Source of the DNA: Octopus vulgaris
Lineage: Eukaryota
Length of the DNA: 64,000 bases
Assembly: GCA_951406725.2 (NCBI GenBank)
Contig: OX597829.1
Location: 11,780,001-11,844,000, forward strand
Direction: 5' to 3'
The position numbers and the translations under genes are program-made. The stretch's first letter is position 1. Each line of letters opens with the position of its first letter. Below, in pieces: positions 1 to 64,000 of this stretch. The notes under the pieces were generated by a model. The model was not told where the DNA came from. It did not search any database and saw only the letters and a program-made list of their open reading frames with translations.

Positions 1-133
1 AGAAAACAGCACTGCTTGAAACCGCTCGAATACTCTAGAAGGTACTCGAAAAATAACGGGTGTTACCTTAATTCACTTGTAGTGAACAGCTGACACCGTA
101 ATACATCTCCAGCATTAGAAGCTGTGCAAAGCC

Positions 134-135
<2 letters not shown>
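1..135 (+). mobile_element. 3' end of an R4/Dong-like (REL-endonuclease) non-LTR retrotransposon
   Basis: Reads KTALLETARIL*KVLEK*, resembling the R4-clade C-terminus, then a short 3' UTR running into (TAA)n. Confidence 0.7.
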
Positions 136-198
<63 letters not shown>

Positions 199-232
199 TG
201 ATGATGATGATATGATGATGATGGTGATGATG

Positions 233-313
<81 letters not shown>

Positions 314-348
314 GTAATAATAATAATAATAATAATAGTAATAATAAT

Positions 349-379
<31 letters not shown>

Positions 380-516
380 GTAATAATTATAATAATAGTA
401 ATAATAATAATAGTAATAATAATAATGATAATAATAATAATAGTAATAATAATAATAATAATAATAGTAATAATAATAATAATAGTAATAATAGTAATAA
501 TAGTAATAATAGTAAT

Positions 517-570
<54 letters not shown>
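135..570. repeat. (TAA)n/(TGA)n compound microsatellite
   Basis: Direct observation. Confidence 0.98.
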
Positions 571-571
571 G

Positions 572-760
572 TCCTTTCTACTGGAGGCACCTGGCCTCAG
601 ACTTGTGGGGTGGGGATTAGTCGATTATATCGACCCCAGTGTTTCACTGGTACTTAATTCATCGATCACGACATTATGAAAGGCAAAGTTGACATCGACG
701 GAATTAGAGCTCAGAGCATAACGTCGGACGAAATTCTGCTAAGCATTTCGCCCGGCATAC
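572..760 (-). mobile_element. SINE fragment (family 2)
   Basis: Reverse complement resembles 62700-62865 (ctgagttcaaattccgccg...actttgcctttcat...taagtacca...actggggtcg...taatcgact). Confidence 0.65.
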
Positions 761-761
<1 letters not shown>

Positions 762-791
<30 letters not shown>

Positions 792-895
792 AAGAAGAAG
801 AAGAAGAAGAAGAAGAAGAAGAAGAAGAAGAAGAAGAAGAAGAAGAAGAAGAAGAAGAAGAAGAAGAAGAAGAAGAAGAAGAAGAAGAAGAAGAA
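762..895. repeat. (AAG)n microsatellite
   Basis: Direct observation. Confidence 0.98.
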
Positions 896-1449
896 TATGG
901 ATAATAACAACATGGATGTGCTACACTGGGCTCCCCATTCAAAAACAAATCTAATCTAATAATATCAATGGAATTGGATAAAGGAATCTGTGGAATACTT
1001 GAAGAAAAAAAGAAATTTTACTGCCTTACAAAGCACAGTTTCGGCTATTCACGCGCGAAACACACACGCAAAATCAACACAGGAAAATTTGCAAATTATA
1101 AAAGAGAAATGGAACATGGCAGTACGTACATAAATTGAGTAATTACGCATACACTCGAATGTCTACACAATCATATATACATTTTGATACCCATAGGACT
1201 ACACATACATCTCAATGTTTACACAACTACGTGAAATTTACAGGACACACATTCACGCATATGAAAGCACGTGCACAAACGAAACAAAAACAAAAAAAAA
1301 TGTTTGAATTATCGAACTAACACAGAGAGAGTGAACAATTCATAGGTTTAAAAACACCGCAAAACACTATGCTCGAAGATAAATCTATCAACAAAAAATA
1401 CAGACGAATACAGATCTGTTAGCCTTAAGAAGCTTCGTTACGGGCAATG

Positions 1450-3100
1450 TTTACATGCTGAGAACTCGGTGACGATGTTGTCTCAAAAAATTAACCCTAA
1501 ACAGACAAATCCGTCCCCTAATGTCAACGTCGAAGCTCGTCATACCTCAATGATAACAAAGCAAAATGCAAACCAGATTGGTCGTCGACGGTATTACAAA
1601 GGCCACGGACTCGAATGATGAACCAGATTCGATACAAAAAATCAGCTACTGGTTCAAATCTTCCCGACACACAGGAGCTGGACGTACCCCACTACCGGAA
1701 TATTCCAAAAGATGACGCCCCCCCCCCCATGCTCGTCATCAAATAACCAAAAGAAAAAGAATGAAAAATGGCCTAGGGAAGATAATAAAGAGGCTTTTAC
1801 GGCCTTCTACCATGCCATATATTTTCCCACAGATAAATCTAACACTGTACAAACATACTTAAACTGGAGACAGAAACGCCCTGAAGTAAGACCCTACATA
1901 GACAGTAACAAACTTGCCAACGTTAGAAGAAACATTATAAAAAAGAAATTGCTAACTGAAGTAGAGATTGGCCAAATTAAACAAATAGTAAGGAATAAAA
2001 GCTGCAGCTAAAGAAAATAATAGAGGAAATAATTATAGACCAGCCCAGGGCTGATGAAAATGATTGAAAGAGTTAATGTAACTGATAGGCAAAGTGAAAT
2101 ACTCTCAGAACCATCCATAAACACTAAGGCAGATGAAAATCAAATAGATGAAGAAAGTCACACAGAAATTGACCCCACAGAACTACATGATCTAAAAAAT
2201 CAAATCATGGTTGAATAGCTGAAAATTAAAGAAACCAGTATGAATGAACGCGATATTCTCCCAAAAATACGCAATTCTAACCGAAACCTGAAAATAATTG
2301 GTAAAATCCGCCTTGAACTTAAGGATATAATTTCAGCTAGTGATGTTAATATTATAGATCTCAGCCATCTGTACTATGCATTCGCGAAAATCTCAACGAT
2401 TCTATATGGTGAAGAGATTAGAAAACGACAACATTCCCACAAAACGCTTTCTTGGCAAGAGTGTATTCAACACCAAATTAAGCTCCATAGAATGGTTTGA
2501 CAAGACTATCAAACCTACAAAACCCCGAAAATTAAAGACAAAATATAATACCACCATAGAAACCACCAAACAAAAGGTATGTGCTAAAGCTGCCCGCATA
2601 GTGAGGTATGAAAACCGCGTTAGATGCTTCAAGGACAACAACATGACTTCTGGCTTAAGATCAGAAACAGAAGGATTTATCATACAAGAAACTACCAGGC
2701 CAACATATTAAAGAACGGCAGAAGCCCAACATGTGTATGCCAACAACAAAATGAAACCATTGATCAGGTTGTCTCCATGTGCAATCTTCTTGCGCCTACA
2801 GAGTATCAAAACTGCATGATAGAGCTGCAAAATATATTCACTGGGTAATTTGCAAAAACTTGGACCTGCCCCATGAAAAAACTGGTGGGAATACAAACCA
2901 CTTCCAATGCTCAAAAATGATCACATCACACTCCTCTGGAACTTCACCATTCAAACTGACAGAAAGGCCTGACATCATATTGAAAGACTTCAGACAAAAA
3001 ACATTGCCTCCTCAGTGATATGACTGTCCCAATCGATATAAGCGTATCTGTCAAGACCTAGCAAAAACTGACCAAGTATAAAGATCTTGAAATAGAAATA
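1450..3100 (+). mobile_element. Degenerate, internally deleted R4/Dong-like LINE
   Basis: N-terminal KWPREDNKEAFTAFYHA; C-terminal SETEGFI, C..C....ETIDQVVSMC, HDRAAKYIHW, PDIILKD...DMTVP...KLTKYKDLEIEI (zinc knuckle plus REL endonuclease); many stops and frameshifts. Confidence 0.8.
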
Positions 3101-3104
3101 GAAA

Positions 3105-4820
3105 TTAGGGAAAGTAAATTTCAAAAGAAGAATTTTCCAAGGGACCACGTTATCTCCTTTAATATTTGTCTTATGTTTAATCCCCCTCAGTTTAGTATTA
3201 AGGAAGGTAAATGTAGGGTATCAGTTCAGAAATAGTAGGGAAAAAATTAGCCATTTGCTCTACATGGATGATCTGAAGCTTTTTAGTAAAACTCTTCAGC
3301 AAAGATATAGGCATGGAATTTGGTATAGATAAGTGTACAGTATTAGTCATGAGAATGGCACAGGTAGTCAACAGCGAAGGCATCCAATTACCAGATGGGC
3401 AAACATTAAAATCATTGAAAGGAGGAGATAGTTATAAGTATCTAGGAGTATTAGAATTTGACAGCGTACGAAATTGGCTAGGAATACACCATAAGGGTGA
3501 AGAAACTAATGAAGTCAAAGCTAAATGGTCCGAATCTAGTGAAGGCTGTAAATACTTGGGCAGTATCATTACTTAGATACTCAGCAGCTTTTGTAGATTG
3601 GACAAATTGAACTAGCAAAGCTAGACAGAACTAGAAAGGAATTCAATATGAATGGAGGACTTCACCCAAGGGTAGGAGTAGATTATTCCTACCTAGAAAG
3701 GATGGCGGAAGAAGGTTAATATTAGTAGAAGACTAATATTAGTAGAAGGCTCCTATGTAGGTAATAATGAAGAAAGTTTATTAAAAGCTGCTACAGTCAC
3801 ACAAGGGAAACCAAAAATCCAACTAAAGGAAAAATCGCAAACAATCAACCACCTCCTTTTCATGGATGATTTGAAACTGTATGGCAAAGATGAGACACAT
3901 GTGGGTTCTTTGGTGAACTCGGTCCACTGTTTTAGTATTAATGTTAGAGTGGAATTTGGACTCAAGAAGTGCAGAATAAACTACCTAAAAAAGGACAATA
4001 ATTAATCCAAAAAGGGGCATGATACTGTCCCTAGCATCACTTCGGTATGGAGCGGGTATTATAAAATGGCAAAAGAGAGAAATGAAGAAAATGGATACCA
4101 AGACCAGAAAAATATTGGCAGTATACAGAGCTTCCCACCCTAAGAGAGACATCGATAAGCTGTATTTGTCCAGAAGGAAGGGTGGGAATGGCTTGATCAG
4201 TTGCCAGGTCTGTATCGAAGTTTAGCGTGGTACGGGAAAAAGCCGTGCAGCTAGCTTCATCAAAACTGAAAATTGTATAACTAAAGAAAAATTTAAACAA
4301 GAAATGAACAAAAAAAAGAGAAAAAGCATGGAAAGAAAAGAAAATGTATGGACAGTTTGTAAGAAATTATTTACGCAGCTGCTAAGACAATTGAAACCAG
4401 TTGTATGTCTCTGAAAAAGCAAAGAAATACAAACATGAGAAGAATTCCAAACTGGAAAAGTAAAATTGAAAAAGAGATTGAAAAAGTGAGAAGTGACATA
4501 TCAGTATTGAATGAACTAATCTGTGGAAACGATGTAAAAACGAGAAAAAGAAGAAAGATGAAGAGAAAACAAATTCTCACCAAAAGAAGAACTGCTTTCA
4601 GCAGAAGAAACACTGCAACAAAAAATCCAAGCAAAAGCGCCAAGAATACGAAAATGAGAGAAGAAACAAATTTTACAAGCAAAATAAGCTTTTCACATCC
4701 AATGCGAAAACATTCTACAGAAAAATATGGAAGGAGAAAATAGTCATTGAAGACCCCGCTGACATGGAAGAAGTTGAAAACTTCTGGTAAAATATCTAGA
4801 GTGATGAAAAAGCTTCTGGT
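3105..4820 (+). mobile_element. Patchwork of further R4/Dong-like RT fragments
   Basis: RIFQG..LSPLIFVLCLIPLS, HLLYMDDLKL, MEFGIDKC, YKYLGV; a second HLLFMDDLKLYG at ~3850; LRYGAGIIKW...KTRKIL...LYLSRRKGGNGL. Confidence 0.75.
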
Positions 4821-5149
4821 GTAATGTTCCAGTAACCCGACTTCGACACTCGGCCATCAACAAAAAAAAGCAAAAGTGTAATAGGTGTAAAATAATGTGT
4901 ACTAAACGATTTTGAAAAAAAATGTGCGCTGGCGAACGGGGGAGGGTGAAGAGGTCTAGGAAAGTTCACACGTTCAAACTCACAGGATCCGAAAACTCAA
5001 CGTTAACACTCGGTCACAAAAATGAAAAAGAAATAGTGTAATAGGTGTAAAACAACGTGTAGTAAACGAATATAAAAAAAAACAATGCGTGTTGGCGAAC
5101 GTGGGGGGAAGGGAGACCAGGATAATTCACACGATCCGATTATTTCTTT

Positions 5150-5240
5150 CAGGAAAATGGATATGCTTCCCAACCACTCAGTTCCGGGTTCAGCATGGCA
5201 TCTTGGGAAAGTATCTTCAATTATAGCCTCGGGCCGACCA
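5150..5240 (+). mobile_element. SINE head fragment (family 1)
   Basis: tgcttcccaaccact..gttccgggttcag..ggcatcttggg..tatagcctcgggccgacca matches 34690-34775. Confidence 0.6.
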
Positions 5241-5573
5241 GTGCGTCCTGGAGGCCGAAGGCGGCATTTCAGAGGGAAAATTATCTATATTGTAAACGAA
5301 GATGAAAGCAAAAATTTGCGCTCAAAATTTTTTCGATTCTGCCTTCTGCATAGTGGTATTAACAAAAACAATTGCAGATGTTTGTAAGCCATTCGCTTTA
5401 CATTAAAAGTATATATAATACTAATAATATTGATTGTGGTTATATTAATGATCACACTAACAATAATCAAAATAATGGTAATAATGATAATGCTAATAGT
5501 AATAATAGAAATGTTAATAATGGCAAAAATAGCAGAAATAATAGCAGTAATATCAATAGCAGTATAATGATGC

Positions 5574-5611
<38 letters not shown>

Positions 5612-6563
5612 TAAAATAATAATAATAATAGTGTAAAGGAGGAGGAGGAAATGGTATTAGTAATATTAGTAATAGTTTAATTGATGTCCCGAACGATGCT
5701 AATAAATTTAGATACTGGAAACCAACCCTTTCATAAATTCGTAACCGGCGAAAGTTACATAATTACATAATGTGATACAATTCGCCAAAGACTTCAAATG
5801 CCATTACACAACTTGTCAAGAAATTCTTTGCTTCTTTGCAAAAGCATTTTCCTCCATATAACAACTATTACTTTATTTTAATAAATGGTAAGTTAAAATT
5901 TCTTTTTCTACTACATCAAATCTAGTGGATAATATAGAAATTATAGAAAATCACATTTGAGCGAGGAGATCCTGTATTCCCGCGGAATGACATCATCAGT
6001 CTTTAATTTTCAATTTTACAACTGGCAAAAAGAAAAAGAAAGAAGAGAGAACAGAAAGAAAAGAAAAAGAATATTTAATCAAACAGTTTTGTGTAAATAT
6101 GATGAAATTCCCCTGTCATTTTATTCATTCCTCCATAACTCACAAAAATAATTGTCCTCATGCATTTTGAGGACTGTAAGTGTAGTAGATTCTGAATATT
6201 TTCTGACAATACGCACTTTCAAGTCTTTTTCAAAATTATAGCCGTTTGATGTAAAATATTCGGCAAGTTCTGTCGAACTACTGTTATTGTGCCTGGCGTC
6301 ATACCTGTGTCATTAAATCTTTTGTTTAATTGTTCTATTGTACAAGCAATATAAATCAAGTTGTGTTTAGTGCATTCTGTTGCGTGCACTAAATGGAATC
6401 GCTACACGTCCCACCTTATTGTAGTCTAAAGGCTACAATAGGCAGCTGAGGGAATATTTGTTTGAAACAACATGCTGGTAACTTTCATGTAACACTTTTG
6501 TAACACTTTCATGTAACACTTTTGAAATGCCAGCGAAATGTCGGTGCCGTTTAATCACTAAAG

Positions 6564-9548
6564 CAATGGTTCTCAAACCTTCCAAAAAAACTTTACGTGT
6601 CGGTCCCCTTACAGTTTTTCGATTATTCGTGGTCCCCAATACAATGCAGGATAATTAAGATGGAAAAAAATGACATGCATTCGTGTACCGTAATTTCCGG
6701 ACTATGAACCGCACTGCCCCTAGACCCGCAACCCCGAAAGCTACAATTTAATCCAATAAATTTAATCCAATAAATACACATGAAAATATAGGGAATCAGT
6801 TGATCAATTGGTTACAAAAAGGAGAAACAAAAACAGTCAGAAAATATCCCCAGTGCCCTGTATGAGACCCATTTTTGTCTATTTAGCAAACAGAAACCGC
6901 GAGTTATACACCGGCAACTACGGTATATATACGTTCATGACAGTGTTTTCGAACTTTTGGCATCACCTTCCCCTTTCACCATGTTTGGTATGCTATTCTT
7001 CCCTATTGTCAGAGTATTCCTCTTATTGATTATCCAAGAGGTGTTTTCAACCAATTTACCTATTTTCAGCTGAACAATTTTAATAGCACCCCAGAATGTA
7101 CAGAAGTTTATATCAACCGTCTTCTCTTCCTCTCTTGAAAGTTTGCCATCCCGTTTCCTGAATCCCTGACACAATATGACAACAACAAAAATTATATAAG
7201 AAATTATTTATTCACAAAAGCAGACCATCTGTCATTCTATTTACAGCAAAGTAACCAGCTCTTCTATGTTTGGCTCTGTTTTGAAGAGTGTAATCCTCAT
7301 TTCTGGTGTAGCATCCAGTCGATTTTGTGGCTTCGTTTTGATGGCAAGGAAAGTGGAAAACGCGGTGTCACACTCATAGCTAGTTGGAAATGGCGTCAAT
7401 ACTTTAAGAGCATTCTTTGCAACATCAGGATATGACAGTGCTATTTCAATCCAAAAGTCAGAACAGCACATTCCATGAAAAATCTTTTTGCATTTCCATC
7501 ATTGACCAAATCAATGAACTGCTCTTGAATTAAATTGTCTTCTGCTGGCAGATCGCTAACAGAGAGTACAAATGGATTCCTGATAAAGCGGAAACATTTG
7601 TCAAAGTCGTGAAGATCAGGAAAATAAAAAGAATATTTTTCTGCTACGTGTTATTTCATGAGTTCAACGATATCGTCATCGACTTGAAGCTTGTTTTCAT
7701 CAATAAACATATTTAGTCGAGGAAATGATGCAACGTTCTTTCTATCCAACTTTGGGCGCCAGAGTTCAAGCTTCATTTAGAAAGCAGTTAGCTTTTCATA
7801 AGAATGAAACATGGTTATATCATTCCCTTGCAGTGAAAGATTGACAGCATTCACTGACTCGAATATGCCCAGCAAAAATGCCAGGCAGATTAGAAAACGA
7901 ACATCATAGAACTTGGCGTGCAAATTTGGCTTGGCATCTTGTAAAAACTCGTCCATACTTTTTCATAGAAGAAAAACCCCTCTATATTGTTTTTCATCTC
8001 GTGTATTTCGAAATCAAAATCACTTTCTTTGCACAACTCGACAAACAGACCGGAGTTGAGTGAGTTCGCTTTGAAGTTCATCGCTGTAATCACGTAATTC
8101 AGTACATTTTTTGACTCATCAGGCATGATTTTTACCATTACCGCTTGTACCAATAGCAGTTGGAGATTATTTTTTTTACCAAAGTCTGAAAACCAGAACG
8201 ACAACCAGGAATTTCTGGAGCACTGTCGGAGCACACACCAATGACCCCCAAAATTTGTCCACTTTGTTAAATGTTTCCTTTGCGTTTGTTTTAGTGCTGA
8301 GAGTTTATGAAAACAGGAATTCATCCGCCAGGTGATTGTTATGTACAGACGCAAAGTTGGGCTAAGTTAGAAACATCATTCGTTTCATCAAGCTGGATCG
8401 CGGGAAAATTCAAAAGTAAATCGTGAATCTTAGAGATCAACTGCGACAGAATGTTATAAGATAGCTCAGTAGTTTGCCTGCTAACAGTACTGTTTGAGAG
8501 AGAGACATGTTTCAGCTTCTGAAGTTCAGAACTTTCTAGCACATTCGATATGATATCTTTGCAACAAGGGAATATCAACTCTTCGCCGATATTTTGAGGC
8601 TTTTGGCAACAACTATTTTCCCTGAAACCTCGTATGATGCTTTCAAACCAGTCGTAATATCCACCGAAAACATTCCCGTGTCATCAAGTGTAGATTTCGT
8701 CAATCTGTCGGCTTCGAAGTACCTCTTTAACTTGCTGGGCTTTAGTGAAGTAGACGCCAAAACTTTGGGGCACAAAACACTCTGTAGTTTCCTTATCCAC
8801 CAGACTTTATGACAGTAAAACCGAATTTCAAATAAGATTCGTCATAACTCATTTTCCTTTTTGGAGGCACTATAAAAAAAGATAAAATTTAGTAAACCAA
8901 TTTAATATAACTACATTGTATATTTATTTCGAATTTATCATATACTACGGGTGTGCAAATATGCCTTAGTGTAGCTAGCTTTTGGGTGCACTAATAATAA
9001 AGCTTACCTCTTATTAATTGTGGAATAAAACCAAGTGCATGTGAGCGTTGTTTTGTCCACAGACAAACCTCTGTGAATTGATAACCATTGAGAAGACAGT
9101 TCTGTCGGAGGACGTTGCCATGAAAAACAACTATGCCTTATAAAACCCAGCCACCATGCAGGATGAGAATGGGTATCTGGTAAAGGGGAAGGTCATGTGG
9201 GAACATGCACTGGTGAGGACAACAATGGCGAGAGACATGCAAATGTGTAGATTGCAATGGTGGAGTGGTGAGTCATGGAGTGTGAGCGTAGAATACCGAC
9301 AGCACATGCACGATCAACCGTTACACCCGCATATTTTCCATCGGCCAATCACACTTGTTGTATAAGTGTGATTGGCAAAAGAGTGTGTAGGAGTGGCGTG
9401 GGTTTTTGAGGTTAACGACAAAAAAGGATGATAACATGGAAAAAATTGAAAGTCTTGAAATTTAAAAACTTAACTGTCTCAAACGACTCGTTTTCACGAT
9501 ACTTCAGTATTCTTCCGCAATCCCCCAAAATTCGCTTGAGAACCAGTG
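6564..9548 (-). mobile_element. hAT DNA transposon (Buster/Charlie-like) with decayed transposase
   Basis: TIRs CAATGGTTCTCAA (6564) and TTGAGAACCAGTG (ends 9548); 8-bp TSD CACTAAAG/CACTGAAG; minus-strand remnants SLKPSKLKRY, LSNSTVSR, AIQLDET.DVSN.AQL, FW...YPDVAKNALKVL.PFPTSYECDTAFS..IKTK..NRLD. Confidence 0.9.
7241..8870 (-). pseudogene. hAT transposase pseudogene (ZBED5/8, SCAND3-like)
   Basis: ORF fragments 8575-8775, 8339-8578, 7890-8354 and 7241-7471, including the hAT dimerisation motif. Confidence 0.85.
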
Positions 9549-9784
9549 CACTGAAGGAATTCTATCACATATTTTACTTTGTTTGCTAAAATTATGCGTG
9601 AAAGTTTGACTTTCTTTGCTATGTCATTTGTGATTTCCTTAGCTATTTGCCATTTCCTTTAATCGTGGTTCACTTTAACCGCGTTTGCATGTTTCCAGTA
9701 ATCCCCTCCATCAGTACAAGTCCGTTTTATCCTCAAAAATAATAATAATTTTAATAGTGGTAGTACTAATAACGACGACAACAA

Positions 9785-9945
9785 GACATCAAATTATTCC
9801 TGTAGTTATTGGTGCACTTGGCACAGCCCCCAAAATGCTAAATAAAAGGCTGACGAAAATTGGTATTGAAACACACATTGTCGACCTGCAGAAAACTACC
9901 ATCCCATTTTCTCTAAATATCCTCAAAGTAAAATACCTGTAAACC
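9785..9945 (+). mobile_element. R4-like REL C-terminal fragment
   Basis: IIPVVIGALGTAPKML...LQKTTI. Confidence 0.7.
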
Positions 9946-10616
9946 AAATAAGCATGCACTAGCGAAATAGTTTCCCACCGCACTCAGTGTGGTAACAAGA
10001 ACATATTTGACCTCTGCTGACCGCATGGGTGTGACTGCTTCTTTGTTGATGCCGCAGGGATGTGACTGCTCCTTCCCAGAAACATCTGCTCAACCTATTT
10101 ACAGACTGGTGGCTTTTGGCTATGTGTCCACCAAGTTGCTTCACTTCTTCCTACTATACCCCCAACCCTCATGTATTAGAAGTAAAAACTAAACATATGA
10201 TAATACTATACAGTAGCAGGAGTACAGTGGTAGACTTAACTTAATTTTGCTTGTCCCTGGCAGCAGCTCATAACAATGATGATAACGGCTGCACTGCTGC
10301 TGTGGCTACAAAGGATGGCCGCAAGCACAGAGACTGCGACAGTAGTAGTGATAATCACTACCGCTGAGGTAATTCCAAACACAGAATCACAACAACTATC
10401 ATTGATGAGGAACTTTCTTCCACTGTTACCTATGTTTAAACTATCTCCCTTTGATGCAGAATCCTCAGTATATAGAATCTTCACGATATGCCAAAAGCTG
10501 GGATATCTTAGAAGCAGCTGTCAGAGACTAAACTTTATATGGCATAGCTAAATTAAATGTCATTGTCAAGTCTTTCCAATCTGTTTGCCACTTCTTTTCC
10601 ACTTTATTTTAGATAT

Positions 10617-14022
<3,406 letters not shown>

Positions 14023-14125
14023 GATAGGTAGATAGATAGATAGATACATACAAACATACATACATACATACATACATACATACATACATACATACATACA
14101 TACATACATACATACATACATACAT
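14023..14125. repeat. (GATA)n(CATA)n microsatellite
   Basis: Direct observation. Confidence 0.95.
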
Positions 14126-14226
14126 CATTATTATCATTGCTTAACATCCGTCTTCCATGCTGGCCAGGCGGGAGCCTGCACAAGACTTCTGTGTCTGTTT
14201 TAGTATAGTTTTTACAGCTGGATGCC

Positions 14227-14288
<62 letters not shown>

Positions 14289-14964
14289 ACACACACACAC
14301 ACACACACACATAAATATAAAGATATATATATAATTTCCAAAATTTTCAAAAATCTTTGGTTGATGGGGATATATAATCCAAGCGGGTACCAATATGCAC
14401 TTCTACCGATTGATAATGCTGAAAATCCAATTGTCTCTATAGAAGCTGTATGCTTTTCGATAGAAGAGAAATAATAATGAATCAGTTTAAGGAAAACAGA
14501 GAATAGAGAATATCCAATTTATTTTATTTATGCAGTCATTTATGATCTTCTTTCTTCGCTTACATAACGTTTCCGCCACTATCAAAATGCATCTTTTTCG
14601 TCCATTATGATGCTACAATCCATCAAGTGCTTCATCAAGGCATTTTGATCGCAATTTTGATTTTTCTCGAAATGGAAATTAATTCCAACCGAAATTTTAT
14701 TTTTTTTTCCTTTAGTCAACTGCATGGTGGTATAGTTCTTAGAATAGCTCAAGCTAACCTATTGATCCTACTGGTCAACGGGAAGAATTAATTGCCATAA
14801 ATGTAGGTCGTACGACCTACATTTATTGCAGTTAATTCTTCCATTTGAGGTCTTAAGATCAATTTACTGTAATTAATGTTTGTAATGTTGCCGCCCCTAG
14901 CTCATTCGTTTAATACTATTCCTACTATTCCATGACCACCCCTATAGTTGTTTTTGCTACTATT

Positions 14965-15022
<58 letters not shown>

Positions 15023-15727
15023 GGATTTTTTCTGTTTGTTGCCTCCAATAATTAAAGTTTACTAAAAATTCTAAAATTTGCCCAAACTGAATTGCTGGAT
15101 TTCATTCTTTCCAGTTAGGAAACAGGATTTGGAAGCTGTCATTTTTAATGTCACTTCACGTTTTGTTGTCAACATCCTGAACACAGCACGTGTTGTCAAT
15201 ATTTGTAAACAACACCTGTTATGTCTCCGGTAATTTTCTTTCATGTAAATTAATGTTAATTTAAAAGAGAAAAACAGTTAGTTTTAAATCTCTGAGTGAG
15301 ATGCTAGCAAATAAACTTTAATTTAAAAGATTTATCGAAAAACTCTTATTTAGCTGTTATTTTTAGTACACCTCACAGCCACCTCAATGCTCAATGACAA
15401 AAAGAAACGAGTAAACAAGACTGTTGTCAACATGTGCTTCCTCACAGATTTTTCAAAGACTGTTACAATGGCAACAGGCAAAAGAATTCTCATGTTTCAG
15501 CTTGTTACTATCGAAACAGACATGAATGTGTCTTTGGCTTATGATTGGCTAAAATTACCAAAATTTTCAAATTTTAATTACTAATAACTCTTTATTATTG
15601 ATTTATAGCGAAAATTACTTTCAAGTCATTAAGTAGCCTATAAAAATGTATCATTACACTGAATATGATATCAATTCGAACAGAAAATTGACGCTAGCAG
15701 CCGTAGGCAACCAAACAGAAAATATCT
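15023..15727. mobile_element. Non-autonomous TIR element (MITE-like, ~700 bp)
   Basis: GGATTTTTTCTGTTTGTTGCC (15023-15043) is an imperfect inverted repeat of GGCAACCAAACAGAAAATATCT (15706-15727); TTA repeats on both sides. Confidence 0.6.
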
Positions 15728-16279
15728 TTATTATTAATAATTATTTAATATAAGTAGGTATTTCCCAACTTTATCTAGATCAGTTGCAGAAGATAAAACA
15801 AAAATATGACAGACCTGTCACATTTTCAACATTATTAAAACTCTGCATGGTGCAAATCGCAATTTAGTTTCATAGATGTAGGTTGTAAGAGTTTCTAATT
15901 CATTGTGAGGTGGCATAAATTCTGATTCATACTTTGCTTTTAAAACTTTCCAAAATTAAAATGATACAGATTCATCATGGTTATCATTTCATATTGAAAA
16001 AATTCTGTTATACATTTTTTAACCTCCGTGATGAGAACATTTTAATTGTGCCGTTCAGAGAAGTTTTTACTAATGATATAGCCATATTCACACTAAAGCA
16101 TTCATCAAATTGCCACAAGAAACCAGTAATCATGTAAAATTATGAGTTAAACCATGTTAATAACCCAGTTAAACCTAGTAAACTCTGATTAAAATAACTT
16201 ACAAATGAGGATTAAATGTTTCAAGATTGATACTGATAAAAATATTTATAATTTTCTTTAAGTTCTTTTGTTCATTTAT

Positions 16280-16626
16280 TTGTTTCAGTCATTTAACTTG
16301 ACTGCAGCTATGCTGGAGCACCATCTTGAAGGGTTTTAGTCAAAGAAATTCTGTCAGTCTCTTTTGCTGAACTGCAATGTTACAAGGACGTAAACACACC
16401 AAGCAGTGATGGGGGACAAACACAGACACTAAAACACGCGCACACACACATAAATGCATATACATATACATGGGCTTCTTTCAGTTTCCGTTTACCAAAT
16501 CCATTTATAAGGCTTCAGTCAGCCCAAAGCTATAGCAGAAGACATTTGCCCAAGGTGCCACACACTGGGACTGAACCTGGGACCATGTTGTTGAGAAGCA
16601 AGCTTCTTACCACACATACCTGCGCC
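16280..16626 (-). mobile_element. tRNA-derived SINE (family 1)
   Basis: Reverse complement of the 34660-35075 type sequence. Confidence 0.8.
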
Positions 16627-16836
16627 TGTGCATATTACTCTTAGATTGGAAGTCAATGTTTTCTTTCGCTAGAATGCCCAACTGACCTGTAATTTGATAT
16701 ATTGATGTATATTTTGTCTATGGGTGTAAGATTGTCTGTTAGTTTTTTATTATGTCACTGGAAAGTCATTCTGTTTTAATGCCTTATTTATTAACGTAAG
16801 GCATTATGTTTTGGTTCGATTTCTACTTAATTTTTT

Positions 16837-16873
16837 CTAAAATTTTCGCTGCTCCTTGCAACCTCGTCAATAG
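16837..16873 (-). ncRNA. Minimal hammerhead-like motif, UUGACGA core
   Basis: CUA-UUGACGA-G-GUUGC-AAGGA-GCAGC-GAAA-AU-UU-UAG. Confidence 0.55.
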
Positions 16874-17082
16874 TCATTGACTCTGTCCATTATCGGAGCT
16901 GAGTTCTTTTCGTTTGTTTGTTTGTGAGCATGTGTGTGCGTTAGTGTGCATGTGTATACACATATGTATGTGTGTTATTCAGTTTATTTCAAGATTTCTT
17001 ACCAATAGAGAAAGAACTGGTTTCTAACCTAGATCCAAGGCTCCGTCATTGGAATTTCACCATCAACAACAGGGTATTTTTT

Positions 17083-17297
17083 GTATGTATGTATGCATGT
17101 ATGTATGTATGTATGTATGTATGTATGTATGTATGTATGTATGTATTTATGTATGTATGTATGTATGTATGTATGTGTGTATGTGTGTGTGTATGTATGT
17201 ATGTATGTATGTATGTATGTGTGTGTGTGTATGTATGTATGTATGTATGTATGTATGTATGTATGTATGTATGTATGTATGTACGTATGTACGTATG
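17083..17297. repeat. (TATG)n microsatellite
   Basis: Direct observation. Confidence 0.95.
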
Positions 17298-17399
17298 TGC
17301 AGATTTGTATGTTTTGTGTATGTATTCTCATGCTTATAGTTATATATCTAAACATGCTCATATATACTTAAATGATAAACTTCTGGATAGTTTTACAGA

Positions 17400-19555
17400 T
17401 TTTTTACGGTTCCAGAGTGGATTGGATCTGTAGTCTTCTAATTAGCTTTCTCTTTCCTTGTTTTAAGAAGCCTAATTTCTCAAGATTGGTATTTACGCAG
17501 TGTTACATATCTCAGGACCCCAATAATTACAGGTATAAACCTGCACTTGTAATCTGGATAGAGTAACTGCAGATTTCTCAATAGTTCAGCGTAGGTGTTC
17601 TCTTCTTCATTGATCTTCAGCTTTGTTAACATCCACTGGGCAGCTAATTTCCACAACTGTGCACACTTTCTCTTCTCTATCCCAAATCATTATATCAGGT
17701 CTGTTGTGCTTGAGATCTTCACTGGTACATTTCACCAGTATTCCTTTTTATTATGGGTGGCTATGGCTTTGTCCTCGGGATTATTTCTTTGTCCTCGGGA
17801 TTATCCTTCCGACGAATTTCAGTATAGAGTTTCCTATCAACAACGTCATGTATCATCAGTAGATAATACTGTGATGACATTTTCAGACAGCTGCTTATGA
17901 TGTGGGTGATATCTTCAGGGTGAGCTCCACAAAATCTGCATCGGTTGTCATACTTCAGGGCTTTACCTGCATCTCTATCCCTTTTGTGCATCAAGTACTT
18001 GCTTGATATTTCCTATTTCTGGATTGCAAACGCAAACCCTTCAAAGAGGGAGGTAGTAATCCGGCTATTGGTCCATGATAAACTGCTTTGATGGTTGATG
18101 TTACTATCATCACAGAACTATCTAGATGACTATCCATGCATAGTCATCTGCTCATATAGGCTCATCCTTTCATCTGATGACACGTTGCGGTAGAGTCGTG
18201 CGATTTTTGGTGGTTATCAAAGAGTGTTGCTCAAGGAGCTGCCTTCCAAGTCTTATGATGTTATCAGCTTCATGCATGCAAACTTGGTCAAGGGATGTAC
18301 TTCGACAATTGGTTATTAAAAGATGTTGCCGAAAGGATGTAATGCGACATTCAAAGGCTTTTGGATCGATGTTAAACCTCTTCCACTTTGTTTTCATTTT
18401 AGGTAGAGGCGGTCTACATCACTGTTTATGTGGAAATTATGTATGCTTGCTAGTATTTTTCAGGTTTTCACATCAATGTCTCGGAGCTCATCAAGCATCC
18501 AATCAAGCAGCCAGTACTTCACTGCAAAGATATTGTTTTATACGATGCAGAGTGTTCTGAGGTCCAAATATTCTTTATTTGGCTGTAATATTCTTTAGTG
18601 ATACCTGTTTTGTTACAGGTACCACCATAAGATATATTTTCTTCCACTACTAGATACCTGTAACATCCCTTGTCAAATACAGAGGAAACAGTCAAATCAT
18701 TAATGGGGATGTTACTAGTCTGGTTTATAGTTTTCCTCCTTTTCACAGCCATATATCAACATTTATCCTGACCAAACTCCAACCCTACATCCTTTGAGAA
18801 TGTTGTAACTAGGTCAAGGCTCTTTTTCCTCTCATGCATATTCTTTGCATAAAGTTTTAAGTCATCTACAAAGAAACAGTGTGTAATTTTGGTGTTTCTG
18901 TTTCCTTGTGAACCAAAGAGATATCCTTCAAGGGGTTTACAGAAAGCATAAACAACATCACAGAGAGGCTGTCTCTTTGGAATATGCCTTTGCGATACTG
19001 TATTATATCGGAGATAATACATTCACTCTTTATATTTAATTTCAAAATGGTGGCCCACGATGAAGTCAGGTCAGCTATGGCTTTGACTATTCTCACTGGA
19101 ACTTGAGTAGGGAACAGAGTCAAAGGCTTTCGTGTAGTGTAGCCACATTGAAACTAGGTTCCTCCTACGCTCCCGCACCTCAGACATCTCAGTTTTGTTA
19201 TTAGCAATTGTTCGGCACATCCCCAGACTCCCTTCTTCCTAGCTGCTTGTTCTGCTGTAATAATGTTATTGGTTTCACAATGGTCTTGGAGGAAGAGGTT
19301 TAAACATGCTGTATATATTTTATACATTAAGTTCTAGCATGCAATTGGCCAGTAGTTCTTTTGCCATGTGGTTGGTTCTGCATTTGGGGATCAATTTTGT
19401 CTCTGCCAGAGCTAACATGTGTGGTATGCTACTGTTCCCAATAAAAGCTTGGTCGATAGAATGTTTACTTTCTTTGCAATGAGGCGCTGTTTCAGTTCCT
19501 CCATTTCTACGTTCAGGCCCTTTCTTTCAATATTATACTTCTTTTACAGCGCCCT
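17400..19555 (-). mobile_element. Degenerate R4/Dong-like LINE (RT, CCHC and REL domains)
   Basis: KGIFQRDSLS, THCFFVDDLKLYA, GLEFGQDKC, CRFCGAHPEDITHIISSC, PDIMIWDREEK..VVEISCP. Confidence 0.85.
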
Positions 19556-19556
19556 G

Positions 19557-19561
19557 TATTA

Positions 19562-19617
<56 letters not shown>

Positions 19618-19663
19618 GTTGTTGTTGTTGTTGTTGTTGTTATTATCATCATCATCATCATCA

Positions 19664-19700
<37 letters not shown>

Positions 19701-19731
19701 CATCATCATCATCATCATCATTATTATTATT
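19557..19731. repeat. (TTA)n/(TTG)n/(CAT)n compound microsatellite
   Basis: Direct observation. Confidence 0.97.
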
Positions 19732-19919
19732 GAGTGAGAGAGCAGTGCATGACATCAAAGTGACACTGGGGTAAAAATATTCGATGCGCAATACACCCAT
19801 CATGACTACCCGTCTGATAAGGTAACACCAGGCACATGCATCACAATTATATGTGCGCAAAATGGTGACCTCATATCAAGATAAACATGACCTTGCATGA
19901 CCTTGCAGGTGGGGCTCAA

Positions 19920-20225
19920 CAATTAAGTCTCTTTAAGGTACTTTTCCATTCTGGAGTTTCTGGGCCACAGTTGCAAGAGTTTCACCATCAATTTTGTATG
20001 TCTTGGATGTAATGCAATAACTTTTTTTGATTTCTTCCACCCCAGAGCATCTTGGTTAAATTCCTTCTCTTCACTCCAGACTTTCCTTCAGAAGGAGTCT
20101 ATGTCTTCTCGTGAAGGAGCTTCCGAGATATTTACTGCTCCTCCTCTCATGTCTCTGTTTATTGCTGCCTGGTTGCGGTTAAATTTTTGTTTATTGCTCT
20201 CTCAGTTATTCTCTTCTGATGTCAC
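19920..20225 (-). mobile_element. R4-like LINE fragment upstream of the RT
   Basis: Minus-strand remnants APSREDIDSF*RKVW and WPRNSRMEKYL-like. Confidence 0.5.
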
Positions 20226-20329
20226 TGCTTGAGGGTAATCAGTCTGCAAGTGAGTGTCCTCTTTTTGCTGTCTCCAAACACCATTTCTATCTCCTTCTCT
20301 ACTTTCTGTTGGTGGGACGTATAGTGACC

Positions 20330-21218
20330 TGCCTTTGCTCTATACACTCCCCTAATATTCACAACTCCAGTGATTCACTTAATCAATCTCTTTACCAAAT
20401 TGTTTTCTACTAAAATCAGCACCATCCCTTCCCTCCCTCCTTCCCTCCCTTTTCTCCCTCCCCATTCCTTCCTTCCTTCCCTCCTTCCTTCCTTCCTTCC
20501 TTCCTTGTATCAAGCAGTGCATGTACGAACAAGTTATAGCAGTGATTTGCTTGTTAACCGTAAACCATGTTTGTATGTATGTATGTATGTATGTATGCAT
20601 GCATGCATGTATGTATGTATGTATGTATGTATGTATGTATGTATGTATGTATGTATGTATGTATGTATGCATGCATGCATGTATGTATGTATGTATGTAT
20701 GTATGTATGTATGTATGTATGTATGTATGTATGTATGTATGCATGCATGTATGTATGTATGTATGTATGTATGTATCTATTTATGTATGTATGTATGTAT
20801 GTATGTATGTATGTATGCATGCATGTATGTATGTATGTGTGTGTATGTATGTATGTATGTATGTATGTATGTATGTATGCATGCATGTATGCATGCATGC
20901 ATGCATGCATGTATGTATGTATGTATGTATGTTTGTATGCATGCATGCATGTATGTATGCATGTATGTATGTATATGTATGTATATATATGTATGCATGC
21001 GTGTATGTTTGTATGCATGTATGTATGTATATGTATGTATATATATATATGTATGCATGTGTGTATGTTTGTATGCATGTATTCTGCATATTCATGTGTT
21101 TGTGTGTGTGTGTACCTATGTCTCCTTGTGTGTAGATGTTTGTGTGTCTATGTGTATGTATTTGTGTGACTATGTACGTGCGTCTGTTATGTATGGATGT
21201 TTCTCCATATGTGTCCTT

Positions 21219-21251
<33 letters not shown>

Positions 21252-21381
21252 ACCATATGGTCATGTATTTCAGTCTTCTTTTGTGTATGTATGTGTCTTT
21301 ACGTTCTTATCTCTCCGTATTACGTATGTACCTATCTATCTACTTATCAATCAGTTTACTTACATATCCATCTACCTACTC

Positions 21382-21455
<74 letters not shown>

Positions 21456-21859
21456 ATAACAGCCTACTAGCAAATCTACCTGTGTATGTATAAACAGTGG
21501 ATATTGGGGTATCACTACCTTCTATGTATATCTATTTAATACTGGGCATGTTTCATTTAAGATGACGTACTCCTGTATTGTCTGAGTATTGGGTCCTTCA
21601 GGTGCTTGGGTAAAATGCGGGTGTCAAGTCGACCCAGTGTGCCTCCATGATTATCTGTTAATATATCTGCTATAACTTGTTCATACATGCGCTGCTAGAT
21701 ACAAGGAAGGAAGGAATGGGGAGGGAGAGAAGGGAGGGAGGGAGGGAGAGAAGGAGGGAAGGGATGGTGCTGATTTTAGTAGAGAACAATTTGGTAAAGA
21801 GATTGATAAAGTGAATCACTGGAGTTGTGAATATTAGGGGAGTGTATAGAGCAAAGGCA
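20330..21859. repeat. Fold-back structure with ~200-bp inverted arms around a (TATG/CATG)n-rich repeat
   Basis: 20330-20541 is the reverse complement of 21667-21859; the interior resembles 58150-58840. Confidence 0.85.
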
Positions 21860-23029
21860 ATCTTTTAATAGGGGGAAAGACTGTTCAATGGTGCTTTTTG
21901 CATCAGATGCAAATTCAGATTGTAAATTTTATTGTTTAGTTCAAGACTGAGCCCTCTATGATAAAAGAGTTTTCCTTTGAAGATATCAAATCGTTTGGTG
22001 GTGGAAGAAATGTTATATACAAAAGTCATAACTGGAAATGATTATCACATGCCCTCAATATGAAATACTCTATGCATTAAAATTTCTGAACAAATTCAAG
22101 TAGTTTGGAAAATGTAAGAATTTGGAAATGTGTATACGTAGCAAAATAAATGCCTAAATTTATCAAATGTTTCATTCTTAATGTGTTGGCCAGATTAATT
22201 GCTAGTAACAGTACTCAAAATTAAAACAAAACCAACTAATACTACTAGTGAGGAACGTTTCTAAAATTTCTGAAAGCTTAACTTGAAAAAGATAAGGTAA
22301 AAAGGAAATGACAATAGAAGTTATTCTCATTCAAACAAATGAAATAGCGCTGAATAAAATAGTCAGATTTGTAACTTAATCATAAAAGAATATGTGAATA
22401 CATAATGAAGTGAAGGCGTTTGTGATGGGTGGGGAAAATTAAAACTTTCACTGAATTCCCAGCCTTCCTGGGAATAAAACGATTTCACTCTAACTCACAG
22501 AGCTATTCAATGCTGATGGAAATTCAGGAATTAAAAGAAGAAGAACCAGTTTGGGCATACATCTCTTATGGTTATACACATAAGTGACATTGTTCAGGTA
22601 TGTGTGCGTGTGTGCGTGTGTGTGTCTGTGTGTGTGTGTGTGTCTGTGTGTGACTGTATATTGACACACATAGATAAGAGAGGAAGGGAAAGAGACAAAT
22701 AGGCATATAGGCATTTAATTCAACATACATGCACACCACAGAGGCTAATATATATTAGCAAAAGTATATGGATGAATATGTATGTATTATATATGTATAC
22801 AAATCATGGTCTAAGGTATGACCAAATTGTTGAGAAACTTATTTCACAAACATGAAATTTTTGGTTCAATTTCACTGCATGGATAAGTATCTTCAACTAT
22901 ACCCTAGTCAACTCAAACTGAAGACACATAAAATATAATCTATTATTGAATATGTTGTCACACCTCTCATACCATTTGATGTTAATTATTACAGAGCTAT
23001 CTTTCTTTCCCTCAAATATATACATAAAT

Positions 23030-23076
<47 letters not shown>

Positions 23077-23217
23077 AGTGTGTGTGTATATATATATAAT
23101 TCAAAAAACGGAGAAAAACAAGAAAAAAGGACAATGTGAGGACGTAGCACATGCAAATGTAGATATATATATATTTATAAGTATGTATATATGTGTGTGT
23201 GTGTATGTATGTATATA

Positions 23218-23297
<80 letters not shown>

Positions 23298-23443
23298 AAA
23301 TGGAAAGATGAATTATCTTGTTACGGATTATTCAAAAGTTTAACCGATACCTGGGTAGCAAAAATCACAGCAGAAAAAACACGGTTGGAGATAAGACCAT
23401 ATGGTGTTGCAACCGTGCGTTGGTGCGGATAATTGAAGTTTAA

Positions 23444-23631
23444 TATAATTAGTGAATGGAAGAAATGGAGTTGAACGAAGATTGTACAGAATTCCTTTTA
23501 TTACATTCTACACATGTTTCAAAGGCCACAAATTAATCAGAATTTGGAAAATTGTGGCCTTTGAAACATGTGTAGAATGTAATAAAAGGAATTCTGTACA
23601 ATCTTCGTTCAACTCCATTTCTTCCATTCAC

Positions 23632-23640
<9 letters not shown>
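23444..23640. repeat. Near-perfect hairpin insert (PLE-terminus-like) beside (TA)n
   Basis: aattagtgaatggaagaaatggagttgaacg...ggccacaa is inverted against ttgtggcc...cattcactaatt; a related single arm lies at 27128-27200. Confidence 0.85.
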
Positions 23641-23677
<37 letters not shown>

Positions 23678-24399
23678 TGAAATGCGTTTCGACCGCTTGG
23701 ATCGCTTTCAAGGCCATTACATCCCGTCGGATTCATTCCAAAATTTACAGGGACATGTAAAATGAGGTGACGATGCCCGTGGGCTACCTTAGAAATCCCT
23801 ATCTTAAAAGGTGTCGTTGCTAGGGCCAAAAACCCACTTTGACAAGTCCACTCCCATTCTTTTACGTATCTGTCTTCCTCACGCTATTTCCTCTATTCGC
23901 CTCTAACTCCCCTTCACTTTCCCTTTATAAGTTCGTCAAACGGCGTTCTTTATCTCGCTGTCTGCATTCATAGAGAGAATTATCATCGCCACAAACAACA
24001 CACAATCATGAGAACAAATATTATGAATCAGATATTTCTTGCGTTCATTTATATATGTGTGTGTTTGTGTTCTATATATAAATATGTATATATAATGTAT
24101 ATATACAAAGTGTATATATCTGTATTTATGTATATTAAACTTTTTAATACTTTTTGATAGTTATATATATTTTTAGACAAATTATAAATATAATTCAATA
24201 ATTTTTATTTTAAATTTAAATAATTTAAATTTTTCAATTTTATATTTTATATATTTTATATATTATATTTTTATTTTTATGTTTTTGGTTTTGGTTTTTC
24301 ACTGTTTGATTTGCCAATTAGTGGTTTTATCTCTAATTTAATTTATACATATATATATATATATATATAATTTGTATATTTTTGTATATATAATGCGTG

Positions 24400-24449
<50 letters not shown>

Positions 24450-25231
24450 ATGTGTGCATTATGTGGTCGGTCGGTTCAGCTGAAAATATGCACACCTATG
24501 TTAAAAGTGCTGGCAAGTTTGCATGACAACTATTTTTTTCCTCAAATGAAAGGCATGACCTCTAGGACAAAATTCCTCATCTTATAAAATGTGACCCCAG
24601 TAGACCCGAATGAAATCGGGTTATATTAACCAAAATGTGAAAAGGGGTCTAAATGGGGCTGGAATGGGGATTAAAATTTAAAGGAGCGAGTGTTTAGGAA
24701 TTCTCTGTTACATCAAGCTAAAAAATTTGCGCCAATGATGAAGTTTTGAATGCTTGCCATGGTGAGTCTACTGTCGTGAGAAAGAATCACTTCAAAACTT
24801 GGTGTTTACGATTTTTCTTTTACATCAAGTTCAAAATTTTACGCCAGCCGTTAAACTGTCAATACGTTGCTGTCCGTCGTTAAGAAATGCCAGCCATGGT
24901 GACTCTACTATCCTCAGATTCTATCCCTTCAAACTTTGGTTTCCAATATTTTATTATTTTTATTCAGCTCGCAAGTTCGTCTGTCCCTTTTAAATGTTAG
25001 CGTTTTGCTGTCTGTCTTGAAGCAGACATTTCCGTTGCCACTGCCTGATATTTATGATTGATCTTTCTAAATATTTTATTTCTCAACTTACTCAAGATCT
25101 TTTGTTGTTTATAAATGGGAGATAGATAGATAAAGATAGAGAGTAAGAGAAAGCGAGGGAGAGTACGAGAGAAAAGAAAAGTAAGAGAGTGGGAAAATGA
25201 GAGAGAAAAGAGAGAGAAACAAAGAGGGAGA

Positions 25232-25530
25232 ATCATCATCATCATCATCATCGTTTAACGTCCGTTTTCCGTGCTAGCACGGGTTGGACAGTTTGACCGG
25301 GGTCTGGGAAGCCAGGAGGCTGCACCAGACTCCAGTCTGATCTGGCAGTGTTTCTACAGGTGGATGACCTTCGTAACGCCAACCACTCTGTGAGTGTAGT
25401 GGGTGCTTTTTTCGTGCCGCTGGCACAGGTGCTTGTGTGTCGTAGTAAGAATGATCGGTTGGCGTTTTTTACGTGCCACCGGCACAGAAGCCAGTCACAA
25501 GCGGCGCTGCAATCTGCCACGTTGATGGTG
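25232..25530 (-). mobile_element. SINE/RTE-tail-like element with (ATG)n tail
   Basis: Shares catcatcgtttaacgtccgttttcc.tgctagca..ggttgga..gggaagccaggaggctgcacca with 48942-49130. Confidence 0.7.
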
Positions 25531-25604
25531 TTTTTTATGCTGAAAGGAAGCAACAGAAAGTAACAACCACACTCACCCGCGCGTAGAGCGGGTCACCTCC
25601 AGCT

Positions 25605-25764
<160 letters not shown>

Positions 25765-25952
25765 TGTCAACCACTAGCGCAGTCGGCCTAGTGGCCAGGC
25801 AGCGACCCGTGGTGGTGTGTGTGTGACCGGCGTTGTGTGTGTGTGTGTCCACGAGGCCCCGGCAGGATGTGTGTTTTTTACGTGCTGAAAGGAAGCAACA
25901 GAAAGTAACAACCACACTCTTACCCGCGCGTAGAGCGGGTCACCTTCAGCTA

Positions 25953-26124
<172 letters not shown>

Positions 26125-26137
26125 CGCCTAACCACTA

Positions 26138-26345
26138 GGCGCAATGGCCTAGTGGTTAGGGCAGCGGACTTGCGGTCGGAGGATCGCGGTTTCGATTCCC
26201 AGACCGGGCGTTGTGTGTGTTTATTGAGCGAAAACACCTAAAAGCTCCACGAGGCTCCGGCAGGAGGTGGTGATCCCTGCTGTACTCTTTCACCACTCTA
26301 AAAGGCGGTGCTCCAGCATGGCCGCAGTCAAATGACTGAAACAAG
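26138..26345 (+). mobile_element. tRNA-derived SINE (family 3 head joined to a family 1 tail)
   Basis: A-box TGGCCTAGTGG and B-box GGTTTCGATTCC; 3' end ctaaaaggcggtgctccagcatggccgcagtcaaatgactgaaacaagta as in family 1. Confidence 0.75.
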
Positions 26346-26389
26346 TACAGAAAAAAAAATATATATACATATATATATTTATATATTGC

Positions 26390-26662
26390 TGTTTGTTCCT
26401 TCTCGAGCCACGCCTGGCTCATAAGGACCGGTTTCCCGGTTTCCTTGGCGTATAGGTTTCCCACCTGGACGGGACGCCGGTCTGTCGCAGGTGAGCTGCA
26501 AGATGCAGGAGGAAAGAGGTAGAGAACGTTGTGGCGAAGGAGTCAGCAGAGGTTTGCCATTACCTTCTGCCGGAGCCGTGTTTCGCTCATAAACACACAC
26601 ATCGCCCGGTCTGAGATTCGAAACCGCGAATCCGCTGCTCTAACCACTAGGCCATGTGCTTC
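26390..26662 (-). mobile_element. tRNA-derived SINE (family 3)
   Basis: Minus strand reads atggcctagtggttagagcagcgga..gcggtttcgaatctcagaccgggcgatgtgtgtg. Confidence 0.7.
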
Positions 26663-26696
<34 letters not shown>

Positions 26697-26755
26697 CATA
26701 TACGTATGCATGTGTCTATATGTACCCACGTGTCTATATATATATATATATATAT

Positions 26756-27072
26756 ATTGTTGTATTTAGGAATGGTCATTTTGCCAGTTTAGCCAATAAA
26801 AACACACGCACTATATATTTGGTGTTACTTTGCTTCAGTGTTATTTATTTTTTACATTAATCTTAATCTTTTTTCGGCCAGAGTTCTTTCGTCACACTCC
26901 TGTGACCGCATCAGTGGTCCTTTGTTTTCTTCTTACTTATTTGTGTCTCTCCTTACTAACCGTCAGCCATTTTGTATTGGCTAAACTGGCAAAATGACCA
27001 TTCCTAAATACAACAATATCTGTTTCAACACACGATTTCACATAAAAAATCTTGCACAACAAATATTTAAAC

Positions 27073-27075
<3 letters not shown>
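26756..27075. mobile_element. PLE-derived fold-back insert in (TA)n carrying a hammerhead motif (26876-26920, minus strand)
   Basis: Inverted arms ~26757-26799 and ~26976-27018; same family as 51885-52420 and 36691-36760. Confidence 0.75.
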
Positions 27076-27132
<57 letters not shown>

Positions 27133-27194
27133 GTGTAGAATGAAATAAAACGATTTCTGTTCAATCTTCGTTCAGCTCCATTTCTTCAATTCAC

Positions 27195-27244
<50 letters not shown>

Positions 27245-28662
27245 AGAGTAAGCATATAGATGTGAAACAATAGTACTAGAATACTAGAAGTAGAGTAATA
27301 TGTTTATTAAAAAGCAGCAAAAATATCACACAGACGGTTACTCAGAATTTCACGTTCCCGTTCGTCGGACAGTTTTGTTTAGAATGGAGCAAGATAAAGT
27401 TATATGCAGAAATAGAATTACTTTGATAGATACACATTTGAAAATGGTTTTGTTTCATTGCTCCTTTGAGCTAACAGTCTTTGCATGAAATAACAAATTG
27501 CGGTTTAAAATCATATAAAAATCTTAAATCCTTAAATCAAAACTAGCTTATAAAGAAGGAAAAGGGCATGAATACCTAGGGTAATTAATTAGTTGTAAAA
27601 ATAAATAAATTAATAAATTAAAAGATATATCCGTTACACTTTCATGCTAAAATACATATACATTTAGCAATACATACGCATACCAAACAACCTATAATCT
27701 ACGTATATACACTAAACATACAGACGTAGGTACATGGCTCTATACATATACACACATATATAGGCAAACATGAATATATATAAATACATTCATATGTATG
27801 CACGCACGCACACGCACGCGCCCAAAACCTCCTGGTGTATGCTTATACAACTTAGTTATTACAGGCGAACAAAAGAAAAGGGGAAAATCAGAGAATAACA
27901 AGTGGGGGTAAGAAAAAAAAAATAAAAGAAAGAGAAAATTAGAGAGAGAAAGGAGAAATAGATACGGGTAGAGAGGGGGAAATGATTGACGTTCCTATAA
28001 GTATCAAACGAAAGATATTTCGTTCAGCTTGCGAAACGCACACCTGTAAAACAACCCACACATAAAATGACATGTTTATCTACATAAATACAAACATATA
28101 TATATAGACAAACATACATATAGACACGCATACAAATATACAAATAAATATTTACGTTAATACATGCCCACATATATATGCATATATATATATATATATA
28201 TACACATACATATATATATATGTATATATATATGTATTTATGTATGTATATGTATAAATATATATATATTCATACACACACATACTTACATATACATACA
28301 TACACATTCCTACAATACACACATACACACATATATATAGAGAGAGACATATATTCACATCAAGATAAATATATACATCATAACGTATATACGCAAACAA
28401 TTTTTAAAAACTGTCTGGTATATATATTAAAATGTTAAAATATGGAAATTGCACAATAAATTAATATAACATAATTAAATGCGTGAGTAAACAATAAACC
28501 TCGATGAAGCTTAAGCTTAAATTTGTAAAACAGTCGAAGGCATTCTTAAAAGGGAAGTCGAAAATAACTAAGATGTAAAGTCAAATTCAAATGCGACAGT
28601 CAAAATTTTCACGGGAAATTCTGGGTTAAGGTTTTCGTGATGTTTTTCTACTTTTTAATAAA

Positions 28663-28706
<44 letters not shown>

Positions 28707-28836
28707 GTATATATACTCTTTTACTCTTTGTAGCATAGACTAGTGTACATCTGAGAATAGGTACAAATAAATATTTGGTTTCGTGAGGTAACTATCCTTA
28801 CCACTAAGCCACGCACCTTCACACCACTTAAACTAA

Positions 28837-29220
28837 TTCTTTTACTTGTTTCGGTCATTTGACTGCGGCCACACTGGAGCACCGCCTTTAGTCGAGCAAA
28901 TCAACCCCAGGACTTATTCTTTGTAAGCCTAGTACTTATTCTATCGGTCTCATTTGCCGAACCGCTAAGTTACAGGTACGTAAACACACCAGCATCGATT
29001 GTCAAGCGATGTTGGTGGGACAAATACAGACACACAAACATACACACACATATATACATACATATATACGACGGGATTCTTTCAGTTTCCGTCTCACAAG
29101 GCTTTGGTCGGCCCGGGGCTACAGTAGAGGACACTTGCCCAAGGTGCGACGTAGTGGGACTGAACCAGGAAACATGTGGTTCGTAAGCAAGCCACTTACC
29201 ACACAGCCACTCCTACGCCT
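28837..29220 (-). mobile_element. tRNA-derived SINE (family 1)
   Basis: Reverse complement of 34660-35075. Confidence 0.85.
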
Positions 29221-29239
29221 ATATATGATATATATATAT

Positions 29240-30354
29240 AGTGATATGGAGGTCAGTTCGGAAACAGAGTGCTATGACCCACTTTTGAGTTGGCGTCAAG
29301 CAGACGGCTAAAACCTTTTTCCTGTCGGTTTCTGGGGAAAGTTATGTATTCGGAAGAGACCTTTGGCCCTGTTCCAGTCAGGGAAAGTTCGAGAAACCAC
29401 CCCTTTAAAATGCGACGCTTGTGGTCAGTCGGCAGTTGGGATTGTAGGCAGTCAGTCGGAGGCAGTCAGTCGGAGGCAGTCAGTCAGTCAGTCGGAAACA
29501 GAACGAGTTGGCAATAGGTAATTCTGCCTGAGACGGCAACGGAGCAGTTTTGGCCAGGGACAGCAGTGATACGGACGGTCAGCCAAGAAGGTGGCGATGG
29601 CGAGGGGCAACTACATCGTTGAGAACGACAGACAGACAAGCGAGAGGATGACAGCGTAGAGGAAGACAGACAGATAAGCATTGGGAACATGTAGAGCGAA
29701 GGAGAGGGATTACGGCGGATAGAAGGCATGGCTATTATAGTAGGAGTTGAAACGGTATGTGTTGTTTATGTTTTGAGACTGTAATGAACATTGAAAAGAA
29801 CTGTGTTGTAGAGTTGTGTTAAAAAGTTGTTAAAGAAAAAAAGAATTGATGTGTTAAAAAAGGAGAAAGAACTGTGAATTAAGGAAAAGAGGAAGAAAAG
29901 AAATGAGTTGTTGAAAAGAAAAAGAAAGAGAAAGACTTTAATGTTATTTGAGTTGAACTGTTCTGATTTGTCTCTGAACTGTATCGTGAATTGAACATTA
30001 TTTGATTTGAACTGTTGTCTCCGGACTGAATTGTATCTGCATGCTTTGATTTTGTTTATTCTGTTGCTTGTATTTTCTTTGATGTATCTGATATTGTAAT
30101 GATTGTTATAAACTGTTGTTAAATGTAAGCCAATTGCCTTCCGCCGTGTCTCTGTATCTCTTCCTTCTGTTGTTGTTGTTGTTGTTGTTCTCTCCGGTCG
30201 CCGGTTGCCGAGTTCGCTGCCACCCCCACCCCCCACCGAATTCTCTCTTTCTGTGTGGCGAATTCTCCGTTCGACTGGGCCGGTGCAATCGTCGTCGTTC
30301 GACTTGGTAGGGTCCCGGGTTCCGAAGAAGCTTGAGCGACGACAGGTGGTACGT

Positions 30355-30358
<4 letters not shown>
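29240..30358 (+). mobile_element. Probable solo LTR
   Basis: ~1.12-kb non-coding unique block bounded by (TA)n; starts (a)GTGATATG and ends CGTAACA; internal TATA-like GGCTATTATAG at ~29730; LTR-like U3/R/U5 composition. Confidence 0.5.
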
Positions 30359-30395
<37 letters not shown>

Positions 30396-30398
<3 letters not shown>

Positions 30399-30700
30399 CG
30401 GGAAAGTTTACGAAAATAAACAAAAGACGAAGGCAGGTGGAGTACAAACAAGCAAATGTATTAGTATAGCGCTCAGGAATAGAAAAGGTCTGTTACGTTT
30501 CGAGCCTACGCTCTTCAACAGAAAGATATACAGAAAAAAACAAGGAGAGAAACAAGGAGAGAAAAAATGCGTGTAGGAGCTAACGATCTATCATGGCGTC
30601 CTGACTTCGGACAGTGGTCAGACGCGAGAGGGACAGTAGGGGAGATAACAGGGTCAAGTGATTTCCAATACGAAGGTGCCCCCAACACAAAGGTGCGTGT
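30396..30700 (-). mobile_element. PLE terminal repeat with a degenerate hammerhead (30489-30526)
   Basis: UCUUU-CUGUUGA-A-GAGC-GUAG-GCUC-GAAA-CG-UA-ACAGA; same terminus at 50060-50118. Confidence 0.55.
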
Positions 30701-30959
30701 GTGTATAAGAGAGTATTATGTGCGTGTGAAAGAGGGCTGGTGGTCTGGACGTGTGTGTGTATGTATGTGTGGGTGTGGAGATGTGGGGATGGGTGTGTTG
30801 GTGGTGTGTTGTGAGTGATATGTGTATGTATGTGTAGGTGTAAAGGTGTGTGGGTGGTGTGCTGTGAGTGGCGTGTTGTGATGTGATGTGTAATTTTGTA
30901 TGGTGTAGTGTAGTGTGGTGTGATGTTGTGATGTTGTTGAGGCGAGAGTGGGGAAAGCA

Positions 30960-31595
30960 CACGTGAGGTGTGGGTTCGGCTGGTGGTTAGGGTAAGGTGG
31001 GGGTTGTGGGTAGGTAGAGGGTGGGGTTAGAGGTGAGGTCTGTGGGGGATATGAGATATGGGTGAGGTATGTGGAGAGAAGTGTGGGATAGGGTGATGTG
31101 TGGGGGTAGAGTGGGGGAAGGGGTGGGAAGGTGGAGTAGAGGTGGGTGGGTTTATGGGGGAGGGGAAGTGGGTATATGAGGAGAGAGGGGAGGAGAGAAG
31201 AGAGGGGGGACGGGGGAAGAGAGAGGGGATATGGGAGGGGAGATGAGGGGGAGGGGGAGATGAGGGGAGAGAGGGGTAAGATGAGGGAGATGAGGGGGAG
31301 GGGGAGGGGGAGGAGAGGAGAGGAGGGAGAGGAGGGAGAGGAGGGAGAGGAGGGAGAGGAGGGAGAGGAGGAGGAGGAGGAGGAGGAGAGAGGGAGAGGG
31401 GAGAGAACGGGAAGTGAGGGAGCAGAGAGAAAGAGAGAAGGGAGATGAGAGTAGGGGAGAAGAGGGAAGAAGGGGGAAGAAGGGAAAGAAGGTAAGAAGA
31501 GGGAAAGAGAGTAGGGGTGAAAAGATGTAAGAGTGAAGAGAAGTAGGAGTCGGGGAGGAGGTTAGATTAAAAGGGGGGAGTAGGAGTGAAGAGTG
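30960..31595. repeat. Polypurine (G/A-rich) low-complexity tract
   Basis: GGAGA/GAGGG repeats; almost no C on the plus strand. Confidence 0.9.
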
Positions 31596-31699
31596 TATGT
31601 ATGTATGTATGTATGTATGTTTGTATGTATGTATTTATATATATATATATATATTATATACATGTATGTGTATTTTTTAATGTGTACAAATAACCCGGA

Positions 31700-32335
31700 A
31701 AAAGGTACTTAATAAACAATTTGATTTGGAATGGAATGTTCTATCTAGCTCCTTTCCATATGGTAAAGGTAAATCTTCTTGTCCGCTCTGTAACGAAAAA
31801 CTCTACCTCATTCTGTACTCAGAGAATTCTCTTGTAAACACGTTTATAGAACGCGTTTATCGTTGCAAACATTGGCAAAAACATACATTTAGTTCCTATA
31901 AGTAATTTCTACCAATCTATAAAATTCTACCTTTAACTGTCTTCTTACATTTCATTTCCCCTAAATATATCCATTTCCACGCCTTTAAGCTTTATTCCCA
32001 TTCATCTATTGCACTACATTTCTCCACTGTTGGGTGTGTGCTAATTTCTTTCTTTCGCTCCCTTCTCTTTCTCTAAATTGCATTTGACTTTAAATCTATT
32101 AACGGATTTTTTTAATAGCTTGCCAGCATTCCTTTAATCATATACGCAGTCATCACATTCGGTTAAAATGACTTAGTGATGTGTTTAGTTTCTCTTTTTT
32201 TTTCTCTGATGAGAAGATTACATTGTTTTACATCATTTTATTCCCTCTGGAATACCAATGTGTTTTTCGAAACATATGTCGGAAATATAAACATTTGAAT
32301 AACACATGCGTTAAACTCCATTTCTTTATTTATCT
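31700..32335 (+). mobile_element. 3' fragment of a Penelope-like element (GIY-YIG C-terminus, UTR and hammerhead)
   Basis: QFDLEWNVLSSSFPYGKGKSSCPLCNEKLYLIL...RCKH; HHR at 32201-32285; second copy of the UTR at ~38090-38370. Confidence 0.8.
32201..32285 (+). ncRNA. Type I minimal hammerhead ribozyme
   Basis: UUUCU-CUGAUGA-[GAAGAUUACAUUG...CAAUGUGUUUUUC]-GAAA-CAUAUG-UC-GGAAA; palindromic helix III. Confidence 0.75.
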
Positions 32336-32357
32336 ATATTTATATATGTATATATAA

Positions 32358-32399
<42 letters not shown>

Positions 32400-32732
32400 A
32401 TTAAAAAATCGTTGATTAATAATATAAGTAAACGTATATCATTACTTTCTTATGATTTAGAGATTTCTAATAAACATGCTCCTTATTACAATGAGGCCCT
32501 TAGAGAGGCAGGTTATAATAGTAATACTAAATTTTTTATTAAAAATAAAGCTATAACTAATAATATTAGAGATAAAAATATTAATAATAATTATAATAAT
32601 TTTGTTAGTAATAGTGGTATTAGAAATTATAATAGTAATATTAGAAATTATAAAAATAAAAATAATATAAACAAAAATAAGAATAAAAATAAAAATAAAA
32701 TTAACAACTTTAATAATTCTTTAAATGTTAAT

Positions 32733-32814
<82 letters not shown>

Positions 32815-33593
32815 TGATAAAGAAATATAATAATAACAATAATAATGACAGTTTTAATAATAAGAAGAAGGAAAATAAGAATAAAATTTGGTTAATAGTT
32901 CCTTATGGTGCTCAAGTTAAAACGAACATTATTAAAGAGATTTTAGATATTATTGAACTATTTATTCGAGATAATCGTAAATATAAAAACATTTTCTCTA
33001 GTAATAATTTTGGAGTAGGTTATTCCACCACTAATAGTGTAGGTAACATTATTTCTTCTTTTAACAAATTTAAACTGAATAATTTTTATAAAAATAAATT
33101 ATATAATAATACCAATAATAAAGACAAGACACTAATTAACTGTATATGTAGAGATAAAACTAAATGTAAATTAAATAATAAATGTGATATTAACGATGTA
33201 GTGTATAAATGTATAGTTACATTACATGATAAGAATAATAAGAATAATAATTACTCAAACGCGATATATATAGGGTCCACTTCCTCTAAAATAAAATTAA
33301 GAATCGCACAACATATGAATTCATTTAAAAATAAAAACTTAATTAACTCCACTGGACTTAGCAAGTACATTTGGGGACTTAAATCCCAAAATATTAATTA
33401 TAATTTATCTTGGGAAATAATTAGTAAAACTAAATCATATAGTATGGGAGCCAATTTTTGTTATTTATGTTCTAATGAGTTTAAGGAAATTTTATTTTAT
33501 AAGCATGATAATTTACTGAATACCTGTGATGAGCGCAAAATAAAATGCAGACACAAGTTACTTTACTTATATAATAAATTTCTTGATAAATAA
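32400..33593 (+). CDS. 5'-truncated Penelope-like ORF: RT thumb, linker and GIY-YIG endonuclease
   Basis: Open frame with APYYNEALREAGY, CICRDKTKCKLNNKC, VVYKC...IYIGSTS..IKLRIAQH, LSKYIWGLK, CYLC..CRH; the listed start lies in a microsatellite and is not real. Confidence 0.85.
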
Positions 33594-34659
33594 TGATTAT
33601 TTCTTAGCCTTAATTAGCTCCCTATTTGTTGTTTTATGTAATAGTATTATAAATATACCAGGTGATTTGTAGTACTTATTATATTAGTTTATTTTAGTTA
33701 TTTAGGTTCTGTTTTTAAATATAGTTAAATTATATATAGTTGTTCATTTTATTACTAAATATTTTATTACTAAATATATTTTTAATAAATATTTAATGGT
33801 TTATTGAATATAGAGTCTGGTAAGTTACAATTTTATTTATTTTATATATTTTGTTATATTTCTATTATAACTTTGTTAAATTATAATTTTGCTATATTAA
33901 TCCATTTGTATGTAATCTCTTTATATTTGAAATAGTTTTATTTGGTTGTTTATTTAATCTATTTTATTTAATATAGAAGTATAGATTAGTAGATTAATTA
34001 TTTAGATTTACCTTAATATTTACCTCTATTTTGTATTGTAGTATGATTATAGACATTTATATATCTATTTATTATATAATATATGTGGTTGTGTGTGTAT
34101 GTATATATGTGTATATGATGATGTGTGTGTATATATATGTATATGTATATACATTTATTTATGTGTATGTGTGTGGGTGTGTATATATAGGTGTAAGTGT
34201 ATATATTGAGTATTGTATGTATGTACATGTATGTATGAGTGTGCATATGTGTATGTGTGTATGTGTGTGTATATATGTGTGTATATATGTATATGTATGT
34301 ATGTGTGTATGTATGTGTATATGTGTATGTATATGTATATGTATGTATATATATATATGTATATATATATGTATATATATATGTATATGTATGTATATTT
34401 TCTTATATATTTATGTATACGTATGTACAGTTATACTACAAATTTTGATAAGTATTTATAGATTTTGTTATGATCACTAATTTTAGCTTATAATTATAAG
34501 GGCATGGGAAAGACTTTATAGTATGTTGAGGGGTTATTATATAAATAAATTTTTATATATTTATTAATCTTATAAGATTCTTAGAATATATTTAATAATT
34601 AGTGGTTTTTAATCATTTAAATCATTTAATTTATTTTGTATTAAGTTTCATTTATCACA

Positions 34660-35075
34660 GGCGCAGGAGTGGCTGTGTGGTAAGTAGCTTGCCTACCAAC
34701 CACATGGTTCCGGGTTCAGTCCCACTGCGTGGCATCTTGGGCAAGTGTCTTCTGCTAGAGCCCCGGGCCGACCAATGCCTTGTGAGTGGATTTGGTAGAC
34801 GGAAACTGAAAGAAGCCCGTCGTATATATGTGTGTATATATATACATGTGTGTGTGTGTATATGTTTGTGTGTCTCTGTTTGTCCCCCTAGCATTGCTTG
34901 ACAACCGATGCTGATGTGTTTATGTCCCCGTCACTTAGCGGTTCGGCAAAAAGAGACCGATAGAATAAGTACTGGGCTTACAAAGAATAAGTCCCGGGGT
35001 CGATTTGCTCGACTAAAGGCGGTGCTCCAGCATGGCCGCAGTCAAATGACTGAAACAAGTAAAAGAGTAAAGAGT
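34660..35075 (+). mobile_element. Full-length tRNA-derived SINE (family 1) with an internal microsatellite
   Basis: A-box TGGCTGTGTGG, B-box GGTTCAGTCC, (AAGAGTA)n tail; near-identical to 60911-61326. Confidence 0.9.
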
Positions 35076-36235
35076 ATAGTTATTTTAATAATAAATATTA
35101 TAGTATAGAGAGATTTTATTCTTTATTTGTGACTTCATTCTATTTACAATGATAAACAAATAATTTTCCCATTCACAATCTTTAATAAAACGTAGGTTCC
35201 TCATGCGTAATGAATTCTTCAACAATTTATTCTTTTTTTTTTGCTAATAACGTAATTCCACGAGTATTCTTATAAACGCTGTAAAAGACGTTTTCCGATT
35301 CAAAATTTTAGTTCATTGTTAAACCTCGCTAAGATAAGTATGTATTTATTTAAGATCTTCAAATTGTAAATCTTAATATTGTATAAGCCTTTGGAGTAAT
35401 AATATTCTCCTTATGTAAATATCGTTGTTTATGTAATGATCTAATTATCGTAATGTTCTATATTATTAGATAGTAAATTTAAGTTTATTCGTAAAATACT
35501 ACTGTTATTTGATAGCAAGCATACGAGGTGTATTAAGTCAGGCTTTGTATATACATGTTTTAATAGTATTAATTGTAGTTTTAAATTTATAATTAAATTA
35601 AATAAACTTTGATAAACTTAGATATGTTTCGACTAAAGATTGGTCCAGGCTATGTCTAATTTAATAGCATAACTTAGTTATTTCTTTAAATTTATATTCG
35701 ATAATTATTCCCATTGATAATTATATTTATAGTATTTATAGTATTTATTCGATACTATATTACTACGAATTGATTATTTCTAAAAGTATTTTACATAAGA
35801 TTTCCGAAAGTTCGTTTAAGTTAGTTTATTTGTATTTTGAAATTAGCTATTTCATCTTTAAATATGAAAAATTAAATTTATTAGGTTTTTATTATATCTG
35901 CATATACAATTATTTATAGAGATTATTTTAGATCTTAATTATAATATATATACATTGATATATTTTCATTGATAATTTATATATATTAGTCATTTTAAAT
36001 ATTTATGTAATTAGATATAGACTAATACCGATATTAGATTATGGGTGGGTTTCCTACCTTATAAATTAAAATTAATATTTAACATTATAGTCGATTTTGA
36101 TATAATCATAATTGTTAAGTTCTATGTTTCTAGTTTGATAATAGAGTTTATTATAAGTAAAATTATTATATTATATATATTATTTATATCTTTAAAATAT
36201 TGTTTAAATATTTCTGATTATATTTTAGATATTTC

Positions 36236-36303
36236 AATCACCTGAAGATTGACTGCAACTCGAATTATTACGAATTGGACAGCCATGAAACGATCGTAGT
36301 GTT
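36236..36303 (+). ncRNA. Type I minimal hammerhead ribozyme
   Basis: CAC-CUGAAGA-U-[UGACUG...CAGCCA]-U-GAAA-CGAUCG-UA-GUG; palindromic helix III ACGAUCGU. Confidence 0.7.
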
Positions 36304-36419
36304 ATACTCATTATCTTTTTTTAATAATTTTGATATATATTTAAAATTAATTAATCTTATGTATTGGCTTACGTTTTTCATTGTATGATTTGCCTAATAG
36401 TGGTTTTATCTCTAATTTA

Positions 36420-36480
<61 letters not shown>

Positions 36481-36493
36481 GGGTATATTATTA

Positions 36494-36545
<52 letters not shown>

Positions 36546-36634
36546 TTATCAGTAATAATAAAGGGTGAAATTAATTAATTAGGAATAATTATCAATTACA
36601 CCAAATTACTTAGAATTACTTAATTACTTAGTAT

Positions 36635-36696
<62 letters not shown>

Positions 36697-36825
36697 ATAT
36701 TTAGGAATGGTCATATTGCCAGTTTAGCCAATAAAATCTTGCACAACAAATATTTAAACGTATATATATATATATATATATATTATATATTATATATATA
36801 TATATATTATATATAATATATATAT

Positions 36826-37285
36826 TTTGTTGTGTCTAGGGAGAGTCATTTTCTTTTTGTGCCTTATAATTTAACACACTCACCGGTAAAATTTCCACTT
36901 ATTCCTTATTTTTATTTTCATAAAATTTTCGTTGCGTCTTGCAACCTTTTGAATATTCCTAACTCTGTCCGTTATTTACACTGCGTTCCTTTTTGTTTGT
37001 TTATGCGCATGCGTGTGGGTCAGTGTGTATGTGTGTGCCTATGCATGCATGTATGTATCTATGTATGCAAGTGTGTGTATGTATATATGTGTGTGTGCAT
37101 TTGTATATATGTATGTGTATATGTAGTCATGTGTTTCAGACTCCATTTGCGTATGTGTGCTTGTCTGTTCATATAACCTATGTACCTATCCGTCTCAATG
37201 TTGATCTGTTTATCTTCATATCCATATGCTTACATACATGTGCATATACACATATATACTCACCCACACCAAAAACGGAATATTA
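36826..37285 (-). mobile_element. PLE terminal repeat of the same family as 57958-60882
   Basis: tgtgtct.gggagagtcatt..taacacactcaccggtaaa..gttgcgtcttgcaacctttt shared. Confidence 0.8.
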
Positions 37286-37438
37286 TATATATATATATAT
37301 ATATAATATATATATATATTATATATATATATATTATACATATATATATATTATATTTATATTACATATATATTATGTATATATATAATATATATTATAT
37401 ATACTTATATTATATATATATTATATATATATGTATAT

Positions 37439-37541
<103 letters not shown>

Positions 37542-37659
37542 TCATATATATATTATATATAATTAATCCAAACATGAACAAAGAGAAAACACAACAACGC
37601 GAGGACGAGTAACAAGTATAGTGTTATTGGACGCTCAGGAAAGGAAAGAAAGAAAGAGG

Positions 37660-37694
37660 ATATAACGTTTCAAGCGGAGCTCTTCGTCAGAAAC
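37660..37694 (-). ncRNA. Degenerate minimal hammerhead in a PLE terminus
   Basis: GUUU-CUGACGA-A-GAGC-UCC-GCUU-GAAA-CG-UU-AUAU. Confidence 0.55.
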
Positions 37695-37781
37695 ATACAA
37701 AAGGGAAAGTTCCAAGGAAGGGAAGGCGGAGAAAGAAAATCGCCAACGATATATTATATTTATATATAGATTACATATATA

Positions 37782-38040
37782 CAGGAGTTAGACAAAATAA
37801 TGGAAACACCTTAAAATTTCAAGCAAATTTATTTTAATACGCTGTAGGACTACCTTTGTCAGTAATTACAGCTTGAATTCTATGAAGCATGGACTCGTAC
37901 AAAGTTTGTATTGTTTCCCAAGGAATTTTTGTCCATTCTTCAGCTAAAACATTCTCCAGTTCTTGTAGTGATGATAGTGGAGGATATCGACTCCTTACTT
38001 GTTTTTCTAAAATACACCATAAATGTTCAGTAATAATGTT
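37782..38040 (-). mobile_element. Tc1-family transposon 3' end fragment
   Basis: TA followed by TIR CAGGAGTTAGACAAAATAATGGAAACACC; transposase C-terminus EHLWCILEKQV...EEWTKIP..IQTLYESM..RIQAVI..KG.PTAY. Confidence 0.85.
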
Positions 38041-39269
38041 CAACGTAAGAAGACAGTCAAAAGTCGGATTCTAATTCACTTATCGATCTTTATCTCTCCG
38101 CTATTAGTTTTGTGCTAATTCCTTTCTCTTTCTATAAACAATCTTTGACGTTATATCTACAAACGGTTTTAAAGAAAAACTTGATAGCGTTCCCTTCATC
38201 ATAAACGCAGTTATCACATTCTGTTAAAACGTCTTATTGGTGTGTTTGGTTTCTTTCTTTCTCTGATGAGAAGACTGCATTCTTTTACACCATTTTATTC
38301 CTTTGTCTTTGAAATATATGTCGGAAGTAAAGGAATTTGAATAACACTTGCGTTTAACTCGATTTATCTATATTATATATATATAAATATACACATATAG
38401 GCAAATTTGTTGTTGAAAATGCATCTAAATTTGGAAAACTTGTAATAGTTTAAAATACATTTATTTACATATATACCAGACTAGTTTGAACAATATTTTT
38501 TGTTTATCAATAATAAAAGTTTAAAATTATGAATTAGAAAAACATCTTTAAGAGTTTCAATGTTGACAAATAAAAATGTTCGTAACAGACAAATTCAGAA
38601 TTATGAATTAGGAGGAGAGGTACAGGAATTTCAATGCTGACAAGTTTAAATGTTCATAGCACTCAATAATATTAAAACTGTACATCAATTTGCTTGAATG
38701 TACAAAGCTCATTAATGTTAGTAATGATCGAGAAGAAATGAATATCATCAAAGTTTCGGTCACACTGAGTTAAGAGGGAGAAATGAAGATAATAAAAAAA
38801 GGGAATTTGGTTTAGTTTCTCTTATCCTCTTTCCGTAGGAGCTTTTTCTTGTAGCGGTATATTTTGTAATCAGGTATATTTATAATTTGTTCCTCGGGCG
38901 GATTTGATTTTTGATTCGTTAAAATACTGGTAACGTTTTGTTTTTCCGGTGGTTAAGTTTGTCGTTCTGACTGGTTGGCTTCCCTGGTTGGTTGATTCTC
39001 TTAAAGGGTAATTTCGTTGTATTTGTTGATTCGGTTTTGATTTGTCTAGAGTTAGGTGACGTCAGCAACTGGTGTTTGTAAATTTTCATTGGTCTAGTGG
39101 TAGGTGACGTCAGCAACTGTTGCAGCTTCGAAACCCGGGTGGAATACTGTTACTAAAGTTTTTTTAATTGTTTGTTGTTCATGATTGTTTTGTGGAGAAA
39201 TTGAGTCTTTTTTCCTTTATCTCTTTACTGTTTTTCTTCTTTCTAAAGGATATTTAGCTGTGGTTTTTA

Positions 39270-40771
39270 AAATTTTTTAATGAGTATGCTTTCCTTATTT
39301 AAAGGGAATTGGGTTGAAGTGTTCCCGGTGCGTTGATAGAGAGGGACGAGAGGGTACTTCGGGTTTATGTCTACGGGGCATTGGTCTAGGTGCTTACTTA
39401 CGAGATCCCGGATTTGTTACCTGTGCACCGTAAGTCTATCCCTCAATGTTAAACTAGTTTGACCTATGTAGCCCCCACCACACTGTCCACATTTGAGAAC
39501 ATAGACTAAGTTCTTCGAAGCACAGGTGAAGTGACTTTTTATGGTAAAAGTTTGACCTGACGTAAATTTGTATGTTGAGCCCTCTCAGAGGAAGATACAA
39601 GTTCCGCAGTTATGCGGTTGCAGTTTTTGACTAGTGGGGTTGTATTTTTGGTGGGTAATTTGGCCCTGGTGAGTAACTTTTTTGGGGATTGCGGTTGTCT
39701 CTTGCTTTTAATAATCCTATATGTTTCTAGTGCCTTTTTCATTCGCGACCCCTTCATAAGGAGGGGTATGTTTTGGTGGATGATATAGTATGCTTAAACT
39801 TTCCTTAGATTGTGTGTTGATACGTAAGATAAAGCTTTAAGTATATCATAGTGTTTCCTTGTTTTCCGTAACTCTTGGATGTCTATCATTTTAGCACGTT
39901 CTATTACGTTTTTGATTACAATGGCCGGGTATTTGCTATCAAGTAATGTGTTTTTAAGTTTTTGGAGTCGCTTTTCTCGAGTTTCAGGATTTGATGCAAT
40001 CGTGAAAATTCTTCTCGCTAAGTTGAACGGTATATTTATTTTAGTATGTTTTGGGTGACAGGAGGAGAATAGAAAATATTGTTTTGAGTCCGTTGGTTTG
40101 AAGAAGATGGTTTCAATTTCAGTATCTCTCTCTATGATTAAAGATGTCCAGGAAGGGTAGTTGTTTGTAGCTGTATTCCATTGTGAACTGGATACTGTGG
40201 TTAACGCTGTTGATTAAGTTTTTTAAATTTTGGGAGTTGTTCAAGGTTATGTGGCCACAGGATGATCCAGTCATCCTGGTAGCGTTTCCAGTTGGTGAGT
40301 AAGTATTTTTAGAAGTTGTCTACAAATTTCAGTCTAGCGTGTTTGTATGTTTGAACTTCCAAGTATGCCATGACAAGGTTGACAAAAGTAGGGGCTACCC
40401 TCGTTCCCATCGCCGTGCCCGATTTTTGACTGTAAGTGTTCAAGTTGAAGAAGTTGTTCTGTAAGATGAATTTTATTCCTTCAACGATGAATTCTTTTCC
40501 GATTCGGTCAGGAATGTCATTTAGGAATTTTTCCAGCCAGTATTTGTATGGCTATTATTCCGTATTCGTAAGGAATCGAGGTGTAGAGGTTTACTACATC
40601 GAATGAAACCAGAAGGGAATCCTTCCTGGTTTTGTTCGTGAGATGGTTTAAAAGGTCCAGATCATCCCGTATAAAGCTCGGTATGTGTTGGAGAATAGAT
40701 TTAAGGAGGACGACAGTAAAGTTACTGAGTCTGTGCGTCTCAAACGACGGACTGGCCACAATTGGTATCAT
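39270..40771 (-). pseudogene. Decayed Penelope-like RT and GIY-YIG ORF
   Basis: LVSFDVVNLYTSIP, SQKSGTAMGTRVAPTFVNL, WKRYQDD, SCHPKHTKINIPFNLARRI, FTCASKNLVYVLKCGQCGGGYIGQT. Confidence 0.9.
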
Positions 40772-40963
40772 TTAAATTTGATTTGCCAAAATATATTCGT
40801 CGCTTTGAGACATTGATATGCTCACTGGCAAAATTCCATGCTAAGATGCAGCACGGAATTTTATCAATGAACAGGTCAAGATCTCAAATGCTGAAGTGAA
40901 TCGAATGGATATTGTTTGTTTTTAAATGGCTTATAAATACCTTCCACGCTGCAATTGTTTATA

Positions 40964-41011
<48 letters not shown>

Positions 41012-41012
<1 letters not shown>

Positions 41013-41045
41013 TAGCAGAGATACCCAGCGTTGCCCATGTTACAT
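41012..41045 (-). mobile_element. Possible Helitron-type 3' terminus
   Basis: Minus strand ..GGGCAACGCTGGG-TATCTCTG-CTAG|T: a decayed GC hairpin before CTAG and a T target base. Confidence 0.4.
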
Positions 41046-42304
41046 GCAATTGAAGAATTAGACTTTTCTGTTATATTTTCTGTAATGTACTGGAATATCT
41101 ATGTTTTGAATTTCATCAAAATTGCAGATGAGGGTTATTTCCATTTTTACACACCCTAAAAAAATTGTAATCGTGCAAAATGTATCCCATACTACTGATT
41201 TTTATGCGCATATTCCAAAATTCCAGTCTTATTGAACCTGTTAAAAAGATTTTGTTCCTGAAAAATGAAGGTCATGGAGCTCTAAAATGTGAGAGTTAAG
41301 GCCCCTGTTGGGGGTGGCCATCTTAATGTCAACCAGAGAAGTTGAATTGTTGAGAATCTTTTTAACTTGGGTCTTATATCTATTGTTTGAATTTCTTTCA
41401 AAATAGGAAATATATGTTCACTGGGTTTGCAAAAGAGAGTAAAGCTACAGGAAAGCAAAGGACGAATGATCACAATAAGCAGTCAGCTACCCTATCCTAG
41501 TCGTTACCACTCCACAATGTAGGATTCCTCACCATCCAGGTGACAGGCACAGCCGTAAGATGCATTACGAATCTATAGCAATTGGATGGACGTGACCCAA
41601 CTGAAATAAACATTAACAAATGTGTGACGTGAAGGCTAAGGAGAAATAAAAGTGTCACCCCTGGAGTTTGCAAATGACCACTATACTGATACGTAACTGG
41701 ACAGAATAAATTTACAATCTATAAATATCTTTGAATAACCAGTCACTCATCTGGGAAGGCCTTGAAATCAATGTTACCATCTGGGAACAAAGTGTGACCC
41801 AGTGATAATAAAGAGACTGAAAGGAGGTCTGCAATCAAATAACCTTACTCAACACTTTGCAACTGATCAGTGGAGTCAAAGATGCCTCTCATTTACTTGA
41901 CGATTTATGCAGCACATTGCAGAAATCACAATGTAAGTATATGTCAAAGCAAACTGTTACACTGTTGTACCATTGAATTACAAATAATGCTCATCTTTTA
42001 TGCACAACTGTATTCGTTTTTTTGCTTAGATAAAATGACAAAATTGTGGGTGTTAAGTCCCCATGGAGAGGTTTTTCTAACTTGTAAGAAGATGAAAGTT
42101 TATAAATATTACTTCATTTGTGTCTAATATCTATGGTAAAAATTTAATCAAGTGCAAAAATATATGAATTGTTATGGGGGTTATGGCCTTTATGCATAGA
42201 ATATAATTTCCAATTTCATAAAGATCTATTCAGTACTCTTGACGTAGTTTGGGATCATAACAGAAATTACTAAAATTTGGGAGTTAAGGCCCCCATTAGG
42301 GTGT

Positions 42305-42368
<64 letters not shown>

Positions 42369-42698
42369 GAGAGAGAGAGAGAGAGAGAGAGATAACTTTC
42401 TTTTATTAGCCACACAGGGCTGAATACAGAGGGGACAAATACAAATGCAGAACTTTTCTTTTCGAGGGTGGAAAAAAAGAAAATAAATGTAAGATTGCGA
42501 TCAAAAGGGATCGAGAGGAGGAAAAAAAGAAAAAAAAAAGGAAATCGTGTATCACAGAAATAATGATAAAAACATTGATATAACAAGATTGGGTTCATCC
42601 GTGGGAAGAAAAGCCTACAGAAAAGACCACGGGAACCTCAGTCAGGGAGGAAAGAATCACATGAGATCAAAATGCTCTCTTTCTTTCTTTTTTACGAT

Positions 42699-45600
42699 CT
42701 ACAGGATCATGCTCAAAATGGTTTCGTCACTAGCACGCACCATCTTTGCAACATTCACCAATCTTTTTTTGAATCTTTCGCGAGACAAAACTTCACTCTC
42801 CATTCTCACCTTCCTTTTCAAGTGGTACTTGAAAAAGTTGATGAGCGATTGGCCAGAGAGGTAAGTGTTTGTCTCTAATCCTTTCGCTCGGGTCCACCAC
42901 ACACATTCTTTCACCATGGCCACCAGTACGATGAAAACTGCCTTGCCTTCCCGGTTGAGGGAAGGGGGCGGAGCAATTCTCACGATAGACTCGGCCGATA
43001 GGCGGATTCGTCCCACACGTGACAGCAGCCGTTCGGCATAAGCCCACAGGTCTGAAATGGTTGGACATTGCACGAGTGCGTACAGAACGGTTTCGTCGCT
43101 CTGACCGCATCTCGGGCAAGTCGGTCCAGTGTGTCTGGATCCGTGTCTGTAGAGCTTATCCCGAACAGGTAATGATTCTCGATAGCACTGCCAGGCCAGG
43201 GATCTTTGGTGATTGTTCATAGGTCCCGGCCCGAAAGTTGTCCTGAACAGGCGGGTCAGGTGTTCCTCGTCGACGCCCAGACTCTGCCCGAGTTCGTCGT
43301 CGCACCTCCCCTCCACTAATCCTCTATAGAATGCCTTTGTTGTGATGGAGTCGCACAAGTTCGATCCCGGACGGCAGAGTTGCTTGAGAGCAACGCGACA
43401 CTCGCGGTGCCATTCGCCTAGCCTCGGTCTCTGCTTGATCCATGACTGTAGTTCGTCCAAGGAGACGAGCTGCGGGAAAACGCGCCGCACAAAAGGCGAC
43501 CACACCTGTTCACCGTTGTCTATGAAGCGCCGGAGATGTCGCAGTCTCAGCGCATGTCTGCGCATCATCAACCACGGCATGCCCAGCCCTCCATTTAGCG
43601 GGTGTTGACAGCAAATGGATCGCCTAACCATCGGAACGTTTCCCTTCCACAAGAAGCGGAAGAGTATACGTTCCAGTTTGGTGATGGTAGGGTCGGGACA
43701 AGGCACGACGGTCAGACGATACTCGATGACGGATGCGATGTACGCGTTCGCCACCTCCGCCCGACCTTTTAGGGATAGCTTTATCTCAGCCCATTTCTGG
43801 GTGAGAGTAGCCACCCTAGTCGTTATCTCGCCCCAGTTCTTCTCCATTTGGAGGTCCGGACCGAACCAGACCCCGAGCAATTTAACCGGTCCGTCAGTCC
43901 AGCGTCCCACAATGGAGACGCTGTTGGACGGCATGGGCTTGCTTCTCCAGGTGCCGAGCCGCAAGCCCACTGACTTTTCCCGGTTAATGTTTGCTCCCGT
44001 TACCGCTTCATATTCTTTTAGTGTCTCGCCGACCAGCTCGATGTGCTGGTAGCTTGACACTATGACGGTGACGTCATCCGCGTATGCAGACATGCTCCTC
44101 CCGCATCCCAGCTCTCGTGGGATGCCCCTCAGCGTCGCCAGTTTCCGCAGTAGTGGCTCCAGAGTCAGTACATACAGCAGCGATGAGAGGGGGCATCCCT
44201 GACGAACCGAACGCATGATGTTAAAAGGTCTGGATAGATGACCATTTACGCGAACTACTGAGCGGATGCCGCTGTATAAGGCAGCGATCCAACCGCGGAA
44301 AACTGGACCGAAACCAGCCGCTTTAAGGACAGCCTCCAAGTAGTGATGGTCTACCCTATCGAAGGTTTTTGATTGATCCAAATTGATCAGCGCCCCACCC
44401 ATGCCAGGATTCTTAACTACCCTGTCTATGATGTAGCGCATCAGATGGAGGTTGTCATGAATACTTCTACCCGGCACGGCGCATGTTTGCGCCTTGTCGA
44501 TTAGTTTCTTGATGACAAGCGCCAACCTCTCGGCTAACACCTTGGCCAAAATTTTCAAATCTGCGTTGAGCAGAGTGATGGGCCTGAAATTATCTATGAC
44601 GTCCCCCTTGTTTGGGTCTTTCTTAATCAGTGCCACTGCTCCTCGCTTTACAAAAGCAGGAATACTCCCGTTTTGCTGCCAGTTGCAGTAGACAGCTGCC
44701 AAGACGCCTCCAAACAAGTCTGGCATATGAAAATAAAGTTCGTAGGGCAGACCATCCAAGCCTGGTGACTTGTCTCTCGCGCAGCCTACCATCGCATCCT
44801 GTACGTCCGCAGCTGCCTTTCACAAGACTCCACCTCTCTTGCTGAGAGTCGTGGCAAGGCATGCAGGTAGGCACTAAAGTCCACTCTGCGTTCTGACTCA
44901 CCACTTGTCCCAAACAGTTGGGTGAAGTGTTGTTGAAAAGCCCCACACATCCTTTTAGGCTCGAGCAATTCGCGCCCCTGTTCATCTATAAGAGACTTGA
45001 TGGTGGCTCTGTTGCCTCGTTGCGTCTCCACCACTCGGGCCTCTTGGGAGGCTCCAACTCCTTCGTTCCTCAGAGCACGCATCCTAGCTCTGACAACGCA
45101 TCCCTCGTGTTTGGCGTTGAGGTATTGGTCGAGGGCCAATCTCGCCGCCAGCACGTTGGACGCGATGCCAGTTCTAAGTGCCTCTTCTAAAACCTTAACT
45201 AATTCTCCCTCTATTCTATTTCGGTCTAATGCTAGGGCTCTACTGTATCTGACTGATTCTGCTTTAATTGCTTCTTTTAGGGCATACCACCATCTATTGT
45301 TGATGATAGTACCCGTCAAAGCTCTCTTAACTAATGTGCTGATCCGGTCCCTGTAAACCTGTCGTGCTGTAAAAGACGCGTTCAGTTTCCAGTAACCAGG
45401 ACCCTGCCTATGTGTCTTATCTAAGTCAAGTGTACAAGTCACAAACTTGTGATCTGTGTAACTGACTATATGAAATTGTGGACAACCTACACTATTTTTA
45501 TCTATTGTCCTACAGAATACTCTATCTAAGTATGATCTGGACGACCCGATGCGGTTACTCCATGTCCACATTGGCACATTCGGGTGGTCCAGTAGGTACC

Positions 45601-46129
45601 TGTCAGACAGTTGGAAACGTCTGAGCAGGTCTTTGAGGCATTTGCATCCCCTTCTATTGCTATCTCTGCCCACGTAGTCTAGATGCGTGTCCAGGGTGGC
45701 ATTTCAATCCCCCACTAAAAGTAAAGGACGAGACGTTCCCATGAAAGACTCTAGACGTCGAAAGAAATCTGGTCGGCCTGTTAAGGACGGAGCATAAACT
45801 GCTATCAGTCGAAAAGCACACTCATTGCTGCCATCGACATCCAAAACGACCAGCCTACCCTCCGGGTCTAAGAAATTTGCTCTTACTTTGAGATCCAGAC
45901 TCTTCCGGATAAGCACCGCGGTGCCACCTCCGCCCATTCTCGGTAGACACGGAGAAAAATAAATGTTGAAATGTGTACCGAAAATGAGCTGGAGTGCCCG
46001 CAAGCTGTGGAGTCTGGTCTCACTGATGGCTATGATATTCAGATTTAGTGACTTGATGTCATTTAACAGGTAGCCTTGTTTCCAAGGCGACCCCAAGCCA
46101 CGTACATTTATACTGCCTATTCTGAGCAT
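42699..46129 (-). pseudogene. ORF2 (APE endonuclease, reverse transcriptase, zinc finger) with one stop (~45704) and one frameshift (~44800)
   Basis: INVRGL, ISET, VYAPS, LVGD, SYLDRVF, TDH, YWKLN, KSPGLDG, FRPITLLN, VRQGCPLS, AYADD, CPRC..ET..CP. Confidence 0.93.
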
Positions 46130-46266
46130 GTTCCGATAAAATTGTGTTTTACACACGAAAAGAAAGTGCAAAAAAGGAAAGAGAGAGAGAAAAGGTTACT
46201 TGTTGTTCGAAAGTCCTTTGTCTTTCACCTCACGGTCTTCTTCTATGAGGCTTTTGTATAGTTTTT

Positions 46267-47640
46267 TTATGAATACTTTTGAAATCTCCCTACTGCATCA
46301 GGGTAAAGAGATTTCAGGGTGCTGTATGTGTTCTGTGTTACGTGTATTATTTTAATGTGTTGTGGTGGTGTTGTGCGTGGGTGGTTACTTGTTTTTATGT
46401 CGTTTTCAGTTATGTTGGTGCTTGACCTAATGTGTTCCATTAGGTCGTGGTTGTTTGTGTTTATGGCTGTCAACATTGTTGGGGGGTTTGATGATGGTGT
46501 GTTTGTGTTGATGTGTTTGTTTTCTGTGGATGTTTTTGTTTCGGGAGTGGTATATCTTCCTGCTTTGTTTGTTATCTTTTCTTTTCTTTTTTTCCCCTTT
46601 TTCTTTTCCCCCTGTGGCTATTTGCCAATCTTCTGTGTCTTCTTCGTCTAATGACAAATCAGAAGAATCAGAGCTTGGAAGAGGGAAAATATTGGGGTCT
46701 ATTGTAGACTGTGTTGATTTTGTTGTTGGTGTTGGTTGGTGAGCGTTTGGTTGTGGTGTATGCGGTTTTGGAGGTGGGGTGTGGGTATTTTGTGTTTGAG
46801 TGATTGTAGGTATTGTTGTGTTGTTTGGGGTCTCAATTTTGTGGGGATTTGGAGTTGTAATTGTTTCTTCATTTTCGCTTAGTGTCTTTTTGGCAGATGT
46901 CCTTGGTTTGAGAGTTGGTTTATTCTTGGTCGTTGTTGTTGGTGATGTTGCTTCTGTTCTTGGTGCTGCAGTTGGTGTGGTTGTTTGGTTGGTGAGGTTT
47001 GTTCCTGCAAAACGTGGTGTGGGTAGTAAACCTGGTTTATTTGGGTTTTTTTCCGGCTGCTGTTGTTGTTGCTGTTGTTTTCTTGCGGCAGATTTGCAGT
47101 CTTTTTTTAGGTGTTGCTCACTGCCGCATATGTAGCAACGTGGTCTTCTGCCATCGACGACCACATACAACTTGTAGTCTTCTGATACACATATCTGGGT
47201 GGGTATTTTTTTTATGTCTTCTTGATTTATGTGTAGTAGAAATTCTACTTTTTTTCCCACCCAGCTTTTGTGCTCCGTGACCGTGGTTTCCAAAATAGGG
47301 AAATTTTTCATTTTTACACATAAGGCCTTTACTAGCCATAGATTATTAGCTATTTTTGGGACATTGTTTAAAGTGATCTTAGTCACTTTCTGTCCCCGAT
47401 AGCTTGGTGTTAATGTAAGTTCATCTGAATGAAGAGTTAGCGTTGAGAAACGTCTTGCTAACTCTTCAGTGTGGAAAACTACTTGTATGTGTGCAAACTT
47501 GTTCCACCAGGTCACATAGTCTTTGTAGTTCCAGATGGGTTTCAAGCATTTTTCTATTTTGCTTGTGTTAGCCTTCTCTGGGCTTTTTGTTTTCTTATTA
47601 ATTATTTTATAAATAATTGTTCTTTTTTTTTCATCTTCTA
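46267..47640 (-). pseudogene. ORF1 (gag-like, CCHC zinc knuckle), frameshifted
   Basis: VDGRRPRCYICGSEQHLKKDC followed by a Q/T/P-rich tail. Confidence 0.8.
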
Positions 47641-48609
47641 ATATTTCTTCTGGTATGTTTATTTTTACTATACCATCTAATTCTGTTATTGTAATGTTCG
47701 TGTCTTGTATTTGCTGAGCAGTAAAATATACTGTTTATTTTTTTCTTTAATCGCCTCAGCGAAATTTGTTGTTGTTTTGTTATTGTTGTTGCTGGTGGTG
47801 ATGTTGTTGTTGGCTGCAGTTTGTAAAATTGGTGTGCTTGGTTCGATTGTGCAAGTAGGAAGGGGTGGAAAATTATTTTCATAATTTATCCCTGTATTCG
47901 AGCAGCTTTTGTCAATTTGTTTGGTGGTTATTTGTTTGTTTGTTTGTTTGTTTGTTTATTCACTTCAGTTTTTGTTGTTGGAGTAAAACAGGTCTGAACG
48001 GAATTGTTGTTATTGTTATTGTTGTTTTTGTTGTTGGTGGTGGTGTCAGTGGCAGAAGAGACAGCCGAGGCAGCAGATGTCGAAATGGTGGCGCAATTTT
48101 TATTTTTGTTGTCATTGTTATTGTTGTTGTTGTTGGTAGTTGAGGTAGTGGATGAGGTGGCGGCGGTGGTGGTGGTGGTGGTGAAGGCGGTGGTGGTAAC
48201 AGTAGTAGTCTCTATGTTGTTCTTGCTAGTGGCGGTGTTGGTGACAGGGCTGTTACTACACGTAGTTGTAGCGTTCATTGCAAATGTCATTGATAATTTT
48301 ACTTTGCGCGCAAAAATTCTTTTTTTCTCCTAGCGTTTCCAGTCTAGGAGAAAGCTGGTCGATAAAGGAACGCGACCATCGTTCTACAATACAATTTCTT
48401 GACATTTTGAAAATGTCTAGAAAGAAATTACAAAAATTAAATAGGGTTGAAACTGCCCCTAGGGACGAATTCCTCCCTTGGAAAAGCACTCAAACGAAAG
48501 TTGGGTGCCTTACACAACTTATTTACAAAAATGTACACAAAAATTAGGCTATAAATAGTCAAAATAAACGATTACCTTCGGAGTCGAAGTGACAGCACGT
48601 CCATAGACA

Positions 48610-48737
<128 letters not shown>

Positions 48738-48941
48738 TATACACACACATACAAAGATAAATTGATAGATACAACTGAGTGAGCAAACAAAAATATGAGA
48801 CACAGCCTAACGTTTTTATGTTGATAAGCCTGGTACTTATTCTATTAGTTTGTTCTTGTGAAACTAGTATGTTATGGGGATGTAAATAAATGAACAGCAG
48901 TTGCGAAACACAGAGACAAAGACACACACATACAATTACAT

Positions 48942-49495
48942 ATCATCATCATCATCATCATCATCATCGTTTAACGTCCGTTTTCCATGCTAGCATTGGT
49001 TGGACGGCTCGACCGGGGCCTGGGAAGCCAGGAGGCTGCACCAAGCACCAGTCTGATCTGGCAGTGTTTCTACAGCTGGATGCCCTTCCTAACGCCAACC
49101 ACTCTGTTAGTGTAGTGGGTGCTTTTTACGCGCCATCGGCACAGGGGCCAGACGAGGCTGGCAAACGGCCACGATCGGTTGGTGCTTTTACGTGTCACCG
49201 ACACGGACGCCAGTCAGGCGGCGCTGGCATCTACCACGTTCGGACGGTGCTTTTTACGTGTCACCGGCACGGGTATCTTAACTACAATTTCCCTTTGATT
49301 TTCATTTTGATGTTGGTGCTAACGTACTTGACTCAATAGGTCTCCTCAAGAACAGCGGGTCACTCTACGATCCAAGGTTAGCACAGCAGACCGTCCTGCG
49401 AGCTATGAACTCGCTTCATTTGTCGGGTCTTCGAAGTCACAACATATCTCCAGAGGTCTCGGTCTTTCGTCATAGCCTCTGTAACCACCTCGTTA
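48942..49495 (-). mobile_element. SINE/RTE-tail-like element with (ATG)n tail and internal ~60-bp repeats
   Basis: Homologous to 25232-25530; ggtgctttttacg.g.cac.cg.cac occurs three times. Confidence 0.7.
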
Positions 49496-49546
49496 TATAC
49501 GCTTGATTTGTTTCAGTTCCTGTCTACGAAATCCATATATATATAT

Positions 49547-49666
<120 letters not shown>

Positions 49667-50114
49667 ATACACACACATACACACACACACACAAACAAAA
49701 ATAGATTGTGTGTATGTGTGTGGGGGGGTTGATGTGTGTATGGCTGTATATATGTATGCATATATATATGTGTATATATATATATATGTATATATTACAT
49801 GTACATCTATATATACATCTACACATACATGTATACATATACAGCTATACGTACACATGTATACATATACATGTATGCATATACAGCTATACATATACAT
49901 GTATACATATACATCTATATATATATATATACACATGGATATATATATACATCCATATATATATATATACATGTACATATATATATATATATATATATAC
50001 ATCCATATATATACATCTATATATATACATATATATGTATACATATATATATATATATATAACGGGAAGCTTTATGAAAATAAACAAAAGACGAAGGCAG
50101 GTGGAAAACAAACG

Positions 50115-50149
<35 letters not shown>

Positions 50150-50169
50150 TCATCTCTTTGTATACGTAT

Positions 50170-50386
50170 ACTCTTTACACTTTTACTTGTTTCAGTCATT
50201 TGACAGCGGCCATGCTGGAACACCGCCTTTAATCGAGCAACTCGATCCCAGAACTTATTCTTTTGTAAGCCCAGTACTTATTCTATCGGTCTCTTTTGCC
50301 GAACCGCTAAGTAGCGGGGACATAAACACAAGCATCGGTTTCCAAGCAATGCTAGGGGGACAAACACAGACACACAAACACACACA

Positions 50387-50388
<2 letters not shown>
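50170..50388 (-). mobile_element. SINE family 1, 3' half
   Basis: Reverse complement of 34865-35070. Confidence 0.8.
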
Positions 50389-50429
<41 letters not shown>

Positions 50430-50594
50430 CACGTACATCTATATATATGCACATCTACACATACATATATACATATACATCTATACATATACATGTATAC
50501 ATATACAGCTATACATTTACATGTATACATATAAAGCTATACATGTACATGTATACATATACATCTATATATATACATCCATATATATAGATCT

Positions 50595-51818
50595 TCAACA
50601 GCACCCTCCTCACCAAGCGAACCTGGTTGGGTTGTCAGTTTAGTCGCCAACACCCGACCATGCACAATGGACCATATATTTGCTCTAACGCAACTGCTTG
50701 AGCGAGCAAATGAGTACAAGCTGCCTCTTTGCGTTGCGTTTATAGATTATGAGAAGGCCTTCGATAGCGTCGAAACCAACGCAGTGCTGAACTCGCTGCA
50801 GAGGCAAGGAATCGAAGCGCAATATGTGCAGCTGCTCAGAGAGGCAAATTCCGGATGCACCACCGACATAGCTCTACTGTCATCAGCCATACGAGTGCCG
50901 GTTTAGAAGGGAGTGAAGCAAGGAGATACAATCTCCCCCAAAACTTTTCACTGCATGTCTCGAACAGATCATCAGAGGCATCGAATGGCAAGGTGGTGTC
51001 AACATCAATGGCGAGCTCCTCACTCACCTCCGTTTCGCTGACGGCATCGTACTCATCGCTGAAAACATGGATCAGCTTCAGACCATGCTGACGGAGCTCG
51101 ACATCAAAAGTTCTGCAGTAGGTCTCAAGAGGAACCGCATGAAAACAAAGTTCATGCGGTCAGACAACGTACCAACAGGTCGAATGGTGATCGGCAGTGA
51201 TGAAATAGAGGAGGTGAGAGAATATGTCTACCTGGGACAGGAAGTAAATATGTGACGGGATATCAAAAAGGAGATCTCACGGAGAGTAAGGGCCGGATGG
51301 AAGGCGTTCAATGGCATAAGGGATGTGCTCAAGGGAAGGTTGGACAGGACCACCAGCGCCAACCTCATTAACAGTGCAGTTCTGCCTGCAATGTTATATG
51401 GTAGTGAAACATGGGCTACCACAAAGAGAGAAGAGCAAAGACTGATAACGGCTCAAAGAGCCATGGAAAGGTCAATGTTTGGTATCTCGTTGAGAGAACA
51501 CATAAATAGCAACATCATCAGAAAGAAGTCCGGCGTGAGAGATGTCATCGCAGAGTATACTCGCAGCAAGTATAGATGGGCTGGACACGTCGCCCGGCTC
51601 ACCGATAATCGGTGGACGCACGCAGTTGTCGAGTGGTACCCGCGTGAGCGGAAAAGACCACCCGGAAGACCTCCACGACGGTGGAGTGACGATTTCAAGA
51701 GGACGATTGGGATCACGTGGATGAGAAAGGCGCGATCCAGAGAGGAGTGGACAGCGTGCTGTGACCAGCGGTGTCAAATGGACGCCTGACGGACTGGTCG
51801 GTCAAAGTGATCAAAGTG
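50595..51818 (+). mobile_element. 5'-truncated and 5'-inverted RTE-clade LINE with a 12-bp TSD
   Basis: TMDHIFAL, FIDYEKAFDSV, KGVKQGD, LRFADGIVL, RWAGHVAR, KRPPGRPPRRW; tail (TCAAAGTGA)2; TSD ATATATAGATCT at 50583-50594 and 51819-51830. Confidence 0.9.
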
Positions 51819-51884
51819 ATATATAGATCTATATATATAGATATATATATACATCCATATATATAGATCTATATGTACACATTT

Positions 51885-52420
51885 ATATATTTGTTTTGCA
51901 AGATTATTGATGTGAAATCGTGTGTTGATGTGAAATCGTGTGTTGATGTGAAATCGTGTGTTGATGTGAAATCGTGGGCTGTATTTAGGAATGGTCATTT
52001 TGCCAGTTTGGCCAATAAAAACACACGCACTATATATTTGGTGGTACTTTACTTCAGCGTTATTTATTATTACCAATTCATATTATTTATCTATTAACTA
52101 CATAAATAGGAACATCCAAATGAAGACACATACAATAGGAATACAAAATACAAAATGGGTGACCGTTAGTAAGGAGAGACACACAAATAAGAAAGAAGAA
52201 AACAAAGGACCACTGATGAGGTCACAGGAGTGTGACGAAAGAACTCTGGCCGAAATAAGATTTAGATTAATGTAAAAAATAAATAACGCTGAAGCAAAGT
52301 AACACCAAATATATAGTGCGTGTGTTTTTATTGGCTAAACTGGCAAAATGACCATTCCTAAATACAACAATATCTGTTTCAACACACAATTTCACATCAA
52401 AAATATTGCAAAACAAATAT
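51885..52420 (+). mobile_element. PLE-derived fold-back insert with a hammerhead
   Basis: Inverted arms ~51885-52068 and ~52277-52420; HHR at 52207-52251; 18-bp unit ttgatgtgaaatcgtgtg repeated four times. Confidence 0.8.
52207..52251 (+). ncRNA. Type I minimal hammerhead ribozyme
   Basis: GGACCA-CUGAUGA-G-GUCAC-AGGAGU-GUGAC-GAAA-GAAC-UC-UGGCC. Confidence 0.7.
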
Positions 52421-52425
52421 ATATA

Positions 52426-52529
<104 letters not shown>

Positions 52530-52624
52530 TATATACATGTATTATATATATATATATCATATGTATATACTATATATATATATATATATTATATGGTGTA
52601 TATATAGTACATATATATTATATA

Positions 52625-55600
52625 GTGTCAGGTCAATTGAGTGCTACTCGTACCATGTAGTCCAGTACAACCTGTTACATGGTCGGGTCGTCGGCGACTA
52701 AGTTGGCAACCCCACCAGGCTTGTTTGGTGAGGCGGGTGTTTGTTAGACACCCTGCAGGACAAAAAATAAGACCTGTCAAAGGGAGGAAGAACTACAGCG
52801 TAGTCAACGGCCATCCAACAAAGTGTGTGTGGAGTGCTTTGTGCGTGTGTGTCTGTGTGTGTGTATGTGCATTGTATGTATAGCATTTTTTTTCAACTCT
52901 GTATATGGTATATATATTGCATTTTAAACTCTGCGTATGTGTGTATAAAATGTACATATTGTATTGTCACTATCCCTTTTCTCCCCCGAGGCATTGTATC
53001 CCAGAAGAAGCGGAAGAACCATTTGGTCAACGGCTCAAATGGGATTTCGTGATCATTGGGACCCCGGTTTGGTTAATGACCAAGCAAAGGCGTATGAACT
53101 AGTCTACTCGTCATCGTCTATCAATGGGTGCGACTCCCTGATCTCGCTCTACTGCCTTGTAAATAGACTTTTTAGTCAAAGGCTCCGGGTGGGGTCTCCT
53201 AAGCTAACCCCCTACTCCGGCCTAGGCAACCAGGTAGTATACGCCTACTGAAAACCATGGATCCTTTTCTCTCTTTCGCCATAGTTTGGATGGCATGGGC
53301 AGGTGGAGCTCGTCAGCCATGGTTGACAACCCTCCTATGAGAGGATAACTCCGACTTCAAGCCTACGGCCCGAGGATCTCGCTGTCACCGTCCCAGCTCG
53401 CTAGGCCATGGCAGATGAACCTTGTGCTTAAAGGGTGGGGCCAGTTTGCGCGCACTGCACTTCACCTTAAAACTCCCTAGCGCAGGCCAAAGGACATGTC
53501 CACGTTCTGTGACCAGCCATCCTAAAAGCCCTGCAGCGATGGGAAAGGGGCGAAAGTGGCAAGTGGAAAATGTCGCTGGAAGCCGTAGTTTCGACCCCAC
53601 ATGTAGGCGGCTCAGGACTTTGGTCGCCTGGTTGTCGATCCGGAGGCGACGACACCACTCAGCAGCATCCTGAGCGACCAGGCAGCCCTATTTAGGGAGA
53701 GCACTGCCTGCTCCACATGGAGAGGGGCAGTAGAAAAGGTTCGCCTAAACAAAGCTCATCTCCTCTATACCCAGTTGGCTAGCCGCAGTCAACGGGCATC
53801 TTCAGAGCGGTAAAACAAACATGGAGACAAAACCGAAGAAAAGTAAGCAGGAGTTGAAAGTTGCTTGCTGGAATGTCAGGACCATGCTTGACAAGGCTGA
53901 CAGCAGCCGCCCAAACGTCGTTCGGCTCTCATAGCTCATGAACTCTCCCGTCTCAACATTGACATAGCAGCTCTCAGCGAGGTCCGCTTCGCTGACGAGG
54001 GCAGCCTCAAAGAACGCGGTGCTGGCTACACCCTCTTCTAGTCCGGAAAACTATTATCTGAAAAACGTGTGTCGGGTGTAGGACTCATGGTGAAGAATTC
54101 CATCCCCTCCAAACTGGAAACGTTACCCACGGGCCACCCAGATCGCATCATATCCATGCGCCTACCACTAGAGAGCAAACAACATCTCACTCTCTTCAGT
54201 GTTTATGCTCCAACTCTACTGGCAGATCCTGCGGACAAAGACAGTTTCTATTCTGATCTGCGCACACTCTTGAACAACACTCCTGCAAACGACAAGGTCC
54301 TTATCCTTGGCGACATCAACGCAAGAGTTAGGAGGAATTCTGAGGCTTGGAAAGGAGTCCTTGGAAGACACGGCATTGGTGGTTGTAATGACAATGGGCA
54401 CCTCCTGCTCGAGTTCTGCACAGAGCACCAACTTGCTATTACCAACACAATCTTCCAACAGAAAGACCGTCTGAAAACAACTTGGATGCATCTCCGGTCC
54501 AAACATTGGCATCTACTTGACTATGTGCTTGTGCGCCAGCGGGACCTTAAAGACGTTCTACACATAAGAGTGATGCCCAGTGCAGAGTGCCACACCGACC
54601 ATCGCCTTGTCCGCTGCAAGCTCAAACTGCAGTTCAAACCCAAACCCAAGAAGAAAGTAACCCCGTAAAGAAACTGAATGTCGACAGCTTGTGCCGGAAG
54701 GAAGTGAAAATCAAGTTCCATGCAAACCTGCGGCAAAGACTAGACGAATCCCCCTGCATTGATGACACTACCCCAGACACCTTGCGGGAGAATCTGAAAT
54801 CAGCCATCCTTAAGACATCTATGGAAGTTCTCGGGCACACAAAGAATAAAAACAAGGACTGGTTCGATGAAAATGACAAGGAGATCCAGGAATTACTAGC
54901 AAGGAAGAGGGCATCTCATCAAGCCCACCTCGCACAACCAGGCTGTCCTGTAAAGAAAACTACCTTTCGACACGCATGAAGCACCCTACAGCGAAAACTC
55001 AGAGAAATGCAGAACGAGTGGTAGGACCACCTGGCGTGGAGAACCCAGCTGTGCGCTAACCTCGGAGACTATAGAGGCTTCTATGAGGCTCTGAAAGCAA
55101 TGTATAGCCCCACCCACCTGGTCCAGAGTCCCCTGCGCAGTTCAGATGGACAGGACCTCCTCACCGATAACACCTCCATCCTCGCTCACTGGTCCGAGCA
55201 CTTCCAAAGCCTCTTCGGTGCTAACCGTACCGTACTGGACGCTGCTGTCCTTCGCATTCCTCAACTTACACTCAAAGAGGAGCTCAACAAACCACCCACC
55301 CTCGAAGAAATGATTGAAGCCATAGGACAACTCAAGAGTCGCAAAGCATCAGGAGTTGACGGCATCCCACCAGAAATCTGGAAGAATGGAGGTTCGATGC
55401 TCCATGACAAGCTCCATGATTTTCTTGTCTGCTGCTGGGAGCAGAGCAAGCTGCCACAGGATCTTCGCGACGCCGTCATCATAACCCTGTACAAGAACAA
55501 GGGTGAAAAGTCTGACTGCTCCAACCACCGGGGAATCACCCTACTCTCCATCGCCGGCAAAGTACTTGCCAGGATCCTGCTCAGTAGGCTAGTACCAACC

Positions 55601-57098
55601 ATCGCTGAAGAAAACCTCCCCGAGAGCTAGTGTGGCTTCAGAGCCAACAGAGGCACAACGGATATGGTGTTCGTCCTCCGCCAACTCCAGGAGAAGTGCT
55701 GAGAACAAAACAGCGGACTCTATGCTACTTTCGTTGACGTTTACAAAAGCATTTGACACAGTGAGCAGGACAGGACTATGGCTCAACCTGGAACGACTTG
55801 GCTGTCCCACCAAGTTTCTACAGATGGTGATCCAGCTGCACGAGAATCAGTGTGGTCAGATCAGACTCAATGCTGGCCTGTCAGAGCCCTTCCCCATTTC
55901 CAACGGCGTGAAGCATGGTTGCGTTCTGGCACCGACTCTCTTCAGCATCTTCTTCAGCATGATGATCAAGCATGCAACTGAAGATATGGAGAATGAGGAT
56001 GGGGTGTATGTTAGGTATCGTATGGATGGCAGTCTCTTCAATCTACGGCGCCTCCAAGCCCACACCAAGACCCAGGAGAGGCTGATCCGAGACCTTCTCT
56101 TCGCAGATGACGTTGTCCTTGTCGCCCACACAGAGCGAGCTCTGCAGCGCATCACATCCTGCTTTGCAGATGCCTCGCAGCTCTTTGGCCTGGAGGTCAG
56201 CCTCAAGAAGACGGAGGTGCTTCACCAACTTACATCCCAAGAAGAATACCGCCCACCCCACATCACTATCTGCGGTACCGAACTCAACTCAACACAGCAG
56301 TTTACATACTTGGGCTGCATCATCTCATCCGATGCAAGGATCGACAAGGAAATTAACAATAGACTTTCTAAGGCAAATAGCTCCTTTGGCAGATTGTACA
56401 AACGTGTTTGGCACAATGGTGACCTGAAGAACAAAGCAAAGATCAGTGTCTACAGGGCCGTGGTTCTCACCACTCTTCTCTATGGCTTAGAATCTTGGAT
56501 CACTTACCACAGTCACATCCGTCTCCTCGAGCGCTTCCACCAGCGATGTCCCCGCACCATCCTCAACATTCACTGGAGTGACATCGTCACAAATATTGAA
56601 GTCTTGGAGCGGGCCGAGATCCCCAGCATTGAAGCCACGCTACTGAAGTACCACCTCCGATGGGCAGGGCATGTCTCCAGAATGGAGAACCATTGCCTTC
56701 CTAAGATTGCCCTGTTTGGCGAACTCTCCACCGGCCACCGAGTAAGAGGGGCTCCGAAGAAGCACTACAAAGACTGCCTCAAGAAGTCTCTAACAGCATG
56801 TCATATTAACCACCAATGCTGGTCAGACCTGGCTGCGGACCGTGATGTCTGGCGCCACACGATCTCCAACGCAGTCAGCAAGTTTGAGGAACAAAGAAGA
56901 GACGCACTTAAAGACAAGAGACGCAGGAGGAAGGCGCGAGCCGCCTCTGACACCACACCGGATGTTACCTTCGTCTGTGGACACTGCTCACGGACCTGCC
57001 TTTCCCATATCGGACTTGTCAGTCATGAGCGTGCATGCACGCGACGTGGACAGCCTTCCTGATCTTCGTTCGCGAAGCCGAGCTATGAATGAATGAAT
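52625..57098 (+). mobile_element. Apparently full-length RTE (BovB-like) LINE
   Basis: ~1.2-kb 5' UTR, a single APE-RT ORF and a (TGAA)n tail, inserted in TA-rich sequence. Confidence 0.92.
53822..57062 (+). pseudogene. RTE ORF (APE, RT, C2H2 finger) with several stops and frameshifts
   Basis: ACWNVRTML, IAALSEVR, VYAPT, LGDINARV, TWMH..SKHWHLLDY, TDH, KASGVDGIP, RGITLLS, GVKHGC.LAP.LF, LLFADD, LRWAGH, CGHCSRTC....GL.SH...C. Confidence 0.92.
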
Positions 57099-57618
57099 TA
57101 TATATATATATTATACTTATATAATATATATAAGTATATATATATATTATATATATTTTATTTATATATATATACTATATATATATATTATATATGCATA
57201 TACTATGTATATATATATATAAATTAGAAAAAACACCTTTTATCAATTCAATAATGAAAAATTAAATTATACCATTTAGAAAAATTACATCTTATAGAAA
57301 GATTAAAAACAAGATAAAACATATAACAATGATTAAGTAATGTGCAAAATAATAAATAAAACGTATATATTTGGTAGAATAACGACACTTGTTTTATGGC
57401 TATATTTAAGAAATGATAATAGTAAAAATAATAGTGGTAGTAGTAAAACCACTTCAATATAAATATACCCACTCTTCAGGTTAAAGATAACAGCAATAAT
57501 AAAATAATTAATTAGATAAAATAATAAATATACGTAAATAATCTTGTAAAATACGAAATATCTTAACAAATATATGATTTTTTTTAAAAATAAGATACAA
57601 TTAATTTAAAATATTTAA

Positions 57619-57681
<63 letters not shown>

Positions 57682-59194
57682 TACAAAATATACATTAAGT
57701 GAAAACTAAATACTATAATTTAAACTATATACATTAAATTAAATTATTTATTTATTTATTTATTAAATAAACATCTAAATAAAATCTTATACTCATTAAG
57801 TGATTTATATTAAAAACCTTAATGTTAAGTAATATATATAATGTTAGTACAAGCTATAAATATTGGAATTAAAAATAGGAAATGGTTCAAATAAATACAC
57901 ACCTATTAGATAAACTAACTATATCATAAATATATATATAGTATCTATAGATTTAATGTGTCTGGGGAGAGTCATTCTCTTTTAGTGCCTTATTATTTAA
58001 CACACTCACCGGTAAACTTTCCACTTTTTTTCTTATTTTTATTTTCTAAAATTTTCTTTGCGTCTTGCAACCTTTTCAATAGTCTTGACTCTGTATATTA
58101 TTTACACTGCGTTATCTTTTGTTTGTTTGTGCGCATGCGTGTGGGTGAGTGCGTGTGTGCCTAAACATGCATGCATGTACATATGTATGTGTGTGTGTGC
58201 TTGCATGTGTATGTATGTATATATGTGTGTGTATGCATATGTATATATGTATGTATGTGTGTGCATCTGTATGTACGTATCCTGCATATTTATGTGCTTG
58301 CCTGTCTGTATTTGTGTATTTTCTATGTATGTGTGTGTGAGCATGTGTTTGTATATGTATGCACCTCTTTCTCCTTGTGTGTGCATATATGTGTGTGTGT
58401 GTGTTATGTAACTATGTACCATGTCTGTTCATATAGTCTATATACCTATCCGTCTATATTGATCTGTTTATTTGTATATCTAAGAGCTTACATACAGAAA
58501 TAAAAAATAAAAAATTTAAAATTTAAAATATATATAAAATATAAATTTTTTTTAATATATAAAAAATATTAAAAAATAACAAAAATATGATTAAAAAAGA
58601 GGTATACACACACTCACACTCACATGCATACATTTATCTACCTAACAGTCCACTAACTATTCTACTCAACCTGTGTAAACTGTGGGTATGGAGGTATGGT
58701 ATTTATTGTGTATATTTCCTATTTAATATTGGGGATGTTTCATTTATAAGGACGTACTACCGCATTTGTCTGAGTGTTGGGTCTTTTGGGTGCTTGGATA
58801 AGATGCGGATGTCAAGTTGACCCAAGTTACCTCCATGGTGGTCTTTGGCATGTTGGTAGAGTATGGAGGACTGTTTTCTGTCGTCATATTGTCTTAGATG
58901 TTCATTTATCCGTTCCGCAATGCTCCCTTTTTTATATTTTTTATATATTTTTTTTAATATTTTTTTTATTACTGTATGTAAGCATTTAGATATATAATAA
59001 ACAGATCAACATACAGACGGATAGGTATATAGACTATATGAACAGACACGTATGGAGACACGGATCCACACATATAAAGATGTACATCCATACATACAAA
59101 CATGGTACATAGTTGCATAAAACACACACACAGACATGCACACACAAGGAGACAGAGGTGCATATATATACAAACACATGCTAACACACACATA

Positions 59195-60468
59195 CGAGGG
59201 ACGTTCAATAAGTAATGCCTCTGACCCACTTGCAGTTGTTTGATCTAGCTGAAATTTTACATGTGCAATCATTTATATCTCTATAGAGTAAGTGGCAAAT
59301 TACAGCTCTGAATTAATTGTGGTTTCTGATTTACAGGTGTTTGAACTGAGTCAAGTGTGAAATGGAGCAGTGATCCGGTTTTTGTATTTGAAAGGACGCA
59401 CACCACGGGAGACTTTTGATGAAATGAAAGTAACTTATGGTGATGATGCCCCATCATATGACCATGTAAAACGCTGGCATCGTGAATTTAAACATGGTCG
59501 AAACTCTGTGGAAACAGCTCCCAGATCTGGTCGCCCCCTTCTGCCATTGATGAGGCATCTGTCCGTCAAGTTGAGGCTGCCATTTTGGAAGATCGACGCA
59601 TAATTATTCGCCAAATAGCCCATGAGGTCAAGATTAGTACCGGGTCTGTGGAAACTATCATTCATGACCATTTGCATATGCAAAAGGTGTCTGCCAGATG
59701 GATTCCCAGGTTACTCACGCCTTTCCAGAAGCAAGAACGCGTCGAGTGCTCGAGGGTGAATTTGGAGATGTGCCAAGAAGATGAGTCAAAATTTTTCAAA
59801 AGACTGATTACACAGGATGAAACCTGGGTCCATCACGATGATCCAGAGACCAAAGCCCAGTCAATGCAGTGGAAGCACCGTGACTCACCCCCTCCAAAGA
59901 AGGCAAGGGTGCAGCCCTCCGCTGGCAAGGTCATGCTCACAGTCTTCTGGGACCAGGACGGAGTAGTGATGACAGATTTCCTGGCAAAGGGTACCACAAT
60001 TACAGGAGCCTATTATGTTTCACTTTTGAGGAAATTAAGAGAAGTTATCAAAATCAAGAGGCGGGGCAAGATCAGCAAAGGCATCCTCCTCCTGCAGGAC
60101 AACGCTCCGCTCCACAACTCGCTTGTCGCCAGATCAGAAGCACAGGCATATGGCTATGAACTCCTCCCCATCCCCCTACTTTCCTGACCTTGCACCCTCT
60201 GATTTTCACCTCTTCCCAATCATGAAGTTGTTTTTGAAAGGAAAGCGTTTCCCAGATGATGCAGCCTTGATTTCTGAAGTCACGTTGAGGTTGGAGGACC
60301 AAGCTGGGTTCTTCTACAAAAACGGTCTCCAGAGCCGCATCAAACGATGGGAGAAATGCGTAACTCTGGGTGGTTCCTATGTAGAAAAAGACTAATAACT
60401 GTGCCAAGTTTCGTTGCTCTACTGCTATGGGAAGTGGGTCAGGGGCATTACTTATTGAACGCCCCTCG
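59195..60468 (+). mobile_element. Complete mariner (DD34D) transposon with a frameshifted transposase
   Basis: TIRs CGAGGGACGTTCAATAAGTAATGCC and GGCATTACTTATTGAACGCCCCTCG; TA TSD; motifs ARWIPRLL, ITQDETW, QDNAPLH, YFPDLAPSDF. Confidence 0.95.
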
Positions 60469-60691
60469 TACATAGAAAATACACAAACACGGAGAGGCAA
60501 GCACATAAATATGCATGATACGTACATACAGATGCACACACATACATACATACATACATATGCATACACACACATATATACATACATACACATGCAAACA
60601 CACACATATGTACATGCATGCATGTATAGGCACACACATACGCACAAACAAACAAAAGGGAACGCAGTGTAAATAACGGACAGAGTTAAAA

Positions 60692-60728
60692 CTATTGAAA
60701 AGTTTGCAAGATGCAACGAAAATTTTAG
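60692..60728 (+). ncRNA. Hammerhead-like motif with U3-A8 core
   Basis: CUA-UUGAAAA-G-UUUGC-AAGAU-GCAAC-GAAA-AU-UU-UAG; inverted copy at 58046-58082. Confidence 0.5.
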
Positions 60729-60910
60729 AAAATAAAAATAAGAAAAAAAAGTGGAATTTCTACCGGTGAGTGTGTTAAATAATAAGGCAGTAAAAGAGAA
60801 TTACTCTCCCCAGACACAACAGAATATGCTTCAACACATGAACTCATATAAAGAATCTTGCAAACCAAATCCAAAAACGAAATATAGATTTAATATTTTA
60901 CTCAATAATA

Positions 60911-61326
60911 GGCGCAGGAGTGGCTGTGTGGTAAGTAGCTTGCTAACCAACCACATGGTTCCGGGTTCAGTCCCACTGCGTGGCACCTTGGGCAAGTGTC
61001 TTCTACTATAGCCTCGGGCCGACCAATGCCTTGTGAGTGGATTTGGTAGACGGAAACTGAAAGAAGCCTGTCGTATATATGTATATATATATATGTATTA
61101 TGTGTGTGTGTTTGTGTGTCTGTGTTTATCTCCCTAGCATTGCTTGACAACCGATGCTGGTGTGTCTACGTCCCCGTCACTTAGCGGTTCGGCAAAAGAG
61201 ACCGATAGAATAAGTACTAGGCTTACAAAGAATAAGTCCCGGGGTCTATTTGCCCGACTAAAGGCGGTGCTCCAGCATGGCCGTAGTCAAATGACTGAAA
61301 TAAGTAAAAGAGTAAAGAGTAAAAGA
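60911..61326 (+). mobile_element. Full-length tRNA-derived SINE (family 1)
   Basis: Near-identical to 34660-35075. Confidence 0.9.
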
Positions 61327-62699
61327 ATATAGTTGACCAAAATATCAATTAATATGAAACTAATTTACTTAAATGTAACACTACGTAATAAATAGACCAC
61401 CTAACTATTAAATAATGTATTATCTTACAAAACTAATTAAATTATATGTAATACGTTAAATCACATTATAAAAATAATAATAAAGCATAATAAATAAATA
61501 GATATACATATCATAATTAATAATTATCAAGAAATTATATATAAAATTAATATTTTAACAACAACAATAATAATAACGATAATAATAATCAAACTTAATA
61601 CAATTCAAAAGTTAAATAATATTGTTAAATAAAAAACGTTACTTAGCTTGTCGATGAAAATAATATAACTGAATTTTAAACGTAAAAATGTAGGTCTTAG
61701 CGTTTATAAGAAATATGGGTATATGGGTGTATTTATGTCTATATGTTAGTTTATGTGGACTACATATTCATAGGTGTGTGGGGGTATATGGATATGTGTA
61801 CAATGGTATAATGGATATGTGTATAACGCGGTCTCTAACGGCTTTTGTGTTTCTTAATTGGCTTATAAACACCTTCCATGCTGCAATTGCTTTCTGTTAA
61901 CTTTCAAATTTTTTAATTCGTCAATTTTTTACCCTTCTTCCAAAATTTTTAATCTCTAATTCTTATTATTTCTTTATTTCTTTGGTTTTTATTATCTTTA
62001 TTTTTTAACTTTAATTTTAAACTTTAAGTTTGATTTCGAAACTTAAACTGGACTTTACCAGTAATCATCAGTTACATAATGTTATTTCCCAAGTACCATG
62101 TTTAGCAATTTCTATCTCTATGTTTTATTATATACATAACTATACTTCCTTTCTACATATATTCTCTTATTACTCACCCGTATTCTTCAATTTAAATAGA
62201 ATTTCAGGTATTTTAAACATTCTAGTTATTGTGTTTCTCTAAAGATAACTTGATATGCATATTCACATTAGGATTTTTCACAAAATTCTGATATATTGTT
62301 TTACTGCTTTAGTGACGAATTGTTTTGATTCCTCTTGATTATATTCATTCTTTTCTTTCTTTTCATTCAATTCCGTCCCATTTCGTTTACATTATATAGA
62401 CACAACTGTGAACCTTTTCTCTTCTGATAGTAATCACATGACCTTTAATCATTTCCCCATCTTTCAGTATGTTTACGCAATTTTCCTTACTAATGTATTC
62501 TTAGATCTTCCCAATACTGCTGAGATTATTATTTCTTTTACCATTAGTAAAAAAACTGATTTCATTGATTTTTTGCTCCTAAAGATAAATTTCTTACTGA
62601 CATGAAATTTTCTTCAATCCTACGATTATTATGAACAATTCTCGATATCGGCTGTTTCTTATTCTATATTATGAAATCATTGGCAATATTTCTTCAGAT

Positions 62700-62865
62700 A
62701 GTGAGCTGGCGGAATCGTTAGCACGCCGGGTAAAGTGCTTAGCGGCATTTCGACCATCTTTACGTTCTGAGTTCAAATTCCGCCGTGGTCAACTTTGCCT
62801 TTCATCTTTTCGGAGTTGACAAAATAAGTACCAATTGATCACTGGGGTCGCTGTAATCGACTTAA
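62700..62865 (+). mobile_element. SINE (family 2)
   Basis: A-box-like TGGCGGAATCG and B-box-like GAGTTCAAATTCC; homologous to 572-760. Confidence 0.7.
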
Positions 62866-63037
62866 TTTGAAACCAACATTTCTTCGGATGGGTCTAAAAG
62901 TTAACCTATAAACCTGTCAGCTGATAAATTCAATTATTTCAAAGAACTAGATTCATGTATTCACTTTCCTTTCTTATTCACTCATATTTTATAACTAGAA
63001 ATCTTAACATACGTTGTCAAATACCTGCGATTTCATT

Positions 63038-63270
63038 ATTTACATTTGACGGATATTAGTCCTCATCTTGTTGTCTTGGGGAAATTTCAAAAAATACCTT
63101 AGGAATGAGAACCCAGGTTCAAAATTTCCCCAAGACACCTGATGAAGGCTGGAGAGTGTATCAGCCGAAACGTTGTGTTAACAACAAACAAGATGAGGAC
63201 AAATATCTGTCAATTGTAAATAATGTAAATAATGTACATAATTCCTCATCTCTTAAATATAGAACTGTAT
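63038..63270 (+). mobile_element. 233-bp fold-back insert with an intact hammerhead and a 16-bp TSD
   Basis: TSD TACCTGCGATTTCATT at 63022-63037 and 63271-63286; inverted arms; HHR at 63134-63179. Confidence 0.85.
63134..63179 (+). ncRNA. Canonical type I minimal hammerhead ribozyme
   Basis: GACAC-CUGAUGA-A-GGCUG-GAGAGUGUAU-CAGCC-GAAA-CG-UU-GUGUU; all core nucleotides present. Confidence 0.85.
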
Positions 63271-63317
63271 TACCTGCGATTTCATTTGTATTTATTCTAT
63301 TATCTTTTACTTATTAC

Positions 63318-63495
63318 TCGTTTCAGTCAGTGGATCGCGACCATGCTTAAGCACCGCCTTGAAGGCTTGACTCGAACAAATCGACCCCAGTCCTTTATTT
63401 TTAAAGCCTGGTACTTGTTCTATCGGCGTCTTGCCGAGCCGCTAATTTACTGGGACATAAACAAACGAACACCTGTTGTCAAGCATTGGCAGACA
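63318..63495 (-). mobile_element. SINE family 1 variant, 3' part
   Basis: tttcagtca..cgcgaccatgct..agcaccgcctt..atcgacccc..ggtactt.ttctatcgg. Confidence 0.7.
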
Positions 63496-63559
63496 TGCGC
63501 GCGCGCACATAGGTGTCTCAATATAGACCATCATGAGAATATCGCATGGCTGTAATGGT

Positions 63560-64000
63560 CACACTTTTGATAAATTTACGAAAAATCTCAGTCAATTAGG
63601 CCTCAAAATCACTGTTACTACTAATCTGTCTAAAGTTGATTTTTTAGATGTTTCCCTAGATTTATAAGCCATATCAAAAGCCAATACATACATAAACAGT
63701 CCTGTCAACCCCTATAGTCTTTAAAGCTTTGATAACTAACATTAGTAATAGGCTATTTGATAAGGCATCCTCCTACTATAATAATTCCCTAGCTAACAGC
63801 GACTTCAATGATAAAATATACTACAACTCTTTAAGCAAAAATATGGATCATAATTTTTTTTAACAAATCATTTAAAAAGAAGAATGACATTGGGTTATAT
63901 GTGAGCGAATTGAAGAGACGTTATGCAAACCACTTATCTTCTTTCCGACACATCAATAAAAGCAATGCAACTAAGTTGGCTAGCCACGTATGGTATTTGA
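63560..64000 (+). pseudogene. Decayed Penelope-like RT/GIY-YIG fragments
   Basis: GLKITVTTNLSKVDFLDVSLDL, YYNNSLANS, KRRYANHLSSFRH..KSNATKLASHVW. Confidence 0.75.

What the first reader, a model, noticed from the sequence alone, without database searches (positions are those of the whole stretch)
60692..60728. Ultra-minimal hammerhead family with a covariant U3-A8 core and UUU cleavage triplet
Seen: the consensus of copies at 60692(+), 58046(-) and 36920(-) is CUA-UUGAAAA-G-GUUGC-AAGAC-GCAAC-GAAA-AU-UU-UAG. It occupies the same position near the element 3' end as the canonical HHRs of other PLE families here. Established: C3-G8 is a tertiary Watson-Crick pair in the hammerhead core, and a U3-A8 swap preserves it. 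Helix III is reduced to the palindrome AAUU, implying obligate dimers. Standard CUGANGA searches would miss this 37-nt motif. Each individual copy carries one damaging change, so activity is inferred for the consensus only.
Basis: partly seen in the sequence, partly recalled or inferred. Interest (0 to 1): 0.75.

Follow-up and report, generated by a model that had tools for sequence, protein, structure and literature searches.

The report
Known-type Penelope minimal hammerhead, U-A core
The 37-base motif is really there, in the tail of a very abundant Penelope-like jumping gene, and has the shape of the small RNA motifs that likely cut such elements' transcripts in pairs; each of its odd features was already published, so it is an ordinary new example whose cutting is untested.

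Summary
Observation confirmed. The three copies exist. Their majority fits a strict minimal-hammerhead descriptor that 0 of 20,000 shuffles fit. Contigs from four public runs give the same consensus at every listed position. It differs at 5 of 37 positions, all tolerated (P about 0.003-0.008). The motif lies about 620 nt 3' of a Penelope-type GIY-YIG remnant, with an inverted partner copy, so the PLE assignment holds.

The novelty does not hold. Cervera & De la Peña 2014 report U3-A8 minimal hammerheads (about 1,300 in Schistosoma, one with the same UUGAAAA core). They also show the AAUU helix III with a UUU triplet (oyster), U17 in 24 of 56 rows, and 34-nt examples. Only this combination is absent from their table.

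Activity is untested. All three named copies are broken, and AAAAUUUU is predicted to form a mis-registered 8-bp dimer. New member of a known kind; interest 0.15.

The parts
60692..60728 (+). Minimal type I hammerhead motif, copy 1: helix I 60692-94/60726-28, U3 60695, A8 60700, bulged G 60702, helix II 60703-07/60713-17, GAAA 60718-21, U17 60725. G10.1>U breaks this copy.
   Evidence: family base at 60703 is G in 90-95% of laid depth
58046..58082 (-). Copy 2, broken by C11.1>A (58057)
36920..36956 (-). Copy 3, broken by G5>C (36951); outer helix I pair changed on both sides, C-G to A-U
16837..16873 (-). Copy 4, diverged subfamily, passes the strict descriptor; U3·G8, N7=C, one U-A to U·G change in helix II, two loop changes
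58703..58927 (-). 5'-truncated, stop-interrupted remnant of a C-terminal GIY-YIG endonuclease of Penelope type
   Evidence: 6 of 12 homologs scanned hit Pfam GIY-YIG at E<=0.01, one above the curated cut-off; no direct Pfam hit for the 56-aa piece
57957..58702 (-). 3' UTR / pseudo-LTR of that element, microsatellite-rich, holding copy 2 about 620 nt after the ORF end
58972..60877 (+). Inverted 5'-truncated partner copy of the same 3' repeat (58972-59192 and 60471-60877), holding copy 1; family 3' ends at about 60827 and 60877
   Evidence: loose ends in all four runs
59193..60470 (+). Mariner-type DNA transposon with 39-bp inverted ends inserted into the partner copy (not part of the motif)
   Evidence: Transposase_1, E 2.7e-24
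36822..37238 (-). Solo truncated 3' repeat holding copy 3
20570..21649 (-). Diverged sister element (about 75% identical GIY-YIG remnant plus 3' UTR); its tail most likely continues at 16976-16750 with copy 4
   Evidence: alignment score 217 vs block-shuffled control max 75 of 100
16977..20330 (-). Decayed non-LTR retrotransposon (RT plus restriction-like endonuclease pattern) lying between the sister element and copy 4; read as a later insertion
   Evidence: RVT_1 E 1.5e-05, below cut-off; clade label R4-like is recalled, not searched

Best explanation
This is the minimal type I hammerhead motif in the 3' pseudo-LTR of a high-copy Penelope-like retrotransposon family, with U3-A8 in place of C3-G8; in the source elements it likely cut the element's RNA after U17, likely weakly and as a dimer. 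Shown: the sequence, its fit to the minimal-hammerhead layout, its place behind a GIY-YIG remnant with an inverted partner copy, and its better retention than the adjoining flanks. Inferred: two copies in a tandem transcript would pair their AAUU palindromes to build helix III for each other; U3-A8 would keep the tertiary pair that positions the core; the element's protein may be needed as a helper, as for the anole element. The three named genomic copies are broken, probably by decay after insertion, and are probably inert.
For: Descriptor fit with 0 of 20,000 shuffles. Four public runs, 5,541-16,555 contigs each, restore G10.1 (90-95%) and list only one true polymorphism in the motif, in loop II, against 17 of 74 flank positions (Fisher p 0.006-0.03). 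Diverged copy: 32/37 identity vs 45/77 in the two flanks (p 0.003), all 5 changes tolerated (0.26-0.82% of random 5-change sets pass). Core aligns in register with the canonical CUGAUGA family. Upstream ORF remnant has 27 homologs at E<=0.001, with GIY-YIG and, in several, a CxxC linker. Two 3' end points 50 nt apart resemble the PLE tail. Each feature has a published PLE precedent; U3-A8 was reported active in vitro in other hammerheads (PMC3088659 passage).
Against: No cleavage or expression data. Covariation in the four copies is not above its control (198 of 500 shuffles). Among the three young copies the motif is not clearly better kept than a block further 3' (6/111 vs 5/111 differences), and a CA-rich block upstream is as conserved in the diverged copy (32/36). 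One search showed 40 of 80 variant rows, so variants in the core below roughly 5% are unseen, and its counts are not independent events. The predicted lowest-energy homodimer is an 8-bp AAAAUUUU duplex that swallows A13, A14, U17 and U1.1, not the active register. Helix I is only 3 bp, and an upstream UCAA can pair with the core UUGA (6-bp hairpin predicted in copy 4). Published minimal hammerheads cleave poorly even as dimers.
Confidence: 0.72

Rival explanations
1. The motif descends from a PLE hammerhead but no longer cuts. It is kept as a hairpin plus palindrome that the element's protein binds or that pairs two RNAs, or it is simply carried along.
For: Weak helix I, U17, and competing folds. 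For the anole element, hammerhead cleavage was not needed for insertion in vitro and no RNA-seq reads ended at the site (PMC11167929). U3·G8 in copy 4 is a wobble at a pair usually Watson-Crick.
Against: Unpaired catalytic positions (U4, G5, A6, A9, G12-A14) are identical between the two subfamilies while N7 and loop II change, which is the pattern expected if catalysis, not just a hairpin, was kept.
Confidence: 0.22
2. The motif belongs to the 3' tail of the non-LTR retrotransposon at 16977-20330, not to a Penelope-like element; this would be a new host element type for a minimal hammerhead.
For: Copy 4 lies directly 3' of that element on the same strand.
Against: Copy 2 follows a GIY-YIG remnant with no such element between. 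A homologous GIY-YIG remnant and 3' UTR lie just 5' of the LINE (score 217 vs control max 75), so the LINE splits a PLE. The LINE tail does not align to the family better than control (43 vs control max 46).
Confidence: 0.04
3. A chance look-alike in an A/T-rich repeat tail.
For: The stretch is A-rich, folding of copy 1 is no better than shuffles (z 0.37), and no hammerhead family is among the 150 of 207 Rfam rows shown.
Against: 0 of 20,000 shuffles fit; expected position in a PLE; register with canonical cores. The Rfam rows shown also lack the canonical minimal hammerheads of this window.
Confidence: 0.02

Closest known systems
U3-A8 minimal hammerheads of Schistosoma mansoni Cercyon PLEs (Cervera & De la Peña 2014, PMC4209133, Fig. 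2A, Fig. S3 rows S. mansoni 3 and 4)
   Same: Type I, U3-A8, row 4 has the same UUGAAAA core, one unpaired base before G10.1, 4-nt palindromic helix III, U17, 3-bp helix I, PLE repeat.
   Different: Helix III is ACGU there and AAUU here; helix II is 6 bp there and 5 bp here; unpaired base A there and G here; different host phylum and probably a different PLE clade.
Crassostrea gigas PLE minimal hammerhead (same paper, Fig. S3)
   Same: Helix III AAUU, UUU triplet, 5-bp helix II with 5-nt loop, 3-bp helix I, found 3' of a partial PLE; 37 nt by the same count.
   Different: Its core is canonical C3-G8.
Saccoglossus kowalevskii (1) PLE minimal hammerhead (same paper, Fig. S3)
   Same: U3·G8 core and U17, as in copy 4.
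   Different: Helix III ACGU, 6-bp helix II.
Natural U3-A8 hammerheads of Perreault et al. 2011 (PMC3088659)
   Same: The same core covariation, there first reported in nature and said to be active in vitro.
   Different: The passage read does not concern minimal PLE motifs lacking a stable helix III.
Poseidon PAc hammerhead of Anolis (PMC11167929)
   Same: PLE pseudo-LTR hammerhead; C3/G8 single mutants dead, double mutant partly rescued; two 3' ends giving a tail.
   Different: Canonical core; tested, and found to cleave only with the element's protein.

Membership tests
Minimal type I hammerheads of metazoan PLEs (min-HHR) | Core N3-UGA-N7-N8-A9 and GAAA with N3-N8 paired | tested here: met
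   U3-A8 in the majority and copies 1, 2; U3·G8 in copy 4; copy 3 has G5C
Minimal type I hammerheads of metazoan PLEs (min-HHR) | One unpaired nucleotide between A9 and G10.1, and a G10.1-C11.1 pair | tested here: met
   G at 60702 in 4 of 4 copies; G-C pair in the majority and 2 of 4 copies; G at 60703 in 90-95% of laid depth
Minimal type I hammerheads of metazoan PLEs (min-HHR) | Palindromic 15.2/16.2, little or no loop 3, U16.1 and H17 | tested here: met
   AAUU then U17 in 4 of 4 copies; same as the C. gigas row
Minimal type I hammerheads of metazoan PLEs (min-HHR) | Short helix I closing the motif (2-6 bp) | tested here: met
   3 bp, paired in 12 of 12 cells
Minimal type I hammerheads of metazoan PLEs (min-HHR) | Compensatory changes across the family | tested here: inconclusive
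   One two-sided change and one wobble in 4 copies, not above control (198/500); one search lists no stem variants but hides 40 of 80 rows
Minimal type I hammerheads of metazoan PLEs (min-HHR) | Self-cleavage after N17, as a dimer | not testable with these tools
   No assay; the runs laid are contigs and cannot show RNA ends
Penelope-like elements (C-terminal GIY-YIG) | C-terminal GIY-YIG endonuclease upstream of the repeat | tested here: met
   Remnant 58927-58703(-); homologs with GIY-YIG; feature search gives GIY-YIG only as a lead (0.89)
Penelope-like elements (C-terminal GIY-YIG) | Pseudo-LTR structure with inverted 5'-truncated copy and optional tail | tested here: met
   Inverted partner 58972-60877; 3' ends at 60827 and 60877 in all four runs; described for PLEs in PMC8557442
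Penelope-like elements (C-terminal GIY-YIG) | Telomerase-like RT in the same ORF | not testable with these tools
   All copies in the window are truncated 3' of the RT and no genome is held
Neptune/Nematis PLE clades | Zn-finger-like CX2-5CxxC linker between RT and EN | tested here: inconclusive
   Seen by eye in 3 of 6 homologs read (P0007, P0014, P0016; related spacing in P0019, P0027); the window's own remnant starts after the linker; no tree built

The most novel reading that the evidence does not exclude
One PLE lineage preserves a stepwise rewiring of the catalytic tertiary pair: a sister subfamily with U3·G8 and a younger, very abundant one with U3-A8, both active, on a frame (AAUU helix III, U17, 3-bp helix I) so weak that cleavage would depend on the element's protein. 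That would be a natural series for testing how a ribozyme core crosses a compensatory valley.
Probability: 0.15. Interest if true: 0.4.

Novelty: new member of a known kind. Interest (0 to 1): 0.15.

Why it matters
It adds one more PLE family to a known class and is a reminder that CUGANGA-only descriptors undercount PLE hammerheads, a point already made in 2014. Its modest use is as assay material: a high-copy family that combines U3-A8, AAUU and U17, plus a U3·G8 sister copy. What PLE hammerheads do in vivo is still open, but this finding does not make that question more testable than the anole system already does.

Tried and rejected
No whole genome is held, so no genome-wide subfamily alignment. 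Rfam scan of the window: no hammerhead family among the 150 of 207 rows shown. A degenerate pattern of the motif found 0 matches in metagenome contigs and 0 in prokaryote genomes, as expected for an animal repeat. Sequencing-run search: no RNA holder listed; not evidence on expression. Pfam gave nothing for the 56-aa remnant or the ORF at 32871-33590, and the two do not align. The idea that the motif is the tail of the non-LTR element was tested and rejected. One search used a helix I that was off by one column and is disregarded; one search is the correct count. Lünse et al. on dimer cleavage of PLE hammerheads is not held; I saw only the review's summary. Paper searches 'hammerhead + Penelope + octopus' (4 listed), 'C3U + G8A' (none) and 'U3-A8/U3A8/C3-G8' (2 listed) showed no description of this particular family; most subscription papers are not searched. 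Earlier-findings look-ups by place and by sequence were empty.

Full report
Observation. Against that majority, copy 60692 has G10.1>U and a loop II C>U, copy 58046 has C11.1>A, and copy 36920 has G5>C plus a two-sided C-G to A-U change at the outer helix I pair. I wrote a strict descriptor: helix I of 3 bp or more, N3-UGA-N-N8-A with any N3-N8 pair, optional bulge, G10.1-C11.1, helix II of 4 bp or more, GAAA, paired or palindromic helix III, UH. The majority fits it; 0 of 20,000 dinucleotide shuffles of the 224-nt majority and 0 sites in 30 shuffled windows do. The descriptor was written after seeing the motif, and U·G was admitted after seeing copy 4. In the real window it has two hits, neither listed in the finding: a canonical minimal hammerhead at 63136-63177(+) with U17, and a fourth, diverged copy of this family at 16873-16837(-) with U3·G8.

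Family-level check. No genome is held. I laid 4 of the 24 listed public runs (four organism labels) on 60630-60880 at 80% likeness: 16,555, 6,903, 14,038 and 5,541 contigs, so the family is abundant in all four. Among the 40 of 80 variant rows shown, only two fall in the motif: 60703 T>G at 90-95% (the window copy is the odd one; the family has G10.1) and 60712 T>C at 61-77% (loop II). Counting by hand and leaving out three window-private changes (60687, 60757, 60760), 17 of the 74 flanking positions are polymorphic, against 1 or 2 of 37 in the motif (Fisher p 0.006 or 0.03). The weakest rows shown reach about 5%, so I infer, but cannot see, that hidden core variants are below that. The downstream flank is A-rich and thinly covered, and positions are not independent, so this is supporting and not decisive. 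Loose ends at 60691 and 60732 show contigs that share the motif but not its flanks. A G inserted at the 3' edge of helix I occurs in 16-25%.

Conservation between subfamilies. Copy 4 matches the majority at 32 of 37 motif positions, against 27 of 41 upstream and 18 of 36 downstream (p 0.003). Its five changes are N7, A8>G, two loop II bases and a U-A to U·G in helix II. 79 of 111 possible single changes break the model, and 0.26-0.82% of random five-change sets pass (0.24-0.65% if only Watson-Crick N3-N8 counts). Against: a CA-rich block further upstream is as conserved (32 of 36); among the young copies the motif (6 of 111 differences) is no better than a block further 3' (5 of 111); and pair covariation on four sequences is not above control (198 of 500).

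Which element. Copy 2 lies about 620 nt 3' of a stop-interrupted ORF remnant at 58927-58703(-). Pfam does not recognise the 56-aa piece, but it has 27 homologs at E<=0.001; 6 of the 12 I scanned hit GIY-YIG, and several show a CxxC-type linker before the domain, which points loosely to Neptune/Nematis (PMC8557442 passages). Copy 1 is in an inverted, 5'-truncated partner of the same repeat that starts at 58972 and is split by a mariner element. That layout is described for PLEs. Family 3' ends cluster at 60827 and 60877 in all four runs, like the optional PLE tail (PMC11167929; published length 30-40 bp, here about 50). Copy 4 follows a decayed non-LTR element, which raised the chance of a different host element. 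But a homologous GIY-YIG remnant and 3' UTR lie on the far side of that element (score 217, block-shuffled control max 75 of 100), while its own tail does not align above control (43 vs max 46), so I read it as an insertion into a sister PLE. Aligned with the CUGAUGA family at 52213 and 26915, the cores fall in register and a 3' block is shared. The host looks like a cephalopod from my recall of its SINEs; this was not tested.

Mechanism. By analogy with published PLE motifs, the most likely working is cleavage after U17 in tandem transcripts, where two AAUU palindromes pair to form helix III for each other. This is inferred. Signs of weak activity: helix I is 3 bp; the predicted lowest-energy homodimer of the majority 37-mer is an 8-bp AAAAUUUU duplex that buries A13, A14, U17 and U1.1; and an upstream UCAA can pair with the core, a 6-bp hairpin being the predicted minimum in copy 4. 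Published minimal hammerheads were inactive as monomers and weak as dimers. The anole PLE hammerhead needed the element's protein and was dispensable for insertion in vitro.

Comparison with print. I read parts 1 and 2 of 4 of the main text of PMC4209133 (results, discussion, part of methods) and parts 1 and 2 of 3 of its supplementary PDF. It reports a U3-A8 variant in S. mansoni Cercyon elements with about 1,300 hits, the unpaired base between positions 9 and 10.1, palindromic 15.2-16.2 and the dimer model. In its Fig. S3 (56 rows, counted by hand): 2 have U3-A8, one with the same UUGAAAA core; 1 has U3·G8; 24 have U17, including all 3 mollusc rows; the oyster row has AAUU with a UUU triplet; and two rows I measured (C. 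remanei, Nematostella 2) are 34 nt by the same count. No row combines U3-A8 with AAUU. From PMC3088659 I read passages: U3-A8 covariation was first seen in nature in 2011 and had been shown active in vitro. From PMC6765202, PMC3884650, PMC8557442, PMC11167929 and bioRxiv 10.64898/2026.07.22.740005 I read passages only. Lünse et al. is not held, so further variants in it or in its supplements may cover this combination too. Earlier AI notes from this scan reach the same verdict for U3-A8 motifs in other genomes; I saw them after reading the 2014 paper and do not count them as evidence.

Verdict. A real motif, correctly spotted and correctly placed in a PLE, and a new member of a known kind. Interest 0.15. 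The boldest reading left open is a natural U3·G8 to U3-A8 series within one lineage; it rests on a single copy whose G8 may be private.

Noticed in passing
window 63136-63177 (+): Intact canonical minimal hammerhead (CUGAUGA core, ACGU helix III, U17) inside a short repeat; passes the strict descriptor.
   Followed up: partly
window 52208-52254 (+) and about 26880-26920 (-): Canonical-core hammerhead family with a damaged 6-nt palindrome in helix III; the minus-strand copy has A9>C. Shares a 3' block with the U3-A8 family.
   Followed up: partly
window 32206-32290 (+) and 38263-38330 (+): Hammerhead-like motifs with a very long helix II region and an 8-nt palindromic helix III; the first lies upstream of a GIY-YIG-like ORF (32358-33593) that does not align with the remnant at 58927.
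   Followed up: partly
window 60686-60698 and equivalents: Family UCAA just upstream of helix I is complementary to the core UUGA; in copy 4 this extends to a predicted 6-bp hairpin. Could be an off-state or chance.
   Followed up: partly
window 16977-20330 (-): Decayed non-LTR retrotransposon with RT, CCHC and restriction-like endonuclease patterns and a (TACA)n-containing tail, apparently inserted in a PLE 3' UTR.
   Followed up: partly
window 20330-20570 and 21640-21860: Inverted repeat pair (98% over 95 bp at the outer end) flanking the sister PLE fragment; origin not worked out.
   Followed up: no
window 59193-60470: Mariner-type transposon with 39-bp inverted ends and a 231-aa open DDE stretch.
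   Followed up: partly
window 42699-47734 (-), 54042-57062 (+), 51256-51789 (+): Long RT- and endonuclease-like ORFs of other LINEs, by eye from the ORF list.
   Followed up: no
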